DNA of 64,000 nucleotides, taken from positions 1 through 64,000 of IMG/VR virus record IMGVR_UViG_3300027797_000012. One strand, given 5' to 3'. Positions 1 to 64,000 of the stretch are shown in pieces. Source of the stretch: a virus. The position numbers and the translations under genes are program-made. The notes below the pieces were generated by a model. That model had not been told where the DNA came from, ran no database searches, and saw nothing but the letters and a program-made list of their open reading frames with translations. How positions within the stretch are numbered: position 1 is the first letter of the stretch; the number at the start of each line of letters is the position of its first letter.

Positions 1-3000
1 CGCGAGATGTAATGTCTTTCTGACGATTATCATCAATAAACGCACCGCGATAGTAGGGAAGTCCGTCTCCTTCAAAAAGTCCACCGAGGAACTTGTCATG
101 AACAGAAGAATCAAAATTGTTAACGTTATCTACAGAGATAAATCCATCTGGTGTTGTTGCACCAGTATCAAGGTAGTGGTATGTGCCATCTGGATAACGA
201 ACAGTTAGATTCTGTCCATCACCATCTGTGAAGACAACTTCCGCATTCTTAGGAACTGAAGGATTCAGTTCTGACGCATCAATGTTCTGCTTATTTAAGT
301 ATTCGGATAGATTTTCTCCAGCTGCTCCGTCAAATATTGCTGCGTAGCGCTCCTGTGGGTTTTTCTTTGAGTCTAGCGCAGTTGCCTTTGCGGTATCGTA
401 AGAGAAACTACTAGACTTGTTATCATCGCCGACGAAAGGTCTAAGAGCACTCTTTAAAGCAGGAGCCCAGTCTTCTTGCTTGCTTGGGTCATTCCATGTA
501 ATTGTTCCATCAGGAGAGATAGTTCCAAGAGGATCCATTTCTTCATCGTCATCAATCATGAACGTGACGTCTTTTGACCGAGCGCCATCGCTTGCTCCAA
601 CAAGCTCATGGTAGAAGAGCAGGCCAGACTTAAAGTAGCCGCCCTTGCTCTCTTCAGCGATCTTGTTCTTAAGACTATTAAATGCTTCTTTAGATATAGA
701 GTTTTCTGGACCTGAAGGAGGCTCGTCTGAGCCGCCAGCACCACCTTCGCCTTCAGTTGCTTTACCTGGTTTACGCTCAGACGTCATCTGCTGAGGCTCG
801 TTGTCGAGAATTGCATTGATTTCTTCTACAGATACGCCATTTCGTCGAGCAAGAATCTCTGGAGTCCACCTAGGGTTATCTATCATTTGCTGACGCATTA
901 CTTCTGCAGTCGGAAGTACTGCTTCTTTGCCTGGAAGCCTGTCGCCACCATTTAGTTTTTCAAGTACACTTTGAATACTCCAAGGACTTGTAGTCTCAAA
1001 AGAACCAAGGTTGTAGTACGCTTTGCGCCATACCTTTGCGTCTGGGTCCCACTTTAAACCCGCGTCTTTTATAGCTTGTCTAGAGTCAAAAGTTCTCCCA
1101 CTAAGTTCTAAGTGGAAAACATCAGGAAGTACTTCTCTTTCGCCACGCCATGTAATTGCCGCATCTTTTCTGTAGATATCGTACTTAATTCCGTTATCTA
1201 AAGTACCTGTAATTCTTGTGTCTGTATTCTTAGTTTCTTGTAGCGTAATGATTTGCTGAGTTACGTTACCGCTAAGCTCCTTTGGCCCACTCTTAGGTGG
1301 GTCCATAATAATTTCTTCTACAGACTTGTCATCTTTATCTGGACCGAAATCCATTGGTGGGTCCATGATGCTGTCACCGACTTCACCTTGGATCCTAGCG
1401 TAATCTTTCCGAGCGTTGTCCCACTCTTCTCTTGTTTCCTTAAGAAACTTTTCAATTCTTTTGTCTAGCTCTGTTGGAGCTGGAGGGTTTTCAATAAGAT
1501 CTCTGATCTCAGCATCAAGTTTTTTCTCTTGCTTTTTTGTTAGAGCTGGCCGTGGGTCATTACTTGCTGGAGCTCCTGGAAGTCTATTTCCATCTTTGTC
1601 AAAATACCCAGCTCTGTAGTCTGCGTCATCTGGCTCTGGACCAAATCGCGCGTAGTCAGACGGACCATCTTCGAATCCAGGTAGCTTGATATCTGTTATC
1701 TTGATCTCTTCTTCTTTACCTTCAAGAGTACGAGCGTACTCTGACTCTAGGCGTCGAACTTCTATACGAGTAAGACCGAGGTCTTCTGCAACCTTGTCGA
1801 GGGAATCTCCTGTTGCAATGCGACGTTCATAGATTTCTTTACCTAGTGACTCGCCTTCTGTGGCTTTACCTGGCTTACGCTCAGATACCATTTCTTGAGG
1901 CTCTTTGTCGAGAAGAGCTTTCCAGTTTCTTCTGCCTTCTTCATCAAACCAGATAGTTTCATCATTTTTAATATCACTGATAAACTTTTGCTTTTGTTTT
2001 TCAGTATAAGGAATGCCTTCTGGACCTTCTGTGTCATACTGCACAAGACTACCGTCTGGCATCCGAACAACAATTGCATCACCATTTTGTTCCATTGCAA
2101 CTGTTTCAGAGTCTGCTGGAACCTTAATTCCATTTTCATCACGAGTTTCGTTTTCTGTAGCTTTACCTGGCTTACGCTCAGAAGACATTGAAGGAATATT
2201 CGCGATAGGCTCAAGTTTACGACCGCGCTTTCTTTCTTCTTCTTTAATCCAATTAGGGATATCTGCTTCAACTGCATTCCACGATGGGTAGTCTTTGCCG
2301 TTTGCAGTAAGAGTACCAGCAAGATCGTATCCAGCTGTAACTACGACAGGGCTGGCGTAGTCATCTGCGATTGCCTTTTCATACTCGATGTAAGGAAGTC
2401 CTTCTTCACCAAATACTCTATCTGCGCCAATTGCTCTACGTTCGACATCTGGCATACGGCCTGGTCTAACAACGCCTTTCCAACCAGCAGGAACTTTATT
2501 TCCATTTTGGTCAATTCCGTCATCAACAAGTTTTTCAAGTCTATCAAACTCAGCGTTGTGGGCTGTTCTAGCGTCAAGGCGAGCTTTAACTGTCTGCCGT
2601 CCCCCTGCACTGTCCTGGCCTTTAACTACGTCGTAAGATTCTTCGTCGCCGGTTGCAAGACCGTTAATTTCTGCCCAGTTAGCTCCTTCTCCAACCTTAC
2701 CAGCAAGAGATCCATCTGCGTTTTGACGGAAGAGAGTGTACTCGCCATCAGTAACCTTAACTGTGTAGTTATCGTCTGATGTAAATGTATTATCGTCTAC
2801 CTTTGTCCAACCTGTAGGAGCGTCAACACGTTGACGAACGAGTTCATCTTTTGTAGGAATGTTAACTATGTTTTGATCAGCGCCTCGTGTTTGAGTGATA
2901 CCGGCTCTTTTAAGCTGCCCTGTTGTAAGGCGAGCAGAGTACGTCTGCGCATTTCCAGCTCGAATTGCGTAGATGCCATCTGGGAGATTCTTGTCTCCTG

Positions 3001-3778
3001 AAACTTGGATAAGACCTTTAGGGCGTGGATCTCCATCTGCATCCCATTTCTGTGGCGGTCTAACACCGACGTAGTTACCAGAAACTCTAGCTACAGAGCC
3101 GTCAGGCATACGGAAATTAAAGTTTACACCGCGACCCATTTCAACCCAGCGACCTTTACGGTCACGCCACTGTAAAGCTACACGAGCTCTGCGCGCTGCA
3201 GAAGAGTTGCCACTACCGAACGCAGCGGTAATCGCTTCAACGATGTCGATCTTAAAGTAGCCAGGCACAAACTTTTTTGTTACTAATAGACGAGAGAACG
3301 CGTGTTCACGTTCAATCGAACCAGGCTCAGCCGCGTGGGCACTTGCAACCAGTGAACGAACATCGTCGTTAACTGCAGAATCTGCAGATAGCCACGCTGC
3401 ATATTTTTCACGATACTCCGCTGGAGTAAGAGAAGCGTTCAACGCTGAAAGAGGGTGACCCTGGGCAAGTAGATCTCTATGCTTTGTGTTATTAGCGTTA
3501 AATGTTTTTGTTGCTGTAGAGATAAAGATAGCTACCTCGCGTAGAGCTCCTGCCTCACGAGATTCAACGCTGAGTGAGCTTAGCGATGCCAGCGCGCGGT
3601 CCATTACTGTAAGCGCAGCGCGTGGTGTAACACGACGCTCTTCACGAACGTTGGCATTAGACTCTTGTACTAGCGCAAGTACTTTCTCACGCAACGAGGA
3701 GTACACGGCTGCCTTCTTTGGAGAGGCGGCCTTACGGTTTTCACCGCGCTGGATCTTCTTATTTAACGGAGATTCCAC
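1..3778 (-). CDS. Giant (>1259 aa) modular head-associated/internal virion protein; 3' end beyond the window
   Basis: Not in the ORF track because there is no stop in the window. GTG at 3778 overlaps the upstream TAG (TAGTG); frame reads open to position 2 (MESPLNKK...QKDITSR). Contains LQWRDRKGRWVEMG, two HTH-like segments, a KxxGxKWDxxxKxW motif and three SERKPGKATE repeats. Lies downstream of the portal. Confidence 0.8.
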   Translation of the reverse strand, partial: MESPLNKKIQRGENRKAASPKKAAVYSSLREKVLALVQESNANVREERRVTPRAALTVMDRALASLSSLSVESREAGALREVAIFISTATKTFNANNTKHRDLLAQGHPLSALNASLTPAEYREKYAAWLSADSAVNDDVRSLVASAHAAEPGSIEREHAFSRLLVTKKFVPGYFKIDIVEAITAAFGSGNSSAARRARVALQWRDRKGRWVEMGRGVNFNFRMPDGSVARVSGNYVGVRPPQKWDADGDPRPKGLIQVSGDKNLPDGIYAIRAGNAQTYSARLTTGQLKRAGITQTRGADQNIVNIPTKDELVRQRVDAPTGWTKVDDNTFTSDDNYTVKVTDGEYTLFRQNADGSLAGKVGEGANWAEINGLATGDEESYDVVKGQDSAGGRQTVKARLDARTAHNAEFDRLEKLVDDGIDQNGNKVPAGWKGVVRPGRMPDVERRAIGADRVFGEEGLPYIEYEKAIADDYASPVVVTAGYDLAGTLTANGKDYPSWNAVEADIPNWIKEEERKRGRKLEPIANIPSMSSERKPGKATENETRDENGIKVPADSETVAMEQNGDAIVVRMPDGSLVQYDTEGPEGIPYTEKQKQKFISDIKNDETIWFDEEGRRNWKALLDKEPQEMVSERKPGKATEGESLGKEIYERRIATGDSLDKVAEDLGLTRIEVRRLESEYARTLEGKEEEIKITDIKLPGFEDGPSDYARFGPEPDDADYRAGYFDKDGNRLPGAPASNDPRPALTKKQEKKLDAEIRDLIENPPAPTELDKRIEKFLKETREEWDNARKDYARIQGEVGDSIMDPPMDFGPDKDDKSVEEIIMDPPKSGPKELSGNVTQQIITLQETKNTDTRITGTLDNGIKYDIYRKDAAITWRGEREVLPDVFHLELSGRTFDSRQAIKDAGLKWDPDAKVWRKAYYNLGSFETTSPWSIQSVLEKLNGGDRLPGKEAVLPTAEVMRQQMIDNPRWTPEILARRNGVSVEEINAILDNEPQQMTSERKPGKATEGEGGAGGSDEPPSGPENSISKEAFNSLKNKIAEESKGGYFKSGLLFYHELVGASDGARSKDVTFMIDDDEEMDPLGTISPDGTITWNDPSKQEDWAPALKSALRPFVGDDNKSSSFSYDTAKATALDSKKNPQERYAAIFDGAAGENLSEYLNKQNIDASELNPSVPKNAEVVFTDGDGQNLTVRYPDGTYHYLDTGATTPDGFISVDNVNNFDSSVHDKFLGGLFEGDGLPYYRGAFIDDNRQKDITSR

Positions 3779-5202
3779 TATGCTTTTTCCGATCTACGCT
3801 TCTTTGGTAACAGGTCTGAGTCTTTACTATCGTATAACTTTGTTGCAAGTGTGTAAGCTCTTTCAAACGGTACGTCTCCGTCACGAACGCCACGCAACCA
3901 TGCACCGCGAAGTGCTGGAATGATGTCGTAGCTAAGACCGGAGTATTCTGCCATAGAGTATATAGCATGCTCCGGTGAGCCGTACTCCTGGGCGCTCTTA
4001 AGTGCAACCTGCAGTAATTCATGCTGGATCACGGCTGCTTCTCCGCGAGATGACTTAGGGTGAGCCTTAGGAAGTAGATCATTGTCCTGCTTGTAATTTG
4101 GATTTGCAGGAGAGCCAGATTTAAGAAGCTTAAGGAAAGCGTTAACGCGAGCCATGGCCCATTGGTCACGAGTCTTACCTGGTCGATGACTAGATGAGAA
4201 CGCGCCTGAACCTCTGCGGTAGACAGCCTTCAACATTGCAAGTGTTGCCTTACGTCCAGGCCTTGCGTTCTTGTTGTGCTCTGTCACCTTGTTAGAAAGT
4301 GCTTTTTCTGTCTTTGCAGAGAAAACAATTTTCTTAGACCCAGCAGCGCTACCTGGCTTGTTTTTCTTTGAGCCGTAGATGCGATCTTTCTTTGGAGCTT
4401 TGCGGGAACTTGCTGCGGTAATAGGTCCGCCGGTTGCCCACGCGTTACATGTACGAGATGCAGCGCACTTGAAGTCTAGCGCTTCGCAGTATCCAAGCTC
4501 TGCCTGGCCAATTGCTGCGTCAGCATCTACCGCGCTTGAGTCACCCTGCTCTAATCCAGACGCAATGCAGTCAAGCATCTTTGGAGTACGAATAAAAAAT
4601 ACGCAGTTACCACAAACGGCGGTCTTTGCTTCCTCGGCAGTTGTTTTCCACTTGTCAGCTTTTTCTTGCCAAAATTCTTCGTTAGGCTCGTTTGGATTCA
4701 ACGGGCCGTAACCAACGTTGTCAATTGCGTTTTGACGATTCTTTAAGTTAAGTTCAATGTCCTGTGTTGCAACAGGGCATGAATCATCATTTGATTCCGC
4801 GGCAGCAACGATCTGGCTGTCTTCAACCTTAACTATTCCGTCAGGGATAACCGCAAAGCGACACTTGCCGTCGTCTTCAATTGTTTGTTTAATAATCTTG
4901 CAAACACCAGGACCTTCGTAGAGTACACAGTTGATGCACTTAACACCAATTTCTTTATACTCATTTTCAGCCGCAGGAGTGTATCCTGCCCAAATGCCTG
5001 TTTTGTCCTCGTTAAACTTTCCGTGCTTCTTTGCGATCTCTAGGAGAGCTGCAGCAAGGTCCTGCTCTTCAGCAACTATAATCCCTGCTGCCACAACTGC
5101 CTCAGCCTGCTTCTCTTTCTCGAGGTAAAGACCGACGGCGACGTTAGCGACGTTAGCAAGGGCGTTAACAAGATCTGTCTTGTCAACCTTTGGTTGCTCC
5201 AT
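3778..5202 (-). CDS. Head-module protein with two HiPIP-like Cys4 domains and a DUF5824-like domain
   Basis: CINCVLY..C..I...GKC and CGNCVFF...GYC...KC...TCNAW; KAVYRRGSGAFSSSHRPG...WAMARVNAF; immediately after portal. Confidence 0.6.
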   Translation of the reverse strand: MEQPKVDKTDLVNALANVANVAVGLYLEKEKQAEAVVAAGIIVAEEQDLAAALLEIAKKHGKFNEDKTGIWAGYTPAAENEYKEIGVKCINCVLYEGPGVCKIIKQTIEDDGKCRFAVIPDGIVKVEDSQIVAAAESNDDSCPVATQDIELNLKNRQNAIDNVGYGPLNPNEPNEEFWQEKADKWKTTAEEAKTAVCGNCVFFIRTPKMLDCIASGLEQGDSSAVDADAAIGQAELGYCEALDFKCAASRTCNAWATGGPITAASSRKAPKKDRIYGSKKNKPGSAAGSKKIVFSAKTEKALSNKVTEHNKNARPGRKATLAMLKAVYRRGSGAFSSSHRPGKTRDQWAMARVNAFLKLLKSGSPANPNYKQDNDLLPKAHPKSSRGEAAVIQHELLQVALKSAQEYGSPEHAIYSMAEYSGLSYDIIPALRGAWLRGVRDGDVPFERAYTLATKLYDSKDSDLLPKKRRSEKA

Positions 5203-5207
5203 TTTAC

Positions 5208-6926
5208 TTAGATGCCTTCCCGTAGAGCTGGTGGTAATTCTTCTGTTGGTGCTTCTTCTGTTGGTGCTTCTTCTGTTGGAGGGTTTGCCTGCGAGAGAAG
5301 CTGATCAATCTCTGGTGGAACCGGAGCAACGGAGTCTGCCTGCTGCGCTTGGCGAACGCTCTCCATAACCTCAGGTGCGATAGCTCCAAGCATTGCCTGT
5401 GTAAGCTCTGGAGATATAGATCCCTTTTCAACGAGCAAGCGAATTGCAATTTCTTTTGCGTCAGGGGCGTCAGAAGCCGAGAAACCGTGAGCGCGTCTCC
5501 ATGTGTCATAGGAAACAGCCATATTTGCAAAGCCGTCATCAGCATCCTTAGCACGGTCGTTACGTGTAGCAACCTGTGAAGGGTCGTACCAAACAACGAT
5601 GCGCTTAGCATCCTCTGCGGAGTAGCCTGATGCGATGAGCGCTGGTCGTAGGTATACAACAGTGAGTGCATCTGCAATCAAAAGCATCAACGGTTCGATG
5701 TGTGCCTTATATAAGGCTTCGTCAATTTGAAGGGCATTGGAATACTTAACGTTTGCTAGACCGGTAACAATATCCTTAGGGACGTCAAGTCCCTGGAGGA
5801 TACGCTCGAGTACGCGATCTGACCGCTCTGCAAGTGCAGGGTCAAACGAACGTTCAAACTTAAACTGCTTAATTTTGTCGCCAAGCTCTGCTGGTCCACG
5901 AATAATAAGTGGTACGACAGCGCTTGCGGAGTCTTCATCGCGAATCGGAGTCGTCATCGCATCCATGAGTTGATCTTCAAACTCGTCTGCTGCCTCCTCG
6001 GCAGTCATACCTGGATTAAGATTGTTCTCATCATCATATGGATAGTCTGGATCTGGAGACGCGGCAACAGATAGACCGTCTGGTAAGTATAAGGCTCCTG
6101 CGTTTAAGCGCGAGCGCGCAGTTGCACGGAACGTACGGTTGAGCAAAAGTAGTTCAGCGCAAAGATCTAATAGACCGCGGATACTTGAATCTGCTTCTTC
6201 AGAGTAGCGTGGGTGAGCTCTCCAGATGCGTCCAACAAAAGCTGAGTTAGGGAGCTTAAGCTCTCCAACGTTTCCGGAGTTACTTCCGCGCGCCATATCG
6301 CGGCGAGGCACAATGACGTATGAGTTTTTAGCGTCAACTTGCAATTCATCTGTTGAGCGAATATCCCAGGACTCTGCAATTCCGCTTCCTACTCGCTCTG
6401 GAGACTGAATAAGATAGCACTCGCCTGTAACGGATAAGTTTAACGCCGCGTCCTTTAATAGACCAGCTTGCCCGCCGTACGCGGAGTCTAGGCGTCCTAA
6501 AATGCGTTCTGCTGCTGCCGCAAGTCGTTCGTCGATAACATCAGAGTTACGAACAGGGATAGGGCTCTCTGCAGGATTGTCAACTACAGCAGCGTATAAA
6601 CGAATACGCGAAACAACTGAAGCGACTAAGTTAAAGGCGTATTTAATTTCACCGATAGCGTCATAGTACTCCCAAGCTTCACTCTGCCAGTCACTTGACT
6701 TGCCGCCACGGCGTTGCTTGAAGCGTTCAACCTCGCCCTTATCGTTAAGGGGCATCTGCATTGCCGCGGCTGTAAGAGCACGAGGAGCAGAGTAAGGAGC
6801 GGACTGTGCGTAGTTAGGGTTAGACGTAATGTTGATAGAACTCTGCGGAACGACACGAGAAGGTTTAGTTTGTGCGCGGCGTTGAGCGCGCGATGGCTTT
6901 TTATCGTTGCTACTAAAGACTGCCAC
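5208..6926 (-). CDS. Portal protein
   Basis: 572 aa; RALTAA..., WQSEAWEYYDAIGEIKYA, GRIWRAHP, AVVPLII motifs recalled from cluster-B-like actinophage portals; near TerL and DUF1360. Confidence 0.8.
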   Translation of the reverse strand: MAVFSSNDKKPSRAQRRAQTKPSRVVPQSSINITSNPNYAQSAPYSAPRALTAAAMQMPLNDKGEVERFKQRRGGKSSDWQSEAWEYYDAIGEIKYAFNLVASVVSRIRLYAAVVDNPAESPIPVRNSDVIDERLAAAAERILGRLDSAYGGQAGLLKDAALNLSVTGECYLIQSPERVGSGIAESWDIRSTDELQVDAKNSYVIVPRRDMARGSNSGNVGELKLPNSAFVGRIWRAHPRYSEEADSSIRGLLDLCAELLLLNRTFRATARSRLNAGALYLPDGLSVAASPDPDYPYDDENNLNPGMTAEEAADEFEDQLMDAMTTPIRDEDSASAVVPLIIRGPAELGDKIKQFKFERSFDPALAERSDRVLERILQGLDVPKDIVTGLANVKYSNALQIDEALYKAHIEPLMLLIADALTVVYLRPALIASGYSAEDAKRIVVWYDPSQVATRNDRAKDADDGFANMAVSYDTWRRAHGFSASDAPDAKEIAIRLLVEKGSISPELTQAMLGAIAPEVMESVRQAQQADSVAPVPPEIDQLLSQANPPTEEAPTEEAPTEELPPALREGI

Positions 6927-6966
6927 TACTTATTACTCCTCGTCATTGTCGTAACGGAACGCCAGA

Positions 6967-7305
6967 TCATTCTTGATCTATACGCGCGGTTATTAGTCCA
7001 ACTAAACCGGACAGGGCAAATATACACCCTACTAGGAAAGTGATACTTGGAAAAGCGGCATAAAAAATCACAACTGGGAGCGCAACCCATAACGAGACGC
7101 ACCAGTGACATGTAAAGAAGAAGCCCAGGTAGCTATCCTCGGGAGACTTCTTGGACCAGATAAGTTCACGTACAGGCGAGAATATCTCGTCGTAAACAAG
7201 CGCCCGTGTAACGCGGAAAACAAAGAATACTAGAACGATGAAGTGTAGTGCTGAGATACTGCTGAGGCTTATTATACTCGTTGGCAAGTTGCTTATGGTT
7301 GTCAT
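6967..7305 (-). CDS. DUF1360-family membrane protein
   Basis: FRVTRALVYDEIF..R, CHWCVSLW; usual position upstream of portal; start moved to ATG 7305. Confidence 0.7.
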   Translation of the reverse strand: MTTISNLPTSIISLSSISALHFIVLVFFVFRVTRALVYDEIFSPVRELIWSKKSPEDSYLGFFFTCHWCVSLWVALPVVIFYAAFPSITFLVGCIFALSGLVGLITARIDQE

Positions 7306-7691
7306 GTTATCTCTTCTTTCATTGTTTGGTAGGGGCTCCAGGAGCGGAGCCGTGAACCGCAGTCGCAACCGCGGACGTACTTAAAGGCGATAACCTTTCC
7401 GGACTCGGTGATGAGCTGAGAATCTTTTCTTTTGTTTCCAGACCAGTTCAGCGTGCTTATAACTTCCCTAAAGACCAGGCGTGGTCCTTCAGGATGATCC
7501 GCGGCAACAAGAACTACCTGGGTAGCGGGGGTTTGGGAATCTTCCATAACTACAAGGCGTACTCGTGTGAAACTGCGAGCGCCAGTTGGATTAGTAAGAG
7601 AGGAAGAAGTAGAAGCTAAGGTAAAATCCTGAAATACATCAGGGGATGCAACTAGGATAGAAGCAGGGAAGATGTCATGGGTGATCTTCAT
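7302..7691 (-). CDS. Hypothetical protein (C-terminal CDCGSRL)
   Basis: Overlaps neighbours by ATGA. Confidence 0.65.
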   Translation of the reverse strand: MKITHDIFPASILVASPDVFQDFTLASTSSSLTNPTGARSFTRVRLVVMEDSQTPATQVVLVAADHPEGPRLVFREVISTLNWSGNKRKDSQLITESGKVIAFKYVRGCDCGSRLRSWSPYQTMKEEIT

Positions 7692-8185
7692 TGGGAAGCC
7701 TTGTCCACGCGACGTTTCATCGCCCGGTAGGTTACGCCGGACGCACGGGCAAGCTCAGACACGGTAACGCCCTTGCTGTACAGAACACCAGCGATACTCG
7801 TAAGCTCGACATTCGCGGTGAAAGAAGAGGACGAAGGAGCTGTGCGGGCGCGATAGCGTCGCGCTAGCGGTGACAGTCTCGCGATGCGCAACTGCTCGTC
7901 TAGCGGGATCCCAGGTGATGGCACACGCTTGCGTCGTGACTTTACTTTTTTAACGGGAGGCTTCGGGATAGGGAAACCTGCGGTGATAACTTCGCGCTCG
8001 GGTAACTCTTTCACAACCCAGGAACGAATGGTACTACGCCGCTTCTCAGGGATGAATCCATTAGCTATGGATTGTAACGACCAACCTGCTTCGTTTAACT
8101 CCTGAACACGGCGCCAGAGTTGCTCCTTGTGCAGGGTGGCGAGAAGTTCTTTCTCCGCCTGCGGAAGTTCTTGCGCCTTAGCCAT
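7688..8185 (-). CDS. HTH DNA-binding protein
   Basis: GWSLQSIA and GVTVSELARASGVTYRAMKRRV; paralogous to 18029-18607 and 39799-40305. Confidence 0.65.
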   Translation of the reverse strand: MAKAQELPQAEKELLATLHKEQLWRRVQELNEAGWSLQSIANGFIPEKRRSTIRSWVVKELPEREVITAGFPIPKPPVKKVKSRRKRVPSPGIPLDEQLRIARLSPLARRYRARTAPSSSSFTANVELTSIAGVLYSKGVTVSELARASGVTYRAMKRRVDKASQ

Positions 8186-8339
8186 GTGAATACAGTATCA
8201 TCTTTCTGCGAAGACGTGTACACTTTTGCGGTCATAAGATGATGTACAAAACTAGCAGAAGCAGTACCTTTTGGTTAAATGGCTTGGACGTGAGAAATGG
8301 GTATGCTATGAAATCGGCGCTTCCAAAAACGTCTCCAAC

Positions 8340-8596
8340 AATAAAAAATGTCTACGGGTATCGGTTGTTAGAAATAAAAAAATATTAGCAATAGTTATTA
8401 TAAAAAATAATAATTTATTTTTTGGCAGGTAGAATATTGTTTAGTATATTAGTTACAATGATTATAGATATAAGTATACCTATGAGCTATCTATAAGATA
8501 CTTATAAACTACTAATAAATAAAATATACATATAGTAGATATAAAAAATAAACCCTGTGCAAGTAAATGCACAGGGCTTATTTGTTTAGATAATAA
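8340..8596. other. Extremely AT-rich non-coding tract
   Basis: About 250 bp of mostly A/T with no ORF, far from the surrounding composition. Confidence 0.6.
8543..8583 (-). terminator. Intrinsic terminator
   Basis: CCCTGTGC-loop-GCACAGGG stem followed by T-tract on minus strand. Confidence 0.7.
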
Positions 8597-9049
8597 TTAA
8601 ACTATTGGAACTACATTCATGTCGCCTTTAAAGATAGCAAGGAACGTGGCTTCATCAACAGTGCCATTAGGCTCTAGTCCTTCAAGCTTTTGGAACTTCT
8701 CAATGGCTGTCTTAGTCTCATCGCCTAACCAACCATCCTTGTCTGTCATGGCCTCGTTGTAGCCTAGCTCTGCTAGACGACGTTGTAGGTGATGTACAGT
8801 TAAAGATTTACGTGCTGCTGTATTCTTATACACACAGTTAGCTAGGTAAACTTCGTCAGTGTCAGCGCCACTTACCGCAGCCTTAGGAGCTGAAGGAATT
8901 GGCGTTTCAACAACCACCGCAGGGATATCGACTACAGGAGTTTCTATCTCTGCTTCAATAATGATTTCCTCATGTACAGGTGCCTCTTCAGCATGCCCCG
9001 CAAATGAATCATCTTCGTGTTGGTCAATGTTAGTAATGTCTTTGCTCAT
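8597..9049 (-). CDS. Peptidoglycan-binding domain protein (no catalytic domain)
   Basis: LQRRLAELGY...DGWLGDETKTAIEKFQ...GL..NGTVD; acidic N-terminus. Confidence 0.75.
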   Translation of the reverse strand: MSKDITNIDQHEDDSFAGHAEEAPVHEEIIIEAEIETPVVDIPAVVVETPIPSAPKAAVSGADTDEVYLANCVYKNTAARKSLTVHHLQRRLAELGYNEAMTDKDGWLGDETKTAIEKFQKLEGLEPNGTVDEATFLAIFKGDMNVVPIV

Positions 9050-9075
9050 AGGTACACTATAATCCTTAGACAGAA

Positions 9076-9642
9076 CTACGACTTTGACGATGGGAACTTA
9101 GGGAGCCACTTTGTTAGGGAAGGCTCCGCAGGGTCACCATCGTAAGCATTAGGACCTAAACCCCATGAACCCCAATCAGTTCCCTGGGCTGTCATGTAGT
9201 AGGCTGCCTTAGCATTAGTCACTGGGTCTAGCAACGCGGCATCACTGATGATGCCAAACTTTGCACGACGATCAGAGCCTAATGAACCAATCATATTGAT
9301 TTGGAATAGCCCGTATGAGTTATCTCCAGTACTGGCTGTTTTATTGTGGGACGTAGGGTGCCCACGAGATTCTTTCATGACAGTAGCCCAGGCAAGTTTA
9401 AGTGCCTTACCTTCGAAGCCTACCGCTTGCAAAAGTTCAACTAACTCTGCGTCAGTTAACACCTTTGCATCTTTGTACTTAACCAATGGGTCGGTGATTA
9501 CCGCAACTACTGGTTGTGCCTTTGTTACGGTATCATCAGCCTTGCTTGATGAAGCCATAATGATTGAGAATGTGCCGATTGTTAGTGCCAAAATATAGGC
9601 CGCTGTCGACATTGCTAATCCACGTAGTGTGAGTTTTTGCAA
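9076..9642 (-). CDS. Secreted/membrane lysozyme-like lytic transglycosylase
   Basis: N-terminal hydrophobic segment; KESRG...DNSYGLFQIN...LLDPVTNAKAA...W; AGGAGG SD with TTG start. Confidence 0.8.
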   Translation of the reverse strand: MQKLTLRGLAMSTAAYILALTIGTFSIIMASSSKADDTVTKAQPVVAVITDPLVKYKDAKVLTDAELVELLQAVGFEGKALKLAWATVMKESRGHPTSHNKTASTGDNSYGLFQINMIGSLGSDRRAKFGIISDAALLDPVTNAKAAYYMTAQGTDWGSWGLGPNAYDGDPAEPSLTKWLPKFPSSKS

Positions 9643-9830
9643 CGCTAGTTCGCCTCCTTAGGTCGGGGATGGGACAACCCATTGAAGTTCCAATGAGCTT
9701 CTTGCTACCGCTATGCTTCTCAAGCTTACGCTTGTCCTCTACCGCTTGCATAGGGCCGGAGATAAGAAGGGATAACATTGTTAGTCCTTTCGTCTCTCCG
9801 TAGTAGGCTGTTTGCCTGTAGTTAACTATA
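9643..9830 (-). promoter_or_regulatory. Promoter plus about 180-nt structured 5' leader of the transglycosylase
   Basis: TG-T-TATAGT -10 near 9825; stems CGGAGA/TCTCCG, CTATGC/GCATAG, CAAGC-GTAA-GCTTG. Confidence 0.5.
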
Positions 9831-9851
9831 ACACAACAAGTAACCTAAAGG

Positions 9852-10160
9852 CTACTTTTTGTTTTGTTTCCTGGCATCTCTTTTAGCTTCAGCTCTTTCA
9901 GACCAAGCCTTTGCCTTTTGTTCTAGCACTTCTAATAGATTCAAGAAGGTAGATTCGAAGAGCTCCTGCCGCTGTACTCTACGATAGCCAAGTGGAGCTA
10001 TATCTCTCGCCCAGTCGTCGTCTTCCTCATCGTTGAAGTAGACGTTTACAGGTGAAGAGCTACATCCGCAATTGCTACACCCACAAGTGCGCCTATCAGA
10101 AGCTCCCTCGTTTGAAGGAGCCTCTGATGGAAGGCTGTTTACACTGTCTGTGCTAGACAT
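9852..10160 (-). CDS. Hypothetical protein (CGCSNCGC)
   Basis: ORF in operon context. Confidence 0.55.
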   Translation of the reverse strand: MSSTDSVNSLPSEAPSNEGASDRRTCGCSNCGCSSSPVNVYFNDEEDDDWARDIAPLGYRRVQRQELFESTFLNLLEVLEQKAKAWSERAEAKRDARKQNKK

Positions 10161-10309
10161 GCTGACGCGATAGCGCTAAGCCCTAAGGCTAGCACTAAGC
10201 TTCCATTGTCTGTATATAGCGAGGTAACAATGGCTAAAGCTGCTAATACCGCAGATGCTACAGCAGGCCAGATTAAGTTACTCACGAGTACACGTAGATT
10301 GGCTAACAT
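10139..10309 (-). CDS. Small two-TM membrane protein
   Basis: 56 aa MLANLRVL...AQTV, coupled by TAATG; not in ORF track. Confidence 0.55.
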   Translation of the reverse strand: MLANLRVLVSNLIWPAVASAVLAALAIVTSLYTDNGSLVLALGLSAIASACLAQTV

Positions 10310-10494
10310 TACTTAGCCTTACGAGTCTTTCCCTTTAGGCGATCTGAAGTATTACGGATATCAGCACCAGCCTCGGCAATAAGCTTACGAGCCTTGCCGT
10401 ATGTAACACCAAGCTCTGATGCTACTTCTACTACTGACTTACCGGATGTGTATAGCTCTGCTGCCTTTGTTGGGGTTGCAGTGTCTGTTGACAT
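10309..10494 (-). CDS. Small HTH protein
   Basis: AELYTSGKSVVEVASELGVTYGKARKLI. Confidence 0.7.
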   Translation of the reverse strand: MSTDTATPTKAAELYTSGKSVVEVASELGVTYGKARKLIAEAGADIRNTSDRLKGKTRKAK

Positions 10495-10591
10495 TGTCTT
10501 TCCTCTCTTCATTCTTCGTAGTCGTGCTGTAGCGCTTAAGCCTATGAACGCACGATTAGCTCATAGGCTTATTTGAACAGTTTAGTACTGC

Positions 10592-11044
10592 TCAAGATTT
10601 TGTTTTATTATCCTTCTTAGGAGCTTCTTTTCCATGAGTGTTGCATAACATCTTCCCACCCCATGAACCACGAGGCTTGATGTTGTTATCACAAGCACTG
10701 CCGTATCCTGCAGCTTCGCATAGAACTTTACTTCCATTCTTGAAGTTAGAGATCATTGATACAAGAGCTCGCTTGATTACAGTGTTGTTTACCACGAATC
10801 CATTTTGCATGTGGCATTGCCAGCATAGATACTCATTACGGCGATGTGATGGATCTCTAACGGCATTGCTAGATCCACAAGTATCACACGGGGTACTGTG
10901 CTTAACATTACGCACGAGGTCTCTGTAATCATACGCACATACGAGTTGTTCGTTATGTTCATAGACAAGTACGTCTGTTTCATTACACAAGGGACAGGTA
11001 CCGTATACATACACTTGTTCTTTTTGAACAGTTCCTTTTGTCAT
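10592..11044 (-). CDS. Cys-rich zinc-finger protein
   Basis: Several CxxC motifs; GGAGG SD. Confidence 0.65.
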   Translation of the reverse strand: MTKGTVQKEQVYVYGTCPLCNETDVLVYEHNEQLVCAYDYRDLVRNVKHSTPCDTCGSSNAVRDPSHRRNEYLCWQCHMQNGFVVNNTVIKRALVSMISNFKNGSKVLCEAAGYGSACDNNIKPRGSWGGKMLCNTHGKEAPKKDNKTKS

Positions 11045-11105
11045 TGATCCTCCGTATTTGTCGTTGGTAGAACTATAATACTATTTGATTATCTTGTACA
11101 ACGGA

Positions 11106-11384
11106 TTAGTCGCGTGGGCGAACTACGCCTAAGAGTGCTTGATGGGCCGCTGCCTTGTTGAATTCACGTTCAGCTCTATCGTCATATACAGATGCGATTA
11201 AGAGTGAAGGAAGAACCATAGCGATAGAACCGCAAATGGCAGTGGCAAATGTAAGAACACGCATATTCTCAAAGAACATGATGAGCATTGCAAGTGTCCA
11301 GAATCCTGAGATAACCTTTAGCGCGAATGATACTCGGCGATAACGGAATCCACGTTCACGATATTTCTTTTGTTCTAGTGTCAT
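11106..11384 (-). CDS. Two-TM membrane protein
   Basis: Hydrophobic segments; own promoter and SD. Confidence 0.6.
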   Translation of the reverse strand: MTLEQKKYRERGFRYRRVSFALKVISGFWTLAMLIMFFENMRVLTFATAICGSIAMVLPSLLIASVYDDRAEREFNKAAAHQALLGVVRPRD

Positions 11385-11446
11385 TTTTCATCCTTTTGTA
11401 ATTTGTAGTGGGGAAGTACTAGTATAATTGTATCAGGAAGATAGGA

Positions 11447-11566
11447 TTAAGCACCAAAGATAAAGCATAGTGCAACTGCGATTCCTACGCCAATGAATGC
11501 TCCGATAGGTGCACCAAAGTCTGCGTTCTCGTCAATCCAATCGATTACTGCTGTGAATGGGTTCAC
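11447..11566 (-). CDS. Small membrane peptide
   Basis: 39 aa after ACGACGAAAGGA SD, GTG start. Confidence 0.55.
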   Translation of the reverse strand: MNPFTAVIDWIDENADFGAPIGAFIGVGIAVALCFIFGA

Positions 11567-11642
11567 TTTGTTTTCCTTTCGTCGTTACCACCAGTTATTT
11601 GGTGATAGGATAATTGTATCAGGAAGATAGGGATAATGTACA

Positions 11643-13037
11643 CTACCTGACCTTAAATGTCCCACCACCACGAAACGCAGGCAATTTACGTTGCCCTGGC
11701 GACTTAGCCGTAATCCTTCCACCCATGAACCCTGCTGGTGGCTTAATGAGCAGGGCTGTGAGGGCATGAACTAGTGCGTCCACCCTATCCGGCGACTTTC
11801 CTTCTCCTGGGATCCAGGAGGCCATCTGAGACTCTAGATCACCCATGTATCCGACGTGGTGCACACGATTTTGCTCATAGGCAAGGGTGATAGGCTCAGC
11901 CCGCAGGGCTTTGCCATACTTAGAGTGAACCTCAAGGACCTTTACCGTTGGGTCAATGGTGTTAATGGCGTTTCTTACCAAGGCGCCACCTTGATTGACC
12001 TCAGCGACCACTGGGCATCCCCATTTACGTGCCATAGCGACAACCTTTTGAGCCCAGACGGTGGGTGAGCCTAGAATGGAAGCATCTTCAAGTATCCAGC
12101 TCTGACGTTTGTAAAGATCTCTATCTCCCGTAGAGGCGCAGACGATAATCCCGCATTCATCTCGTGGGTTTTCAGCTACCGATGGGTCAACCCCAATTAC
12201 GCGAAGAGGGACGCCTTGAGGCATAACCATTTCACGGCCTTTGTCGATAAGCTCCATTGTCCATAGAGCTCCTTCAACATCTGAAAGCATCTCGCCGTAA
12301 AGCTCTTGCGCAGCTAGACGAGTTCCTTGGTAAACTCCAAGAATAGCATCAAGGTAAGCTTGAGAAAGGTTTCCGGAGTTATCTAGCGTAGAGCCACGGG
12401 TGATAGCTACGCGCCCAGTAGTCTCGGCTTCTTTAATAAGTGAGTACAAAAGTGGCACGCGCTTCGGTGTGGTAGTAATCATCATCTTAGGATTTTGCCC
12501 AAGACGTACACCCACGCGTAAGTTGTCAAAGGCTGTCATGCCAGCTGCGTCAGGAGTTTGTCGCCAAGCGGCAACCTCATCTCCCCAAGCGTGTGTGAAC
12601 TGAGGTCCACGGAGAGAGTCAGGCTCATCAGCTGTGAAGCATGTGGCGGTATTTCCGTTAGGCCAAGTCAGTCTTCGCTTTGACGGCTCATACAAAGGGC
12701 GTTCACTTGGAGCTGAAACATTTATGATTCCCGATTCACCTTCAACGATAACGTCACGCACGTCGGCAGCTGTACGAGCGACTAGAGCAAAACGGCGTTG
12801 GCCAGTGTCGGTATGCTTAGCTTCTTCTCTTACCCACTCGGCTGCAGCTCTAGTCTTACCAGCACCGCGACCTGCGAGGTACATCCATATAGACCAATCG
12901 CCTTGTGGAGGTTGCTGCTCTGGTCGAGACCAGACAGTCCAATCCCACATGAGATTGTCCATGTCAAAATCCGCAAGGATTTCGTTACGCTCTTCCTCTG
13001 GCAGCATAGCTAGATGCTCCATTATACTTTTACCCAT
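11643..13037 (-). CDS. terL: Terminase large subunit
   Basis: Walker A AGRGAGKT, LRGPQF..AWGDE, TTTP, nuclease GVDPS and SPDRVDA. Confidence 0.93.
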   Translation of the reverse strand: MGKSIMEHLAMLPEEERNEILADFDMDNLMWDWTVWSRPEQQPPQGDWSIWMYLAGRGAGKTRAAAEWVREEAKHTDTGQRRFALVARTAADVRDVIVEGESGIINVSAPSERPLYEPSKRRLTWPNGNTATCFTADEPDSLRGPQFTHAWGDEVAAWRQTPDAAGMTAFDNLRVGVRLGQNPKMMITTTPKRVPLLYSLIKEAETTGRVAITRGSTLDNSGNLSQAYLDAILGVYQGTRLAAQELYGEMLSDVEGALWTMELIDKGREMVMPQGVPLRVIGVDPSVAENPRDECGIIVCASTGDRDLYKRQSWILEDASILGSPTVWAQKVVAMARKWGCPVVAEVNQGGALVRNAINTIDPTVKVLEVHSKYGKALRAEPITLAYEQNRVHHVGYMGDLESQMASWIPGEGKSPDRVDALVHALTALLIKPPAGFMGGRITAKSPGQRKLPAFRGGGTFKVR

Positions 13038-13054
13038 GTGTACTATAGTACATT

Positions 13055-13190
13055 AAAAAAGAAAAAGCTAGACGGTTTTAGCCGCCTAGCTTCTTCTCTA
13101 CCTGAGAAAGGATGTCATCACCTGATGGTGGATTGGAGTACGCCACCAGGGAGACCCTCGATGTGGAGTAATGACTTAAACCAATCGAGT
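13055..13190 (-). ncRNA. Candidate about 130-nt sRNA with anti-SD-like elements
   Basis: Extended -10 at 13197-13205, two hairpins, no ORF, intrinsic terminator at 13055-13092. Confidence 0.55.
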
Positions 13191-13202
13191 AAGGTAATTA
13201 TA

Positions 13203-14123
13203 TCAGGAAACGTCTCGATAAATCTGCGAAACAACTTTCGCCCAAATTACCGGAGTGTGCTCAAGTGGTTGATAACCACCAGCTCCTCCAATAAGAACTC
13301 TGCCTTGCGAATGCTTATTAGCTATACGAGCTACAGCCTTAGCCGCGTACTCGTATCCTGGATAATCAAACTGCAATGAAGACAGAGGATCTGTCTTGTG
13401 CGCATCGGCTCCAGTAGCTAGAAGAATAACATCTGGCTTGATCTCATCCGCTAATGCTTCTATCTCATCCATTGCCTTCTTGAAAGCTTCATCACCGCTG
13501 TTCGCCGGTAGCGCCCAGTTGTAAACTCCTTCGTCTGGTGAATGCCCGCTTCGCCCAGTACCTGGAAAGATAGTTCCATCATGGATACTCGCAGTAACAA
13601 TATCGTAGTGATCTCGTAAAAGATTCTCTACGCCATCGCCATGGTGCGCATCCCAGTCAATGTACATAACCTTTAGGCCTTTGAGATCAAACTGACGAGC
13701 AGCCCAAGCCATATCGTTGAATACACAGAACCCAGATGAGTGGTCGTACTGCGCATGGTGCTTAGCTCCCTGAGGATTAAACGCAACCTTTGCTTCACCT
13801 GCTAAGATCTTTTCAACAAGACGAACTGTGCCCGCAAACATCTCTAAGGCAACCTGACCCTTTTCAAGACTGTTTGGACGCCATTCTCCGCAGTGCCCAT
13901 CATCCAACACCTTAGAAACATAGTGTGAATCGTGTACGAACTGTACTCGATCTCGATCTATGTCTGTGGCATTAGGCGTGACAAGCTCAATATCAAATTC
14001 TTCTGCAAGAAGATTTGTAGCAAGCTTAGCTCGCATAGGATTAGTCGGATGGTTATCGCCTTCAGATCCAAGCTTCCACTTTAAGTAAACATCATCGTAA
14101 GCTACATGTAGTTTACTCGGCAT
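13203..14123 (-). CDS. Zn-dependent histone-deacetylase (HDAC/AcuC) family protein
   Basis: HPTNPMR, GAKHHA..SSGFCVFND, IDWDAHHGDG, IFPGTG, GADAHKTDPL, GGAGGY. Confidence 0.92.
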   Translation of the reverse strand: MPSKLHVAYDDVYLKWKLGSEGDNHPTNPMRAKLATNLLAEEFDIELVTPNATDIDRDRVQFVHDSHYVSKVLDDGHCGEWRPNSLEKGQVALEMFAGTVRLVEKILAGEAKVAFNPQGAKHHAQYDHSSGFCVFNDMAWAARQFDLKGLKVMYIDWDAHHGDGVENLLRDHYDIVTASIHDGTIFPGTGRSGHSPDEGVYNWALPANSGDEAFKKAMDEIEALADEIKPDVILLATGADAHKTDPLSSLQFDYPGYEYAAKAVARIANKHSQGRVLIGGAGGYQPLEHTPVIWAKVVSQIYRDVS

Positions 14124-14667
14124 CTGGTGCTCCTAGCTGGAGTAGGTGCCTTTCAAAGTCCGCATTGCAAAGAACATACGCTGTTCGCTTGCTGCGCATC
14201 AAAGAAATTGCATCTGCAGCTTCATAGCCTTCCCGCATAAGAACGAGAGCTGTAGTCAGACCAGAACGGTTTAACCCAGCTTGGCAACGAATTAAAGTTT
14301 TGTTACCAGATTTCCAAGCGGTATGCGCATATTCAACTACACGCGAAAGCTTTTCCCAGTCGATGTGCTCGATGTTTGAATCATAAAAACCAAAACGCAA
14401 TTCATCAACTAACCAGTCGGCTGGCTTTGCCCATGCATAGAGTGTAATTACCGTATCGAAATCGTCCTTCGTGATTTCACGGCTCAAGCGTGTGTCGGCA
14501 GATGTTTCGATTGTGTCGTTATCATCAGTGCCACCGACCCAGAGACCAGGCAGGATCTCACTCCATAGAGGGAAGTCCCAGCTATCTAGCTCGTGTTTCG
14601 GGGCATACCCTTCTTCGATAATGCTTGCCATGTGTTCGTCTCCTTTGTCATTTGTGTCATTTGTCAT
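14113..14667 (-). CDS. Dual-specificity/tyrosine protein phosphatase
   Basis: CX5R loop RCQAGLNRSG; EILPGLWVGG; alternative start at 14631. Confidence 0.88.
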   Translation of the reverse strand: MTNDTNDKGDEHMASIIEEGYAPKHELDSWDFPLWSEILPGLWVGGTDDNDTIETSADTRLSREITKDDFDTVITLYAWAKPADWLVDELRFGFYDSNIEHIDWEKLSRVVEYAHTAWKSGNKTLIRCQAGLNRSGLTTALVLMREGYEAADAISLMRSKRTAYVLCNADFERHLLQLGAPDAE

Positions 14668-14709
14668 TATATGTACTATTATATCAGGTTATGTTACTCG
14701 CGAGTACCA

Positions 14710-15276
14710 CTACTCTTCTTGCACGAAGGTGTGGATCTCTCCACCGGAGTAGATGTCATGCTGTATAGCTATTTCAATAGCTCGACGCAAAATCTTCTCC
14801 GCAGCTTCGGGAGTCTTAACTTTTCGATAGCTTAGAGCTTCTAAAGCTCCAAGCGCGATGTCTCCGCCGCTACCGGAGTAATAAACGTTCCTAGCTTCTC
14901 TATCCCAAGAGTAGTCATTAAAAATTGGATAGATAACTCCCTGGACCGAAACAATTAAGTTCGAGTCATGCTCCGCAGCTGCTCCGTCGTCCTTACCTTC
15001 GTAGCCAGCATCTTGAAATGCTTTTCTAAGCGAAGGTATGAACTTCTTAGTCATAAAGATGTCTAAGTTTTCAGTTCGAGTAGGCTTAGGCGCCTTCCAA
15101 CCAAATTGGGCAATGTTGCCACCGCGTGATGCACCGGAGACAGCAATTAGCGCTCCATTGTTTTGCACGATTTTATGCGTAGCAAGATCCATGTATCGAC
15201 CACCTTCATCAGATGCTCGTGAATCGCAACCGAGAACAGACCAGCCATCACCTTGTATTGCCGCAAGTGTAGTCAC
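14710..15276 (-). CDS. Ntn-hydrolase, proteasome beta/HslV-like protease
   Basis: GTG start gives N-terminal Thr (TTLAAI); DSRAS, K, GSGGDIALGAL, DIYSGG. Confidence 0.85.
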   Translation of the reverse strand: MTTLAAIQGDGWSVLGCDSRASDEGGRYMDLATHKIVQNNGALIAVSGASRGGNIAQFGWKAPKPTRTENLDIFMTKKFIPSLRKAFQDAGYEGKDDGAAAEHDSNLIVSVQGVIYPIFNDYSWDREARNVYYSGSGGDIALGALEALSYRKVKTPEAAEKILRRAIEIAIQHDIYSGGEIHTFVQEE

Positions 15277-15345
15277 TGGTTCCCTCTCCAAAAGACCTGG
15301 CTAAACGCCTGGGTTAAATATAACCCAAGCGTTTAACCTTTGTCT

Positions 15346-15678
15346 TTAGACTAGGTCGATTATCGCAACAGGTACTGTGACCAGTGCGGATTCTACGTCA
15401 CGGGTGATTGGATTAACCCGTGCGAATCTACCTGTAGGTGTTACAAGTTTAACCACAACCTTCTTCTGTTTCTTGCTTACCACGGTAGCTTTTTGACCTA
15501 CCATGTAACGAGTCCCAGTAAGACTGTTGAATACTACCGTATCACCTATGTGGTAGTCATTGATGGTGCGTTCACTGCGAGATGCAGTAAGACGATCCTC
15601 AATGGCTTCCTTTAGCTTTGTTAAGGAAGAATCATACACACCCGCGTTAACGCTGGCGATGATTACATCTATGTCCAT
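15346..15678 (-). CDS. Hypothetical protein (SH3/KOW-like)
   Basis: Promoter plus SD; IGDTVVF. Confidence 0.6.
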   Translation of the reverse strand: MDIDVIIASVNAGVYDSSLTKLKEAIEDRLTASRSERTINDYHIGDTVVFNSLTGTRYMVGQKATVVSKKQKKVVVKLVTPTGRFARVNPITRDVESALVTVPVAIIDLV

Positions 15679-15856
15679 TTTTGTTCCTTTCCGTCAGTGT
15701 AGTACTATTATATCAGGTATACTGATAAAAGTAAACTAGCCCTACTCTTCGGGTTTGCAAAAGACACAGTGGCACATGTCATCGATGATAGATTTCACGA
15801 CAAGCCAGCCGAGAAACAGTATCAACCCGCAAACAATCCACATAATGCCTTCGGGA

Positions 15857-16057
15857 CTAAGCATCAACCTGGCTAGGGCAATGCCCGAATAATTGGGCAG
15901 TCAGTTGCATACTGGTTTTTCCGGTACGGGTCCAGTCTTGATAAACTCGCTTCCACTCTTTGGAAGCACCCTTAGGGTGATAGACCAAGCATTGACAAGG
16001 AGACGTGGACAGTTCATCCACGGCTCTTGTCTGCTCGGCTATCTGAGAATTAAGCAT
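15857..16057 (-). CDS. Hypothetical protein
   Basis: Operon context. Confidence 0.5.
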   Translation of the reverse strand: MLNSQIAEQTRAVDELSTSPCQCLVYHPKGASKEWKRVYQDWTRTGKTSMQLTAQLFGHCPSQVDA

Positions 16058-16292
16058 CGACCTCGGCACGGAAGTACCCGATACCTTCAGCTGCTTGAAC
16101 TTCATCTTCTACCCAAGGTAGACGCTTTCGATCTGTGTCAAGGAATGAGCTAGCGTAGAGGACTGCCTCACGCTTTGCAGGTCCAAGAGATTTGAATGCA
16201 CCGTAACGTGCTTGCCCTGAGCCAAGATCCTTAACTGTAACTAACCATGCAGCGTTAGGTGCCTTGCTCTTATGTAATGTTGCTACTATCAT
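16050..16292 (-). CDS. Hypothetical protein
   Basis: ATGA coupling. Confidence 0.6.
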   Translation of the reverse strand: MIVATLHKSKAPNAAWLVTVKDLGSGQARYGAFKSLGPAKREAVLYASSFLDTDRKRLPWVEDEVQAAEGIGYFRAEVDA

Positions 16293-16474
16293 TTAGTGCC
16301 TTTCGTCTTTGTCTTTGGTGGCTCAAGAAGTTTCTTGAGCTTCGCGTTCTTTTCTTCAAGCTCTTTGATGTAGATCCGTAAAGCTCGATTGTCACGTATT
16401 GAAAGAATCATCACAAGGCCTGCGCCTAATAGTGCGATGATGATTGCAAGTATATCCGTAGACTCTAGTATCAT
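16289..16474 (-). CDS. Membrane-anchored coiled-coil peptide
   Basis: N-terminal TM. Confidence 0.6.
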   Translation of the reverse strand: MILESTDILAIIIALLGAGLVMILSIRDNRALRIYIKELEEKNAKLKKLLEPPKTKTKGTK

Positions 16475-16770
16475 TAGTTTTCCTCCCAGTTAATAGACCA
16501 GCCATCGCAGTAAGCATCCTCTGTTTTAGGGTGCCACCTTGTTACTGTTTTTTCAGGTATACACATGAATTTAGTAAACTCATGTGCACATTTATGACAG
16601 AGCATAAATTGCAGAGGGTTCTCCGCACCTATAGCGTAGATGTTATCTACGAACATCATATACCCACCATCAAGTGACAGCTCAAGAGCCACAGGTATAT
16701 TCGAGTCCATTGACATGGGTTTGAATACCTGTGGGTCTTGGCAGCGAGAACACTCGACTATAGTTATCAT
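16474..16770 (-). CDS. Hypothetical zinc-binding protein
   Basis: CSRC...CHKC; TAATG coupling. Confidence 0.6.
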   Translation of the reverse strand: MITIVECSRCQDPQVFKPMSMDSNIPVALELSLDGGYMMFVDNIYAIGAENPLQFMLCHKCAHEFTKFMCIPEKTVTRWHPKTEDAYCDGWSINWEEN

Positions 16771-17048
16771 TACGCGCCGGTAGATCCTGCAATACTTAGA
16801 TAGCTAATGTCACCAGGCTCGCGATACTGAATTTCCTCGCGCACAACTTCTGGGTGGTTAAGCACGAGAGCGAGTAGCTCCTCTGCGCTCATTTCTTCGT
16901 GAGGCTCTCCACGAGTTTCTTTCATAACTACTACCTTCTCGATTGGTGCGGTAGCACCTAGTAGAAGTTCTCTTACCTGTGCCTTCGTGTCAATGATGTA
17001 GTAGTAAGTAGTTCCCTTAATGGTTACTGCTGTTCCATACGCTGTCAT
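16770..17048 (-). CDS. Hypothetical protein
   Basis: GGAGAGG SD. Confidence 0.6.
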   Translation of the reverse strand: MTAYGTAVTIKGTTYYYIIDTKAQVRELLLGATAPIEKVVVMKETRGEPHEEMSAEELLALVLNHPEVVREEIQYREPGDISYLSIAGSTGA

Positions 17049-17060
17049 GTTGTCCTCTCC

Positions 17061-17303
17061 TTAGACCGCAAACGCGAGTCTATATCCTTTTGCAATTTTA
17101 GAGTTAACCTTTGCAACCGCAGCAACTCGAGCGCTTTGGTCTGTAATGAAACGTTGTGATTGGTTCTGGCGTTGAGATTTCTCAGCCATTCCCCATGTGG
17201 TGCGAACTGTAGATCCGTCGAGGATTACCTCGTAAATCTTCTTCTTACCGATAGCACCGCGAGCGCCATCGCTGTCTTTTAAGAGACACCATCTTTGAGT
17301 CAT
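17061..17303 (-). CDS. WGR-domain protein
   Basis: KKIYEV...VRTTWG...K..SKIAKGY. Confidence 0.7.
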   Translation of the reverse strand: MTQRWCLLKDSDGARGAIGKKKIYEVILDGSTVRTTWGMAEKSQRQNQSQRFITDQSARVAAVAKVNSKIAKGYRLAFAV

Positions 17304-17350
17304 TTTATATCCTTCCGTCGTTTGGTAATACTATTATATCAGGTTTAGTT

Positions 17351-17524
17351 TTACTTGTACAACACCTTGCATAAGGCTTCGTACTTTTCATCTAACCACT
17401 TAATTTGGTTTTCTGTGAGGGTTTGAACCTCAACCTCGCCGCGTTCTTCACGACGACGTCCGCGCTTAGCCAGCTTGACACCGGCGTATAGAACCACGCT
17501 GTCCTTGACTAATCCGTTAAACAT
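17351..17524 (-). CDS. Hypothetical protein
   Basis: Promoter at 17565 plus SD. Confidence 0.55.
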   Translation of the reverse strand: MFNGLVKDSVVLYAGVKLAKRGRRREERGEVEVQTLTENQIKWLDEKYEALCKVLYK

Positions 17525-17595
17525 TTTCTTTCCTTTTCTACCAGCCACCTTGGCTGATAGGTTAATTATAACATGGTACTGGTAAAAAGTACACC

Positions 17596-17871
17596 TTACT
17601 CGTCGGTAACATCTTCCTCGTCCGGCCACATCTCCGGACGGAGGGCAAACTCGTATTGGTCACCCCTCCAGGAGTTTGTACCAAAGGAGATGTCTTCCTC
17701 CATGAGCTTGTTCAGGGACAGGACCGCAGTGTGCCCTTCAGCCTCGAACATGATTACCAATTTGGTATCTGATTGCTCAGGGTCATCAACGAGAGCTACA
17801 GTGAACGGCATCCCACCGATTCCATTTCTGTGAGTGTCCATGTCAACAATCTCTAGCTTATCGGCGTTCAT
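17596..17871 (-). CDS. Hypothetical phage protein
   Basis: HRNGIGG..F, NSWRGDQYE. Confidence 0.65.
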   Translation of the reverse strand: MNADKLEIVDMDTHRNGIGGMPFTVALVDDPEQSDTKLVIMFEAEGHTAVLSLNKLMEEDISFGTNSWRGDQYEFALRPEMWPDEEDVTDE

Positions 17872-18032
17872 TCTTCTCTCTTCCGTTCTGGTCGTCTCTT
17901 AGAAATCTCATGGGTTGCTAAATCCATCTTATGTTTGTGCAGCCAATCCTTTGCTACAGTTTCATTTATGAACTCACCCAGCCATTTTCCCTCTGGATTA
18001 AATACATTTACAAGATCGTATAGGGTACTCAT
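17868..18032 (-). CDS. Hypothetical protein
   Basis: 54 aa, ATGA overlaps on both sides. Confidence 0.5.
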   Translation of the reverse strand: MSTLYDLVNVFNPEGKWLGEFINETVAKDWLHKHKMDLATHEISKRRPERKREE

Positions 18033-18607
18033 TGAGAAACTCTATTCGCTGACTTGACTGGTGTATAGCATGTGCTCTTTCCCTTATGTTGTATGTATCC
18101 GTAACGAGCTAACCGAAAGCGTAGAGCTCCATGGGTAACCCCAAGAGATTTAGCAAGACGGTACAGAGTAACTTTTTCTACCGTGTGAGCTTTCCAAATT
18201 AGCGCACTGTACTCTTCAGCTTCAGCTCGGTATTGTTTGTGGTCGTAGCGAACTTTCTGTGCAAGAGGTTGTAGCTCAAGTAAACGAGCTAGAGTCTCCT
18301 TGCTTGGCAAGATCGGTACATGCACATCCTTAACCTCAACGTCTTCAAGTGGAACAGACGGCATAGGGAATTCTCCGGGATTAGCAAGAATGCTAATAAC
18401 GAGAGAAGGTTGGGCAGATGATTCAATTTGACGAATACGTTCTCTGGTAAGACCCATTGCATTCGCAAGGCTCTGCAGTGTCCACTTGTTACAGCGGAGT
18501 GCATACACATAAGCTGCGCGAGTCTCTTTGTCTTTGATGATACCGAGTTTAACGGTAGCTTCGAACGGCAACACTAAGTGCTGTCTAACTTCTTTTTGTA
18601 CTATCAT
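18029..18607 (-). CDS. Sigma-70 region-4-like HTH protein
   Basis: WTLQSLANAMGLTRERIRQIE plus a second HTH. Confidence 0.7.
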   Translation of the reverse strand: MIVQKEVRQHLVLPFEATVKLGIIKDKETRAAYVYALRCNKWTLQSLANAMGLTRERIRQIESSAQPSLVISILANPGEFPMPSVPLEDVEVKDVHVPILPSKETLARLLELQPLAQKVRYDHKQYRAEAEEYSALIWKAHTVEKVTLYRLAKSLGVTHGALRFRLARYGYIQHKGKSTCYTPVKSANRVSQ

Positions 18608-18616
18608 TGGTTTCCT

Positions 18617-18826
18617 TTAGTTAATTGCTAGTGGGTCGCATGTAGGGAGAGTGTGAGTTCTCCAGTCGGTAATAACTGTGTCTAGTACTTCGGCAAGATC
18701 TTCCGGTAACTGCGCTGCGATAAGCTTTACAGTCGCAACGGTAACCGCATTATCTGTAAACATGTCATCATGCTCAGACTGATTGAATCCGCACATGTGA
18801 CATAGATCTCCTCCACCACTACTCAT
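18617..18826 (-). CDS. Hypothetical protein
   Basis: Operon context. Confidence 0.5.
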   Translation of the reverse strand: MSSGGGDLCHMCGFNQSEHDDMFTDNAVTVATVKLIAAQLPEDLAEVLDTVITDWRTHTLPTCDPLAIN

Positions 18827-18978
18827 GCGGCCACCTGCGCTTGACTCTTAATACGAGATTGAAGATCTGAAACCATGTGGGCAAGGTGATGGAATCCTGC
18901 ATTTTGGCAGGAAGCTTTCTCTTTGCCAAGCGCACGCAGAATTAGCTCTACGTCTTTATCGGTAAGTTCAATGTTCAC
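18823..18978 (-). CDS. Hypothetical protein
   Basis: GTG start, 51 aa, fills the gap between neighbours. Confidence 0.45.
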   Translation of the reverse strand: MNIELTDKDVELILRALGKEKASCQNAGFHHLAHMVSDLQSRIKSQAQVAA

Positions 18979-18980
18979 TA

Positions 18981-19271
18981 TTACACCAGTCTTTCTTTTG
19001 CAAGAACTGCGTTCTTTACGAGTTCAACTACATCTTTGTTAAATCCACCGATGTTGTACTCCATAACTTCATCCATGTCAGGCGCACCTAAATCGTAGCG
19101 CTTCCAATCATAAACTGTCGCAACAGACCCATCTGAAAACATGTGGGTCCATTCAACGGTAACTTTGTCACCTGGGTAGTAGAACGTTGGTTCGTCAAAT
19201 GCCTTAATGAGATCTCTCATTGTAGTTGTGACATACCCTTGTAGGGATGTTCCATTTGCGATGTTGCTCAT
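18981..19271 (-). CDS. Conserved-looking hypothetical phage protein
   Basis: GTSLQG..., DKVTVEW, ATVYDWK, NIGG; promoter plus SD. Confidence 0.7.
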   Translation of the reverse strand: MSNIANGTSLQGYVTTTMRDLIKAFDEPTFYYPGDKVTVEWTHMFSDGSVATVYDWKRYDLGAPDMDEVMEYNIGGFNKDVVELVKNAVLAKERLV

Positions 19272-19312
19272 TTCTTTGTCCTTTCGTCGTTGTTAGTACT
19301 ATTATAACATGT

Positions 19313-19537
19313 TTACTTGTCTAAGTAAACTATCTCCACAAATTCATTTGCCCAGGCGGTAAGCCCAGCTTCCATCTTGTTTTTATGATGACCGCAGAAG
19401 AATAGCTCAGCTCCGGAGTTCCCTTTTACTTTCCAGATTGCCTGAGCTGTCTGGCAGGAATCACAAGGAACCCAACCGTAAGAATCTTTAGGCGTTTCTT
19501 CAAGTACTTTTACTTCTTCAGTAATGGTAGACTCCAC
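19313..19537 (-). CDS. Small zinc-finger protein
   Basis: CDSC...LFFCGHH. Confidence 0.6.
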   Translation of the reverse strand: MESTITEEVKVLEETPKDSYGWVPCDSCQTAQAIWKVKGNSGAELFFCGHHKNKMEAGLTAWANEFVEIVYLDK

Positions 19538-19571
19538 GTTCTCTCCTTTAGTTGAGTTAATCATACTTGGT

Positions 19572-19811
19572 TTAGAAATTGTTGTTTGGGTCGTACCAGC
19601 CTTCGCGTGAGTTTTCCTCACCGCACTGGTTACAGATCCACTCAGCAGTCCAAGTTACATCGCCGTGCGAGTACTCTTCAATGGTCGGTACCTCATAAGA
19701 TGCGGTACACTCGTCATTACCGCAATCAAGCTCTTGAACGCCATCGCTCTCATCAGCACCAGCAATCTGCCATTCAGAACCGGAGACTCCCGGTGGGTAG
19801 TTGCTACTCAT
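19572..19811 (-). CDS. Acidic zinc-ribbon protein
   Basis: NYPPGV; CGNDEC...CNQCG. Confidence 0.6.
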   Translation of the reverse strand: MSSNYPPGVSGSEWQIAGADESDGVQELDCGNDECTASYEVPTIEEYSHGDVTWTAEWICNQCGEENSREGWYDPNNNF

Positions 19812-20002
19812 TAGTTGTTCCGATGGTTTAGAAAGTCTTCAATGGTGTTTTGAATCGCATCATTGATGTCGTCCGCAAGTTGGTCGATTTCTTCTTTCGT
19901 GTATTCCACGAAACCTTCTTCATCTCCATTACCCCACATCAGTCTCAACTGATCTGTGGTTAGAGATGAGTCAAAGATTACTATGTCTTCTTTCTCGTCC
20001 AT
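19811..20002 (-). CDS. Acidic hypothetical protein
   Basis: Promoter plus SD. Confidence 0.6.
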   Translation of the reverse strand: MDEKEDIVIFDSSLTTDQLRLMWGNGDEEGFVEYTKEEIDQLADDINDAIQNTIEDFLNHRNN

Positions 20003-20063
20003 AGGGTTCCTTTCGTCGTTGTGTATAAGTTAATTATAACATGTTTTAGATCTAAAGTACACT

Positions 20064-20153
20064 TTAGTCTTTATGCCAGCAGTCACAACCGCATCTCTTG
20101 GCGCAGTACTCGTGTTCGCCGCTTAGACAATTATCGCACTTAGGTTTAGACAT
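20064..20153 (-). CDS. 29-aa Cys-rich peptide
   Basis: MSKPKCDNCLSGEHEYCAKRCGCDCWHKD after ACGGAAGGA SD. Confidence 0.5.
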   Translation of the reverse strand: MSKPKCDNCLSGEHEYCAKRCGCDCWHKD

Positions 20154-20208
20154 CTTGTGTTCCTTCCGTGGAAGGTAGCTCACCGGAGTGGTGAGCTACC
20201 CGCAACTA

Positions 20209-20655
20209 TTACTTAACTGGGTACTTGTCCGCATCTTTCTGAGTGACCGGAGTCATCTGACCAAAATCTGGGTTTGTTAGGTGTGAGTTAATGTAAACTA
20301 TAATGTCTTCATAATCTACATCAAAGGAGAAGAGAGTGTGAGTATAGTACTCACTGTGAATTCTTAGCTCATAACATTTAGAACCGGTGTCTTCAACTAG
20401 AGTAGGTTCTGACTGGTCTTCATCTACTATGTAGTAGATACCTTCTGGAGTCTTTACTAAGAAGGTGCCCGCATCTTGTCCACCTAAACCTATAGATAGA
20501 AGAATGGTTCCTTCTGGGAGAGTATTGATGTATGGGGTTTCTAATTCATCATACCAAGAAACTTTATTGTTTTCATCATTTAGGTATGAATTGAAATCAA
20601 CTGCTGGAGTATTTTTGAAGTGGTTGTTGAAGTGAGTAAGTGTTGAAGTCTTCAT
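20209..20655 (-). CDS. Hypothetical protein
   Basis: Promoter plus GATTGGA SD; AT-rich. Confidence 0.6.
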   Translation of the reverse strand: MKTSTLTHFNNHFKNTPAVDFNSYLNDENNKVSWYDELETPYINTLPEGTILLSIGLGGQDAGTFLVKTPEGIYYIVDEDQSEPTLVEDTGSKCYELRIHSEYYTHTLFSFDVDYEDIIVYINSHLTNPDFGQMTPVTQKDADKYPVK

Positions 20656-20773
20656 TTAGGTTCCAATCTATTTTTTAACCCTTGTGGTTAATAAGATAAT
20701 TGTATCATACTTCTATTATAAAGTACAATTGAAGGTACCCTACCGGTGAGTAGGGTACCCGCAATAATTAGAA

Positions 20774-20917
20774 TTAGCTCCAGAAGTTTTCTGAGGCGTA
20801 GCTCTCAGCCTGGACTGCCGGCTTGCTCTCCTTGCGGGCTAGCCAGACCCACATAATGATAAGAGGTGTGTTTAGAAGTAGTGCGCCTGCGATAATCTGA
20901 ACTAGTGCTGTTGTCAT
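20774..20917 (-). CDS. Small membrane protein
   Basis: 47 aa; same promoter/leader cassette as the gene starting at 20655. Confidence 0.55.
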   Translation of the reverse strand: MTTALVQIIAGALLLNTPLIIMWVWLARKESKPAVQAESYASENFWS

Positions 20918-21001
20918 TTTGTTTTCCAATCTTTCTTTTTTATTAACCCTTGTGGTTAATAAGTTAATTATAACATGGTTCTATTACAAAGTACAATACC
21001 A

Positions 21002-21296
21002 AATGAAAGAAGCTGGCCGCGTGGATTGGAATACGCGCAGCCAGCTTCAATTCACTGGACAAGACAGTTTGCTCACAAAGGGCCTGATTCGCGCTTCACT
21101 TTTTGCGCAGTACCGCATGTCGATTCTGCTATGCGGTTTTAATCCTAACTTCCCTAAGACAATATTGCTCTGTCTCTTTCCTAAGTCAAGCTACCCATAC
21201 CCGCGGTGCCGTGTCAGCTTATCGGGAGTAGTGTCTCCATGAGATACCCTTATGCTCCAAGACTTAGTAAGTCCAAACCTACGTATTAAGTTGTTA
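21002..21296 (-). ncRNA. Candidate about 290-nt structured ncRNA
   Basis: Promoter at 21302, no credible ORF, multiple helices, terminator at 21002-21048. Confidence 0.6.
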
Positions 21297-21313
21297 GTCC
21301 TATTATAACAGGT

Positions 21314-21493
21314 TTATTCCCATTCGGTAATAAATACTGCCTCGAAATCTTCTATTGGTCGTTTTAGACCAATCCGCGCCATCTCCAGGTATCGGGTAAC
21401 GTCCGCACGTTTACGGGCACGAAACTTAGAGATGCGTTCACCCGTATGAACATCACGAATTTCCCAGATGCCAGCCGATGCATTTTTGCTCAC
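21314..21493 (-). CDS. Hypothetical protein
   Basis: GTGA coupling. Confidence 0.5.
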   Translation of the reverse strand: MSKNASAGIWEIRDVHTGERISKFRARKRADVTRYLEMARIGLKRPIEDFEAVFITEWE

Positions 21494-21861
21494 CGGAAGA
21501 ACCCAGCTTCTTCTTCGTACGAATTGCGAAGCTTTCTTGCAAGTTCCTCGAGCTGTACTAGCCAAGGGTGCGGTAGAGCTAGGTTGTCACCTTCATCGTC
21601 CGTGCCGCCGGTGAATACGACGTCGCCCATAATGATGTCGGACATGATGAAAGACTTTTCCCAAAGGTGAGTAGCAATAACGTTTGGTTGCATTCCATTG
21701 ATAAGCTTACCCTCTTCGTTACACCAAAGTGTGAGGTCGTCATACAGGTCTGCTGCTTCAACCAAGCCGCCGACAGCTTCCTGGAGTTGTGTGAGACTGT
21801 CTACCTCAAGATCTAAGATCTCTGTTGTGAAGTCCGTGTTAATTCGTAGTGCTGTTTTCAT
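21490..21861 (-). CDS. DUF3846-family protein
   Basis: LQEAVGGLVE, WCNEEGKL, N.IAT, IMGDVVFTG. Confidence 0.8.
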   Translation of the reverse strand: MKTALRINTDFTTEILDLEVDSLTQLQEAVGGLVEAADLYDDLTLWCNEEGKLINGMQPNVIATHLWEKSFIMSDIIMGDVVFTGGTDDEGDNLALPHPWLVQLEELARKLRNSYEEEAGFFR

Positions 21862-22043
21862 GATGTAGCTATCTCCGCTTCTGGAAACCACTTAAGGAAT
21901 ACTTGAATGAGATGATTGTAGTCTCCTGAAGTCATCTCTTCGGTAAATGTTGCAAGCTCGTCTTCACGACCCGCACTTATTAAAGCACGCCTACCGGCGC
22001 CAATGAATGAGAAAGCATTCCCATCGTTAACTGAAACTGTCAT
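21858..22043 (-). CDS. Hypothetical phage protein
   Basis: DGNAFSFIG...SGDYNHLI. Confidence 0.65.
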   Translation of the reverse strand: MTVSVNDGNAFSFIGAGRRALISAGREDELATFTEEMTSGDYNHLIQVFLKWFPEAEIATS

Positions 22044-22273
22044 GAACTCATCTCCTCTACGAATAAGTGGCCTGGTCCATTACCCTCAGGATCTTGTGAC
22101 GGTACGAATCCATGCCCATTGTCGAGAATGTAAACTACAGGTATCGAACCTGAACTGTCTTGTTCCCAACCGAACAAGTCTAGCTCTTCATTATTTAGCT
22201 CACGGACCTTAACGATTGTTCGCCCAATGAGGGAACCCCAGGTCTTTTGAATGTATGCATCGTACTTACTCAT
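22040..22273 (-). CDS. Hypothetical phage protein
   Basis: LIGRTIVKVR, SQDPEGNGPG. Confidence 0.65.
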   Translation of the reverse strand: MSKYDAYIQKTWGSLIGRTIVKVRELNNEELDLFGWEQDSSGSIPVVYILDNGHGFVPSQDPEGNGPGHLFVEEMSS

Positions 22274-22408
22274 TTAGATAACCTCTCTTCCGCATTCACG
22301 GTACAAGTCTTCACCGCATCCTCCGCAGTAGGCAAGCAGACATTTAGCTCCATCTGCGTGAATGCAAGGAATGAAACTTACTTCTGTACTATTACAGTAT
22401 GTGCTCAT
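22274..22408 (-). CDS. Small Cys-rich protein
   Basis: 44 aa after GAAAGGATTGGA SD. Confidence 0.5.
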   Translation of the reverse strand: MSTYCNSTEVSFIPCIHADGAKCLLAYCGGCGEDLYRECGREVI

Positions 22409-22601
22409 TGCTTTCCAATCCTTTCGTCGTTTAAGTATTCAAGGGCCGCGGTGATGCTTCGGCCTATCTTGCCAGAGGTGCCTGCAGATTATGCACGGCA
22501 CGTGGACTCGGGCGTCGCGTGTTCCGCCTAGTTTAACTGGTGACCAGCACCCTTGAATAGTTTAATTATATCAGGTTATGAGGAAGAAGTACAGGGCTGC
22601 C

Positions 22602-22898
22602 TCAGCAGAGGCAGACCCCGGACTTTGATGGTGTTGTGAAACAGTTACCGCAAGTGTTAAGGATTACCTTTGGTTTGTTAGATTGCTTGTGGTGGTTTAC
22701 CGCACCGATGTTAACAAGTTTTGTTGCCACAGAATAGTAACTGCGACCTAGCTCTTTCGCAATGTCTTTAATAGACATCTTGCCAGCTCGAAGAGATTGC
22801 ATTCTGCTAATCTCTGTATGCGTCCATTCCTCATTGAGGTTGACCGCGGTAGCTAGCGAGAAGCTTTGAGCTCCCCGCATCCAATCTTGTGAGTCCAT
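22602..22898 (-). CDS. HTH plus zinc-finger protein
   Basis: WTHTEI...SIKDIAKELGRSYYSV; CGNCF...GVCLC. Confidence 0.65.
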   Translation of the reverse strand: MDSQDWMRGAQSFSLATAVNLNEEWTHTEISRMQSLRAGKMSIKDIAKELGRSYYSVATKLVNIGAVNHHKQSNKPKVILNTCGNCFTTPSKSGVCLC

Positions 22899-22970
22899 GT
22901 ACTTTCCTTCCGTCGTTGTGATAGTACAATTGTAACATGGTTCTATTATAAAGTACAATACCCTCCGGAA

Positions 22971-23204
22971 TTATTTTTTGTTCTCGTACTCCCAGTAGCT
23001 TTTAGCCAGCTCATAGAACATTTTCGCAAGACCAGGGGTAATCTCGTATCCAATCTGCTCACACGAAGAACGGCAGTAGCCATTGTCAATGTCTTCCATT
23101 AGCTCCGGGTCCTTTAACAGCTTTTCTGAAGAGAAGATGAATCCGGTGTCTGCTAAATCAAAAAATGTATCCATGCCTTCATGGGCAACATAAATGCTAT
23201 CCAT
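22971..23204 (-). CDS. Hypothetical protein
   Basis: TAATG coupling. Confidence 0.55.
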   Translation of the reverse strand: MDSIYVAHEGMDTFFDLADTGFIFSSEKLLKDPELMEDIDNGYCRSSCEQIGYEITPGLAKMFYELAKSYWEYENKK

Positions 23205-23356
23205 TATCCAACCTGGAAATCATCGCAATAGCGACATTGGTATGAGTCACCTAGAATTGAGCGTGGGTCATAATTGTGAATGTAGTCGTGTTGCTCTTGA
23301 GTTGCACAGAATTGAAAGTCGCCTCTGCGAATGTAAGTGCGTTGTTTCGTTATCAC
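23204..23356 (-). CDS. Hypothetical protein
   Basis: GTG after ACGACGAAAGGA SD. Confidence 0.5.
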   Translation of the reverse strand: MITKQRTYIRRGDFQFCATQEQHDYIHNYDPRSILGDSYQCRYCDDFQVG

Positions 23357-23457
23357 GGTTGTCCTTTCGTCGTTGGTAGAGCTCACCGGAGGATTTTCCG
23401 TATCCTGTCCCGGAATTGGAAGACCCGTTCCGGTGAGCTTAGTACTATTATATCAGG

Positions 23458-24360
23458 TTACCAGTACTTTCGTTCGAATACCGTTACCGTACGGTAGGCG
23501 TTTTGTAGGGACGCCTTAACGTTATCCATTACCGTTCCTATGGCCAAGCCACCCGATAGCTCTCTAGCCAGTCTGGTAGCTACTGAGACCGTTGCACCTG
23601 AGGTACCCAGGCTGACCGCCTTTGTCCCCGTTACGTCGGTTACCGTCCATCGTCCCATGGCATACAGGTCTAGGTCCGGGCTGGAGTTCGATATCAGCAT
23701 GATGGGGTAGACCCAGCCTTGAATATTCTTGACCGTGTATCGGGTATCCGTTGCCCCTACCGCTATCGCCTGTGGTATACAGGCTGGGTAGTAAACTTTC
23801 TTTTGATCCGAGCCGTTACCCGTTGAAACAACAACCGGCACGTTAACCGAGGCTAGCCCAATGATTTGATCTTGTAATTTAGTTTCGATAGGGCATGCCG
23901 CTTCTCTGTACGCCCGTCCGAATGAGACTGATACCGCGCCAACATTTAGCCGTGCCGCATTGGCAGATACCCAATCGAGAGCGAGTGATAGAGCTTTAGT
24001 TGTGTATGTGGTTGCACGTCCTTTAGACATGCCGACAACACGAACAAACACAATCTTGACGTCTGGGTTTACCGTTACTGCAACCGACGCCATCTGCGTG
24101 CCGTGACTCATAGCTTTGTCTGTTACAAGCTTTGGGTCTAGCGTTGCCGCACCTGGGCCAACCATACTTGACTTGCCGTTTGGACACAAGCCGTACTCGA
24201 TGAAGCATGCTTCTTCGATGACCGCACTCTTTGCCCAGTCGAGATTTGTGTTGATACCGGAGTCGATGATGACAAGAGTTTTATCGCTTGCCGCATTCGC
24301 CGGAGTTGAGAGTAGAGCTAAGCCTAAGGCTGCACATATAAGTAGCACTTTAGTTTTCAT
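23458..24360 (-). CDS. Secreted subtilisin-like (S8) serine protease
   Basis: Signal peptide; triad motifs IIDSGI, HGTQMA, GTSGAT; TGN. Confidence 0.88.
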   Translation of the reverse strand: MKTKVLLICAALGLALLSTPANAASDKTLVIIDSGINTNLDWAKSAVIEEACFIEYGLCPNGKSSMVGPGAATLDPKLVTDKAMSHGTQMASVAVTVNPDVKIVFVRVVGMSKGRATTYTTKALSLALDWVSANAARLNVGAVSVSFGRAYREAACPIETKLQDQIIGLASVNVPVVVSTGNGSDQKKVYYPACIPQAIAVGATDTRYTVKNIQGWVYPIMLISNSSPDLDLYAMGRWTVTDVTGTKAVSLGTSGATVSVATRLARELSGGLAIGTVMDNVKASLQNAYRTVTVFERKYW

Positions 24361-24496
24361 CGGTTCCTTCTTTCATTATGTCGTTGTGTTTGGTTTTACG
24401 TGTATACTTCTTTTTATTAGTAAGTGGACGAGCTGCGTTGGATCTCCGGAGTTCAAGTAATCTCCGGAGTTCTTCTTTTGATTTTGGTAGTTTCAT
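24350..24496 (-). CDS. Small basic protein, loosely ArfA-like
   Basis: RRSNAA...NKKKYTRKTKH. Confidence 0.5.
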   Translation of the reverse strand: MKLPKSKEELRRLLELRRSNAARPLTNKKKYTRKTKHNDIMKEGTDEN

Positions 24497-24561
24497 AATA
24501 GTTGTGGGACCGGTGTGGCCGGGGACGATCTGACGGAAGGATCCGACCACACCGGAGCTTG

Positions 24562-26358
24562 TTAGGCAGCCCGCTGCCCAATCTTTGTAAGTGCCTTCGC
24601 TGCTGCAGAACCAATCTGCACCGCAGCTTCTGCTGGGTCTCGTACATCTGAAAGAATCACAGTATCCGGACCTGCAATTCCACGAGCGTATCTGCCCTCT
24701 TCGAAAGGAATCCATAGAACTGCAACTCCAGCTTTTTCGCAAGCGCGAACCCACGCTTTAGCTTTTGTTCGCTCATCATCTGTATAGCAACCATCGCTAA
24801 CAATTACGAGTAGACGAGCGCCAGTTCCATTGAGAAGATTTAGAGAACCATCAAGTGCCTTGAACGCCTTATCGAACTTTTCAGTTCCATCAGGTGCAGT
24901 GTACACAGTAACTTGGTCAAGGTGCTGTCCTGGCTTAAGCGTAGGGAACACATCCTGTCCGTAGTAAACCATTGCGCATCTACCTTGAACACGTCGAACA
25001 GCTTCTGACATCGCCCAGGCAGTTGCTGCCATAGGCTCCATGGCTGATGCCATTGAACCGGAGATGTCAACCATAACTCCAACGTTAAGCGTTGGGTCAT
25101 CTGTATGACGACGCACAGTTCTACGCCAAGGTTCTGCATGCATCATAGGATTCACAACTTTGTAAGCTGCTTCCTGAACCATTGCGCGAGTACGCAAGCG
25201 ACCGGGAGGAAGAATAGATTTGATCTCCTTCTCATCGCGCTCACGGTACTTAGCTTTTTCTAAGAGCTGAGCAATCTTAACTGCTGCCGCACGCTCAGGA
25301 CCGGTAGGATTACGAGTCTCTTTGATACGAGAGTGAGTCTTGAATGACGACATCTCTCCGGTAGCTTTTGCGAATACTTCACTAGCAGTTTTCTCGTGGT
25401 CGCGTTGCTGCTTAGCAGCTATGCTGCGCATGTCAACAACGTCTTTCCACTCTTCAGCTTGCTCTTGATCTTGAGCTTCATCGTTTACAGAGATAGCAAT
25501 CTCTTCAGATGCTTCTTCCAAAGCGTCCATGACTTCACCAAGTGGTCCATCCATGAGAATAAGAATTCCCTTTTCACCAAGGGGAGCTTCGTCGTCGCCT
25601 TTGTCTTCAGCAAGCTTAGAGATGATGTCGTCCCATTCTTTTGCAAGAACGATTAGATTTGTTGGATCGCTATGTAGCTCGTGCTTTTGAAAGCGCAACC
25701 ACACGTCGCGAAGCTGCGCGAGCACCTCTGTACCGAAGAAGTTAAGTAGAAGTTCTTTTACTTCTAGCACATCGTCTGCGTCTAGCGAACCTGCATCAAC
25801 ACGAGCAAGTACTAGTCCAGCCATTCGTCCCATAGAACGAGTAGTTGTAGTTTCAGCGAGTGATGATTTAATGTCTTCAAGAATGATATCCATTGCGCAA
25901 GCGCGAAGGAACACTCTGTTGTTTGGATAGTTTTCTACACCGAGAGCTTCGATACGAGTCTCTTCAAGAAGTGTAAGTGCGTCGAACACATTGCGACTTA
26001 CTTCTTTGTCTTCGCTAATCTTTAGAAGATCGTAGCGTGAGTACCGAGCGTGCAGTGCTTCATGGAAGATAGCTCCTGCGCCTCGTGGATAGTTAAATTG
26101 AATTGTTCTATTGCGAATATCGCCAATAGTTTCAGGAGATACTCCTGTGCCGAAAGCTACATCCACGTTGACCTCAACTTCAGCCATTGGTGGATTAAAG
26201 CATGCAGGCGCTGGTCCTCCAGCTCCGGGGCCAACGTATGCGACAATGTCGCTGCGTCCTGCCCAAGTATTCACGAGCTCACCCAGCTGGGCGCCTACGC
26301 GTAGCCACTCTGGCTGCGTACGTTCCGCTCGGGTCATTGATAACTTAATGTGTCCCAT
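24562..26358 (-). CDS. CobT-like vWA protein with N-terminal HExxH motif
   Basis: FHEALH, LEETRIE, GRL, MIDAS VDISGSM, VSDG. Confidence 0.85.
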   Translation of the reverse strand: MGHIKLSMTRAERTQPEWLRVGAQLGELVNTWAGRSDIVAYVGPGAGGPAPACFNPPMAEVEVNVDVAFGTGVSPETIGDIRNRTIQFNYPRGAGAIFHEALHARYSRYDLLKISEDKEVSRNVFDALTLLEETRIEALGVENYPNNRVFLRACAMDIILEDIKSSLAETTTTRSMGRMAGLVLARVDAGSLDADDVLEVKELLLNFFGTEVLAQLRDVWLRFQKHELHSDPTNLIVLAKEWDDIISKLAEDKGDDEAPLGEKGILILMDGPLGEVMDALEEASEEIAISVNDEAQDQEQAEEWKDVVDMRSIAAKQQRDHEKTASEVFAKATGEMSSFKTHSRIKETRNPTGPERAAAVKIAQLLEKAKYRERDEKEIKSILPPGRLRTRAMVQEAAYKVVNPMMHAEPWRRTVRRHTDDPTLNVGVMVDISGSMASAMEPMAATAWAMSEAVRRVQGRCAMVYYGQDVFPTLKPGQHLDQVTVYTAPDGTEKFDKAFKALDGSLNLLNGTGARLLVIVSDGCYTDDERTKAKAWVRACEKAGVAVLWIPFEEGRYARGIAGPDTVILSDVRDPAEAAVQIGSAAAKALTKIGQRAA

Positions 26359-26404
26359 TGTAATCCTTCCGTCATTGATAGGTTAATTATATCAGGTTTA
26401 TTGG

Positions 26405-26674
26405 TTAATCCCAACCACGGCATCCGCAGTAGAAAGTGTCCTGTGCGTCTCCACGGGGAACGAAGTCATGGACTCCGTAGTTATGCCCAGGGCGACCGGT
26501 GGTTGGATTGATTTCCATGTGTGTGACTATGCTGTACCCACAAGAGAGACAACTGCTTGTAGCTCTGTCGCTACCTTCGCCATTGAATTGAAAGAATGGC
26601 AAGCTTGTGGCTGATGCACTTTCGCTTGTGCAGGATACGCACTTAGCGGTTCTTCCTTCGAGAGTAATTTCCAT
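26405..26674 (-). CDS. Cys-rich hypothetical protein
   Basis: AKCVSC...FYCGCRGWD; promoter plus SD. Confidence 0.6.
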   Translation of the reverse strand: MEITLEGRTAKCVSCTSESASATSLPFFQFNGEGSDRATSSCLSCGYSIVTHMEINPTTGRPGHNYGVHDFVPRGDAQDTFYCGCRGWD

Positions 26675-26716
26675 TTTAGTTCCTTCCGTCTGTTAGGTAC
26701 TATTATATCAGGTAAG

Positions 26717-26791
26717 TGGGGAGAGTGGGGCTCGAACCCACGCGACGACCGGAGTATAAGTCCGGAGCTCTACCAACTGAGCTACCTCCCC
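26717..26791 (-). tRNA. tRNA-Ile (anticodon UAU)
   Basis: Full cloverleaf: GGGGAGG/TCTCCCC acceptor, CCGGA-CTTATAC-TCCGG, GTGGG-TTCGAGC-CCCAC, discriminator A; CCA not encoded. Confidence 0.85.
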
Positions 26792-26840
26792 GTGCGTGAA
26801 CCCTGGGCACCCATACCCAGGGTTCACCGCGCGAAGGGGA

Positions 26841-27836
26841 TTATATCTTCGCTGGTCGACACTCCTCGCCATACACTCTGGTGAGAACATCCGCAACGAC
26901 GGGGCGGTCCAACTCCGGAGCGGAGGCGATTAGGTTCGCTACTGCGAACTTCGTGCCGAACGATTTAGAGATGTCACGGAACGCAAGTAGCTCACGCATC
27001 TGTGGACACCAACCGCATTCGCCAGAAGCCTGGCGACGATTTATATTTTGCGCAACTGTAACTACCTGCGCTGAGGCTCCAAGCTTCTTAGCGAGTGACC
27101 AGTCGGTAGTCATCTCAACTTGAATCACGAAGCGAGATAGAAGAGCTTCAGATAGTCGAACTCCAGGCGCATTTGGATTTGTAGCTCCGATGACGTAGAA
27201 CCCGTCTTTAGCTTTAACAGTTCCACGCTCTGGATTAGCAGTGACTGTAATCTCACGGCGACCGTCCATAAGTCCATAAGCTCCTGAAAGAACCTTAGGA
27301 TCAATAAGACCAATCTCATCGATTAGCAGTGGCACGCCTTCTTCGGCAGCTTTTAGTAGTGGGCCATCTTCCCACAGGAATCCACCTGCAGGAGTTTGAA
27401 TGAATCCACCAATTAAGTCTGAAAGCTCAGTGTCGCCTGAACCCATAATTGTGTACATCTTTTCGAACGCAGCTTCAACGAGTGCAGTTTTACCGCAACC
27501 TGGAGCTCCGTACAGAAGAATAAACTGTTGGTCCATACGCGCCTTGCGAAGAACCATGACGTCGTCATGCTCTCCCCATTTACGAGAGTGGTACATCTCG
27601 CCATTAGGACGAGCGTAGGAATCTTCTCCTACAAGGGCATCTGCAGATAACACTGGCGCTACTTTCTTGGTTGGGGTTGCTCGATGAGTAACCTTACCCT
27701 GAGCGAGAAGCATTGAGTCAAGTGCACTCGAGATCTCTGCATTGGTAGATTGAGCGAGAATATGCGTGATAGATTCGGTAGTTCCGACAGCAACTGAGTC
27801 AATTGCTGTTCTTACATCTTCTAATACTGTTGACAT
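26841..27836 (-). CDS. MoxR/CbbQ-type AAA+ ATPase
   Basis: GAPGCGKT, WEDGPL, LLIDEI, ATNP, SEALLSRF, REL. Confidence 0.9.
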   Translation of the reverse strand: MSTVLEDVRTAIDSVAVGTTESITHILAQSTNAEISSALDSMLLAQGKVTHRATPTKKVAPVLSADALVGEDSYARPNGEMYHSRKWGEHDDVMVLRKARMDQQFILLYGAPGCGKTALVEAAFEKMYTIMGSGDTELSDLIGGFIQTPAGGFLWEDGPLLKAAEEGVPLLIDEIGLIDPKVLSGAYGLMDGRREITVTANPERGTVKAKDGFYVIGATNPNAPGVRLSEALLSRFVIQVEMTTDWSLAKKLGASAQVVTVAQNINRRQASGECGWCPQMRELLAFRDISKSFGTKFAVANLIASAPELDRPVVADVLTRVYGEECRPAKI

Positions 27837-27867
27837 TTACTTTCCTTTCGTCGTTTGGGTGTGGGTA

Positions 27868-28329
27868 TTAGCTAGAGAATAGCGCTTCGCCGAAGCCGAG
27901 AGTCTTTCGGACTCGAGTGATTCGACCAAGAACTTTGTAGGGAGTCTTGCATAAGCGAATTGTTTCAATATCTTCTGCAGATACTTCAACGAATATCGGA
28001 GTCTTATACATCGTGTAGCCATAGGCTTGAAGTCGATTGAACGTACTTCCTAGCGCATCATTGATGCGTGTGCCTGATACAGACTTAGCAGTGTCCATAT
28101 CCTGTGGGTCGTACGTTCCGAATGCGTTAAGCGGAAGAGCTGGGAACGACTGTGTTCTCCAAGCTTTGCGAGGCTTAGCCTCTGATATCTGTCGGCGGTA
28201 AACCATTGCTGGTACTGCTCGACCGGAAGATGAAACTCCATCTGGAGTTATGATCATTTGGTATGTAGACCCGGAGTTCCGGAGCTCTAGATATAGAGCC
28301 TTTCCTACAACCTTGTCTTTGTCAGCCAT
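27868..28329 (-). CDS. Hypothetical protein
   Basis: Promoter plus SD. Confidence 0.65.
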   Translation of the reverse strand: MADKDKVVGKALYLELRNSGSTYQMIITPDGVSSSGRAVPAMVYRRQISEAKPRKAWRTQSFPALPLNAFGTYDPQDMDTAKSVSGTRINDALGSTFNRLQAYGYTMYKTPIFVEVSAEDIETIRLCKTPYKVLGRITRVRKTLGFGEALFSS

Positions 28330-28380
28330 TGTTATCCTTTCGTCGTTTGGGTGAATATAGTACTATTATATCAGGTATAT

Positions 28381-28617
28381 TTAGTTGTTCAGTACATAAT
28401 TGATGATTTCAATAAGCGCTTCGTCATCGTAGCTTTCAGCGTTCTCGTACTCGTCAACAATGTCACTCCACTGCTTAGCAGTGAATTCAATCTCTTCATG
28501 CTCCATGTAAGAGTAGATGTCTTCCGCGTCAAGCTTTGTCTTGATTGTAGGGACAGCGATAATTTCATCGTCAGCCATTCCTTCAAGTCTTTTAAGAATA
28601 TCAGCTTTGGTACTCAT
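28381..28617 (-). CDS. Acidic hypothetical protein
   Basis: GACGGAAGGA SD. Confidence 0.6.
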   Translation of the reverse strand: MSTKADILKRLEGMADDEIIAVPTIKTKLDAEDIYSYMEHEEIEFTAKQWSDIVDEYENAESYDDEALIEIINYVLNN

Positions 28618-28886
28618 GGTAGGTTCCTTCCGTCGTAGGGTGGGCAATCAGCGGAAGAAAGTCTGGTAGGCTCTCGCCTACGGTTTCATGTCCGCTGATT
28701 GCGTAGTACTATTATATCAGGTTTGTTGTTATCCGTACAACTGAGGCTTTTCCATAAAGTCGTTACCCACGAGTATCTCGGTGATACGCTCTAGCTTTTC
28801 GTCTCTGAAGAGTGTCCCTTCAACTACGTCAACTATATCCTTTAGGATAGCTTCATAAACTTCTTCCCAGTTAATGTCTCTCGTCA

Positions 28887-29051
28887 TTACTCCTCCTCGT
28901 TTAGAGGGTAGAGAATATTTCCAAGGTCGATGCCCATTCCGGTGCGAATGATTACCTCATCGCCATCAAGGACTACTGTAGAACCTAAGAGACGTTCTTG
29001 CACGTACTCGCGCAGATGCTCTAGCGTTTGGATGTCACCAAGCTCAATCAT
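28887..29051 (-). CDS. Hypothetical protein
   Basis: ATGA coupling. Confidence 0.5.
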   Translation of the reverse strand: MIELGDIQTLEHLREYVQERLLGSTVVLDGDEVIIRTGMGIDLGNILYPLNEEE

Positions 29052-29251
29052 TCGACTATCTCCCCGCCATACCACTCTTCAAGCACAGGGAACGCTTCGT
29101 CTGTGACTGAAACAATTGCTGTAGGCCAGCCTGAACCATAACCATTCTCAGATGTGAGAATAACTGTTGCGCCTTCAATGGCGTTAATCTGCGCTACTGC
29201 TTCTTCTAGAGTGATATCCTCTGTGACAATATCTAGCTCATAGGTTTTCAT
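29048..29251 (-). CDS. Acidic hypothetical protein
   Basis: Promoter plus SD; GSGWP. Confidence 0.6.
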   Translation of the reverse strand: MKTYELDIVTEDITLEEAVAQINAIEGATVILTSENGYGSGWPTAIVSVTDEAFPVLEEWYGGEIVE

Positions 29252-29287
29252 ATTGTTCCTTTCGTCGTTGTGTATAGAACTATTATA

Positions 29288-29521
29288 TCATGGTTTGAGA
29301 TAAAGTACATCATGCGCGAAAGCTTTTGCGCACTCGCGGCCTACTGGCCAGTAACCTTGTGAGATAGCCTCGCCTGCGGGGTGGGCGATGACTCCTGCAA
29401 TGTCTACATGAACTAGGTAGGAATTCTTGCCTACCTTACGTCCGCACTGTATGCAAGAGGAGTTGCTTGGGTCTTTAGGCTCAACCCAATTAGGGCAGTC
29501 GCCGTATGTAAGCTTTTCCAT
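29288..29521 (-). CDS. Zinc-binding hypothetical protein
   Basis: CIQCGRK...PVGRECAK. Confidence 0.6.
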   Translation of the reverse strand: MEKLTYGDCPNWVEPKDPSNSSCIQCGRKVGKNSYLVHVDIAGVIAHPAGEAISQGYWPVGRECAKAFAHDVLYLKP

Positions 29522-29715
29522 TTCATTGCCTTCCGTCTTAGGTAAAGTTAGTAACGATGAAGGCGCCGTATTGTTTCGGACCCCTGCAGGTGTCGAGTCT
29601 TTAGTTTGGCCACCGGCCGCCCCTTCATCGTTATGGTTTAATTATAACATGGAACTATTATAAAGTACAATAGGAAACCCCTGGCCAGTTTGACCAGGGG
29701 TTCCTTGGGTAACTA

Positions 29716-30060
29716 TTAGATAGTTTTTATGAAGGTGTATGGAGTCTTTACCAGAGTTGCTTCGAAAGCTTCTGGGAAAAGCTCCTGCAGGACCTTGCGG
29801 TCGATTTTGGAATTGGTTGAGTGTGCAAGCTTGAAACGCTCTACACCACCAATAACTGCGACATCCGCGTCACCTAGAAGTTCGCGGAGGGTAGCTTCTG
29901 CTTCCGCCTTCTTCTCTTCGTACGCCTTAATCGCATCCTTCGCGAATGTAAATGCTGCTAGTGCCTTTTCAGTTGCGGCAGCTTGGGCTGTTAGGTCTAC
30001 CTTGCCGGTGACCTTTGTTACTGTAGAGACTTTAGTCTCTGTGATTACGGTGCTAACCAT
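29716..30060 (-). CDS. Coiled-coil phage protein
   Basis: Coiled coil plus IDRKVLQELFPEAF. Confidence 0.6.
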   Translation of the reverse strand: MVSTVITETKVSTVTKVTGKVDLTAQAAATEKALAAFTFAKDAIKAYEEKKAEAEATLRELLGDADVAVIGGVERFKLAHSTNSKIDRKVLQELFPEAFEATLVKTPYTFIKTI

Positions 30061-30130
30061 GTGGTTACTTCCCTTTCGTCATTCTGTCATTTACCGCCGG
30101 GGTTCCGGCGATGGTTTAATTATATCAGGT

Positions 30131-30358
30131 TTACTCGATAAGTAAAACACCACTGGCACATTCAAGACAGACAAGCCAGATGTCGTCATCTTCCTCGACG
30201 CAGATAACACAGGGAGAGAACCGACTGTTGATGTAGCCGATAGCTACGTCGCAGTTCTCACACACTGTGTCATCCGCAGAGAATTCTACAAGATCTAATG
30301 CCTCAGCTTGCTTTGCCTGTTCGGCTGTCTCTACTACATACAATTGAATGTTCACCAT
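30131..30358 (-). CDS. Zinc-binding hypothetical protein
   Basis: CENC...CLEC. Confidence 0.55.
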   Translation of the reverse strand: MVNIQLYVVETAEQAKQAEALDLVEFSADDTVCENCDVAIGYINSRFSPCVICVEEDDDIWLVCLECASGVLLIE

Positions 30359-30379
30359 GGGGTGAACAATAAACGGATG

Positions 30380-31027
30380 TTAGAGAGCTGACTTAAAGAG
30401 TTCCTGCAGCTTCGCCAGCTTGGCGTTTGCCGCATCGAGCTGGGATTGGATCTCAGCAGTACGCTCGGTAACCATTTTCTCAATGAGGTAATCTACTACC
30501 GCGTTTGAGTTTGTCGGTGGTACAGGAGCTACACTGTTGAGCTGAGCGTCTAAGTGTTCGCGTTGGATCTTTTTAGTAGAGTACTTATAGATCTTGCGAG
30601 CTGTAAATTGTTCGGGCTTAAACAATGTCAAGCCAGAGACTGCTTCCGCAACGGTGCGCGGTGGAACGATTCCTGCAGGAGACCAGAATAGAGATGCTCG
30701 CATAGAACGCGCTGCGTTACTTTCTCCGCCTCCTCGTATAGCTCTCTCTTGAGATGTCTCTTTACGAGAAGAGACTTTACCTGCGCCTTGAAGTTCTTTA
30801 AGTGCAAGCCTAATATATGTTTCGTCATACGGACGTTTTGTTTCACGAGAGACGAGCTCTGTGATTTCAAGTACTGATAGCGGCTGAGTCTGGCGTCCTA
30901 ATATAGAGCGAACAGTCTCTGTGAATGTAAGTCCTGGTTTTACCATTGATGATGTAACTGGCGTTGTCCTTTCGTCGTTTATATCTACCGGTGTGGTAAA
31001 CCTAGCTATGTCTTTTAGTTTTGGCAT
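30380..31027 (-). CDS. Winged-HTH-like protein with coiled coil
   Basis: PLSVLEITE...YIRLALKEL..GKV; leaderless start. Confidence 0.6.
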   Translation of the reverse strand: MPKLKDIARFTTPVDINDERTTPVTSSMVKPGLTFTETVRSILGRQTQPLSVLEITELVSRETKRPYDETYIRLALKELQGAGKVSSRKETSQERAIRGGGESNAARSMRASLFWSPAGIVPPRTVAEAVSGLTLFKPEQFTARKIYKYSTKKIQREHLDAQLNSVAPVPPTNSNAVVDYLIEKMVTERTAEIQSQLDAANAKLAKLQELFKSAL

Positions 31028-31169
31028 AGTTGAATTATATCAGGAGGTAGATGAAAATAAATGCAAGACTGCTCCGGAGTTTCTCAGCTAATTAGCTAAG
31101 CCTCTTGACTTTTACTAAGAAGAATAGCTCGAAGGGCATCCCACTTCTTGTCTGTCCGATATGTCCGTT

Positions 31170-31988
31170 TTAAGCGGGATTTTTGACTTCTACTAAGAAG
31201 TGACCCGTAGTCGAGCCGAGTAGCTCAAGCGAAGCTTGATCCGGTACTCCGTTAGCTCTTTCACCAACGTACCCGATTATCCGTTGCCAACGTGCGTAAG
31301 CTTGCTTTGTGCTACCGTCGAACATATCCGTCGTGATATTACGCAGGCCGGTCACCTGTTCAAGCGCAAGCTGCACATGCCCGATGTCTTTATTTCGTTT
31401 ACCAGGCCTGATGCTCGAAAGTAGAATTGTCGCCCGTTGACCCGTTTTAGCTTTTATATCCCCAGGCCTGAACTCAGGTCGAGCGAACCCGATGATCTCG
31501 TGCTCTGACCGTACTCGTCGGTACACACCGCGAGCTGCCGTGTCGCCTTTAGGCAGGCCGCTATTGACCTGGCCTTCAACCGTTCCTACCAAGCCCGTTG
31601 CCGTCCACCTAGATATATCCGTTACCAGGCCGACATGCCCTACTCCAAAATCTGCTGCCGTTGGAAACGTAAAGAACACGATGTCTCCAGGCTGGGGTTT
31701 TAAGTGAACCCGTTGAGCTTTATTAAACTCGGCCAGGCCTGAAGGTGTGTAAACACAACTTGGAATCGTCACCGCACATGAATGGAAGACGAAGTCGATA
31801 AACGCACCCGACCAGATGTTACCGTCATAGCCAGACCGTTCTCCAAAAGGAGTCCGTCCGTTAGGACCCGCTAGGTAGCCGACCCAGCTTTCTGCCGCTT
31901 CAATGACGGGCAGGCTGGCCTCGCTACTGTGCTGCGAGAATAGAGATGATGACTGTATTAAGTCTTGCAGAAATGTTTTCCGCTTCAT
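31170..31988 (-). CDS. CHAP-like plus peptidoglycan-binding protein (catalytic Cys replaced by Ser); start uncertain
   Basis: WSGAF, PQPGDIVFF, GHVGLV, VEGQ, GFARP; C-terminal PGBD. Confidence 0.7.
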   Translation of the reverse strand: MKRKTFLQDLIQSSSLFSQHSSEASLPVIEAAESWVGYLAGPNGRTPFGERSGYDGNIWSGAFIDFVFHSCAVTIPSCVYTPSGLAEFNKAQRVHLKPQPGDIVFFTFPTAADFGVGHVGLVTDISRWTATGLVGTVEGQVNSGLPKGDTAARGVYRRVRSEHEIIGFARPEFRPGDIKAKTGQRATILLSSIRPGKRNKDIGHVQLALEQVTGLRNITTDMFDGSTKQAYARWQRIIGYVGERANGVPDQASLELLGSTTGHFLVEVKNPA

Positions 31989-32109
31989 TCGCCCTTGCCG
32001 ATAAACGGACATGTTCCTCCCGTGTCGCTGCTAGCTCCACGTCGCTGTTTAAGCAAGCCGCGTGCTCTCGCAAAAGAAAGGATATTTCTTCTAGCTCTAT
32101 TTGGTTCAT
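31924..32109 (-). CDS. Hypothetical protein
   Basis: ATGA coupling to the TerS candidate. Confidence 0.55.
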   Translation of the reverse strand: MNQIELEEISFLLREHAACLNSDVELAATREEHVRLSARANEAENISARLNTVIISILAAQ

Positions 32110-33032
32110 TCTTCTTCTGCCCCGGTCTCTTCAGCTTCGATAACATTGGCGTCACTTATACTCCCGTCACTAGTTTCTATTTGAATGCCCGCTTCAGCTA
32201 GTGTCGCAGCTATTGCTAGAGCTCCACTTGCTAATCGGTTTAACCGTTCGTTAATAATATCTGCTGCAGGCCTTGCGTCCGTCACAGTTATATTACCGTC
32301 TAACTCTACACCACCACGGACACCCGCGCGGTCTAGAATCTCCGTAGATGCTTTTAATCTTACTGGCTCTGATACTGCCGATGACATTAAATCTTCAAGA
32401 ACATCAACCGCGTATGGCGCAGCCTGAACTAATTTCTTCCGGGCCCGTTCGATGTCTTCACTTGGGTTCTTCTTGACATGACGAAGATGAACACGACACA
32501 AGCCGTCATCCTTAAGTCTTCCTGATGTCCAAAGCATGCAGCGAATCTTGTCGTCTTTAATTTGTCTGCAACGACTTGGCATTGCCGTCGGCTTACGCTT
32601 CTCACTTACGATTGGATTATCTTGCTCTGCTACCCACATCCGCGTAGCTCCAACTACCCAGGGAGGGACTAGATGATCGGACGCCGCCTCGGCTATTAAA
32701 TCCAGGCCCGTCAGGTAATCGCTGTTCATGTTCTTCGGATCTACGAGGATCGGCTTCTTCTCAGCTAACGAGAGGATACGCCGTTGGGTAACCATGTCCT
32801 TTGACCGTGCCTGAATCAAACCGGTAGGCACGCCGTTTGTTGCGTAGACCGTGTCCCAACCAAGTTGGGAAGATCTTAGGACCGCACGGTTTTCAAATGT
32901 ATCTTCACAGACTCCGCGCTCTACCTCGATGATTCCGAGAGCCGCGAGGTCAGGCCGGATGTTAACCGGAGTCTCGATGATAGGTGTATCATCACCGGAC
33001 TCTTCCTCAAGTAGTGCTGGTTTGTTTTCCAT
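32106..33032 (-). CDS. Probable terminase small subunit
   Basis: RC...RC...LCRVH, ARKKL..AAPYAV..L, VRLKASTEILDRAG pattern recalled from actinophage TerS. Confidence 0.6.
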   Translation of the reverse strand: MENKPALLEEESGDDTPIIETPVNIRPDLAALGIIEVERGVCEDTFENRAVLRSSQLGWDTVYATNGVPTGLIQARSKDMVTQRRILSLAEKKPILVDPKNMNSDYLTGLDLIAEAASDHLVPPWVVGATRMWVAEQDNPIVSEKRKPTAMPSRCRQIKDDKIRCMLWTSGRLKDDGLCRVHLRHVKKNPSEDIERARKKLVQAAPYAVDVLEDLMSSAVSEPVRLKASTEILDRAGVRGGVELDGNITVTDARPAADIINERLNRLASGALAIAATLAEAGIQIETSDGSISDANVIEAEETGAEEE

Positions 33033-33054
33033 AGTTCAATTGTACATACAAGTA

Positions 33055-33110
33055 GAAAAGGAGACAGACTCCATACCGCCGGGGAGAGGACTGGATACGG
33101 AGCCTGTCTC
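33055..33110 (-). terminator. Terminator hairpin with UCCUCUCC loop
   Basis: GAGACAGGCTCC/GGAGTCTGTCTC stem followed by T-tract. Confidence 0.65.
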
Positions 33111-33133
33111 GTTCTTTTAGGTTTAGAAGTTAA

Positions 33134-33316
33134 TTACTTCTTTCGACCAAACGCTGCGTCATTTGGATTTAGGTAACGCAAGACTACTGGGAGCATAGCT
33201 GCTAGACCAGCCTTTGCGATATCCGCTGGATCTGTCACGCCAGCCATGTACACGGCAATTCCTGCGGCAAGAAATGATCTTGCCCATGATGCTGCCATTG
33301 CTTTTAAATCATTCAT
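33134..33316 (-). CDS. Putative holin
   Basis: SWARSFLAA...VLRYLNPND..FGR; two TMs. Confidence 0.65.
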   Translation of the reverse strand: MNDLKAMAASWARSFLAAGIAVYMAGVTDPADIAKAGLAAMLPVVLRYLNPNDAAFGRKK

Positions 33317-33465
33317 GTGTTCTCCTTTTGAGACAGGGTTTGTCTCTAAGGAAATACTACACTACGTCTCGAAGGTTTAGTGGGTGAGAGAGGAGATAAT
33401 TACCCTTAAAAGACCCATGTAGAAACAGAAGTTTTACAAGGGTACCTAACTGCTTCTTTTTATGG

Positions 33466-33675
33466 TTAGTTTTTCTTTTCAACCGTCAAAGCTTTGGGCT
33501 TCCAAGACTTGTTACAGTCACAAGAACACACCCATAATTTCTCGTACCAGGCGATTTCATGAGCGCATTTCTCACATTTAGTGTCTCGACAAAGTCCGCA
33601 TGGAAGCGCAGTGGGAATCACAGTCCGTGTTCCCCACCAGGCTTCCGCACGTAGATCTTTACTTTGATTATTCAA
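33466..33675 (-). CDS. Cys-rich protein
   Basis: CGLC..C..C...CSCDC. Confidence 0.55.
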   Translation of the reverse strand: MNNQSKDLRAEAWWGTRTVIPTALPCGLCRDTKCEKCAHEIAWYEKLWVCSCDCNKSWKPKALTVEKKN

Positions 33676-34336
33676 CTACGTAAATCACTTCCTTATGATG
33701 TTTAACCTTGACCAGTGAATCTACCCAGATCTTGTATCCAGCTTCCTTAGCTCCTTCGCACCATGAGTAGTCTTCACCCATGTTAACAGGGAATCCAATT
33801 TCTTCCCAGTAAACCTCGCGAATCTTGAACCACGGTCTCTTCATGTTTTCAAAGACTCCATGCTTCATAGCCACGAATCCAAAACCTACACCGCCGACCT
33901 CTACGGGGTCCCAACGGAGAAGGAAATCAGACTTGTTGACCTTTGTCGGTCTCCCTTCAGGATCTGTAAGATTAACTGCTACTGTACCGTTTGGGTGAGT
34001 CATGTACACTCCACTGACCACGTCCATCTCGGAATCGTAGATACGCATGAAGTCATCTGGCTCCCACTCGATATCTGAATCAATCCAGAAGATCTTCTTG
34101 TACGAGTACTTTCCTCCGGCAATTTCGTTAGTTGACCAGTCATGACCATACGAGTCAGATGCTACCTGCTCACGGGTAGATGGGATAAACGAACCAGACT
34201 TGTTTAGAAGATGATACGAAATCCCGTACTCATTAAGAACACGAGTGGTAGCTACTAAACTATCAACGTAAGCTGCTTTGTAGGAAGATCCTGGAGTCGC
34301 AATCAAAACGTCGTAATGTTTTTTATCCGTCACCAC
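33668..34336 (-). CDS. GT-A-like glycosyltransferase
   Basis: IATP, FWIDSDI, GFGF, GEDYSWC. Confidence 0.75.
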   Translation of the reverse strand: MVTDKKHYDVLIATPGSSYKAAYVDSLVATTRVLNEYGISYHLLNKSGSFIPSTREQVASDSYGHDWSTNEIAGGKYSYKKIFWIDSDIEWEPDDFMRIYDSEMDVVSGVYMTHPNGTVAVNLTDPEGRPTKVNKSDFLLRWDPVEVGGVGFGFVAMKHGVFENMKRPWFKIREVYWEEIGFPVNMGEDYSWCEGAKEAGYKIWVDSLVKVKHHKEVIYVVE

Positions 34337-34476
34337 TCTGCTCCAATCCAAAAGAAGCACAGATCAAGATCAAACGATTTCTTGTCAAAGCGGATAGCTA
34401 ACGAGAAGTGCTTGAAGGAGTATCCATAATGAAACCAGGTGTTTCCCTTCTTCCCGACTTTAATCTCTTTGTGCAT
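34330..34476 (-). CDS. Hypothetical protein
   Basis: 48 aa filling the gap between neighbours. Confidence 0.45.
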   Translation of the reverse strand: MHKEIKVGKKGNTWFHYGYSFKHFSLAIRFDKKSFDLDLCFFWIGAEW

Positions 34477-34684
34477 TTTTAAGATCCTTCTTGTTTATTT
34501 TTACCCTGGTTGCTTCATCTTCATAGGAGTCACCGTCATAGGTGAATCCGGTGTATTCAACGCCGATGACCCAAGCTTTACCTGGAACTCGTAATAGCTT
34601 GAGCATGAAATCAAAAATTCTGCTCTTCCATTCTGGCATATCAATCACAACGAACACAGGAAGATCTTTTTTCTTCTTAGCCAC
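34460..34684 (-). CDS. Hypothetical protein
   Basis: GTG after GAGG SD. Confidence 0.5.
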   Translation of the reverse strand: MAKKKKDLPVFVVIDMPEWKSRIFDFMLKLLRVPGKAWVIGVEYTGFTYDGDSYEDEATRVKINKKDLKNAQRD

Positions 34685-34685
34685 A

Positions 34686-35162
34686 TCACACCTCAGTTCT
34701 ACAGGAAGAGCATAGAAGAGCATCAAAACCGGTAGGACCATCGGAAGCTCTACCTGAAGCAGAAACTGGAACGGGAACAACCTTGCTGTCGTTCTTCCCG
34801 CAACGAGCACATGCTAGCTCGATAATCCACTCGACGCCCTTACCCGCTGAGATACAAGCGTAAATCCCACGACTCAACGCGTGCATTGCTCCAGCACCTT
34901 CAGTCTTACGAAGGAACATACGAGTATCATCCGCAGTCAATACGGCATGGATCTTCTTGCAAGGGCATAACATCGCAGAAGGTTTACACGTAAGAATTCC
35001 AGCGTAGGTCGTATGCTTTGAAACAGCATGGCCACAAACGCAGATCCTCTTGTCTCGCCCACCAGACTTAGACTTATTCACAATTGCCTTATCCGCTGCC
35101 TCAACCTCATCAAAAGTTAATCCCATAGCCTCAAGGGCGTCAAGGGAATTATCCTGTGACAT
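34686..35162 (-). CDS. Cys-rich zinc-finger protein
   Basis: CVCGH..H, C..CPC, CARC...CSSC. Confidence 0.65.
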   Translation of the reverse strand: MSQDNSLDALEAMGLTFDEVEAADKAIVNKSKSGGRDKRICVCGHAVSKHTTYAGILTCKPSAMLCPCKKIHAVLTADDTRMFLRKTEGAGAMHALSRGIYACISAGKGVEWIIELACARCGKNDSKVVPVPVSASGRASDGPTGFDALLCSSCRTEV

Positions 35163-35349
35163 ACGTGTAACCCATCAAGCAGATCCACCATAGGAATAAT
35201 AAGCTGGAGATAGAATTAACTACCGTTGCCAGTAGCGTAATAGTTCTATTTTCCTTCTTTATAATATGTTTTTGTGTTGTCTTTACCAAGCTTGCTGCTA
35301 CCCAAAGAAAAATAGAAAACCAAAACAGTTTAGATTCAAAGGTATTCAT
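35149..35349 (-). CDS. Two-TM membrane protein
   Basis: GAGG SD; hydrophobic. Confidence 0.5.
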   Translation of the reverse strand: MNTFESKLFWFSIFLWVAASLVKTTQKHIIKKENRTITLLATVVNSISSLLFLWWICLMGYTYVTG

Positions 35350-35562
35350 AGCCCACCTCTCAGAAGCAAGTGCACCTTGTGTACACGAGAAAATAATATC
35401 ATAAAAACTCAACTAAAGTACTACTAAAATCAACTTCTTTCTTTGATTCTTTAATCCTCAACTATAAATTCTAAAGCCCCTAGGGAGAATCTCCTACACG
35501 TAAACTAAATATAGTAGAGTATTAAAGTATCAATATATACTTTATATAGTTTTTTACCCACT

Positions 35563-35666
35563 TACTAAGGCATTCTGTCTCTTTAGTTTTATTTTTCTAC
35601 CTTAGTAAGCCTCTCTGGCAGTACTAAGGCAAAACAGTACTTCTCTCACTCTTTTCTACCTTAGTA
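35563..35666. repeat. Two tandem TACTAAGG-N29-CCTTAGTA units
   Basis: 35563-35607 and 35622-35666, in an AT-rich strand-switch region. Confidence 0.7.
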
Positions 35667-35768
35667 TCTTTTTTATCACTTTTTCTTTATTTCTCTCTTC
35701 TTTCTCTTCTTCTCATTTTTCTTCTCATTATAAGACACATTGCGGTGATAAGATGATAAAATTCCACC

Positions 35769-35999
35769 ATGAGATCCGAACAAACGGTGGACTTTAATAC
35801 CACCATGAGTCGAGTATCTGCCTGTACTATTACGGTCCGTCAGACCATGCAAGATCTAATTGATCCATACTTTCTTGACCAACGAGCGGATCTACTCATA
35901 GCCGTTCAAGACTTACTCAATGACGCCACACGACTCTACAACATCGCATCCGAGATCGCCTGGTCCGAGTCAGATGAAAAGGCCGAGCAAGAACAATAG
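35769..35999 (+). CDS. Hypothetical protein
   Basis: TAAAAT-N6-ATG leaderless start. Confidence 0.55.
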   Translation: MRSEQTVDFNTTMSRVSACTITVRQTMQDLIDPYFLDQRADLLIAVQDLLNDATRLYNIASEIAWSESDEKAEQEQ

Positions 36000-36047
36000 G
36001 AGAGAAATAAAATAAATCGCAAAGCTCAACGTGGGGGAGAGCACGCG

Positions 36048-39000
36048 ATACCAAGTAAGGCAAAACTACTACGAGCAACGTCCGCGTTGTTCGTTTTCAT
36101 GTCCGTAGTTCTAGGACCCCTTCTTCTTACAATGCCGTCTGCCCAGGCAAACCCTTCAGGGTTAACCGCCGAGGTCTACAACGTTCTAGGCCAGAATAAC
36201 GCTCCTTACATTCCTCAAGGCGCTTCTCCCGTAGTTACAACTAGCGTTCCCAATATTAACTTCCAATGGGGAAGCGGCAGCGTTCTAGGCGGACCGTATG
36301 AAGATGTAATCGTAGTCTTTACAGGATGGATTACCAGTGATGCTACCCAGGACATTTCATTTTTAGCTACCGCGGATGACGGAACTAAACTCTACATTGA
36401 CGGTAACTTAATAACCAGCGACTGGTTTGATAAAGGTGGCGGAGGAACTACAAGCTCCCCTGTACCTTTTACCGCAGGAGTCTCAAAGTCTATAGAGCTT
36501 ATGTACTATGAAAACGGTGGCGGAGCAAACGTATTTCTTCACTGGGATAAGTCTGGCCAAATGGAAATCATTCCAGCCTCTGCTTTTGTGTATGCTACTC
36601 CTCCACCTCCTGAAGTCTTGTCCGTTGGCGCTCCTACCAATCTAACAGTAGTTGATGGCGCATCTTCGGTTGTTCTTACGTGGAACGCTCCTACAGATGG
36701 AAATAGACAACCAGAGCGCTATGCTATTGGTTTTACCTGTCAAGGTTGTGGCGGTTGGGGAGTTGCTACAGGAAACGTTGGCGGTCCTAACTCGTTGAAC
36801 ACTACCATTACCTTAGATCATTCTTTGTTTAATTCATTAAAGCCAAGTGGCACCGTCTGGACATTCACAGTTAGATCTGACAATGACACGTTAGCTCTCT
36901 ACTCCTCTGTCTCCAACGCGGTGACAGTTAAGGTAGGTCTTACCGCACAAGAAATTGCAGATGCTGAAGCTGCAATCGCAGCAGCTACTGCGGAAGCCGC
37001 ACGGTTAGCAGAGGTAGCAAGGCTTGCGGAAGTTGCGCGTTTAGCAGAGGTCGCACGTCTTGAAGCAGAGGCCGCAGCTCTTATCGCCGCGCAGGCAGCA
37101 GCCGCACAGGCACTTGCAGATCAAACTGCAGCAGATGCGGTAAAGCTACTAATAACTAATTCAAGTTGGACACAGGCTAGAGCTGCATACGACATCTTAA
37201 CAGCTCCTCAAAAAGATCTCGTTACTAATTACGCAACCTTAACATCCGCGGAAGCGGCAGCAATTGCAGCACAAGTAGCAGCCGCGCAAGCGGCAGCAAC
37301 CGCTGAAGCCGCAAGAATAGCAGCAGAGGTTGCAGAAGTTGCAAGATTAGCAGAAGTTGCAAGATTAGCAGAAGTTGCGCGATTAGCGGAGATAGCAAGA
37401 TTAGCTGAGGTAGCAAGGCTTCAAGCAGAAGCAGCAGCGGTATTAGCTGCGCAGCAAGAAGAAGCAAGAATTGCAGCCGCCACAGCAGAGGCTGCTCGTC
37501 TTGCTGAAGTTGCTAGACTCGCTGAAGTTGCAAGACTAGCGGAAGTTGAAAGGCTAGCAGAGATTGCTAGAGTAGCAGAAGCGGCAAGACTGGCAGAGAT
37601 AGCAAGACTTGCCGAAGTGGCTAGACTTGCTGAGGCAGCAAGATTAGCGGAAGCAGAGAGAATAGAAGCCGAAAGAATTGCAGCTGCTACTGCTGAGGTA
37701 GCAAGATTAGCTGAGATCGCGAGACTTGCTGAAGTTGCCAGGTTAGCAGAAGTCGAAAGACTTGCCGAGATAGCGAGACTTGCAGAAGTAGCGAGATTGG
37801 CTGAAGTCGCTAGAGTAGCAGAAGAGGCCAGACTTGCTGAAGTTGCTAGACTTGCAGAGGCTGAAAGACTCGAGGCTGAAAGAATAGCAGCAGCAACTGA
37901 AGCTGCTCGTGTCGCCGCAGAAGCAGAGGCTGCCCGTATAGCCGCTGAGGTTGAAGCTGCGAGAATAGCGGCAGAGGCAGCAGCCAAAGCGGAAGCTGAC
38001 AGAATTGCTGCAGAAGAAGCTGCAAGAGAAGAAGCAAGAATTAAAGCAGAGGCCGAGGCAAAAGCCGAGGAAGAGCGCATTGCAGCCGAGATTGAAGCAG
38101 CAAGAATTCAAGCAGAGATAGAAGCTAAGGAAGAAGCGGATCGTATTGCAGCGGAGGTTGCAGCAGCTGAGGCAAAGGCCGAAGCCGAGGCTAAGGCTGA
38201 AGCTGAACGTATAGCGGCAGAGGAAGCGGCTGCAAAGGCAGAGGAAGAAAGACTTGCAGCAGAGGCAGAGGCAGCAGCTAAGGCTGAAGAAGAAAGAATA
38301 GCAGCAGAATTAGCAGAGGCAGAACGTCTTGCAGAAATTGAACGTCAACGAATTGAAGCGGAACGTATCGCTGCTGAGGAAGAAGCCGAAGCTGCACAGG
38401 CAGCAATTGACGAAGGTACACCTGAAGCGGTTGATAATTCGGTAACTGATGCGCTCGCAGATGGAAAAGTCAGTTCAACAGAGGTAGCAGCAGTTGCAGA
38501 GATAATGGCGGCAGATGGAAAAGTTGACGCTAAAGAAACAAATCAACTAGTTGAAGCGTTATCAGCAGACGGTAAAGTTTCTGTAGCAGACCAAGTCTCT
38601 GTGCTAGCAGCGCTTGCATCAGACGGTGACGTTTCAAAAGAAGACGTAGCAGCCATCGTTGCGTTAGCTGGTTCGGACGGGGCATTATCAGAGGGTGAAA
38701 AAGACATTGTTGCAGATGCTCTTATCCAGTCAGTCGCCCCAGGAGAAAACTTAACTACAGAACAAATTCAAGATGCTGGAATCGAGTATAAAGATCTCCC
38801 TGCTGAAACTCCCGTTGAAGTTCGTACAGATGACAGCGGAAATGAAATTGTTATCACCGCCGAGGTTGCAGCTAACATCGAGCTTGTAACAGATCCTGGA
38901 GCATTAGCCGAGGCATTGTTCACAGACCCTGGAGCAGCGCTCGCAGCCTTTGGAAGTCTAGGCGCGGATATGTCTGAGGAAGAACGTGAAGAGTCAACCA

Positions 39001-39185
39001 AGGCGGTTGTTGCAACTGTTGTTGCGGCAGGCGCTGCAATTCAAGCAGCTGCAGGCGCAGCCGCTGTAGCAACATCAACAGGAGGCTCGTCTAGTGGCGG
39101 TGGGTCTTCAAGCGGTGGAGGAGCTCCTACAGGAGATGCACGACGCAGAAATGCAGCTGGACCAAAGAGAACCCCTGGAAAGTAA
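36048..39185 (+). CDS. Large exported protein: PA14 + FN3 + AEVARL coiled-coil stalk + C-terminal hydrophobic anchor
   Basis: [26 protein letters not shown] (PA14); APTNLT..LTWNAP (FN3); hexad repeats; start ATA 36048 or TTG 36087. Confidence 0.8.
36990..37880 (+). repeat. Coding 18-bp degenerate tandem repeats (AEVARL)
   Basis: Dozens of AE[VI]ARL units. Confidence 0.85.
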
Positions 39186-39221
39186 TATAAAATAACTACG
39201 CGCAATAAGGAGATGTAAACA

Positions 39222-39395
39222 ATGAAAGACTTAATCCGTGACATGGTTGACCAGGCATGGACATTTTTAGGAATGTTCGTAGCATGGTTAGTCCTTGATG
39301 GAAGCGCAAAGACAATCACCGGTTACGCTATTGTAGCTACCGCGGTGTTCTGGGCAGCAACCTACCCGTTGCGCAATCCTAAAGACGAAGAGTAA
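39222..39395 (+). CDS. Small membrane protein
   Basis: MKDLIRDMVDQAWTFLGMFVAWLVLDGSAK...; AAGGAG SD. Confidence 0.65.
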   Translation: MKDLIRDMVDQAWTFLGMFVAWLVLDGSAKTITGYAIVATAVFWAATYPLRNPKDEE

Positions 39396-39490
39396 TCTTA
39401 ATCTTCCCTTATAATTCAATTGTAATAATAGACTAATACCTGTATATAATCAAACCTGTACGTAAGCACAAGTTACAGGAGAGATTATAG

Positions 39491-39802
39491 ATGAAAAGAC
39501 TTGTTGTCTACATTGTAAACGTAGATGAAGATCTAGCAGAGAAAGCACTTGAAGATTCACTTGCGGTGATAGCTTTACTTCCTTTTATTAAGGTAAAGCC
39601 GAAGTCTATGTTCGCAGAGCCGTACAGTGACGCACGCGGAATCATTGCCTACTTTGACTACGACTACTCCACTCCTGAAGCTGACGCGAGTAAAAATGCG
39701 TCTAAGGCTCTATACAATACTCTTGAAGAGTTAATCAAGGCACACCTATGGAATATCCCTGCGGTGAAAATCACATTAGAAAGTGGACGTAAACCAGAAT
39801 GA
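39491..39802 (+). CDS. Hypothetical protein
   Basis: TATAAT promoter plus AGGAG SD. Confidence 0.6.
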   Translation: MKRLVVYIVNVDEDLAEKALEDSLAVIALLPFIKVKPKSMFAEPYSDARGIIAYFDYDYSTPEADASKNASKALYNTLEELIKAHLWNIPAVKITLESGRKPE

Positions 39803-40305
39803 CTAAGATAGTTAAAACAAAAGATTACCCGGAGATCACCGAGAAGTACGCAAAGAAGATAGATCCGCTGCTTGCGCTCGCTAAACGAGCTTACGGCTTG
39901 CGCGGTCAAGCTACTCCTGCGCACACCGCGTCAACCAAGTACACCGAGCTAGTTAAGGAGTACTACGCTAACGGAGGATCTCTCGTTGCTCTTTCACAAA
40001 GATTAGGTGTTGCCTACTCAGGATTACGCCGTCGTGTATTTACGTCTGCGTTGCCACCTGTTACCCGTAAGAATCGCTCTAAAGTCTCCGAGGAGACCAT
40101 CGCTAAGGCTATGGACGCGGTTCTAAAGGCACGAGATACTTCAACCGAGGATTACCACAAGGCGCTTCATAAGGCGTATCACGAAGGCATCTCCCTTGCA
40201 ACCGTCTCTAAGGCGCTTGGTCTTTCATCGTCTGCTCCGTTGTATTACGCTGTCCAGCGCCACGAAATACGCCAGCAGGAGAATAAGAAGAAGAAGAAGA
40301 AGTGA
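39799..40305 (+). CDS. Tandem-HTH DNA-binding protein
   Basis: GGSLVALSQRLGVAYSGLRRRV; GISLATVSKALG. Confidence 0.65.
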   Translation: MTKIVKTKDYPEITEKYAKKIDPLLALAKRAYGLRGQATPAHTASTKYTELVKEYYANGGSLVALSQRLGVAYSGLRRRVFTSALPPVTRKNRSKVSEETIAKAMDAVLKARDTSTEDYHKALHKAYHEGISLATVSKALGLSSSAPLYYAVQRHEIRQQENKKKKKK

Positions 40306-40493
40306 TTACCCTACTTGCTATATTACTTACCTGGTACCTAACTAAGGTCTACTACACAAGATCATTGCGTCTAAATATAGACGGTGTAGACAATGATAAG
40401 TTTGTCAGAGTTAAGTGCTCTAAGTGCACTCGAGATACTTTTGTAGTTAGAGATAACCTTCGTACTCCGTTCTACTGTTCGATGTGTAAATGA
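40302..40493 (+). CDS. TM plus zinc-ribbon small protein
   Basis: CSKC...CSMC. Confidence 0.55.
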   Translation: MITLLAILLTWYLTKVYYTRSLRLNIDGVDNDKFVRVKCSKCTRDTFVVRDNLRTPFYCSMCK

Positions 40494-40918
40494 AAAAGAT
40501 AGTTGTCATTAGCGGTGGATTTGATCCACTTCACTCTGGACATATCGCGTATCTTCGTGCGGCGCGTATGCTAGGAGATCAACTTGTTGTTGGAATAAAC
40601 TCTGACGCATGGCTAGTTCGTAAGAAGGGTAAGGCGTTCCTACCGTTTGAAGAACGCAGGGCTATTCTTTCAGAGTGCCGTTCAGTTAATCATACGGTAG
40701 AGTTTAATGATGATGACGGCTCCGCAAAGAATCTTATCCTAACTACGCTCGAGGTTTTCCCTGACGCGGAGATCATCTTTGCTAACGGCGGTGATAGAAC
40801 CTCAGAGAATATTCCGGAGATGGAAATTCAAGATCCACGCTTATCGTTTGTGTTTAGCGTTGGCGGAGAAGATAAAAAGAATAGCTCTAGTTGGATTCTT
40901 AAGAACTGGGAATCGTAA
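40490..40918 (+). CDS. Cytidylyltransferase family protein (TagD/RfaE-like)
   Basis: SGGFDPLHSGH, NSD..L.RKKG, FANGGDR, KNSSS. Confidence 0.88.
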   Translation: MKKIVVISGGFDPLHSGHIAYLRAARMLGDQLVVGINSDAWLVRKKGKAFLPFEERRAILSECRSVNHTVEFNDDDGSAKNLILTTLEVFPDAEIIFANGGDRTSENIPEMEIQDPRLSFVFSVGGEDKKNSSSWILKNWES

Positions 40919-40930
40919 GAGTAGTACAAC

Positions 40931-41003
40931 GCGGACGTAGCGCAGTTGGTAGCGCGGAACCTTGCCAAGGTTCAGGTCGCCGGTTCGAACCCGGTCGTCC
41001 GCT
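40931..41003 (+). tRNA. tRNA-Gly (GCC)
   Basis: GCGGACG/CGTCCGC acceptor, AACCT-TGCCA-AGGTT, GGTTCGAAC; CCA not encoded. Confidence 0.92.
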
Positions 41004-41204
41004 CTAGATTTCAGTTAATTGTTCTATTTCTTGAACAACATCCTGTTTCATAGCGTAAAGACTATTTAGTACATCTTGTCTTAAAGGTTTATCTGGATGA
41101 TCAGAATCTGGGTAATCTAAAATGTTCTTTTCTAATATGTCTATATGCACATCAAAATTGTCAATTTGATTGTTTAATAAAACTATCTGTTCTTCATTAG
41201 TCAT
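41004..41204 (-). CDS. Hypothetical protein
   Basis: Follows the FN3 gene. Confidence 0.55.
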   Translation of the reverse strand: MTNEEQIVLLNNQIDNFDVHIDILEKNILDYPDSDHPDKPLRQDVLNSLYAMKQDVVQEIEQLTEI

Positions 41205-41205
41205 G

Positions 41206-44031
41206 TTATGCCCACCCTGAAGTTGCTGTTCCTGAAGTACCTGTTGCATTTGATGCGTAGACTGTAAAGTAAGCCCATAAGCCATTCGCACTGTTCATTG
41301 CCTGCGTAAATGATGTTCCTGTTGTATTGCCGCTTGCAGTTGCAGTAACAGTTCCGCCGCTTGATGAAGACTGATATAGAGTCCAATAGTACGTGATTGG
41401 GGCAGTTCCCGTTGCAGATGCCGTCCATGAACAAGTCCAAGAAGGTCCGATTGAGTATGTATTTATCAAAGACGTAGGTGTTGATGGAGCAACGCTCTTT
41501 GTAGTAAACGTAACAGGCGCGGAGCTTACTGGATCAGAGTTACCAGCCGAGTTGCCTGCGTATAAACTTATGTAAAAGGTTCCAGCTTGCGCAAATTCAA
41601 CCGAAGTTCCTGTTGTACTACCACTTGCTGCAACTCCTACAAGATATCTAATTATTTCATAATAATATGTAATTGTTGCGGTGCCGGTTGCAGACGCTGT
41701 CCAAGAGAAAGTTCCACCTACAGGACTTAGATTATTAGATCCAGAAGCGCTTGCTGGTGCACTAGGAACTACTCCGATAATGCTCCCGTTACCAGATGTA
41801 TTAGCACTTCCACTATTGTAGTTAGCGCGAGACGTAGTAACGGTAACAGTTGAAGCCTGGCCAGAACTTAATCCACTAACTGTAAATGGCAGTGTGCTTC
41901 CAGAGATAGTACCAAATGCTACAGAGCCCACGCTGCTGTTAGCGCTAAAGGTGTAATTTGCATCGTAGTTAGTAACAGATCCAGTAAATCCGCCTGAAAC
42001 AGAAGTGTTAGAACCAAACGTAGGTGTAAGTGCAGATCCTGCAAATGGCGTTGCGCTATTAGAAGCAGCTGATGCGCTTGAAGTTCCTTGCGCGTTTGTC
42101 GCGGTGACGGTGTACGTACGGGCATTTCCGTTAGTGTCAGACACAACGATAGGACTGCTAGAACCAGTGTTTGTATTTCCACTAGATGAAGTTACGGTAT
42201 ATCCTGTAATACCACTTCCACCAGTTGCGCCTCCGGTGAACGTTACAGATGTACTTCCAATACCTGCGGTAGCTGTACCGATAGTTGGAGCTTGCGGAAC
42301 AGAAGACGGCGTTGCGCTATTTGATGCACTGCTTGCAGATCCTGTTCCTTGAGCATTCGTTGCGGTGACAGTATAGGTTCGTGGAGTTCCTACTGTATCT
42401 GAAACGTATACAGGACTGCTTCCACCGGTGCCAGTATTTCCACTAGACGATGTAACGGTGTACCCCGTGATTGCACTGCCACCAGTAGCAGGTGCGGTGA
42501 ATGTAACTCCTACGTTAGCGTTACCGGTGTATGACTGTCCGCTTGCAACAGTAGCAGTTCCTATAGTTGGAGCAGCAGGCTTAGTTGTTATTGCTACACT
42601 TGCGCTAGAGCCAGATACCGCAGACCCGTTAGCGTTAGTTGCTGTAACAGTAAACGTGTAGCTACCTGCAGCAAGTGAGCCAACAGTTATAGGAGAAGTT
42701 CCTGATGCAGATCCGCTTGGAGTTCCAGTCGCGGTGTACGTTACTGCTTTTCCACCCGTTCCATTTGCGGTAAAGGCAACGCTTGCTTGTCCGTTATTGT
42801 ACGCGCTTCCACTTCCATTAGTAGCAGTTCCAATGGTAGGAGCTTGAGGTATCGTCGTTGCGGTAATCTGATTTGACGCAGATGAAGCAGAGCTACTTCC
42901 AACGCTGTTTCTTGCTGTAACACTAAATGTATAGTTTGTATTAGAAGCTAAACCTGTAACAGTAAGAGGAGAAGACCCCCCTGTAGCCGTGTAGCCTCCA
43001 GGTGAAGAAGTAACTGTATAGTCAATAATTGAAGCTCCACCGTTTGACGCAGGAGCCGAAAACGTAACAGTTGCAGATCCGTTGTTGTACGCGCGGCTAG
43101 TTCCAACGTCCGTTGCAGTTCCTATCGTAGGAGCCCCAGGAACAGTTGTAGCAGAGTCTGTTGTTATTTGGTTAGACGCGGATGATGCAGCGCCGGTTCC
43201 TACACCGTTCGTTGCGGTGACGGTAAACGTATAGTTTGTTGAAGCAGTAAGTCCTGTTACACTTATAGTTCCGCTTGCTGCCTGAGCAAGAGTTGCAGTG
43301 ATTCCACCCGGTGAAGATGTCGCGGTGTATAGAGTAATTGTCGACCCGTTATTAGCAGGCGCGGTGAAAGCTACGGTTGCAGTTGTTTGCCCGGTCTTTG
43401 TGGCCGTGCCAATCGTAGGAGCTCCCGGAACTGCCACAGGAGTTATCGAGGTAGTCGCAGATGATGCTGCCGAGTCTCCAACTCCGTTTGTTGCAATAAC
43501 TGTAAAGGTGTATGCAGTTCCCGCGGTTAAGCCAGAAACTGTTATGCTCCCGCTCCCCGCTTGCGAAATTGCTCCAGTGATTCCACCAGGACTTGATGTT
43601 GCAGTGTAACTAGTAATAGCATCTCCGCCGTTAGAGTTAGGCGCGGTGAACGGGACAGAAACAGAAGTAGAGCTTGCAATACTTGGAGTTCCTATGGTTG
43701 GAGCTCCTGGAACCGTCGCAGGAACAACGGACGATGAATTGCCAGAGCTGTCCGAATAAACTCCGTACACGGTGTATGTTTGAAGAGTAAAGGTATAGGA
43801 AACTCCGTTTGTAAGTCCGCTGACTGTTACCGGACTAGTTTCACTCGTTCCTGTATTATTTGAGCCAGCGCCACTAGACGTTGCAACGTAGGTAGCTGTA
43901 CTTTTTCCTTTGTAGGCAGGCTCGTTAAAATACACAAGCGCGGAGCCATTACCTCGAGTAACAGAGGTAATAGTTGGAATTCCAGGTTTAAGCCCTGCAG
44001 AGGCGTCAACAGCTTTAGCGCGTGCAGCCAC
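41206..44031 (-). CDS. Fibronectin type III repeat protein (fibre/adhesin)
   Basis: About 9 repeats of PGAPTIGTAT...VAFTAP..GG..IT.YT.TS...YTFTVTATN..G. Confidence 0.85.
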   Translation of the reverse strand: MAARAKAVDASAGLKPGIPTITSVTRGNGSALVYFNEPAYKGKSTATYVATSSGAGSNNTGTSETSPVTVSGLTNGVSYTFTLQTYTVYGVYSDSSGNSSSVVPATVPGAPTIGTPSIASSTSVSVPFTAPNSNGGDAITSYTATSSPGGITGAISQAGSGSITVSGLTAGTAYTFTVIATNGVGDSAASSATTSITPVAVPGAPTIGTATKTGQTTATVAFTAPANNGSTITLYTATSSPGGITATLAQAASGTISVTGLTASTNYTFTVTATNGVGTGAASSASNQITTDSATTVPGAPTIGTATDVGTSRAYNNGSATVTFSAPASNGGASIIDYTVTSSPGGYTATGGSSPLTVTGLASNTNYTFSVTARNSVGSSSASSASNQITATTIPQAPTIGTATNGSGSAYNNGQASVAFTANGTGGKAVTYTATGTPSGSASGTSPITVGSLAAGSYTFTVTATNANGSAVSGSSASVAITTKPAAPTIGTATVASGQSYTGNANVGVTFTAPATGGSAITGYTVTSSSGNTGTGGSSPVYVSDTVGTPRTYTVTATNAQGTGSASSASNSATPSSVPQAPTIGTATAGIGSTSVTFTGGATGGSGITGYTVTSSSGNTNTGSSSPIVVSDTNGNARTYTVTATNAQGTSSASAASNSATPFAGSALTPTFGSNTSVSGGFTGSVTNYDANYTFSANSSVGSVAFGTISGSTLPFTVSGLSSGQASTVTVTTSRANYNSGSANTSGNGSIIGVVPSAPASASGSNNLSPVGGTFSWTASATGTATITYYYEIIRYLVGVAASGSTTGTSVEFAQAGTFYISLYAGNSAGNSDPVSSAPVTFTTKSVAPSTPTSLINTYSIGPSWTCSWTASATGTAPITYYWTLYQSSSSGGTVTATASGNTTGTSFTQAMNSANGLWAYFTVYASNATGTSGTATSGWA

Positions 44032-44105
44032 AGAGCACCTCCCTACACATCATAACAGTTACCATTACTATCTTATCACTTATTAGACTTAATGATGTAG
44101 GAGGC

Positions 44106-44249
44106 TTATTTACCTGTATCCATATGCTTTTCTTCGCATCCCCGCGCAAGATCTGGGACTACGTAAACCTTGTCGCATATAGCGCATGTCCATCTGGCTA
44201 TGCGCTCGGCATCACTCATAAAACCATGCACGTTCTTAGGTGTTGGCAT
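44106..44249 (-). CDS. Small zinc-finger protein
   Basis: WTCAICDKVYVVPDLARGCEEKH. Confidence 0.55.
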   Translation of the reverse strand: MPTPKNVHGFMSDAERIARWTCAICDKVYVVPDLARGCEEKHMDTGK

Positions 44250-44259
44250 TAAGAACTTA

Positions 44260-44556
44260 TTACTTATCGGCTCGCTTGTCCACTGAAGTAAAGGCCGAGT
44301 TTATTTCTGCGGCGGTTAGCTTTCCATCGTCTAAAAAACCACGTGCAAGTCTTTCAACTACAGTTGCAACACCAAGTGTTCCAGCAAGGATTACTGCCTT
44401 AGCTGTGCTGATTCCAACAACTGCGCCTGCGCCAATTACCGATAAGCCTGATGCTGCGAATACAGCAATGATACGAGCAAAGATGTTTCCCATTGCGGTC
44501 ACTGCGCCCGCGCCTACAGTTACAGGTGCGTCTTGCGCTGCCTTGTTTGTTGCCAT
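44260..44556 (-). CDS. Membrane protein (holin-like)
   Basis: RIIAVFAASGLSVIGAG...FLDDGKLT..EIN. Confidence 0.6.
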   Translation of the reverse strand: MATNKAAQDAPVTVGAGAVTAMGNIFARIIAVFAASGLSVIGAGAVVGISTAKAVILAGTLGVATVVERLARGFLDDGKLTAAEINSAFTSVDKRADK

Positions 44557-44622
44557 ATGTAAGTCTCCCAAGAGAGTAGTAGTTGATACCCCTCTCCCAA
44601 GGTGATAGTTAATTCTAACGCA

Positions 44623-44904
44623 TTACGTAGATTTTGACTTTAAGCGCCTACGATAGACGCGACGCTCTTTCTGGGTTGTCCCACCCCAGATTCCCATCTC
44701 GTCGTGGACTACGGCCCACTCAAGACAAGGTTGCTTGTACGGACAGCCTGCGCACATTCTTCGCGCTGCGTTGACGATGTATAGAGATTGACCCTTAGCT
44801 CCTTTTTCTGGAAAGAATATCTCCGGATCTGTAGTCGCACAAGCTGGGACTCCGTGATCTTCAAAGACAGGGTAATTGCTAGATAGTTGTATGTCCAATG
44901 CCAT
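44623..44904 (-). CDS. whiB: WhiB-family transcription factor
   Basis: C..DPEIFFP, CAGCP...C, GIWGGTT..ERR. Confidence 0.92.
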   Translation of the reverse strand: MALDIQLSSNYPVFEDHGVPACATTDPEIFFPEKGAKGQSLYIVNAARRMCAGCPYKQPCLEWAVVHDEMGIWGGTTQKERRVYRRRLKSKST

Positions 44905-44949
44905 GGACGGACCATATACAAAATAGGTACTCTTGTAAACTGTAAGTTT

Positions 44950-45255
44950 TTAGTTTACACTTACCTTAACGCCACGCTTGCGCAGCAGCGCGTGACGTTG
45001 CTCTGGAGTCATTCCGCCCCAGACGCCATAGAACTCTGGAACTTTTAGTGCGTGTGATAAGCACTGCTCTATTACAGGACAACCTCGGCATATCTTCTGC
45101 GCTTCTCTTTGTTTCTGGTTTTTCTGTACTCCGCGCTCTCCTGCGTCAAGAAAGAATATCTCTGTATCTGCTTCTTTGCATTTCCCGTCTTCTTGCCATG
45201 CCCACTCATCGTAGACTGGGCGCAGGTTAGCTATTTGCGGGTTTTGCTTTGTCAT
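44950..45255 (-). CDS. whiB: WhiB-family transcription factor
   Basis: WQEDGKC, CRGCPVIEQC, GVWGGMT. Confidence 0.92.
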   Translation of the reverse strand: MTKQNPQIANLRPVYDEWAWQEDGKCKEADTEIFFLDAGERGVQKNQKQREAQKICRGCPVIEQCLSHALKVPEFYGVWGGMTPEQRHALLRKRGVKVSVN

Positions 45256-45290
45256 TTGACAATTGTATAAGGTAAGGGTCAAAAAACGCC

Positions 45291-45470
45291 TTAACCCCCT
45301 GTTGAATAGAACCCGTTTCCTTTGAAGCTTATTGCAGGAAGGCTATAGACTCTCTTAAGACTCTCTGAGCACTCTGGCGCTGTGCACGTCGGATTACCCT
45401 CTGGCTCAGTCATTGGTCGCTCTATGAGGTTCTCATGACCACTAGTGCATACGTATTCGTACGTTGCCAT
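45291..45470 (-). CDS. FmdB-family zinc-ribbon protein
   Basis: MATYEYVC..GH...C..C...KRVYS...FKGNGFYSTGG; not in ORF track. Confidence 0.75.
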   Translation of the reverse strand: MATYEYVCTSGHENLIERPMTEPEGNPTCTAPECSESLKRVYSLPAISFKGNGFYSTGG

Positions 45471-45472
45471 AG

Positions 45473-47524
45473 CTACTTAAGATTTTCTACAATCAGCTTG
45501 ACCTCGCACGCGTCGGTTGTGCAGTAAGCATCTCCAATTGCGTCTGAAGCCATTCCCGCGTAGACTCCTGTAAAGTCAATAGGGAACAACTTCATTGTTG
45601 AATCCTCGTACTCCTCTGCGGTGATCTGTGTGTAAGGCATCTGTGGGTACGTAAAGTTACCCATAGGCAAGAAGGATACGGTCTTTAATTGTCCGTCATA
45701 CATGTGTAAAACAGTTCCTACGTGCTCGGCTTCCTTTTCAGGATCAAATGACACGGTTACAGATACAGAGTTATCTGACCAGTAACGTTGCGCGGTTGCG
45801 GCGATGGCTGTCTTCTCAAAGATAGATACTTCTTTTTCAGCTCTTCGGGCGTTTGACTTAATAGGGAAGAACACAACCGAAGTAGAGTCTGGTGACTCTG
45901 ATGCAGGCTCAACTCTATAGTTTGCCATCTTGAATAAAGGAAGCATTGGATCTTCGTTTGAGAAACGAATTGCGCGGTTAAAGTATTCTCCGCCTGGTGT
46001 CCAGTGAACTCCAGGTGACTCACCTGCAAGAATTGAAACTGTGCCTGACGGCTTAACGGTTGTCATCTTAATTGACTCGCGAATACCTAACCACTCTGAA
46101 TAAGTATTGTCGTAAGACTTGACAGTTTTATAGCCTTCGTCCATCCAGTCGCGTAATATAGGCAAGCCAACGCGATCAGCGAAGTTAGCAACACCGGACA
46201 TTGACGTGCCAATGCGACGGTTACGCTGCATGATCGCGTTGGTTTCCTCCCAGTGAGTAGGAAGTAGCGTTACGGTCTTAGCGTAAAGGTAAGCAAACTT
46301 CAACGTGCGCTTATAATCTTCAAGCGAATCGTGACGACCTAAGTATGTTTCAACAAGTGTGCAGCACTCATAGCTCTCTAGGCTTTGCTCTGCGCAAGGG
46401 TTATAACCAGCAATTCGCCAATCCTTATTGTTTACTGGATCTGCAAGGCGACCATACTTCTTAGATACATCCATCCAGATTACGCCAGGCTCACCGTTAC
46501 GTGCGATACCTGGAACAATCTTGTTTAGGTTTTGACCTACGCTTGTCTCAACAGAGTTGTTAGACATCCAACCCCAACCAGGAGCAGTTGGATCATAAGA
46601 GTTACGCTCTGGGAATTGTTCTGCATTCTTTAAGTTTAAGAAAGTATCGTCATCTAGGCGACCTATAAGTAACTCTGCCGAGCGTCGAACGTTGCCAGAA
46701 ACAACGCAAACGCCGATAAGGTTTCCAATATCCGCGATGTCAACACGTGTAAGTTTTTCACCAGCTCTGTCCTTAAACAGTTTAGTGATGTAGTTGTGTA
46801 AACGTTCTAGTGGTTCGTGTCCTGCGGCTGTGCCACCAAATGTTTTAATTGGTACGCCTGCCGGGCGGACTTGGCTGTAATCAAAGACTGGAGTCTTCTG
46901 ATCTGCTCGTAGGTAAGCGTTGAGGATGAGCGAGAGTGATTCAACCCAACCTTCTCTTGTGTCTGGGACAACATGTGGTTCCTCTCCTTGCGGTGAATAA
47001 ATTGTAAAGTCTTTGTCTGCGCCTTTATCGTCAAAGCCAACACCAACACCAAGCATTGATGCTTCCATAAGAAACGCGAATGGCTTTGCTGGATTTTGCT
47101 TTGTCATTTCCATAGTTGAAACAAACGCACAGTTTTGCAAAGCAGCTGAGTTCTTTTGTACGTTAACTAAAGGAGTTCCCATAACCCAAAGCCCACGACC
47201 AGGTGGCGTCCACTTTAGATTGAACAGACGGTCAAAGCCTTCCTTAGCTGAAGCCTGTGCCTTTGAATCATTCCACGGTAGTCGCTGACTTTTGCAGTGA
47301 TCTTTTTGAATCGAGTACATGCCGTTAATGACACGCTCGCAAACGTCAGCCCAAGTTTCCTTAGTGCCGTCCTCTTTAAGACGTGAATACGTACGAAGAA
47401 ACGTGATCTCTCCAACAGAGTTTCCTGCTGCATCTGTATAACCAAATGGAGCTTTCTTTCCACGGTATCCTTGTACAAAATCATCACTTAGTCTGAAAGA
47501 GAAAAAACTCACCACAACCCCCAA
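45473..47524 (-). CDS. nrdJ: Class II (B12-dependent) ribonucleotide reductase
   Basis: RTYSR, PPGRGLW, NCAF, GNVRRSA, NPCAEQ, TTVKPSGT. Confidence 0.93.
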   Translation of the reverse strand: MGVVVSFFSFRLSDDFVQGYRGKKAPFGYTDAAGNSVGEITFLRTYSRLKEDGTKETWADVCERVINGMYSIQKDHCKSQRLPWNDSKAQASAKEGFDRLFNLKWTPPGRGLWVMGTPLVNVQKNSAALQNCAFVSTMEMTKQNPAKPFAFLMEASMLGVGVGFDDKGADKDFTIYSPQGEEPHVVPDTREGWVESLSLILNAYLRADQKTPVFDYSQVRPAGVPIKTFGGTAAGHEPLERLHNYITKLFKDRAGEKLTRVDIADIGNLIGVCVVSGNVRRSAELLIGRLDDDTFLNLKNAEQFPERNSYDPTAPGWGWMSNNSVETSVGQNLNKIVPGIARNGEPGVIWMDVSKKYGRLADPVNNKDWRIAGYNPCAEQSLESYECCTLVETYLGRHDSLEDYKRTLKFAYLYAKTVTLLPTHWEETNAIMQRNRRIGTSMSGVANFADRVGLPILRDWMDEGYKTVKSYDNTYSEWLGIRESIKMTTVKPSGTVSILAGESPGVHWTPGGEYFNRAIRFSNEDPMLPLFKMANYRVEPASESPDSTSVVFFPIKSNARRAEKEVSIFEKTAIAATAQRYWSDNSVSVTVSFDPEKEAEHVGTVLHMYDGQLKTVSFLPMGNFTYPQMPYTQITAEEYEDSTMKLFPIDFTGVYAGMASDAIGDAYCTTDACEVKLIVENLK

Positions 47525-47586
47525 AATATATGTTTATTTTACTTAAAAGTAGAAGTCAAATTATACTGACTTTTTGCGCCAACGTG

Positions 47587-47814
47587 TTACTTTTCTAGTG
47601 TTTCAAAGATTTCTTTACATGTCTTACAGACAGGAAACTTCTTCCCGTCTCTTGTTGGAACCCACAGTTTCCCACATAGAGCTACAGCAGGCTTGCCTTC
47701 TACGAAGGCTTCCATCATCTGGTCGCGGTGAACATAATGCGAAAACTTGTCATGTTCCCCGTCACTCGTCCGGACATCTGCTTCAGTATCTAACTCGATA
47801 ATTACGTCACTCAT
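47587..47814 (-). CDS. DUF3039 protein
   Basis: FSHYV...ALCGKLWVP.RD...PVC..CKEI. Confidence 0.85.
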   Translation of the reverse strand: MSDVIIELDTEADVRTSDGEHDKFSHYVHRDQMMEAFVEGKPAVALCGKLWVPTRDGKKFPVCKTCKEIFETLEK

Positions 47815-47872
47815 AGACACAATTATACTTAATATAGTATATAGTGTCTACCTATTACCGAAAGGAGAGCCT

Positions 47873-48307
47873 GTGGCTCTGCATAATCATTTATTACTTA
47901 ATGCCAAGGTCAACCAGCCTCCCGTGGATACCGCCGCTGCAATTACCTGGCTAACTGAGCTAGTTGACGCAATTGACATGAAGATCGTTCAAGGTCCTTT
48001 TGCCTCATACATAGAAGCAGAAGGAAACCGCGGATTAACCGCGTCTGTAATGATCGAGACCTCCCACATCGCTTTTCACGTCTGGGATGAAGAGTCACCC
48101 GCGCTTCTACAGTTTGACCTCTACACTTGCTCGACTTTGCCATTCTTAGACGTTCTTAACAAGATCCACGAGTTTATGGATATTCAAGACTACCGATATA
48201 TGATTTTTGAGCGAGAAGAAGAATTCAGAATGCTACACAAGTCTGTGGTAACAAACTACATGCCAGGAGTTACTCCCCCTCCTGGAGCTTTAATAGAACA
48301 ACCTTAA
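47873..48307 (+). CDS. speD: S-adenosylmethionine decarboxylase proenzyme
   Basis: [16 protein letters not shown]...QFDLYTC. Confidence 0.8.
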
Positions 48308-48621
48308 AGGTCTATATACTCTTTCAACCAAGCAAGGATGGCAGGTTTAGGTTTAGCCCCTGTCATTCTTGCTATTTCTTTTCCTTTACTAAATAGTATC
48401 AATGTCGGAATTGAAGAAATAGAATTCCCTAGTGTTATCTTAGAGTTCTCGTCGCTATTCAACTTTGCGGTGATAAAAGCAGACTCGTACTCTGCGGAGA
48501 TCTCTTCTAATATTGGCGCCAGCATGCGACACGGTCCACACCACTCTGCCCAGAAGTCTACAAGTACCGGGAGATCGTTTTCTAACAAGGAGTCGAATGT
48601 TGCAGTTGTTGCCTCGATCAA
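48304..48621 (-). CDS. trxA: Thioredoxin
   Basis: [15 protein letters not shown]. Confidence 0.93.
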
Positions 48622-48755
48622 TTCTTACGTTCTCCTCGAATAATCTCTAGCGCGATGGTTAACGTTCCCAGCGCGTTCATAAATCCAGGTTTTTCTATCA
48701 TAGGCCTTAACGCAGCCTCTACCTCTTTAGCTATCTCTTCCCTTGATGATTCCAT
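48618..48755 (-). CDS. Hypothetical protein
   Basis: 45 aa, leaderless start. Confidence 0.45.
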
Positions 48756-48796
48756 AGCTAATAGTATATCAAGCCACTTGCGGTGATAGTTTTACG

Positions 48797-49663
48797 TTAG
48801 AACGTTATGCTTCCGCTTCCGGTCCATTCGTAAATGTAATTTCCACCTGATGATGTTTGAGTTGGTGCACCGGTTGTCGCTGCTGCAAGACCAAAAGATG
48901 TTGGGTATGAAATAATTACAATTCCTGAACCGCCAGCACCGCCAAAGTACGATGGCGTAGTCGTATTAAATGCAAGGCCACCACCTCCTCCGCCGCCGCC
49001 TGTGTTTGCAGTTGCAGCAACGCCATTCGCTCCGCCAGCACTGCCACGACCTCCTCCACCTGCGCCACCAGAAGCGTTAGGGAACTGAGTAGCGCCACCA
49101 CCACCACCACCACCACGAGTAACGCTTGAACCTGTAATAGATGAGGCTAAGCCAGCGCCGCCCGCGCCGCCAGTTGCGCTGCCGTTGCCACCGACTGCGC
49201 CCGCGCCACCACCTCCACCATTGCCACCGTTGTTACCTACATTAAAACTTTGACTTGAACCTCCAGTGTTTCCTTGCGTTGGGCTACTTGTTGCGCCCGT
49301 GTTACCGCCACCATTTGATCCACCCGTTGATGAGCCTGACCCGCCAGCGCCAGGATTTGCTTGTCCGCCTATGCCGCCACCTGTAGAAGTAATTGAACTA
49401 AATACAGAGTTCCCACCCGATAAGGCTTGTCCTGCTGCTGTTGTTCCACCAGCTCCAACAGTTACAGTTTGTTGAACGCCTTTGGCAAGTGAAAGTGATG
49501 AAGTGCGGTATCCACCAGCACCACCACCGCCACCGCATTGAAGAGTACCGATATATTGTCCTGAGTGACCACCACCACCACCGCCTGCAATTACTAGGTA
49601 TTCTACTGTTACTTCTAGGCGTGAGCCTTTACCGTGGGATGCAGTGTTGCCTAAGAGAGTCAT
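48797..49663 (-). CDS. Glycine-rich tail-fibre-like protein (paralogue 1)
   Basis: VEYLVIAGGGGG...GGSGIVII.Y...WTGSGSITF. Confidence 0.75.
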   Translation of the reverse strand: MTLLGNTASHGKGSRLEVTVEYLVIAGGGGGGHSGQYIGTLQCGGGGGAGGYRTSSLSLAKGVQQTVTVGAGGTTAAGQALSGGNSVFSSITSTGGGIGGQANPGAGGSGSSTGGSNGGGNTGATSSPTQGNTGGSSQSFNVGNNGGNGGGGGAGAVGGNGSATGGAGGAGLASSITGSSVTRGGGGGGGATQFPNASGGAGGGGRGSAGGANGVAATANTGGGGGGGGLAFNTTTPSYFGGAGGSGIVIISYPTSFGLAAATTGAPTQTSSGGNYIYEWTGSGSITF

Positions 49664-49664
49664 C

Positions 49665-50033
49665 TTAGCCTTCTGTAAGAATTATTTCAACCCAGACTTG
49701 GTTGTCTTCATCCCACGTGTAAGGCTTCTCATCTGTTGGATAAGGAACGGGCGCTTCCCAAAGACAGGTTGTCTCGTTCAATGTCCATGAAGGAAATGGC
49801 TTAGGAGGCACGAACGCGTCTAGTGTTGCGTCATACTTAAAACCGATACCGGCGTAGTGCTTACGAAAAGTAGCGTTATAGGAAGTTTGCTTCCAGTTTG
49901 TGTACCCGCCTGACCAGTCAGTTAGAAACGCAATGCCTGAGGTTTCCTCGGCAGCAGGGTCAAGTACATCGTTATTAACAACGTTGACTTCTAGTACAAC
50001 GTTGCTCTCATCTAGTTTCGCGAAATGTGCCAT
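49665..50033 (-). CDS. Phage protein accompanying Gly-rich fibres (possible assembly factor)
   Basis: MAHFAKLD, WKQTSYN..FRKHYAGIG, PKPFPSW. Confidence 0.7.
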   Translation of the reverse strand: MAHFAKLDESNVVLEVNVVNNDVLDPAAEETSGIAFLTDWSGGYTNWKQTSYNATFRKHYAGIGFKYDATLDAFVPPKPFPSWTLNETTCLWEAPVPYPTDEKPYTWDEDNQVWVEIILTEG

Positions 50034-50053
50034 AAGTTAATTGTATCCTGTTC

Positions 50054-50959
50054 TTAGAAAGTGATGCTTCCGTTACCTGTCCATTTGTAATATCTGTACC
50101 CGCCTGAAGTTACTGTGCTAGGTGTCCCTGTAGTAGTAGTTGCAACTGCATAAGAATCGGGATAGCGAATTATTACAATTCCACTACCGCCAGCAGCAGA
50201 TGCAGTTTTTCTTGTGTCAAATCCACCAGCTCCACCGCCACCTCCGCCTGTATTTGCAGTTCCTGCGCCTGTTAGTAATGCAAAACTACCTGTTGTCTCT
50301 CCGCCACCGGTGCCACCGCCACCAGCTCCACCATTACTAACAACCGAAGCAGCAGAAAGATAATAAGTCGTGTAACCGCCGCCGCCGCCACCTGCAAAGT
50401 ACCCACTAGCGCCTGATGAAGTAGCAGTTGCCCATGACGAGTATGCGTTTGTGCCAGCTCCACCAGGGCGTCCTAGCCCTTGCGGTTGATCTCCACTGCC
50501 ACCTACTGCGCCTGCGCCACCACCGCCACCTCCACCTTGATTTCCCATACCGCCGTTGTTTCCTTGCCCAGCAGTGCCAAGTCCAAAACCGTTACCTTGA
50601 ACTGATCCACCACCTGAACCGCCAGTGGCAGGTGTTCCGCCTGATGCACCTGCGCCAGGGCCACCACCAAGCACAAGAGTCGCAGTTCCAACTCTTGAGT
50701 TACTGCCAATAGTTCCCATAGCAGCGCCAGCACCACCAGCACCACCAGCGCCACCGCCGCCAACTGTAATCGCTGTTGTACCTGTTAAAGAAAGAGAGGC
50801 GAAATAAAGTAAGCCACCAGCACCAGCTCCTGCAGCTGAATAATAGTCTGCGTTAGTTGCACCTCCGCCACCGCCACCTGCAACAACTAAAGCCTCAACA
50901 GAAGGAGGAAGCAGACGTGAGCCTTTTCCGTGCGACGAGGTATTTCCTAAAATAGGCAT
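50054..50959 (-). CDS. Glycine-rich tail-fibre-like protein (paralogue 2)
   Basis: Same termini as paralogues 1 and 3. Confidence 0.75.
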   Translation of the reverse strand: MPILGNTSSHGKGSRLLPPSVEALVVAGGGGGGATNADYYSAAGAGAGGLLYFASLSLTGTTAITVGGGGAGGAGGAGAAMGTIGSNSRVGTATLVLGGGPGAGASGGTPATGGSGGGSVQGNGFGLGTAGQGNNGGMGNQGGGGGGGAGAVGGSGDQPQGLGRPGGAGTNAYSSWATATSSGASGYFAGGGGGGYTTYYLSAASVVSNGGAGGGGTGGGETTGSFALLTGAGTANTGGGGGGAGGFDTRKTASAAGGSGIVIIRYPDSYAVATTTTGTPSTVTSGGYRYYKWTGNGSITF

Positions 50960-50997
50960 AATTTATTCTATTCTAGTTTACGTAAAGTGTCTACAAG

Positions 50998-51345
50998 TTA
51001 CGATCTTCCAAAATCATCTTCATACCTAATGATGTCATCTTCTCCAAGATAGTCACCTGTCTGGATCTCTATAAAGACTAGGTCCATCTCGCCTTCCGCC
51101 CTTACGCGGTGAACTTCTCCAACTCCGATTGAGACGTAGTCTCCTGGGCCAAGGTGAAGTATCTGGTCAAATAGCTCAACCTCCGCGTAGCCTTCGGTGA
51201 TGTACCAGTGCTCCGCGCGGTGTTTGTGTGATTGCTTGCTAAGACGATTACCGCTTTGAACATGTATTCGCTTAACTTGAACACGTTGCTCGGTATGAAG
51301 GATTACGTAGAATCCCCACGGACGAACTTCTATTTGTCTACTCAT
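50998..51345 (-). CDS. Cupin, mannose-6-phosphate isomerase type II-like
   Basis: RPWG, VKRI, LS.Q.H.HRAEHW, EIQTG.YLGEDDI.R. Confidence 0.88.
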   Translation of the reverse strand: MSRQIEVRPWGFYVILHTEQRVQVKRIHVQSGNRLSKQSHKHRAEHWYITEGYAEVELFDQILHLGPGDYVSIGVGEVHRVRAEGEMDLVFIEIQTGDYLGEDDIIRYEDDFGRS

Positions 51346-51923
51346 GCTGTTTTCACACACCAGACTTGATATGACTTCTGCATTATCTTAATCCTATCTC
51401 CATAGACCGCAAGGAATGCGTCTATAGCTACCTTTGGCTCGTTGTATACGCCTTTTCCACTTGGCCACATGTAGTCGTCAAACGCAAGAATTCCTCCAAT
51501 AGATAAACACTCGTACGCGTTGATCGCGTCCTTCATTACCCCGTACGCGGTATGGTCTCCGTCAACGTATATGAAATCAAAGGTATCTTTATTCTTAGCA
51601 AAGAACTCGTCACTTGTAGACTTAACCTTAGTTACTTTCTTAGTCTCTCGCCAAGCCTTTGTTACGCTGTTGTATTTTTTCTCAACCTGAGACCAGTCTA
51701 TCTGCTTATGCTCTTCTTCGCTAGATCCGGCCCAAGTATCAACGTCCACCAGGTACGAATCTTTGTGAAGTAGTATATGCTCGACAAGCCAACTTGTTGC
51801 GTCTCCTGTGTACGCACCAACCTGGAGACAGCGCATACGCGTATTCTTAAATCGTACTAGGTGGCGTCTAAAGATCTCATCAGCGCCCACCCTAATAAAC
51901 CAGTTAGGCAAGTCTTGTGTCAT
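51342..51923 (-). CDS. Class I SAM methyltransferase (Methyltransf_24-like)
   Basis: QVGAYTG, VDTW.GS, FDFIYVDGDH, FDDY. Confidence 0.85.
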   Translation of the reverse strand: MTQDLPNWFIRVGADEIFRRHLVRFKNTRMRCLQVGAYTGDATSWLVEHILLHKDSYLVDVDTWAGSSEEEHKQIDWSQVEKKYNSVTKAWRETKKVTKVKSTSDEFFAKNKDTFDFIYVDGDHTAYGVMKDAINAYECLSIGGILAFDDYMWPSGKGVYNEPKVAIDAFLAVYGDRIKIMQKSYQVWCVKTA

Positions 51924-51943
51924 GTAAAGACTATATCATACGC

Positions 51944-52204
51944 CTATGCGTTTTTAAGTGTATTCACCCAGTCAATTATGCCGTCCATAGACAGATCCAT
52001 CATGCCGTCTTCACCTAGAAGCTCTTCAAGACGCTCGATGATTTCCGCAAGCTGATCTTGATCTACATCGGTAACGCGCATGATGTGCGCTTCCATAAGA
52101 ACCATAAGCTCGCGCATAAAGTCTAGAGGAACAAGTGCAAGATTCTCATCCTTGAGATACTTCTCAAGAGCGTCATCGTCCCAGTCTTCATCATCCTCTA
52201 GCAT
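51944..52204 (-). CDS. Acidic hypothetical protein
   Basis: GAAGGA SD. Confidence 0.55.
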   Translation of the reverse strand: MLEDDEDWDDDALEKYLKDENLALVPLDFMRELMVLMEAHIMRVTDVDQDQLAEIIERLEELLGEDGMMDLSMDGIIDWVNTLKNA

Positions 52205-52267
52205 ATATCCTTCTCTCCTAAGAATGTTGCTATAGTATCTTACTCAACTTGCGGTGACAGTTTTACG

Positions 52268-53116
52268 TTAGAACGTGATAGTTCCGTTGCCTGTCCATTG
52301 ATAAATTCTGTAACCGCCTGATGTTGTTATTGTTGGCGATCCTGTTGTAGAGGCTGCTAAATCAAAAGTATCTGCATAGCGAATGCAAACAAAACCAGAT
52401 GAACCATTCCCACCTGTTGCAGATGTACCCGCGCCGCCGCCGCCGCCTGAACCACGATTTGCGATTGAGGCACTAGAACCATTTGCATTATTGCCACCAG
52501 CACCAGCACCCGCGCCACCACTTGCGCCACCGCCGCCTGTTCCGCCACCGCCTGCGCCGCCTGCATAAGCAACGCTAGTTCCAGTTATAGAACTATTAGA
52601 TGATGTGCCACCATCACCGCCGATATTTCCGTTTATATTGCTACCTGCGCTGGCTTTTCCACCGCCGCCGCCTGCCGATGTATTACCAAGACCTGACCCG
52701 CCATTGTTGCCTTGACCAGCGGTTCCTGTGCCAGCTGTATTTCTACCGCCGCCGCCTGACCCACCATTTTGCCCGACACCGCTACCCGCTGCTGGAAAAT
52801 CACAAGAACCTTGCCCGCCATAAGTAGAGGTTATTGTGTCAAAAACAGAGTTAGTGCCGTTGCCTGCTGTTGTGTTTGTAGTTTGTCCAGCACCGCCAGC
52901 GCCGATTGTTACAGTCAATGGAGAACCTGCAGCAACCGATAAACCTGTAGCCGTACGCATACCACCAGCACCGCCACCGCCGCCACCGCTGCTTCCTGCG
53001 CCTGATGTTCCACCACCACCGCCGCCGCCTGCAATAACCAAGTATTCAACAGTTGAAGTTGGGTTAGCTAGGCGTGAGCCTTTGCCGTGCGACGATGTGT
53101 TTCCTAAAATGGGCAT
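52268..53116 (-). CDS. Glycine-rich tail-fibre-like protein (paralogue 3)
   Basis: MPILGNTSSHGKGSRL...WTGNGTITF. Confidence 0.75.
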   Translation of the reverse strand: MPILGNTSSHGKGSRLANPTSTVEYLVIAGGGGGGGTSGAGSSGGGGGGAGGMRTATGLSVAAGSPLTVTIGAGGAGQTTNTTAGNGTNSVFDTITSTYGGQGSCDFPAAGSGVGQNGGSGGGGRNTAGTGTAGQGNNGGSGLGNTSAGGGGGKASAGSNINGNIGGDGGTSSNSSITGTSVAYAGGAGGGGTGGGGASGGAGAGAGGNNANGSSASIANRGSGGGGGAGTSATGGNGSSGFVCIRYADTFDLAASTTGSPTITTSGGYRIYQWTGNGTITF

Positions 53117-53271
53117 GAGTTAATTGTATCTTATTATCTGTTAATAGACTAAGAAGTCTTACTAAGAAGTCAAAAACCATGATAAATTCTGTTAACCCTT
53201 AACTTTAAGGATGTACAGTACTTCCTGTTCGTTGTTCTGTTGGAAAAATTGTACATTAGAACGGAGAAAGT

Positions 53272-53940
53272 ATTATTTCTGCAGAGAATGTACATGCGCT
53301 TTTATACGCCAGAGTTAGCACTCAGATGCAGGTTCAAGACGGTTTATCCCTACAAGCTCAAGAGCGAGTTCTGCGTAACGCTGCCGAACTAGCAGGCTTC
53401 ACAAGTATGGAGTTGCTCTTAGAGGAAGGCAGATCTGGCAAGTCGATTAAGGGTCGTCCTGTTCTAAAAGATGCCTTACAAAGGCTAGACGAGGGTAGTG
53501 CGCAAGCTCTTATTGTTTCTCGTATTGACCGCCTAGCTCGATCTACCCAGGACTTTCTTAGCATCGTTGATAGAGCTCATAAGAATAACTGGCGTCTTGT
53601 TCTTTTAGATCTTAACCTTGACACCTCTACTTATCAAGGAAGATTCGTAGTTACGGTTATGTCTGCGCTTGCCGAGATGGAACGAGGTATCATCGCAGAG
53701 CGTCAAAAAGATGTACATAAATACAGACGAGACAATGGAAAAGTCTGGGGAGTAGACCTAGGACCTAAGCAAATGATCTCTGACGAGATACGTGCTCGTA
53801 TTGTCACTGAAAGAGAAAAAGGTCTTTCTTTACGCGTTATAGCTCGCATGCTTGATGTTGAAGGTATTCCTACCGCCTACGGCGGTAAATGGTCTGCGTC
53901 TAGTATTAAATACGTGTTAGATCAACAGTCAGGTGCTTAA
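53272..53940 (+). CDS. Serine recombinase (resolvase family); probable ATT start
   Basis: YARVST, SG...RP.L, SRIDRLARS, LAEMER..I.ER; the catalytic motif lies upstream of the first ATG (53326). Confidence 0.88.
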   Translation: MISAENVHALLYARVSTQMQVQDGLSLQAQERVLRNAAELAGFTSMELLLEEGRSGKSIKGRPVLKDALQRLDEGSAQALIVSRIDRLARSTQDFLSIVDRAHKNNWRLVLLDLNLDTSTYQGRFVVTVMSALAEMERGIIAERQKDVHKYRRDNGKVWGVDLGPKQMISDEIRARIVTEREKGLSLRVIARMLDVEGIPTAYGGKWSASSIKYVLDQQSGA

Positions 53941-53947
53941 GACTACT

Positions 53948-54085
53948 TTATATATCTTCTTCTTCTTCTATGTCAAAGTCAAAGACAGAATCTAAGTCAA
54001 GCGCCTGTAGTACCTTCATAAGGTAAGCGCCCATCGCAAGACCGGTCGTGGTGATTACTAGTAGGGCTATTAACTTCTTTTTCAT
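53948..54085 (-). CDS. Small membrane peptide
   Basis: MKKKLIALLVI...; TAATG coupling. Confidence 0.45.
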   Translation of the reverse strand: MKKKLIALLVITTTGLAMGAYLMKVLQALDLDSVFDFDIEEEEDI

Positions 54086-54930
54086 TATTCGTCTACCTTA
54101 GATACAAAGGTATGCCCTCTAAATGTATGTGTCCCAATGTGGTTTAGAACTATCTTAGTATCTAGCCATATCTTTCCTCCAAGAGCTTGCCACCTGCGGC
54201 AGAACGTGTAGTCCTCACTTAGGTAACGTCTTGTCTCTGGCTCGATGATAGTGTCAAATAAGGCGTACTGCTCTGTAGGTATGTTCTGCACGCTGCCATC
54301 TGGCATTAAGTCTTTGTTGTCTTTTATGTATGATACCTCGTCTTTGTAAGCTTCTATCATTTCTTCTAACACCTCGCGACGGATCATCATAAACCCCGTC
54401 CCTGCGTCTTTAACCTTTAGAAGATCACCGTGCAGTGTAACAGAGCCGGTCGCCCTGTCTTCTTCACTGTCAAACTCAAAGTTAATTACGTAATCTGTTA
54501 CTCTTTCTGAAATTTCCTTTGCAGATAGAGTCATATTTTCTACATTGTTGTAGTTTACAACCTTCAGAGGGTAAGCTCCTACAACAACGTCCTTATCGTG
54601 AATAAGCAGTCTTATAACGTCCGTGGGCTCAAACTCGATATCCGCGTCTATAAACAGAAGATAATCTGGCTTCTTGTACTCGCCATCGTTATGTTCTACC
54701 TCTAAAGAAAGAAATGAGGCAACTATGTTGTTACGCGCTCTAGTCACTAAACTTTCATTTGTTATTGTGTTTAGAACAACTCGTACACCTAGCGTCTCAC
54801 ACACGCGCTGAAGTAAAAATACAGACTGAAGATAGCCAGTAGTGCACATACCGCCGTAGCAAGGAGTCCCAATCATAATAGATTTGCCAACTAAAAACTC
54901 TCGCTGTGCGTCGGTTAGCTCTATTGCCAT
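54085..54930 (-). CDS. GT-A-like glycosyltransferase
   Basis: GTPCYGG, NESLVTRARN, FIDADI, GTGFM, LSEDYTFC. Confidence 0.75.
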   Translation of the reverse strand: MAIELTDAQREFLVGKSIMIGTPCYGGMCTTGYLQSVFLLQRVCETLGVRVVLNTITNESLVTRARNNIVASFLSLEVEHNDGEYKKPDYLLFIDADIEFEPTDVIRLLIHDKDVVVGAYPLKVVNYNNVENMTLSAKEISERVTDYVINFEFDSEEDRATGSVTLHGDLLKVKDAGTGFMMIRREVLEEMIEAYKDEVSYIKDNKDLMPDGSVQNIPTEQYALFDTIIEPETRRYLSEDYTFCRRWQALGGKIWLDTKIVLNHIGTHTFRGHTFVSKVDE

Positions 54931-55068
54931 AGTATAGTCTTTCCGTAGGTAGTCTTTCGTAATTTGTTAAAACAGAACGGAACGCGCTTACGCGCGTTAC
55001 CGCCCTGTTTAAGATCTTAGCGTCTCTCCCAAGCGCTAAAACGTATTTCTAATATATACCTAAAAGCT

Positions 55069-55854
55069 CTACTTAGCAGGAAATCCTGTAATAGCAGTCC
55101 AAGTTTTTGGACCGACAACTCCGTCTGCCGCGCCTAGCTTTGGGTTAGCTTTTTGGAAGGCGATAACTGCCTTCTTAGTTACAGGCCCATAGTGACCGTC
55201 GGCTGGCTTAATATCAAGTGCAGCCTGAATAGTCTTAACGTGAATACCTGCTTCGCCTGGATCAATTGTCTCTCCAGGGTAAACCTTACCTGTTGTATCC
55301 TTTTCCTTTACTGCCTTAGGAGCAACTGGAGCAGCTGCAGATCCCGCGTAGTCAGGACGACCCCAGCCGACGATGCCCATAGGAAGTTTCTTCGCATTGT
55401 TTTTACGGAATCCGCGCTCCTTCTTGCAGGTTTCGCCTCCGTTGCGTTGGTCACCTTTAGGTGAGCCTGAAGTGTTGCCTTCAAGACAGATTGCAACACC
55501 GGTCTTAGCGTCTGCCTTAACAATGATACCTACGTGCGAAATGCGATCTACGCCATCACCTGCAAAATCAAAGTACACGATGTCGCCTGGTTCAGGGACG
55601 TTAGTCCCGTCGTTCTCGTACCAGCGCTTCATCTTCTTAAACGCGGTTGATCCAGCCACCGTTGAGACGGTGTTTGGAATTTTTACTCCAGCTTTATTTC
55701 CGCACCAATTTACGTAAGAACCACACCAAGGCAAGAAGTTTGCTTTTGTGAACGCTCCGTACTTTGTTTCATTGTCCTTAGGACCTTCAATTGTTCCTAC
55801 CTCAGCAAGCGCAACCTCAATTAGTCGCGCGGCTGTTCCTTGAGCTGCTGCCAT
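55069..55854 (-). CDS. Endolysin (CHAP plus peptidoglycan-binding domain)
   Basis: PWCGSYV, PGDIVYFD, SHVGI, EGNT; DGHYGPVT, DGVVGPKTW. Confidence 0.88.
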   Translation of the reverse strand: MAAAQGTAARLIEVALAEVGTIEGPKDNETKYGAFTKANFLPWCGSYVNWCGNKAGVKIPNTVSTVAGSTAFKKMKRWYENDGTNVPEPGDIVYFDFAGDGVDRISHVGIIVKADAKTGVAICLEGNTSGSPKGDQRNGGETCKKERGFRKNNAKKLPMGIVGWGRPDYAGSAAAPVAPKAVKEKDTTGKVYPGETIDPGEAGIHVKTIQAALDIKPADGHYGPVTKKAVIAFQKANPKLGAADGVVGPKTWTAITGFPAK

Positions 55855-55855
55855 T

Positions 55856-55921
55856 TTACTTGCCTCCTTTTGGCTTTGGCTTTGGCTTTGGCTTTGATTT
55901 ACATCCGCATGTCGCGCACAT
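55856..55921 (-). CDS. 21-aa Cys/Lys-Pro peptide
   Basis: MCATCGCKSKPKPKPKPKGGK after GAGGA SD. Confidence 0.45.
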   Translation of the reverse strand: MCATCGCKSKPKPKPKPKGGK

Positions 55922-55944
55922 ATTACTTCCTCTCTGTTAGATTC

Positions 55945-56595
55945 TTACTTAACGATTATAACTGATATTTTAGCTTTAGGACATTTAGCGTTGCTGTCCT
56001 TTATTACCTTTAGCTCTTTGTCATCTACTGTAAGTGACCAGCGAATTTTTACAGCAACCCAATTTTTAATGTAAGTACATACATCTTTTGCAGGAAGCCA
56101 TTCTGCTGGATCTTGATCTGACTTTGAACGATTAGTCGCTGCGGTGACAGCAATCAACGCGTTAACGTCTCCCATGTCATTTGCGTATTGTTGACGCTTG
56201 TCAGCGTCCCATTTACTTGCGCCTGAATCCCAAGCCTCGGCAAGAGGGACCATATGGTCAACATCTAGCGCAGAAAAATTTGTAACGGTTAATCCGTCAT
56301 ATGCAGAGTACCACTTGCCTGTATCTTTAACGATCTTGCATCCTGCTTCAACCTTAGGCTTTTCAAGAGCTTCTTGAAGGATTACATCGTTGCGCGTGTT
56401 GCAACCGTTCTTATCTAGGTCAGACCAGTGCTTAAACTGCGAACGAGCGTAACCTACGCGAACGTCAGGTGCAACCTTGAGCACTTTAATTCCAGCGTCA
56501 ACAGAGGCAAATACCTTTGGCTTTTCTACCGCATAGGCAGAAGACATAACTGTAAGTGACACAAGTGCTCCTGCAAAAATAATTTTTTTATTCAC
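55945..56595 (-). CDS. Secreted HNH nuclease (DUF1524-like)
   Basis: Signal peptide; GCNTRN, DVDHMVPLAEAWDSGA, NRSKSD. Confidence 0.85.
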   Translation of the reverse strand: MNKKIIFAGALVSLTVMSSAYAVEKPKVFASVDAGIKVLKVAPDVRVGYARSQFKHWSDLDKNGCNTRNDVILQEALEKPKVEAGCKIVKDTGKWYSAYDGLTVTNFSALDVDHMVPLAEAWDSGASKWDADKRQQYANDMGDVNALIAVTAATNRSKSDQDPAEWLPAKDVCTYIKNWVAVKIRWSLTVDDKELKVIKDSNAKCPKAKISVIIVK

Positions 56596-56602
56596 TTTGT
56601 TC

Positions 56603-59221
56603 CTAACGTGTTGAGTAGCGTGAAGCAATGCCCCAGTCAACTTCTCCTGTTGGCACAGCACGCGGAACTAATGCGCGGCCTTGAATCTCAGCTCGTGAGC
56701 CAAGACCTACAACTTTCATTCCACGATCAGATATCTTACGCTGGAATGCGATCTGTGTCATTGGTCGTTCACCACGTTCTTCAGACCACGCACGGTAGAC
56801 AGAATATAAAGCCTTAACTGGAACTACAGTCCCTTCAGACTCCTTTGTCTCTTCATTTAAGAAGATACCGATACGGTCTTCGTTCTTACGATACATGTCA
56901 CTTGCTTCGGCAACAGCGGCGCACATACCAAGAGCGTCTCTTGCGCTTGAGCCAAGAAGCTTAATCGCACCCTCTACTGCCCAAGAGAGAACAGCAGGCA
57001 GTGCACCTTCAGGATCAAATATGTAGTGCTTTAAGTCTGGGTCCGGTGACTCCGGAACGTTTGTTAGAGGCACTGGACGAATACGACGCCACATTGCATC
57101 ATCGTTAATGATAGGTCGGTGGTTTGTTGTTACCCAAAGTTTTGCGCGAGAAGAAAATGTGAACGGTTTTTCACCAGGTGAACGAGCTGAAATTTCACTT
57201 GAACCTGTAAGCTTCTTAACTGAGTTTTCCTTAAGGCGCTCTGACTCAGGAAGTTCGTCAACCCACACTAGACGGCGACCGCGAAGCTCTGCCCAGTGAT
57301 AAAGATCTGATCCGTTTGCGTGACCGTCTCCTTGAGCAAGGATAGATGAGTCTAAAGGCCAGGCGTATTGCTGCGTGCCCATGCACTTAACTAAAGCTTC
57401 AACTAGTGTGTTCTTACCTGAACCTGCAGGTCCATAGATCAAAAACATTACGTCATAAGTACGAAGACCAGTTAGCGAGTAACCAGCTGCGCGTTGTAAC
57501 CAGTCCTGTAGCTCTTTATCTCCGCCTGTTGCAAAATCTAAGAACTGTTCCCACTTAACATTTCGCATTCCTGGCGTGTACGCAACTGGTGCGCGACGAG
57601 TAATAAATAAATCCGGGCGACCTTTAAGAAGTTCTCCAGTGCGAAGATCAATAACTCCGTTAGCAACACCAAGTAGTGTTTCATCTGAGTCCCAGGCGTT
57701 AACCTCAACCTGTACGCGAGGATCTGACGTCGCGTTTTCAATGCAGCCTGCAATGCGTGAATTAGACTTTGCCTGCAGAGCCCACTTCATAAGTTCAGAC
57801 TGCTTGTCTGCATCTTCGTAGTTTACAACTTCAGACGCAATGATCGGTGCAAGTTTTTTTGTTAGCTCTTGAAGCTCGAGGTTTTCAACGTCTGGCTTCC
57901 AGTATCCACCGTCCCAGTGAAACCAGCCAAGTCCTGGAGTGTAACGAATTGCAGGACCAAATGAATCTACAAGACGACGACCATTTCCTGTATCTGTAAG
58001 TGTACGCTTACCAGGTTCTCCACCGTCGTTCTCATTAACGGCGTCAACGTCTCTAGGCACATCCATTTTCATAAGACTTGATGCTTCAGAAATTGAATCA
58101 CCATCTGAGATTGACTGTGTGATTCCACCACCAATAGTTCCAGGCATGTTGTAAGTATCCTGCGGTGAATAATTTTCAGTTGTTCTTATTTCCTTTTGTA
58201 CTGCAGGCTTAGAGCGTGTCTCCTCTTGAGATTTAGTTGCCCATTCTTGAAGTCCTGGCCACATGCGCTCTGTCTTTGGGTTGTCAATAACAAATTGAAT
58301 AGCGCGACGTACGTGCATCAACAATCCGCCTTGGCCTTCAAGCTCAAGCGGCGGCCGCACCTTTTCTGCGTTAAAACGAATCATCATTGTTTCAACAGCA
58401 AGACGTCCTGCTTCAGTATTTATTGGAAACTTATTAGCAAGTGCGCATGTCATAGAGTAAATATCAACAGCGCGTGAGCCTTCGTCGATTCCTTCTTCAA
58501 GAAGTCTTTCAACATCAACACGCTCGCCCGCAAAATCTAAATCATCTAAGAAACTCCAGTCGCCTTCACCTAATGCTGTCGGTGACTTGCGTCCGCGCTT
58601 ACGAAGTGACATAAGCAACTCTTCTGGAGCAGTTGCCATTTCAATTTCCCAAGGCGCATGACCAGGTGCCCACTCGTAGCAAACTCCAGAGAAGTGACGT
58701 GAAGGCGTAATTAAAACGTATCCGTTGTGTTTAATGTCAACGCCCGGAAGATTTGCTTTCTTAAGATTTCCAACGAGCTGCTCTGCTTCTTCACACTTAT
58801 AAAATAGGTGTCGTCCTCGCATAACTTTTCCACCGGCGATTGTGTACTCACCTGTGATTGCCTCAACTGTAGGAGGCAAGAATCCTTCAACTAACGCTTC
58901 AAATTTTTCGAATGAATCTGGCCCACCTGAGCGCGGATCAATGTCAATTACAAAAAATCCACTTGAACGACACATGACGCCGATATTCATGTTTGGATCT
59001 TTATCCCACCAGGCGTTTACAGTCGCAGCGTCTGTAGTTGCGAACTTGTTCCACTCTGGAAGTGATGGGTGCTTGCCTACATCTTTTGGCTCAACGTGTG
59101 CGCCGCCGCAAGTACAGCGGCCTCCGACGATTCCGTAGCAAGGAAGTATTGACCAGTTATTAGTTGCGTACCAACTCGCAGCAGGACCTAAACGTCCCTC
59201 TGCTGATTCCCATACGCTCAT
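56603..59221 (-). CDS. Bifunctional primase-polymerase fused to D5/P4-type SF3 helicase
   Basis: GKHP, NIG, VIDID, GRHLFY, GYVL; TDTGNG, GPAGSGKNT, KKLTG. Confidence 0.92.
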   Translation of the reverse strand: MSVWESAEGRLGPAASWYATNNWSILPCYGIVGGRCTCGGAHVEPKDVGKHPSLPEWNKFATTDAATVNAWWDKDPNMNIGVMCRSSGFFVIDIDPRSGGPDSFEKFEALVEGFLPPTVEAITGEYTIAGGKVMRGRHLFYKCEEAEQLVGNLKKANLPGVDIKHNGYVLITPSRHFSGVCYEWAPGHAPWEIEMATAPEELLMSLRKRGRKSPTALGEGDWSFLDDLDFAGERVDVERLLEEGIDEGSRAVDIYSMTCALANKFPINTEAGRLAVETMMIRFNAEKVRPPLELEGQGGLLMHVRRAIQFVIDNPKTERMWPGLQEWATKSQEETRSKPAVQKEIRTTENYSPQDTYNMPGTIGGGITQSISDGDSISEASSLMKMDVPRDVDAVNENDGGEPGKRTLTDTGNGRRLVDSFGPAIRYTPGLGWFHWDGGYWKPDVENLELQELTKKLAPIIASEVVNYEDADKQSELMKWALQAKSNSRIAGCIENATSDPRVQVEVNAWDSDETLLGVANGVIDLRTGELLKGRPDLFITRRAPVAYTPGMRNVKWEQFLDFATGGDKELQDWLQRAAGYSLTGLRTYDVMFLIYGPAGSGKNTLVEALVKCMGTQQYAWPLDSSILAQGDGHANGSDLYHWAELRGRRLVWVDELPESERLKENSVKKLTGSSEISARSPGEKPFTFSSRAKLWVTTNHRPIINDDAMWRRIRPVPLTNVPESPDPDLKHYIFDPEGALPAVLSWAVEGAIKLLGSSARDALGMCAAVAEASDMYRKNEDRIGIFLNEETKESEGTVVPVKALYSVYRAWSEERGERPMTQIAFQRKISDRGMKVVGLGSRAEIQGRALVPRAVPTGEVDWGIASRYSTR

Positions 59222-59471
59222 ATATGATTACCTTGCTCTAGCATCTTTGCGTCGTTAACTCCAATCAAATCTTAATGTACTGCGCTGCTTTAGCAGAGAA
59301 GCTCTATCATATCACTTTTGTGCAAAATGTGTTACTTGGCGAATATAAAGGGTACTTGCCATAAGTGTACACTACATTTCACTTAAATTACTCTTTTTAT
59401 CATTAACTACTTATTCCACTTAATATACAATTTATCCACTATAACCATTCACCTGGAAGGCACTATTCTCT

Positions 59472-59828
59472 ATGCAAAGCGTTTCAATGCAGATAGGTTT
59501 TATTGCCGCCTGTGTCGGTGGGATTACTTTTTTAATTGGCTTCTTGTACTCTGTCTATAAGGTGATCCGCAGGGTAGAATCTGCCATCGGTACAGATGAA
59601 AAAGGAAGAACTGTTTCTGACCGTATGGAAAGAGTCGAGTACCAGCTTTGGGAAAATGGCGGAAGCTCACTTGCCGATAGGGTAAATACCATCGGAGCTC
59701 ACGCAGACCAGATGGCGGTAGAAGTTAAGTTTATCAAGGATGTGCTCCTTCGTCTCTTGGATATGCCTGAGATTGAAGTTGAGCCTGCGGTAAAAAAACG
59801 CACAAGAAGTAAAAAAGCAGAGGCTTAA
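59472..59828 (+). CDS. Membrane-anchored protein
   Basis: N-terminal TM; NGGSSLAD. Confidence 0.6.
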   Translation: MQSVSMQIGFIAACVGGITFLIGFLYSVYKVIRRVESAIGTDEKGRTVSDRMERVEYQLWENGGSSLADRVNTIGAHADQMAVEVKFIKDVLLRLLDMPEIEVEPAVKKRTRSKKAEA

Positions 59829-60020
59829 AGAAGCAGTTTATTTGCTTATATAATTATTATATAGGTACTTTGAATTATCTGTATAAGTACAACATGCCGA
59901 TAAGGTTGTAGGCAAGTATGACTTGTAAAGTTCTGGAAACTATAGCGTTAAAACCACGCTAAGCTTGCACCTATAGGTTATAGTTTATTCTAACATAGAC
60001 CTGTTAGGAGAAACAAGCGT

Positions 60021-60320
60021 ATGTCATTGATACAAAGACTTGAAAAAGAAGCAGGTAAGTCAAGGCCTGGATTGGCTTGCAGGGTTGGATCCATACTTCT
60101 TAGCAACGATATGACTAAAGAAGATAAAGACTATCTTAAAAAAGTATTAGAAACTCCGGCTGATGATCCGGCTCGAATACCAACAACAGCGATAACTCAA
60201 GCGCTTCGTCAAGAAGGTTTTGACGCAGGTCCCGCGGCGATAAATCGTCATCGCAGGCGCGAGTGCCGTTGCTACGGCTCAAGCCCAAAGTTTAATTTAA
60301 GAGAAGAAGAAGAGGCTTAG
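60021..60320 (+). CDS. Hypothetical DNA-binding protein
   Basis: RHRRRECRC; precedes the phosphoesterase. Confidence 0.6.
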   Translation: MSLIQRLEKEAGKSRPGLACRVGSILLSNDMTKEDKDYLKKVLETPADDPARIPTTAITQALRQEGFDAGPAAINRHRRRECRCYGSSPKFNLREEEEA

Positions 60321-60324
60321 TCCA

Positions 60325-61542
60325 GTGGCTTTTTCTGACAAGCTTGAAGATCTTTTATCTGCGCCAACCTCTTCTTTTGCAAGAAGAGCACGCCCAAGCT
60401 ACCCGTCTGGCTGGGAGCCAGGGGTTCTACATGGGGAAGATGGCGTTCTTACTGTAACCACAGATAGAATTCCAAAGATAGAAGATGAAGATTCTTGGAA
60501 GGCCGCTGTTGAGTCTTTAGGCGTTGCTGTCCCAGAAGGCTGGGTAGTTAGACCGTTTGAAGCGCGATACGACCCTGCTGTTTGGCACCGTGATGAAGAG
60601 GGCGCCGACGCAGTAACACGCCCCGTGTGGCGATATAAGTTCAAGATAGAGCAGGCTTACGCGTCGGATATTAACTTTGAAGAGCTAATAGAGCTAGTTT
60701 CTAAGCATAAGGCAAAGAAACCATCGGACGCAGAAATTGGTACACGGCAATGGGTTCTAGCAACTGGCGACTGGCAGCTTGGCAAGATAGACGGTGACGG
60801 AGTAGAGGGCACCGTAAAGCGTATCCTTGAGTCTACAGATCGCTCGATTGAACGTATTAAGGAATTAAAGCGTCTAAAGAAGTGGCCTGGTAACGCGGTG
60901 CTTCTTCTAACAGGCGACTGCGTTGAAGGTTTTGTTTCACAAGGTGGCGGAAATACATGGCGCACTAACTTGACTATGACAGAGCAAGTTAGACTTTACC
61001 GCCGCTTAGTTTTTGAGATAGTTACACGTTTAGCAGGAGAAACTGAGAATCTTCTTGTAGTTGCTGTACCTGGTAACCATGGCGAGACAGTTCGTTTGAT
61101 GGGTAAAATGTCTACTCGTATGGATGATTCATGGGATATTGACGCGGTAATCGCGGTAGCCGAGACACTACAGCAAAATAAGGCAGCCTACTCACATGTC
61201 AAGTTTGTTACTCCTTCAAAGGATGAAGGCACTATCGTATTAGACCTAGGCGGAACCATTACCGCTATCGCCCACGGTCACCAGGTCAAGGGTGGCAACG
61301 TCCCCAAGTGGGTTGCAGAGCACGCAAAGAATATGGCGCCAGTTGGAGACGCCCACTTAATTGTTACTGGTCATCATCATCATTTGCACATCCAAGCGAT
61401 GGGACCTCGCACTTGGATACAGGTTCCGGCAATGGAATCAGAGTCAACATGGTGGCGTGAAAAGACTGGAGAGGTATCTCCTCCAGGTATGGTAAGTATG
61501 CTTGTAGGCGCGAGAACTTGGTCTGATCTAGCAGTTTTATAG
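60325..61542 (+). CDS. Mre11-like metallophosphoesterase/nuclease
   Basis: GDWQLGK, GDCVEG, GNHG, AHGH, GHHHH. Confidence 0.85.
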   Translation: MAFSDKLEDLLSAPTSSFARRARPSYPSGWEPGVLHGEDGVLTVTTDRIPKIEDEDSWKAAVESLGVAVPEGWVVRPFEARYDPAVWHRDEEGADAVTRPVWRYKFKIEQAYASDINFEELIELVSKHKAKKPSDAEIGTRQWVLATGDWQLGKIDGDGVEGTVKRILESTDRSIERIKELKRLKKWPGNAVLLLTGDCVEGFVSQGGGNTWRTNLTMTEQVRLYRRLVFEIVTRLAGETENLLVVAVPGNHGETVRLMGKMSTRMDDSWDIDAVIAVAETLQQNKAAYSHVKFVTPSKDEGTIVLDLGGTITAIAHGHQVKGGNVPKWVAEHAKNMAPVGDAHLIVTGHHHHLHIQAMGPRTWIQVPAMESESTWWREKTGEVSPPGMVSMLVGARTWSDLAVL

Positions 61543-61667
61543 CAAATTACACTAATGTAACCAAGTAAATAGTATAAACTTTTGGTAATATCTACTTGTA
61601 GTCTGCTATAGGTAGCAGTGCGCTAGCTTGCACTCGTGCCGTGCAACAGCGAAAGAACGGAGCGTCT

Positions 61668-63740
<2,073 letters not shown>

Positions 63741-63752
63741 GAGACCTAAGAT

Positions 63753-64000
63753 ATGAAACCATTATCCGGTCGCTTTTCAGTATCTGCAGTAACTGAAACT
63801 GCAGCAGGTGTCTACAGTGTCACAGGCACGTTTAACGACGAGTCAGGTCTATACGGCCCTGGTGATATTGCAATTGGCCAACGCCTATATATGTACGAGA
63901 ATAATGAAGGCGCAATTCGTTATGAAGTAACAGGCATCACCAGCGTTGCGTCTAACCCTGTATCAATATCTGTTACCTGGGACGCTGCTGGAGACGCAAT
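63753..64000 (+). CDS. Hypothetical virion protein, truncated by window end
   Basis: AGGAG SD, ATG at 63753, open to the end. Confidence 0.6.
   Translation, partial: MKPLSGRFSVSAVTETAAGVYSVTGTFNDESGLYGPGDIAIGQRLYMYENNEGAIRYEVTGITSVASNPVSISVTWDAAGDA

What the first reader, a model, noticed from the sequence alone, without database searches (positions are those of the whole stretch)
13128..21036. Two otherwise unrelated ncRNA candidates display the same UCCAAU loop, complementary to GAUUGGA sites
Seen: GCGUAYUCCAAUCCAC (15/16 identical) caps hairpins at 13128-13143 and 21021-21036. Sense-strand complements lie in initiation regions or leaders: GGAUUGGAA before 22408, GAUUGGAA before 20655 and 20917, UGGAUUGGAG before the glycosyltransferase (34341-34350), and GAUUGGAGU in the primase-helicase leader (59258-59266). 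Inference: a shared seed for trans repression, or a protein-binding loop.
Basis: partly seen in the sequence, partly recalled or inferred. Interest (0 to 1): 0.7.

Follow-up and report, generated by a model that had tools for sequence, protein, structure and literature searches.

The report
Phage RNA loops mirroring private ribosome sites
Two unrelated non-coding RNAs of an uncultured lake phage of actinobacteria show the same exposed ten-letter loop, which mirrors an unusual ribosome-binding site used by a small set of the phage's own genes, so the loops probably switch those genes off, though this is untested.

Summary
On the gene (minus) strand, GCGUAYUCCAAUCCAC sits at 13143-13128 and 21036-21021, and both copies fold the same way: stem, C.A mismatch, G-C pair, 10-nt loop UAYUCCAAUC.

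The carriers are two separate RNA genes, each with its own -10 box and terminator:
- a ~140-nt sRNA just upstream of the large terminase gene;
- a ~295-nt RNA whose terminator carries the loop.

In related IMG/VR phage contigs the loop recurs in three contexts, while all 8 stem pairs change in a compensating way.

GAUUGGA is a real second ribosome-site class. It lies 6-8 nt before the start codon in 19 of 278 distinct promoter-proximal leaders. The flanks vary freely. The usual site is GAAAGGA.

Loop and site co-occur on contigs (18/13/3/46, not corrected for phylogeny).

Against a simple pairing model:
- one complete relative has the loop but no such site;
- lineages with other loops show no matching new site;
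- no usable transcript data exist.

Best reading (about 0.5): a loop-displayed, altered anti-Shine-Dalgarno seed that masks GAUUGGA sites. It is a new variant of loop-seed sRNAs. This scan has noted analogous phage RNAs on other DNA.

The parts
13052..13205 (-). sRNA1 gene, about 140 nt. Extended -10 TGATATAAT at 13205-13197; its TGA is the stop codon of the upstream deacetylase gene. Predicted start is near 13190. Order of elements: hairpin A, hairpin B, single-stranded CAUCCUUUCU, intrinsic terminator 13099-13058, U-run.
   Evidence: Sequence. Fold -60.2 kcal/mol, z = -5.87. Terminator scan. Promoter, both hairpins and terminator are conserved in 22 distinct related sequences upstream of TerL. 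Consensus structure has 30 pairs, 13 with compensatory changes, on 17 of the 23 distinct sequences. No Rfam family.
13119..13152 (-). Hairpin B of sRNA1. The loop UACUCCAAUC is 13140-13131, closed by G13141-C13130, with a C.A mismatch below.
21001..21310 (-). ncRNA2 gene, about 295 nt. It has a -10 TGTTATAAT at 21310-21302, a structured body and a terminator hairpin. It follows a 59-codon ORF that ends at 21314.
   Evidence: Sequence. Fold z = -2.18. It is 87-89% identical in two related contigs whose flanks are unrelated, 76% in a third, and has syntenic homologues in G011 and L097. No Rfam family.
21001..21048 (-). Terminator hairpin of ncRNA2. Arms are GAAGCUGGC (21048-21040) and GCCAGCUUC (21017-21009), with an inner stem CGCG/CGCG. 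The loop UAUUCCAAUC is 21033-21024. The U-rich tail UUUCAUUU is 21008-21001.
   Evidence: The stem covaries in relatives (GGUUACGUG...CAUGUAACC) while the loop is kept.
20925..20931 (-). GAUUGGA ribosome site of a 47-codon membrane-peptide gene (20917-20774). It is preceded by its own promoter (TGTTATAAT) and a 5' leader hairpin UUAACCACAAGGGUUAA.
20662..20668 (-). GAUUGGA ribosome site of a 148-codon gene of unknown family (20655-20209), behind a duplicate of the same promoter and leader-hairpin module.
   Evidence: The homologue in relatives keeps GATTGGA while the leader changes. No Pfam or PHROG match.
22414..22420 (-). GAUUGGA overlapping the canonical ACGACGAAAGGA leader, 5 nt before ATG 22408 of a 44-codon ORF (22408-22274).
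34342..34348 (-). GAUUGGAG 5 nt before the in-frame GTG 34336 of a 222-codon glycosyltransferase-like gene (to 33668).
   Evidence: PHROG 1574 at E = 2.5e-43 and PHROG 12406, a glycosyltransferase family.
59258..59266 (-). GAUUGGAGU in the 5' leader of the primase-helicase gene, about 38 nt before ATG 59221. In relatives it sits directly after a -10-like box.
   Evidence: It is kept in 15 of 50 distinct upstream sequences (23 of 79 loci), all from the closest clade.

Best explanation
**What is there (shown).**
- The phage encodes at least two independent non-coding RNAs that display one module: a stem capped by G-[UAYUCCAAUC]-C.
- Its core, CUCCAAUC, is the exact complement of GAUUGGAG.
- A minority of the phage's own-promoter genes use GAUUGGA(G/A) in the Shine-Dalgarno position, where the phage otherwise uses GAAAGGA.

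**A resemblance (from recalled knowledge).** The actinobacterial 16S rRNA tail, as I recall it, contains CUCCUUUC. The loop reads like that tail with UU changed to AA. The minority site reads like the usual site with the matching AA changed to UU.

**Proposed mechanism (inferred, not shown).**
- The exposed loop pairs over 7-11 nt with GAUUGGA sites.
- This occludes the ribosome site of that gene class only and leaves GAAAGGA genes alone.
- As the RNAs accumulate, translation of a set of small early genes would be damped or shut off.
- The primase-helicase leader site may be a further target.

**Shown:** structure, conservation, complementarity, co-occurrence.
**Inferred:** transcription, pairing, direction of the effect.
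For: **Loop as an RNA-level element.**
- The apical module is identical in two RNAs that otherwise share no sequence.
- Across 20 distinct hairpins from three contexts, 8 of 8 stem pairs show changes on both sides. 91% of cells pair against 59% in shuffles (0 of 500 reach it), and slid controls give 25-51%.
- The loop was the selection criterion for that set. The unbiased counts are 18 of 23 distinct sRNA1 homologues, 4 of 7 ncRNA2 homologues and 11 of 11 loci with enough upstream DNA in the third context.
- Further instances lie at other positions.

**GAUUGGA as a translation-linked signal.**
- It is in 19 of 278 distinct promoter-proximal leaders, always 6-8 nt from the start codon.
- Its distance from the -10 box and all flanking sequence vary.
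- 178 of the 278 leaders carry the GAAAGG type.
- One-letter variants are few: AATTGGA 4, GATTGGG 2, GACTGGA 2, GATTGAA 1.
- One gene family after TerL carries it in five distinct leader forms, in L014, L015, L033, L035 and L055.

**Link between the two.**
- Among 146 start regions of the window's genome, the four GAUUGGA genes rank 1, 2, 3, 5 (loop 1) and 1, 2, 3, 6 (loop 2) for duplex energy plus target opening energy. Sums are -6.2 to -12.2 kcal/mol against means of -1.65 and -0.8, sd 3.2. This ranking is partly circular.
- On 80 unique TerL-centred contigs: loop and site 18, loop only 13, site only 3, neither 46. Fisher one-sided p = 3.9e-7, not corrected for phylogeny.
- Where ncRNA2 ends in the UCCAAUC loop, the next gene has a GAUUGGA site in 3 of 4 forms. 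Where it ends in another loop, the next gene has the usual site in 3 of 3.
- The 8th position fits in those cases. Loop U goes with GAUUGGAA in the window, and loop C with GAUUGGAG in L082 and L094.
- GATTGGG variants would still pair through G.U.
Against: **No matched change of loop and site.**
- In a narrow lineage (TerL 97-100% identical, 16 contigs) the sRNA1 loop is UCCAAUC in 8, CCUCAGUU in 3 and UUCAACCCC in 5.
- No ribosome-site class complementary to the two other loops appears in those fragments.
- 2 of the 8 contigs without UCCAAUC still carry a GAUUGGAG site.

**Loop without site.**
- The complete 129.5-kb relative G011 has one loop hairpin and no GAUUGGA ribosome site. It keeps only the primase-helicase leader copy.
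- G015 (26 kb) and G005 (15 kb read) also have loops without such sites.

**Site without loop.**
- Phage DSL-LC01, a complete genome, has one GAUUGGAG ribosome site and no loop.
- GAUUGGAG contains GGAG, so it can act as an ordinary if weaker Shine-Dalgarno site with no partner at all.

**Other weaknesses.**
- A-type sites (GAUUGGAA) commonly sit in contigs that have only C-type loops.
- The contiguous complementarity is short, 7-11 nt.
- The co-occurrence statistic ignores shared ancestry, and two of its loop calls look doubtful.
- No transcript ends, strand or level could be read.
Confidence: 0.5

Rival explanations
1. The loop is a recognition module for something other than the phage's GAUUGGA sites: a phage or host RNA-binding protein, a nuclease, or a host RNA. 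GAUUGGA is then simply a weaker GGA/GGAG-type Shine-Dalgarno variant tied to certain gene cassettes. The complementarity would be coincidental or secondary.
For: - The loop is kept in a complete genome with no GAUUGGA ribosome site and in many fragments without one (13 of 31 loop-bearing contigs).
- A GAUUGGAG site exists without any loop in DSL-LC01 and in L231 and L232.
- There is no seed-target co-variation.
- The whole 10-nt loop and its G-C closing pair are conserved, beyond the 7-8 nt needed for pairing. That fits a shape-specific ligand.
Against: - By my own rough estimate, an exact complement between a conserved loop and the second most common ribosome-site class would arise by chance a few percent of the time at most.
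- GAUUGGA sites are almost confined to contigs with the loop: 18 of 21.
- No candidate protein is identified.
Confidence: 0.27
2. The effect acts in cis. On transcripts that read through the ncRNA2 terminator, or through the 3'-UTR hairpin, the loop pairs with the GAUUGGA site of the next gene about 95-100 nt downstream. This forms a pseudoknot. Only transcripts from the proximal promoter would then be translated.
For: - The ncRNA2 loop lies 93-100 nt upstream of a GAUUGGA site in the window, L082 and L094.
- 3 of 4 UCCAAUC terminators are followed by such a gene, against 0 of 3 other terminators.
- In L257 a loop hairpin lies about 270 nt before a GAUUGGA gene.
Against: - sRNA1 is followed by the leaderless terminase gene, not by a GAUUGGA gene, and by a strong terminator.
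- Many GAUUGGA genes lie kilobases from any loop.
- L098 has the loop terminator followed by an ordinary leader.
Confidence: 0.08
3. GATTGGA/TCCAATC is a double-stranded DNA site for a transcription factor, read in either orientation.
For: The same heptamer occurs in both orientations in non-coding DNA near promoters.
Against: - The stems around TCCAATC covary, as expected for RNA structure.
- GATTGGA keeps a fixed distance to the start codon and a variable distance to the -10 box.
Confidence: 0.03
4. The loop mimics a tRNA element, for example the CUCCAA of a tryptophan-tRNA anticodon loop (recalled), and acts as a decoy for a host nuclease or enzyme.
For: Only a recalled resemblance of CUCCAA to that anticodon loop. 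No call supports it.
Against: - The loop has 10 nt, not 7, and no closing pairs would make a 7-nt loop.
- ARAGORN and Rfam find no tRNA-like element here.
Confidence: 0.03
5. Chance. Two unrelated hairpins happen to share a loop, and the heptamer excess is noise.
For: A 15/16 match alone is expected about 20 times in 64 kb (my estimate).
Against: - Loop conservation with covarying stems in three contexts and many contigs.
- 15 observed against 6.0 expected heptamers.
- 19 distinct leaders share the heptamer at a fixed spacing.
Confidence: 0.04

Closest known systems
6C (B11) sRNA of Actinobacteria (PMC6486639; I saw only the search listing and the start of the abstract)
   Same: It is an actinobacterial-system small RNA that, by its title and abstract, binds several mRNAs through exposed pyrimidine loops without an RNA chaperone. 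The layout is several hairpins plus a terminator.
   Different: - Its loops are C-rich, not UCCAAUC.
- It is a host gene, not a phage gene.
- No Rfam family, 6C included, matches either RNA here, even at E up to 10.
- Here the same loop sits on two unrelated RNAs and matches a private ribosome-site variant rather than G-rich sites in general.
Staphylococcus aureus RNAIII and RsaE-type sRNAs with UCCC loops (RNAIII is recalled; for RsaE, PMC2965222, I saw the search listing only)
   Same: Hairpin loops carry an anti-Shine-Dalgarno-like pyrimidine seed that pairs with ribosome sites and blocks initiation.
   Different: - Those seeds fit generic GGGA/GGAG sites of host mRNAs.
- Here the seed has an AA insert that fits only GAUUGGA, a site class distinct from the phage's main GAAAGGA.
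- There is no sequence or Rfam relation.
3' tail of 16S rRNA, the anti-Shine-Dalgarno sequence (actinobacterial tail recalled as ending CCUCCUUUCU)
   Same: The loop core CUCCAAUC equals the tail's CUCCUUUC at 6 of 8 positions. sRNA1 also carries a single-stranded CAUCCUUUCU next to the loop hairpin.
   Different: - It is displayed in a hairpin loop of a small RNA, not on the ribosome.
- The two middle letters are swapped so that it fits GAUUGGAG, not GAAAGGAG.
Phage RNAs with anti-ribosome-site loops noted earlier in this scan on other genomes (AI notes e1-6075962, e1-5779598, e1-6018739, e1-6163064; unpublished and not checked by me)
   Same: Uncultured phages, some of actinobacteria, encode small RNAs whose hairpin loops mirror the ribosome sites of their own early genes. 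Two of those notes report loop and site changing together.
   Different: - Different phages and different loop sequences.
- Here two unrelated RNAs and a 3'-UTR hairpin share the loop.
- It matches only a minority site class.
- My co-variation test was negative or inconclusive.
Phage T4 RegA and RegB control of early-gene translation (recalled)
   Same: It is a phage device that turns off translation of a subset of its own early messages by acting at their ribosome sites.
   Different: Those are proteins, a repressor and a GGAG-cutting nuclease. Here the proposed effector is RNA.

Membership tests
Trans-acting base-pairing sRNA with a loop-exposed anti-ribosome-site seed | Independent transcription unit: own promoter and intrinsic terminator, no ORF | tested here: met
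   In silico only. Conserved extended -10 boxes and terminators flank both RNAs. Flanks differ between relatives while the RNA is kept.
Trans-acting base-pairing sRNA with a loop-exposed anti-ribosome-site seed | The RNA is made as a discrete transcript | tested here: inconclusive
   One metatranscriptome run holds 99% of the sampled words of 12600-22500. Only assembled contigs at flat depth could be laid. They show no ends, strand or level, and DNA carry-over is not excluded.
Trans-acting base-pairing sRNA with a loop-exposed anti-ribosome-site seed | Seed unpaired and conserved while the supporting stem covaries | tested here: met
   8 of 8 pairs compensatory, 0 of 500 shuffles as good. Unbiased loop conservation: 18 of 23, 4 of 7 and 11 of 11.
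Trans-acting base-pairing sRNA with a loop-exposed anti-ribosome-site seed | Seed complementary to ribosome sites of specific mRNAs | tested here: met
   There are 7-11 nt of complement to four ribosome sites and one leader in the window's genome. These are the top-ranked of 146 start regions. 19 distinct GAUUGGA leaders occur in relatives.
Trans-acting base-pairing sRNA with a loop-exposed anti-ribosome-site seed | Seed and target change together across relatives | tested here: inconclusive
   No matching site class was found for the CCUCAGUU or UUCAACCCC loops, but only fragments of 6-16 kb were available. The only fit seen is the U/A versus C/G match at the 8th position in two lineages. Co-occurrence is positive but not corrected for phylogeny.
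Trans-acting base-pairing sRNA with a loop-exposed anti-ribosome-site seed | Pairing lowers translation of the target | not testable with these tools
   Needs gel shift, toeprint or reporter assays.
Any curated Rfam family (6C, RsmZ/PrrB, tRNA and others) | Score at or above the family's gathering threshold | tested here: not met
   The only hits in the window at gathering threshold are two tRNAs elsewhere. The best relaxed hits are far below threshold: PrrB_RsmZ 18.4 against 44 bits, Ms_IGR-8 15.8 against 44.
Intrinsic (factor-independent) terminator, for the hairpin at 21048-21009 | G+C-rich stem followed directly by a U-rich tract on the transcribed strand | tested here: met
   A 9-bp outer stem plus inner stem is followed by UUUCAUUU, read directly and folded. 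The simple scan missed it because its loop limit is 3-8 nt.

The most novel reading that the evidence does not exclude
The phage runs a private translation-control channel. It uses an orthogonal pair: a Shine-Dalgarno variant (GAUUGGAG, the usual GAAAGGAG with AA changed to UU) and an RNA-borne mimic of the 16S tail carrying the compensating change (CUCCAAUC for CUCCUUUC). The mimic is displayed on several unrelated RNAs. One set of early genes can therefore be silenced on its own while bulk GAAAGGA translation continues. sRNA1 carries the altered mimic in a loop and an unaltered CCUUUCU stretch beside it, so it would address both site classes.
Probability: 0.3. Interest if true: 0.8.

Novelty: new variant of a known kind. 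Interest (0 to 1): 0.62.

Why it matters
- Regulatory RNAs of lytic phages, and of phages of actinobacteria in particular, are almost uncharted. My searches found no paper on a phage RNA whose loop masks ribosome sites of the phage's own genes.
- If the pairing is real, a phage sorts its genes into two translation classes by a two-letter change in the ribosome site, and addresses one class with a matching RNA loop.
- The idea is simple to test. It has a ready-made compensatory-mutation design: swap AA and UU.
- It would also offer a natural template for orthogonal translation control in actinobacteria.
- Independent of mechanism, the work defines two conserved phage RNA families and a second ribosome-site class, which should improve gene-start calling in this abundant group of freshwater phages.

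Tried and rejected
- **Third hairpin.** A third hairpin has the loop UAAUCCAAUC at 15428-15399. I rejected it as part of the system. It lies inside a well-supported 110-codon ORF. The peptide RVNP(I/V/T)T is kept in G011, G002, G003, G004 and G006 with other codons and no hairpin.
- **Plain cofolding.** Cofolding sRNA1 or hairpin 2 with start regions cannot model loop-to-strand pairing and favoured the single-stranded CCUUUCU. I dropped it for a duplex-plus-opening-energy ranking, which is partly circular.
- **RNA evidence.** Run X1 holds 99% of the sampled words, and X2-X5 hold 5-12%. Laying X1-X4 gave assembled contigs only, with flat depth and no ends or strand. Nothing can be said about expression.
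- **Other collections.** The GenBank phage collection has no DNA match to the 10-kb region, ncRNA2 or sRNA1. The nearest named phage, DSL-LC01, is related only at protein level, 52% on one ATPase.
- **Co-variation in variant-loop lineages**. No private site matches the other loops. An 8-nt match between G011's ncRNA2 terminator loop and an AUGUCGAA leader looked interesting. By my estimate about 0.7 such matches are expected by chance, so I dropped it.
- **Small-protein search.** Searching for relatives of the 148-codon gene found only 3 loci.
- **Wrong coordinates.** In one search I entered wrong coordinates for two starts (34330 and 59242). The right ones are 34336 and 59244. One search gives the corrected count of 4 ribosome-site copies in the genome.
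- **Doubtful loop calls.** The 2x2 table includes two loop calls (L286, L287) that are probably not true hairpins.
- **Supplementary files** of papers were not consulted.

Full report
**Setting.** The window is the first 64 kb of a single 130,553-bp phage contig with 46% G+C. Genes between 10 and 35 kb run on the minus strand. The nearest named phage is the lake metagenome-assembled Actinomycetia phage DSL-LC01, related only at protein level (PMC10611076, search listing only). The large terminase has 393 relatives among IMG/VR contigs, so comparative data are rich.

**The observation.**
- On the transcribed strand the 16-mers GCGUACUCCAAUCCAC (13143-13128) and GCGUAUUCCAAUCCAC (21036-21021) are the only two matches in the whole genome at up to three mismatches.
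- Both fold with the same apex: a G-C pair, a C.A mismatch, a G-C closing pair and the 10-nt loop UAYUCCAAUC.
- GATTGGA occurs 15 times in the window against 6.0 +/- 2.3 expected, and 0 of 100 shuffles reach 15.
- Four of the five sense-strand copies listed lie 5-7 nt before a start codon. The fifth, before the primase-helicase gene, lies about 38 nt upstream of the start, in the leader.

**What carries the loops.**
- *sRNA1.* The first hairpin is the second stem-loop of a unit of about 140 nt. The unit starts at an extended -10 box, TGATATAAT, overlapping the stop codon of the deacetylase gene. It ends in a strong intrinsic terminator just before the terminase gene.
  - In an alignment of the 215 nt upstream of the terminase gene (78 loci, 56 distinct sequences), 22 distinct sequences plus the window keep the whole unit. 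That means the -10 box, hairpin A, the GGUCUC...GAGAC-based hairpin B, a single-stranded CCUUUC stretch and the terminator.
  - The consensus fold on 17 of these 23 has 30 pairs, 13 with compensatory changes.
  - The same unit sits 3.8 kb upstream of the terminase gene in another lineage.
- *ncRNA2.* The second hairpin is the terminator of a unit of about 295 nt with its own -10 box.
  - It is 87-89% identical in contigs whose flanks are unrelated, and 76% in a further one.
  - It has syntenic homologues in more distant relatives.
- Neither unit matches any Rfam family or any GenBank phage. The two share nothing but the apical module.

**The loop is a conserved RNA module.**
- Searching all fetched DNA for TAYTCCAATC gave 24 distinct sites. 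Twenty are hairpins of the form G-[loop]-C. They fall into three contexts:
  - sRNA1;
  - the ncRNA2 terminator;
  - a hairpin after the stop codon of another gene, 2.3-3.2 kb upstream of the terminase gene, in a lineage that lacks sRNA1 at the usual place.
- On these 20, all eight stem pairs show changes on both sides. 91% of cells pair against 59% in shuffles, none of 500 shuffles does as well, and slid registers give 25-51%.
- Because that set was chosen by its loop, loop conservation must be judged on positional homologues. UCCAAUC is present in 18 of 23 distinct sRNA1 forms (13 UACUCCAAUC, 5 GCCUCCAAUCC); the others read CCUCAGUU (3) or UUCAACCCC (2). It is present in 4 of 7 ncRNA2 forms and in 11 of 11 loci of the third context that reach far enough upstream.
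- A third look-alike hairpin in the window (15428-15399) is a by-product of coding sequence.

**GAUUGGA is a second ribosome-site class.**
- Most own-promoter genes of this phage group have the leader AACGACGAAAGGA followed by 5-7 nt and ATG. DSL-LC01 does the same.
- I took all leaders between an extended -10 box and the first start of an ORF of at least 35 codons, in all fetched DNA. Of 278 distinct leaders, 178 are of that type and 19 carry GATTGGA.
- GATTGGA is always 6-8 nt before the start. Leader length, 5' hairpin and flanking letters vary.
- One-letter variants are few.
- The spacing is fixed to the start codon, not to the promoter. The signal is therefore read at the RNA level, in the Shine-Dalgarno position.
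- In some relatives four to six such genes form an array, each with its own promoter and a covarying 5' hairpin.
- The genes are mostly small and of unknown family.

**The link between loop and site.**
- The core CUCCAAUC is the exact complement of GAUUGGAG.
- From recalled knowledge of the actinobacterial 16S tail, the loop equals the tail's CUCCUUUC with UU changed to AA. The site equals the usual GAAAGGAG with AA changed to UU. The loop should therefore bind GAUUGGA sites and not GAAAGGA sites.
- Ranking 146 start regions of the genome by duplex energy plus target opening energy puts the four GAUUGGA genes at ranks 1, 2, 3, 5 and 1, 2, 3, 6 for the two loops. This is partly circular.
- On 80 unique terminase-centred contigs the counts are: loop and site 18, loop only 13, site only 3, neither 46 (p = 3.9e-7). 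This is not corrected for shared ancestry, and two loop calls are doubtful.
- ncRNA2 forms ending in the UCCAAUC loop are followed by a GAUUGGA gene in 3 of 4 cases. Forms ending in other loops are followed by an ordinary leader in 3 of 3.

**Results against a simple pairing model.**
- In a narrow lineage (terminase 97-100% identical, 16 contigs) the sRNA1 loop differs between contigs. No ribosome-site class complementary to the other loops appears in the available 6-16 kb. Two contigs without the loop still have a GAUUGGAG gene.
- The complete relative G011 keeps one loop hairpin but has no GAUUGGA ribosome site, only the leader copy before the primase-helicase gene. That leader copy is kept in 15 of 50 distinct upstream sequences, all from the closest clade; three more distant ones read GAUGGGAG or GAUAGGAG.
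- DSL-LC01 has one GAUUGGAG site and no loop.
- GAUUGGAG contains GGAG and can serve as an ordinary site.
- Expression could not be assessed.

**Verdict.**
- The loop and the site class are each real and under selection. Their complementarity and co-occurrence make RNA-RNA pairing the best single explanation, at about 0.5. The likely effect is masking of the ribosome site.
- The main rival, at about 0.27, is that the loop binds something else and the match is secondary.
- The kind is known: loop-seed sRNAs such as 6C (PMC6486639, listing and abstract start only) and RNAIII or RsaE (recalled; PMC2965222, listing only). Membership in any of those families fails on sequence and Rfam tests.
- Earlier notes of this scan describe analogous phage RNAs on other genomes. 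Two earlier notes describe the two carrier RNAs of this window. I treat all of these as leads, not as support.
- What differs from the published kinds I compared:
  - the RNAs are phage-encoded;
  - the same loop sits on unrelated RNAs;
  - it is matched to a private minority site rather than to the general one.

Noticed in passing
window 13007-13058 (minus strand), and the same place in loci L001-L059: The large terminase gene appears to be leaderless. Its conserved start (MGKS...) at 13037 follows directly on a highly conserved palindrome, AATGTACTATAGTACAC|ATG, with no ribosome site. The palindrome is kept in most of the 56 distinct upstream sequences, including lineages that lack sRNA1.
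   Followed up: partly
window 13105-13119 (minus strand): sRNA1 also carries a single-stranded CAUCCUUUCU between hairpin B and the terminator. CCUUUC is conserved in relatives. It mirrors the usual GAAAGGA site, so this RNA holds complements of both site classes.
   Followed up: partly
window 21060-21290 (minus strand): The body of ncRNA2 holds several purine motifs of the form UUAGG(A/G)A, UUGGAG and AAGGG that look like ribosome sites. It could act as a sponge for anti-Shine-Dalgarno-like RNAs or for ribosomes. In G011 and L097 its 5' part itself reads GGAUUGGAC.
   Followed up: no
window 20940-20960 and 20675-20691 (minus strand); L082 5500-7650: GAUUGGA genes mostly begin with a short 5' hairpin of the form UUAAC-N-GUUAA right after the predicted start. 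The stem covaries between genes (UUAACCACAAGGGUUAA, UUAACGAGCUACGUUAA, UAACGAAAUACGUUA). It may be a 5'-end stabiliser.
   Followed up: no
L257 130-240: Between the loop hairpin and the next GAUUGGA gene lies another unit with a -10 box, about 100 nt without an ORF, and a terminator. It may be a further small RNA.
   Followed up: no
window 26716-26791 (minus) and 40931-41004 (plus): Two phage tRNA genes: tRNA-Ile (anticodon TAT) and tRNA-Gly (GCC).
   Followed up: no
   Followed up: no
window 12938-12944 and L095 15619: GATTGGA also occurs inside the terminase coding region, as Asp-Trp codons, about 100-230 nt downstream of sRNA1. It sits at different codons in different lineages, so it is probably a coding coincidence.
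   Followed up: partly

Follow-up and report, generated by a model that had tools for sequence, protein, structure and literature searches.

A predicted clade-specific small RNA family beside the terminase gene of an uncultured freshwater actinophage

In the Firmicutes, small RNAs with C-rich or UCCC seeds, exemplified by RNAIII and RsaE of Staphylococcus aureus, use unpaired C/U-rich loops to pair with Shine-Dalgarno (SD) regions and block initiation. In phage T4, the nuclease RegB and the repressor RegA shut off early mRNAs by way of their ribosome-binding sites, with GGAG as the motif. A different geometry is found in the put RNAs of phage HK022, where two adjacent stem-loops lie just after the promoter and ahead of a terminator, and bring about antitermination. 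The actinobacterial phylum, to our knowledge, lacks Hfq. Within that phylum, an account of the 6C sRNA of Mycobacterium tuberculosis describes pairing through C-rich loops that is independent of a chaperone (PMC6486639). Small RNAs of actinobacterial phages are almost undescribed, and our search of the literature returned no RNA of the kind reported here; the pertinent passages of a Rhodococcus phage paper go no further than noting that mycobacteriophages have noncoding RNAs that are uncharacterised (PMC10986025).

The locus that we compare with these systems lies directly upstream of terL in what is, judging from its sequence, an uncultured freshwater actinophage. The window, by which we mean the whole 64,000-nucleotide stretch of DNA that was analysed, corresponds to the initial 64 kb of an IMG/VR virus record (IMGVR_UViG_3300027797_000012) that is 130,553 bases long and rated 100% complete. 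At the DNA level, neither megablast nor blastn finds any similarity between the window and GenBank phages. Matches among those phages come from the terL protein alone, the large terminase protein being closest to that of Actinomycetia phage DSL-LC01 (79.7% identity), with Microbacterium phages at ~60%. In the part of the literature that concerns its origin, DSL-LC01 is itself described as assembled from a lake metagenome, with an actinobacterial host that is only predicted (PMC10611076).

Relatives of terL were taken from IMG/VR as the best 80 of 392 loci, and the 178 nt upstream of terL were inspected in each. Among these best 80 loci, 78 were assessable, of which 34 carry a homologue of the small RNA and 44 do not; one further locus with the element (L010) is cut by the contig end, and another (L012), which is without upstream DNA, was left out. 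The element-bearing loci and the window together provide 22 distinct element sequences, with identity reaching down to ~70%. The 130,553-base genome itself holds a single copy, no other having been found in it, and no copy is present in the complete relative G002, in the 90%-complete relative G001 or in DSL-LC01, whose terL has no such element upstream. A covariance model built from the 22 variants gives each of them 90-122 bits and has no match in the 44 element-less loci; its other matches are weak and lie on the reverse strand of the palindromic terminator in element-bearing loci. When IMG/VR was scanned for a pattern combining the stem and the terminator signature, 47 stretches were recovered, 33 of them in contigs already in the set, and just one of the 14 new ones, on contig L131, fits the model.

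A sequence-only reading of the window had placed a promoter, two hairpins, a tract resembling the 16S rRNA 3' tail and a terminator on the minus strand of this region, and all of these parts lie where it put them (Table 1). Taken as a unit, they very likely form an independent small RNA gene that runs from its own promoter to its own terminator and is conserved with covariation among relatives. Transcription would start at about 13190, and the ~133 nt that follow the promoter comprise hairpin 1, hairpin 2, a short linker and the terminator, the two hairpins being separated by 1-2 nt and beginning at the predicted RNA start. From these gene signals we infer a discrete transcript of ~130 nt.

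Table 1. Positions in the window of the small RNA gene, the terL start, the second RNA (RNA-2) and candidate target sites
Feature	Position	Strand	Basis or remark
Extended -10 promoter TGATATAAT	13197..13205	-	Read from sequence; conserved in alignment; class recurs
Hairpin 1, ~9-pair stem with one bulged base	13157..13189	-	Folds; two-sided changes in 7 of 8 modelled pairs
Hairpin 2: invariant basal stem GUCUC/GAGAC (here GAUGAC), covarying inner stem, apical loop	13114..13155	-	Fold, alignment
Hairpin-2 apical loop GUACUCCAAUCCA	13129..13141	-	Predicted best conserved unpaired element; unpaired probability ~0.9
Tract likened to the 16S tail, GAUGACAUCCUUUCU	13105..13119	-	First six bases paired in hairpin 2; remainder is single-stranded linker
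Single-stranded linker AUCCUUUCUCAGGU	13100..13113	-	CCUUU in 20 of 22 variants; complementary to GAAAGGA-type SD
Intrinsic terminator, 18-pair stem at 13099-13058, then U run	13055..13099	-	Scan, alignment
Palindrome TGTACTATAGTACA, then C, then terL ATG (13037)	13035..13052	-	Sequence, relatives
RNA-2, ~300-nt noncoding region, no conserved ORF	20995..21310	-	Promoter, terminator hairpin, relatives
RNA-2 promoter TGTTATAAT	21310-21302	-	TGNTATAAT-type promoter scan
RNA-2 terminator hairpin	21047-21010	-	Fold; U-rich tail
RNA-2 hairpin loop GUAUUCCAAUCCA	21034-21022	-	Hairpin-2 loop motif
(G)AUUGGAG/A TIRs, this genome	starts 34336, 22408, 20917, 20655

The signals at both ends of the gene are conserved. 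The promoter was identified by reading the sequence, as the sigma-70 scan requires both hexamers and does not have TGATATAAT among its results; in the alignment, the TAnnnT of the -10 is kept in 22 of 22 variants and the preceding TG in 19. Within TGATATAAT, a perfect extended -10, the TGA doubles as the stop codon of the upstream gene, whose product is a Hist_deacetyl-family protein of 306 aa. The terminator is likewise kept in every one of the 22 variants, with 100% of its alignment cells paired; its core, AGCUAG/CUAGCU, is invariant, and the flanks of this core covary. The promoter had been called early-type, and this label is reasonable, since the promoter shares its class with those of the small-gene block: the defining TGNTATAAT, for which ~4 copies would be expected, is present 21 times in the genome, always on the minus strand, and 19 of these copies fall within 13-31 kb. 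The small RNA promoter is the final site of this class before terL, with 20 others in the class. One metatranscriptome (X1) contains the locus as contigs of even depth, one of which extends from terL through the RNA into the gene upstream; such contigs show neither the ends nor the levels of an RNA, and DNA carry-over and read-through look alike in them. In three others (X2-X4), only portions of terL are covered.

The fold of the element is far more stable than its composition predicts, with a minimum free energy of -55.3 kcal/mol vs -31.6 ± 3.2 for shuffles (z = -7.5; 0 of 200 shuffles as good). In the alignment of the variants, which was fitted to the structure model, 96.8% of cells are standard pairs vs 83.2% in shuffles, and compensatory changes on both sides are seen at 18 of 34 base pairs, a count attained by 0 of 500 shuffles and approached by none of the partner-sliding controls, which give at most 8 pairs with two-sided changes. 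The stem of hairpin 1 drifts freely in sequence and retains its pairing, and elsewhere some stem positions are invariant while adjacent pairs covary. Two ORFs overlap the element in the window genome, of 38 aa on the minus strand and 121 aa on the plus strand; an open opposite-strand frame is confined to the window, L003 and L007, and no single reading frame is open throughout the 15 variants inspected. A coding role was rejected on this ground, and the earlier description of the stretch as free of ORFs holds in the sense that, despite its local ORFs, no frame stays open across relatives.

Comparison with known RNA families gave no assignment. Over positions 12500-13800, the best Rfam matches have E values of 0.087-3.5 and all fall under their gathering scores: MS2 at 19.3 bits (gathering score 40), PrrB_RsmZ at 18.4 (44), FsrA at 18.2 (80) and STnc400 at 16.8 (80). 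Across the entire window, the gathering score in Rfam 15 is attained by two tRNAs only, and ARAGORN finds neither tRNA nor tmRNA at the element. Because its fold is conserved and covaries, because no frame stays open and because Rfam offers no match, we regard the element as a genuine, clade-specific structured RNA gene and as a new small RNA family.

The conservation of the fold also bears on the possibility that the element works as DNA, for instance as a packaging start or a protein-binding site beside the terminase gene, and has no function as RNA. Packaging signals are often found directly upstream of terL, which is where the element lies, and a perfect 14-bp palindrome adjoins it. We nonetheless consider such a DNA signal extremely improbable: compensatory changes preserve the hairpins as the sequence drifts, promoter and U-run terminator are each kept at the position and on the strand that an RNA gene would need, and complete relatives that must still package their DNA do without the element.

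The palindrome in question, TGTACTATAGTACA, is unique in the genome and, together with a -10-like TACTAT located 6-7 nt before the ATG and the lack of an SD, suggests that the terL start is leaderless, in agreement with the sequence-only reading. A gene at 31027 looks leaderless as well, with CCTGATATAAT, a 6-nt interval and ATG; leaderless-looking genes are few in this phage. Relatives without the small RNA keep this arrangement of palindrome, TACTAT and ATG at terL, and in six of these loci (L064, L073, L076-L078, L082) the upstream deacetylase gene abuts the palindrome with no terminator.

The small RNA gene thus sits between the small-gene block with its early promoters and the block of terL and structural genes, a position that invites a reading in cis. 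The element would then be a boundary, either an insulating terminator before terL or a put-like RNA permitting read-through into terL, and it does lie exactly between the two blocks; moreover, its two hairpins, 1-2 nt apart at the start of the RNA and followed by a terminator, have a geometry resembling that of the HK022 put RNAs. We judge a cis role quite improbable, because relatives without the element keep the start signals of terL, whose expression therefore appears independent of it. Insulation does not require conserved hairpins and a conserved loop; an mRNA produced by read-through would show the terL ATG without an SD; and the loop motif of hairpin 2 also occurs in RNA-2, away from terL. 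Nor is a put-like dependence of downstream genes on read-through apparent, in that the complete relative G002 manages without a copy.

The function proposed in the sequence-only reading was of another kind. In that reading, the tract at 13105-13119 mimics the 16S rRNA 3' tail, and the RNA would titrate SD sites generally, so that SD-led translation is turned off and the leaderless terL continues. The likeness itself is there: 13 of 15 positions agree between GATGACATCCTTTCT and the quoted 16S 15-mer. It is, however, within the range of chance, the window holding one such match (at most two mismatches) vs 0.16 expected, and 14 of 100 window shuffles giving at least one. It is also confined to four of the 22 variants (the window, L003, L007 and L009), the other 18 scoring 8-10 of 15, because the GAUGAC with which it begins differs in those 18. 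GAUGAC makes up the 3' side of the stem at the base of hairpin 2, where 16 of the remaining 18 variants have GAGAC and two have GUAGAC. The tract is single-stranded in part only, chiefly in its linker portion (AUCCUUUC, mean unpaired probability 0.75) and not in the paired GAUGAC. Finally, the tract reads CAUCC and is without CCUCC, the core that one paper presents as common to bacterial anti-SD tails (PMC6288834). The likeness to the 16S tail is, on these counts, mostly coincidence as far as the sequences indicate, and mimicry of that tail finds no backing in them.

What is conserved of the tract in related phages is the CCUUU of the linker (Table 1), which has the form (A/G)YCCUUU(C) and is mostly unpaired, with mean probabilities of 0.59-0.97. 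The eight nucleotides UCCUUUCU, which repeat the terminal bases of the quoted 16S tail and are mostly unpaired, form part of the linker. The complementarity of UCCUUUC to GAAAGGA, which had been claimed for SD sites of the phage and of its host, stands as far as the phage is concerned: GAAAGGA is a genuine SD here, present in 11 of 166 crude TIRs, which accounts for half of its 22 genome-wide copies. The loop of hairpin 2 could contribute a CUCC able to pair with GGAG, and leaderless-looking starts occur at terL and a small number of other genes. Even so, a general decoy appears very improbable. At a predicted duplex energy of -5.5 kcal/mol or better, 109 of the 166 crude phage ORFs are SD-led, among them the genes immediately downstream of terL and other structural genes, so the phage itself would starve under such a regime; the proposal that leaderless genes are selectively spared fits this distribution poorly. 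Furthermore, the predicted linker-SD duplex (-10.2 kcal/mol) is no stronger to speak of than the 16S-SD duplex (-9.5 kcal/mol), and the RNA would therefore need an abundance like that of the ribosome. A more general caution follows for such comparisons, in that chance alone produces short likenesses to the 16S tail.

The best conserved unpaired element of the small RNA is predicted to be a different one, the CUCCAAUCC loop of hairpin 2. This loop, GUACUCCAAUCC, contains CUCCAAU in 17 of 22 variants; three variants have AUCCUCAGU instead and two have AUUCAACCCC. The same motif is found in a second noncoding region of the genome, RNA-2, which has no minus-strand ORF of at least 40 aa and ends in a hairpin composed of GAAGCUGGCUGCGC-GUAUUCCAAUCCA-CGCGGCCAGCUUC, followed by a U-rich tail. 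RNA-2 is 87% identical in two relatives, in which the stem is altered on both sides and the loop, GUACUCCAAUCCA, is exactly that of the small RNA. A search with an exact 16-mer containing the loop returned 24 stretches, consisting of five RNA-2-type hairpins, two copies of the small RNA and 17 stretches without a hairpin. The lower stem of the RNA-2 hairpin resembles the terminator stem of the small RNA (GAAGCUAGG and GAAGCUGG), and no other hairpin in the genome has this form. Because the loop is kept on two different covarying stems, it is the most likely functional surface of the RNA.

Such a surface might be read by a protein. On this account, which we consider unlikely and which is nevertheless the main rival to pairing with mRNA, the loop GUAYUCCAAUCCA and the AGCUAG core would be recognised together, and the RNA would serve as a decoy, a sponge, a guide or a scaffold. 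That two RNAs display one 13-nt loop on covarying stems which otherwise differ speaks for it, as does the likeness of the two stems just described; invariant stem positions beside covarying pairs also look more like protein contacts than like a plain terminator. No candidate partner protein has been identified, however, and the loops of five of the 22 sequences (AUCCUCAGU or AUUCAACCCC) are strongly different.

Our preferred reading, held tentatively and with somewhat less than even confidence, is that the element encodes a phage base-pairing sRNA that acts in trans on the ribosome-binding regions of mRNAs. An RNA of ~130 nt would be transcribed from the early-class extended -10 and ended by the strong intrinsic terminator. 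Its two covarying hairpins and the terminator would leave two pyrimidine-rich single strands exposed, the loop CUCCAAUCC and the linker CCUUUC, and both strands, which are predicted to be unpaired and complementary to ribosome-binding sites, could act as accessible seeds. Loop and linker would pair in trans with purine-rich ribosome-binding regions, in the manner of the sRNAs of actinobacteria and Firmicutes that work independently of a chaperone, and this pairing would block the access of ribosomes. Candidate targets are phage early genes with (G)GAUUGGAG/A or GAAAGGA sites, and possibly host mRNAs. Both the pairing with mRNA and the identity of the target mRNAs are what we infer from complementarity. 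Since the RNA and its proposed early targets share a promoter class, they would be made together, which fits a simple early-to-late switch poorly.

The 10-nt complement of the loop, UGGAUUGGAG, has a single copy in the genome, and this copy coincides exactly with the SD of the GTG gene starting at 34336. The predicted duplex between the loop and this SD has an energy of -16.4 kcal/mol vs -9.4 for the 16S tail, and for a second TIR the corresponding predicted values are -14.6 (loop) vs -10.4 kcal/mol (16S tail); complements of 7-9 nt are found on other TIRs. Small early genes of the clade often have a TIR in which (G)AUUGGAG/A is followed after 5-6 nt by ATG. Besides those of the window's own genome (Table 1), there are 6-7 such TIRs in 24 kb of G008 and 3-4 each in G005 and G006. 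The proteins encoded by the candidate targets belong to no Pfam family. A further candidate, an 11-nt match between the loop of hairpin 1 and the SD and AUG of a 52-aa ORF (28887), was set aside, as that loop is unconserved and is partly paired in the window's subclade.

The frequency of these sites was compared with controls in which GGAG was retained and the flanks were shuffled, a TIR being counted when at least 7 nt were complementary to the loop. The AUUGGAR TIRs probably stem from duplicated leader cassettes and their counts are for this reason not independent, with which qualification three genomes exceed their controls: G005 (6 TIRs, control mean 1.6, reached by 0 of 200 controls), G008 (5 TIRs, control mean 0.75, reached by a fraction of 0.010 of 200 controls) and G006 (4 TIRs, control mean 1.15, reached by a fraction of 0.04). 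The counts are not significant in G000, the window's own genome (3 TIRs, control mean 2.4), in G007 (2 TIRs, control mean 1.16) or in G004 (1 TIR, control mean 1.19). As a marker of genomes that bear the sRNA, AUUGGAR TIRs gave a weak trend only and were rejected: G002 has 2 hits (not TIR-like) and G001 has 4, compared with 6 for G000 and 7 for the 24 kb of G008.

Matching changes in the loop and the TIRs give a mixed picture. The RNA-2 loop of the window has a U opposite the A of three GGAA TIRs, and in G004 and G008 a C stands opposite G. In L156 and L160, however, a CUCC loop occurs beside a GGAA TIR, which places C opposite A, and in L048 the loop of the sRNA has diverged (AUUCAACCCC), yet a GGAUUGGAG TIR is retained. 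Covariation between loop and TIR is thus seen in two of three RNA-2 lineages and is broken in L156/L160 and in L048. Given this inconsistency, it was dropped as proof of pairing, and we treat the pairing of the loop with TIRs as a lead, not as a result.

A more ambitious version of the pairing scheme, which we regard as distinctly unlikely, would have the sRNA and RNA-2 share a 'master-key' loop, CUCCAAUCC, that pairs with the (G)GAUUGGAG/A sites of a whole set of early genes and, together with the linker, retunes or shuts off early translation, leaving leaderless genes untouched. If true, this shared-loop scheme would be a counterpart of T4 RegA/RegB made of RNA only.

Whichever reading holds, the locus offers an sRNA family whose fold is backed by clean covariation, whose promoter and terminator are defined, and whose two motifs predicted to be accessible are complementary to ribosome-binding sites of the phage itself. 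Should the RNA sort mRNAs by the type of their ribosome-binding site, it would represent translational re-programming of a phage by RNA alone, in hosts where leaderless translation is common; should it not, it would still be a new RNA family for the catalogues.

Set against the described systems, the element shares individual features with each. With HK022 put, it has in common a pair of adjacent stem-loops between promoter and terminator, but terL here has conserved start signals of its own and does not depend on the element. With RegB/RegA of T4, the proposed likeness is that of a phage product recognising a motif common to the ribosome-binding sites of early genes; the T4 factors are proteins, whereas the factor here is a putative RNA. 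The 3' tail of 16S rRNA ends in the same UCCUUUCU that is single-stranded in the sRNA, although the latter has no CCUCC, its upstream likeness is not conserved and falls inside a stem, and the match as a whole is within chance. RNAIII and RsaE also turn unpaired C/U-rich loops towards SD regions, but they are encoded by the host, belong to another phylum and have an unrelated fold. A search of Rfam to E = 10 gave no hit to 6C. In layout and in the function proposed here, the 6C sRNA of Mycobacterium and other high-GC Gram-positives is comparable, in that it is described as having C-rich hairpin loops, direct pairing with many mRNAs that needs neither Hfq nor ProQ, and a terminator end (PMC6486639); in contrast, the loop of the phage RNA, CUCCAAUCC, is not a run of C, and the RNA carries an extra CCUUUC linker and is borne by a phage.

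The start of the large terminase gene, terL, lacks a Shine-Dalgarno (SD) site, and a -10-like TACTAT lies 6-7 nt 5′ of its ATG. The palindrome that precedes it (listed below) occurs only once in the genome, and is kept in relatives both with and without the sRNA, the conserved structured RNA of ~130 nt encoded directly upstream of terL. As read from the sequence, the terL start is probably leaderless and equipped with an operator-like site. The genes at the three starts of similar layout elsewhere in the genome are additional leaderless candidates of this phage.

Positions of start-site, promoter, RNA and gene features
Feature	Position	Strand	Description
Palindrome	13035-13052	minus	TGTACTATAGTACA; perfect, 14 bp; one base ahead of terL ATG
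Three phage protein genes	window 13203-15291	minus	adjoin sRNA on its upstream side
19 extended -10 promoters	window about 13000-31100	minus	in series; (C)CTGATATAAT or CATGTTATAAT
RNA-2	20995-21310	minus	conserved noncoding RNA candidate, ~300 nt; own TGTTATAAT promoter and terminator hairpin
Gene without SD	30380-31027 (start 31027)	minus	ATG 6-7 nt past TATAAT-like -10
Further starts of this kind	genome 48755 and 83944		ATG 6-7 nt past TATAAT-like -10, without SD

Many small genes are driven by the predicted extended -10 promoters of the series, ~14 nt upstream of which TGTACTTT is frequent. Two leader types recur among them: one reads ACGACGAAAGGA-N-ATG; in the other, AUUGGAR-N5-6-ATG comes after a hairpin, UUAACC..GGUUAA. 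The second noncoding region, RNA-2, has no Rfam match, and its fold scores z = -2.65. Two relatives carry it at 87% identity with covariation in the terminal stem, and the loop of its terminator hairpin, GUAYUCCAAUCCA, is a motif that the sRNA also carries.

In many relatives devoid of the sRNA (terL loci L013, L026, L029, L040 and similar ones), the gene preceding terL has a conserved 3′ stretch that, from the DNA read by eye, appears to encode ...LYRLAKRLGV(T/S)HGA(I/L)RFRLARYGY. Its product looks like a DNA-binding protein, and the gene may be the small terminase. Of the three genes adjoining the sRNA in the present phage, one encodes a 306-aa member of the histone-deacetylase family, one a 184-aa protein resembling dual-specificity phosphatases, and one a 193-aa protein with a weak proteasome-subunit match, a set that is unusual in phage.

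What the first reader, a model, noticed from the sequence alone, without database searches (positions are those of the whole stretch)
21002..21307. About 290-nt stand-alone structured RNA of unrecognised class
Seen: own promoter and terminator, only an 8-codon ORF. Helices include CUAAGUC/GACUUAG (alternative GACUU/AAGUC), AGACA/UGUCU, ACCGCAU/AUGCGGU and GCGC/GCGC, long-range UGGAC/GUCCA, and a possible pseudoknot CAUAAGGGU/GCCCUUUGUG. I recognise no tmRNA or RNase P hallmarks. Inference: a new large phage ncRNA such as a decoy, polymerase-binding RNA or ribozyme.
Basis: partly seen in the sequence, partly recalled or inferred. Interest (0 to 1): 0.75.

Follow-up and report, generated by a model that had tools for sequence, protein, structure and literature searches.

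The report
Orphan structured RNA of lake actinophages
This stretch is a real stand-alone gene for a folded, non-coding RNA of about 295 bases that a group of lake-water phages of actinobacteria keep; it matches no catalogued RNA family and its job is still unknown.

Summary
The finding holds. On the minus strand (about 21295 to 21002) lies a gene for a roughly 295-nt RNA. It has its own extended -10 promoter (TGTTATAAT, 21310-21302) and its own terminator (hairpin 21048-21009 plus U-tract). The 220-nt core folds into 11 helices: closing helix P1, a 5' three-way junction and a rod-like 3' domain. I collected 46 distinct homologues. All come from uncultured freshwater phage or metagenome contigs; a pattern scan of 185,579 bacterial and archaeal species genomes found none.

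On these homologues 93.9% of pair cells are canonical, against 27-44% when the partners are slid. 38 of 56 pairs show compensatory changes, against 7-12 when slid. No Rfam family, tmRNA or conserved ORF fits. The RNA is an accessory cassette: a complete relative (G001) and the closest named phage (Actinomycetia phage DSL-LC01) lack it. One 43-nt arm is nearly invariant and survives even in a 108-nt mini-variant.

The claim of only an 8-codon ORF is wrong.

Function is not shown. My best guess, about 40%, is a protein-binding decoy or scaffold RNA made early in infection.

This scan met the same family before on other DNA (e1-6025411, e1-6025424), also without a function.

The parts
21302..21310 (-). 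Extended -10 promoter TGTTATAAT of the RNA gene. The predicted start is near 21295, about 7 nt downstream.
   Evidence: Read. TGNTATAAT stands at the same place in 43 of 45 homologues. The same promoter word recurs elsewhere in the phage.
21278..21295 (-). 5' leader with an optional small hairpin (AACUU..AGGUU). Many homologues lack it; there the -10 box lies 8-9 nt from P1.
   Evidence: Alignments; distances from the -10 box to P1.
21056..21275 (-). Structured core, closed by P1 (21275-21271 with 21060-21056).
   Evidence: Model R1 scores it 249.1 bits.
21181..21267 (-). 5' domain: P2 (21267-21261 with 21187-21181) enclosing the P3 arm and the variable hairpin P4 (21210-21190).
   Evidence: P2 has 3 of 7 compensatory pairs in the window's clade and 6 of 7 in all clades. 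P4 has 2 of 6 and 4 of 6.
21216..21256 (-). Near-invariant P3 arm: P3 AGC/GCU, a 4x5 internal loop, P3a GGG/CCC, P3b UCUC/GAGA and an AUG triloop. Consensus across 46 sequences: Gc.UA.GGGU..C.CAUGG.G..A.UA.UCCC.A.AAGC.
   Evidence: The loop pair A:G switches to C:A in perfect step (32 + 14 of 46). P3 and P3b show compensatory changes. The arm is retained in the 108-nt mini-variant.
21061..21176 (-). 3' domain. PX is GAGACAG/CUGUCUU (21176-21170 with 21067-21061). P5 is 21157-21152 with 21082-21077. P6 is 21144-21141 with 21089-21086. P7 is a hairpin at 21136-21113. P8 is a hairpin at 21109-21090.
   Evidence: P6 changes GAUU/AAUC to GAGU/ACUC in 7 of 28 sequences. P5 changes G-C to A-U in 3 of 28. 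P7 has 10-11 of 28 double changes at two pairs. PX has 6 of 7 compensatory pairs once all clades are aligned.
21001..21048 (-). Intrinsic terminator: hairpin 21048-21009 with loop UAUUCCAAUC, then UUUCAUUU at 21008-21001.
   Evidence: The stem covaries (5-8 of 14 sequences at four pairs). The hairpin is modular: at least four loop types occur in the family.
20967..20996 (-). Not part of the RNA. This is the separate promoter of the next gene (TTGTAC, 18 nt, TGTTATAAT). It shows that the RNA is not that gene's leader.
   Evidence: A promoter follows the terminator in most homologues.

Best explanation
Shown. Window 21295-21002 (minus strand) is a stand-alone gene for a structured non-coding RNA of about 295 nt with a 220-nt core. 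The window is part of a 130.5-kb uncultured freshwater actinophage. A host-type extended -10 promoter, of the kind repeated throughout the phage's island of small genes, drives the gene, and an intrinsic terminator ends it. The RNA belongs to an uncatalogued family found only in related lake phage contigs. It is an accessory cassette, inserted after a DUF3846 gene and a small basic-protein gene.

Inferred. The RNA is made early and acts as a ribonucleoprotein. Its near-invariant P3 arm (two short G-C helices, structured internal loops and an invariant C-AUG-G hairpin tip) is a recognition module for a host or phage protein, which the RNA sequesters or scaffolds. The rest of the molecule (P1, PX, P5-P8) is a scaffold that is kept in shape but is free in sequence. 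In the window's subclade the terminator loop UUCCAAUC may add a second, antisense activity. That activity would be aimed at GAUUGGAA words at the ribosome-binding sites of neighbouring small genes.

My odds: a real structured ncRNA gene, about 0.9; the protein-binding mechanism, about 0.4. The confidence given here is for the mechanism.
For: Gene anatomy.
- The promoter word is present in 43 of 45 homologues.
- The terminator hairpin covaries.
- A separate promoter follows the terminator.

Structure.
- On 28 distinct sequences of the window's clade aligned by sequence alone, 93.2% of 1548 pair cells are canonical, against 28-45% when partners are slid. 14 pairs and 81 cells show double changes, against 0-4 pairs and 0-11 cells when slid. 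0 of 500 shuffles reach these values.
- On 46 distinct sequences of all clades, 93.9% are canonical. 38 of 56 pairs and 200 cells show double changes, against 7-12 pairs and 11-27 cells when slid. That alignment was fitted to the model.
- The helices hold 101 G-U cells against 23 A-C cells, so they fit the minus-strand transcript: 93.2% canonical on that strand against 88.2% on the other.

Not coding.
- The longest frame differs in strand, place and length among the 44 full-length homologues (14-79 aa; the 45th, L107, was not measured because of a script slip).
- The little frame that starts at the invariant AUG changes peptide and loses its stop in 8 of 46 sequences.

No known family.

Phage-only and accessory.
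- A pattern of the arm found 0 stretches in 185,579 species genomes, 21 in IMG/VR and 51 in metagenomes.
- Model R1 finds nothing in the complete relative G001, in G002-G004 or in DSL-LC01.
- The cassette is missing from the same site in L015, L016, L017 and L019.

Pointers to a recognition module.
- The arm is invariant at about 25 positions in 46 of 46 sequences while flanking helices are rewritten.
- It has a perfectly covarying non-Watson-Crick pair, A:G in 32 and C:A in 14.
- A 108-nt variant keeps only P1, P2 and the arm.

Presence in RNA libraries. One contig inside the gene in each of 4 of 4 metatranscriptome runs laid, from four studies: 21082-21258, 21082-21248, 21082-21235 and 21040-21221. 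A further RNA run holds 96% of the sampled words.
Against: - No partner protein is identified.
- The two upstream genes (DUF3846 in 34 of 37 loci, a small basic protein in 33 of 37) also occur in relatives without the RNA, so they are not specific partners.
- Comparing three RNA-bearing genomes with one complete RNA-less genome picked out no RNA-related gene.
- Transcription is not proven. The runs are assembled contigs and RNA libraries can hold DNA.
- The simple promoter/terminator scan did not list either signal.
- An invariant arm would also fit a catalytic core, a tertiary or quaternary contact, or a ligand pocket.
- The antisense add-on rests on few sites. GATTGGAA occurs 5 times in the window against 1.65 expected, and 3 of 100 shuffles reach 5. 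The terminator loop is not conserved across the family.
Confidence: 0.4

Rival explanations
1. It is a trans-acting antisense regulator. Exposed conserved loops (the terminator loop UUCCAAUC in the window's subclade, or the invariant CAUGG tip) pair with leaders or start regions of phage or host mRNAs and tune their translation.
For: GATTGGAA, the complement of the terminator loop, lies 6-8 nt before the start codons at 22408, 20929 and 20655. All four minus-strand copies lie within 3.3 kb of the RNA. In relatives with the same loop type, 8 of 12 (L006) and 5 of 9 (L010) promoter-led leaders carry a complement of 6 nt or more, including one 12-nt match. That loop is conserved while its stem covaries. 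Earlier notes of this scan describe anti-leader sRNAs in such phages (e1-5937684, e1-6147093); these are leads only.
Against: The terminator loop differs in other family members, with four or more types, and those loops mostly lack matching leaders: 0-4 per locus, 0 of 22 in G006, 1 spurious match of 8 in L012. Enrichment in the window is weak (3 of 100 shuffles reach it). Pairing does not explain an 11-helix body with invariant internal loops. CAUGG is too short to define a target.
Confidence: 0.15
2. It is an RNA that works without protein: a ribozyme, or a self-assembling RNA-only particle as reported for GOLLD, ROOL and OLE. The invariant arm would be the catalytic core or the contact between copies.
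For: The fold is large and branched. Strictly invariant unpaired nucleotides sit inside a covarying scaffold. The hairpin tip carries the self-complementary word CAUG. Phage-linked large RNAs form homo-oligomers, according to the abstract of 10.1101/2024.12.08.627333 (listing).
Against: No match to any ribozyme family of Rfam. Covariation in P3b fits the hairpin register (position 3 with 9), not an extended intermolecular duplex (my reading). No substrate or cleavage site is evident. Three RNA contigs stop at 21082, but that is also a point where family members diverge.
Confidence: 0.12
3. The arm mimics a translation start site. In every member a GGG (usually AAGGG) lies exactly 6 nt before the invariant AUG. 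The RNA would then bind 30S subunits or a translational repressor (operator mimic), or a tiny ORF there would be translated.
For: GGGU..C.CAUGG is invariant, with fixed spacing, in 46 of 46 sequences. A short frame starts at that AUG in all: MGTLLPIS-type in 30, MVEYS(Q/R) in 8. Genuine leaders of these phages use GAAGGA or UUGGAG 7-9 nt before AUG. Operator hairpins that hold an SD and an AUG are known from RNA phages and T4 (recalled, not from a call).
Against: The GGG is paired with CCC and the AUG sits in a 3-nt loop, so the site is closed. The peptide is not conserved and its stop is lost in 8 of 46, through a change that keeps helix P3. That argues for structure over coding.
Confidence: 0.1
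4. It is a cis-acting leader or riboswitch that gates read-through into the downstream genes.
For: It ends in a terminator next to P1. Short complementarity (CCAG/CUGG) between the 3' strand of P1 and the terminator stem could form an anti-terminator in the window (my reading).
Against: A full promoter stands between the terminator and the next gene, in the window and in most homologues. The downstream gene varies, with at least seven different clusters. Relatives keep both flanking genes without the RNA. The CCAG/CUGG pairing is not kept in other clades. No riboswitch family matches.
Confidence: 0.05
5. It is not an RNA gene at all: a protein gene on the plus strand (107-aa frame 20919-21242), or a DNA-level element such as an origin or a packaging site.
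For: Open frames of 107 and 55 aa exist on the plus strand of the window.
Against: These frames are not kept. In L010 and L097 the longest frame on either strand is 23 aa, and indels of 1, 2, 5 and 7 nt are common. G-U pairs favour the minus-strand transcript. Complete relatives lack the element, which argues against an essential origin or pac site.
Confidence: 0.03

Closest known systems
GOLLD and ROOL (large ornate RNAs often carried by phages and prophages)
   Same: A stand-alone, highly structured, non-coding RNA in phage genomes. It was detected by covariation and its biochemical role is unknown. GOLLD was likewise first seen in lake metagenomes (recalled).
   Different: No sequence or structure match to their Rfam models. 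The core is 220 nt, against several hundred nt for those RNAs (recalled). It is not next to a tRNA gene; the nearest lies 5.4 kb away. Oligomer formation was not tested.
Stable early RNAs of T4 (species 1 and 2, also called RNA C and D) and similar orphan phage RNAs
   Same: Small, stable, non-coding phage transcripts without a known function. They are dispensable or accessory (recalled).
   Different: The T4 RNAs are processed out of the tRNA cluster transcript (recalled). This RNA has its own promoter and terminator and is unrelated in sequence.
phi29 pRNA (packaging RNA)
   Same: A phage RNA from an early promoter. Its paired 5' and 3' ends close a multi-branch fold and it works as part of a protein machine (recalled).
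   Different: No match to the Rfam pRNA model. I found no pair of mutually complementary, covarying loops for ring formation. This phage has a T4-type large terminase. Complete relatives lack the RNA, so it cannot be essential for packaging.
Protein-sequestering RNAs and Y RNAs (6S, CsrB, Y RNA/YrlA with Ro60)
   Same: The proposed logic is the same: a conserved protein-recognition module sits on a scaffold that varies.
   Different: No Rfam match. The fold is not a 6S-like rod. I did not search the phage for a Ro60/TROVE gene. The partner is unknown.
Candidate structured RNAs mined from IMG/VR (PMC10690425)
   Same: The same data source and the same kind of evidence: covariation in phage intergenic regions.
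   Different: Those 8,495 candidates are 29-151 nt long (passages read), so the whole 220-295-nt RNA cannot be one of them. Pieces such as the arm or the terminator might be listed in the supplements, which I could not open.

Membership tests
Any Rfam 15 family (4227 models) | Score at or above the family's gathering threshold | tested here: not met
   The whole window gives only two tRNAs. In the region searched at E up to 10, the best hit is 21.6 bits against a threshold of 60.4, and it lies on the terminator hairpin. Seven homologous loci give only one tRNA. Members of clades B and C searched at E up to 10 show no recurring hit.
tmRNA | tRNA-like domain plus a tag-peptide reading frame | tested here: not met
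   ARAGORN finds two tRNAs and no tmRNA in the window. No Rfam tmRNA hit.
RNase P RNA | Match to the bacterial or archaeal RNase P models, including the conserved P4 pseudoknot core | tested here: not met
   No hit, even at E up to 10. In this RNA the PX helix lies directly next to the 3' strand of P1, and the fold has no P4-type topology (the topology comparison is from memory).
6S RNA / Ms1-type RNA-polymerase-binding RNA | Long rod with a central open-promoter-like bubble | tested here: not met
   The consensus fold is branched, with two three-way junctions. No Rfam 6S hit. Binding itself cannot be tested here.
Riboswitch or cis-regulatory leader | Lies in the 5' UTR of the regulated gene with no promoter in between, and is linked to a consistent downstream gene class | tested here: not met
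   A separate promoter stands between the terminator and the next gene. The downstream genes vary.
phi29-type pRNA | Two loops complementary to each other for intermolecular ring formation; essential for packaging | tested here: not met
   No such covarying loop pair appears among the top stacks. Complete relatives lack the RNA. No Rfam hit.
Orphan stand-alone structured ncRNA genes of phages (a descriptive class) | Own promoter and terminator | tested here: met
   (43 of 45 with TGNTATAAT).
Orphan stand-alone structured ncRNA genes of phages (a descriptive class) | Secondary structure supported by compensatory changes | tested here: met
Orphan stand-alone structured ncRNA genes of phages (a descriptive class) | No conserved reading frame | tested here: met
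Orphan stand-alone structured ncRNA genes of phages (a descriptive class) | Transcribed as a discrete RNA | tested here: inconclusive
   Contigs of 4 of 4 metatranscriptome runs lie inside the gene. Contigs show neither ends nor strand, and RNA libraries can hold DNA.

The most novel reading that the evidence does not exclude
The RNA acts without a protein partner. Its invariant arm would be the active centre of a new ribozyme class, or the contact that assembles several copies into an RNA-only particle, deployed early by lake actinophages.
Probability: 0.12. Interest if true: 0.85.

Novelty: new member of a known kind. Interest (0 to 1): 0.6.

Why it matters
Freshwater Actinomycetia are among the most abundant lake bacteria, and their phages are almost unstudied at the bench. 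This work gives a well-supported RNA family with 46 variants and an 11-helix consensus. One arm is nearly invariant, and the RNA is present in metatranscriptome libraries of four studies. The family is concrete enough for direct experiments: probing, pull-downs and cryo-EM. If the arm captures a host factor, it would be a new RNA-based way for a phage to take over or disarm its host. If it works alone, it would add a ribozyme or an RNA-assembly class. Even with the function unknown, it deserves a catalogue entry, so that the roughly 300-nt gap stops being read as a spurious ORF.

Tried and rejected
- DNA similarity to 50,697 GenBank phage records: no match for the RNA region or for 12 kb around it.
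- Simple promoter/terminator scan: listed neither signal of the RNA. It found 9 promoter-like sites against 6.7 expected, so it is not informative here.
- Naive all-against-all covariation: swamped by lineage signal, since two subclades make many column pairs co-vary. I used helix-level counts with slid controls instead.
- RNAalifold on the four clade-B and eight clade-C sequences alone: the folds were inconsistent. The covariance model aligned these clades better.
- Metatranscriptome cover of the flanks: none of the four runs covered 20400-21039 or 21259-22000. Three contigs stop at 21082, but no DNA run was laid beside them, and that position is a divergence point in the family. It is no evidence for a processing site.
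- Partner search by synteny: the DUF3846 gene and the small basic gene always precede the RNA, but they also occur without it. Pfam and PHROGs give them no function.
- Partner search by gene content: 48 frames of G000 are shared with the RNA-bearing G005 and G006 and are missing from the RNA-less G001. Most are shadow frames. The real ones (deacetylase-like, phosphatase-like, subtilase, a 293-aa and a 197-aa protein) show no RNA link. One RNA-less genome is too few.
- Extra tertiary pairings: the model helices top the list. UUACU (J1/2) with AGUGA (P8 loop) has 5 pairs but only 1 that covaries. I do not claim it.
- Host-RNA mimicry: tested only through the pattern scan of species genomes (0 hits).
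- Literature: three searches gave no description of this RNA. Of PMC10690425 I read passages only. Its supplementary tables and models, which may list fragments of this RNA, were closed. All other papers were seen as listing and abstract start only.

Full report
What is there. I read window 20700-21600 directly. Nearly all genes in this part of the window lie on the minus strand. Between the stop of an 83-aa frame (21314) and the promoter of the next small gene lies about 300 nt with no plausible gene.

Read on the minus strand, it begins with TGTTATAAT (21310-21302), an extended -10 box. It ends with a long G+C-rich hairpin (21048-21009) followed by UUUCAUUU (21008-21001). Straight after that comes a full promoter for the next gene: TTGTAC, 18 nt, TGTTATAAT (20996-20967). 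A 27-nt copy of the RNA's promoter stretch stands at 19289-19315 in front of another gene. A profile that included the promoter matched dozens of other sites in related loci.

The window is the first 64 kb of a 130,553-bp virus record rated complete. It carries a T4-type large terminase. That terminase is 79.7% identical to the one of Actinomycetia phage DSL-LC01 from lake water. Its next relatives are Microbacterium, Gordonia and Arthrobacter phages. So this is a freshwater actinophage.

Is it more than chance? The minus strand folds to -99.1 kcal/mol (z -3.29, 0 of 100 shuffles as good). The plus strand folds to -90.6 (z -2.56, 2 of 100). That alone is modest. The comparative evidence is what counts.

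Homologues. With the upstream DUF3846 protein I fetched 47 related viral loci, and nhmmer found the RNA in 18 of them. Patterns from the most conserved stretch found 16 and then 21 IMG/VR stretches, 51 metagenome stretches, and none in one genome each of 185,579 bacterial and archaeal species. These collapse to 50 distinct variants, 45 of them full length. They form three main clades plus minor forms. All 43 variants that still have their upstream sequence carry TGATATAAT or TGTTATAAT, 8-29 nt before helix P1. All end in a hairpin plus a U-tract, though the hairpin itself is exchangeable.

Structure. RNAalifold on 14 sequences gave 46 pairs, 24 of them with compensatory changes. I then curated a consensus on 32 sequences (28 distinct) of the window's clade, aligned by MAFFT alone:
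- P1 closes the molecule.
- P2 encloses the P3-P3a-P3b arm and the variable hairpin P4.
- PX lies directly next to the 3' strand of P1 and opens a rod of P5 and P6.
- That rod ends in a junction of hairpins P7 and P8.

On this alignment 93.2% of 1548 cells are canonical, against 28-45% with partners slid by 1-3 columns. 14 pairs and 81 cells have changes on both sides, against 0-4 pairs and 0-11 cells when slid. No shuffle of 500 reaches the observed values.

A covariance model of this structure (R1) matched 67 places in 99 sources. These include clades B (62-83 bits) and C (30-35 bits) over the full model length. It matched nothing in the 32 other sources. On the resulting 46 distinct sequences, 93.9% of cells are canonical and 38 of 56 pairs carry double changes, against 7-12 when slid. 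The caveat is that this alignment was fitted to the model.

By eye, clade B rewrites PX, P5, P7 and P8 completely while keeping the architecture. The helices hold 101 G-U cells and only 23 A-C cells, so they belong to the minus-strand transcript.

P2, P7, P8 and P1 are his helices, and they stand. His local hairpin AGACA/UGUCU is broken in 11-18 of 28 sequences and never compensated; AGACAG pairs with the distant CUGUCU instead. His pseudoknot CAUAAGGG/CCUUUGUG can form in 89.7% of cells but shows no covariation and scores the same as the shuffles. Its two halves are used by P3a and P5. P5 has the compensated change AGGG/CCCU to AGAG/CUCU in three sequences. I cannot exclude it as an alternative conformer.

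'Only an 8-codon ORF' is wrong. The RNA strand has a 23-codon frame and the other strand has 107- and 55-aa frames. Across the 44 full-length homologues measured (the 45th, L107, was not measured because of a script slip), the longest frame jumps between strands, places and lengths of 14-79 aa. So nothing is coding.

Known families. Rfam 15 gives nothing at gathering thresholds in the window or in seven homologous loci. With E up to 10, only stray hits appear, on the terminator. ARAGORN finds no tmRNA. The RNA region and the 12 kb around it have no DNA match in GenBank phage records. Three literature searches found no description. The IMG/VR mining paper PMC10690425 reports candidates of only 29-151 nt (passages), and I could not open its supplements. 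This scan met the same family twice before on other genomes (e1-6025411 and e1-6025424, each sharing 28 of 94 words). Both earlier reports also left the function open.

Distribution. The RNA always follows the DUF3846 gene (34 of 37 loci) and a small basic gene (33 of 37), while the gene after it varies. Close relatives keep those two genes and the next promoter but lack the cassette (L015, L016, L017, L019). R1 finds nothing anywhere in the complete relative G001, in G002-G004, in G009 or in DSL-LC01. It finds exactly one copy in each of G000, G005, G006, G007 and G008. The RNA is therefore an accessory, single-copy cassette in the plastic island of small promoter-led genes.

Expression. Six RNA runs hold part of the stretch, and one holds 96% of the sampled words. 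In each of the four runs I laid, from four studies, one contig of 151-183 nt lies wholly inside the gene (21040-21258). Two of these contigs have no difference from the window. This shows presence in RNA libraries, not a transcript. Contigs give no ends or strand, DNA can contaminate such libraries, and the lack of flank cover does not count as evidence.

Clues to function. One 43-nt arm (21256-21216) is almost frozen: Gc.UA.GGGU..C.CAUGG.G..A.UA.UCCC.A.AAGC in 46 of 46 sequences. Its three short helices still show compensated changes. Its internal loop has a non-Watson-Crick pair that switches A:G to C:A in perfect step, 32 and 14 of 46, in three clades. A 108-nt mini-variant (L104, L089) keeps only P1, P2 and this arm.

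An invariant, irregular arm on a scaffold that keeps its shape but not its sequence is what protein-recognition modules look like. That, the early-type promoter and the accessory status make me favour a decoy or scaffold RNA for a host or phage protein, at about 0.4. I could not name the partner. Synteny and a gene-content contrast of three RNA-bearing genomes with one RNA-less genome were uninformative.

Two further observations feed the rival readings. First, in every member a GGG lies 6 nt before the invariant AUG, like a closed translation start. The little frame there is not conserved, and it loses its stop through a change that preserves helix P3. Second, the window's terminator loop UUCCAAUC complements GAUUGGAA at the ribosome-binding sites of three neighbouring genes. 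In L006 and L010, 8 of 12 and 5 of 9 leaders match. The enrichment in the window is weak (5 found, 1.65 expected, 3 of 100 shuffles reach it), and other family members carry other loops.

Verdict. This is a real, uncatalogued, structured ncRNA gene of freshwater actinophages. It is a new family within the known kind of orphan phage ncRNAs, and its function is open. Interest 0.6.

Noticed in passing
window 21021-21036 (terminator loop); 22413-22420, 20924-20931, 20661-20668, 19102-19109 (minus strand): The terminator loop UUCCAAUC is the complement of GAUUGGAA. That word sits 6-8 nt before three start codons next to the RNA. In relatives with the same loop (L006, L010) most promoter-led leaders carry it, including one 12-nt match.
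   Followed up: partly
L104:1599-1706 and L089:1901-2008 (minus strand): A 108-nt mini-form of the RNA keeps P1, P2 and the invariant arm. A 28-nt A-rich single strand replaces the whole 3' domain.
   Followed up: partly
window 21250 and 21223 (alignment A4 columns 28 and 55): A non-Watson-Crick pair flanking helix P3a switches A:G to C:A in perfect step in 46 of 46 sequences and in three clades. This points to an ordered internal-loop motif.
   Followed up: partly
window 21247-21238: GGG, exactly 6 nt, then an invariant AUG in all members, like a closed ribosome-binding site. The short frame that follows (MGTLLPIS-type or MVEYSQ) is not conserved.
   Followed up: partly
window 19289-19315, 20685-20765, 20960-21040, 21280-21360: The same promoter word (TTGTAC/TTTACT, about 17-18 nt, TGNTATAAT) recurs before many small minus-strand genes. 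The island looks built from promoter-led cassettes that relatives gain and lose.
   Followed up: partly
window 21314-21565 and 21490-21891 (minus strand): The DUF3846 gene and the following small basic gene overlap by 76 nt in different frames. The same overlap is seen in L015. Neither gene has a known function.
   Followed up: no
window 24562-27836 and 26716-26791: A pair of an AAA_5 ATPase (331 aa) and a protein with a C-terminal VWA domain (598 aa), which recalls CobS/CobT-like pairs in phages (from memory). A tRNA-Ile(UAU) gene lies between them. A subtilase (23458-24360) and a deacetylase-family gene (13203-14123) are shared with RNA-bearing relatives but are missing from G001.
   Followed up: no
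window 21082: Contigs of three metatranscriptome runs from three studies all begin at 21082, the first base of the 3' strand of P5. This could be a processing site, or simply the point where co-occurring variants diverge.
   Followed up: no
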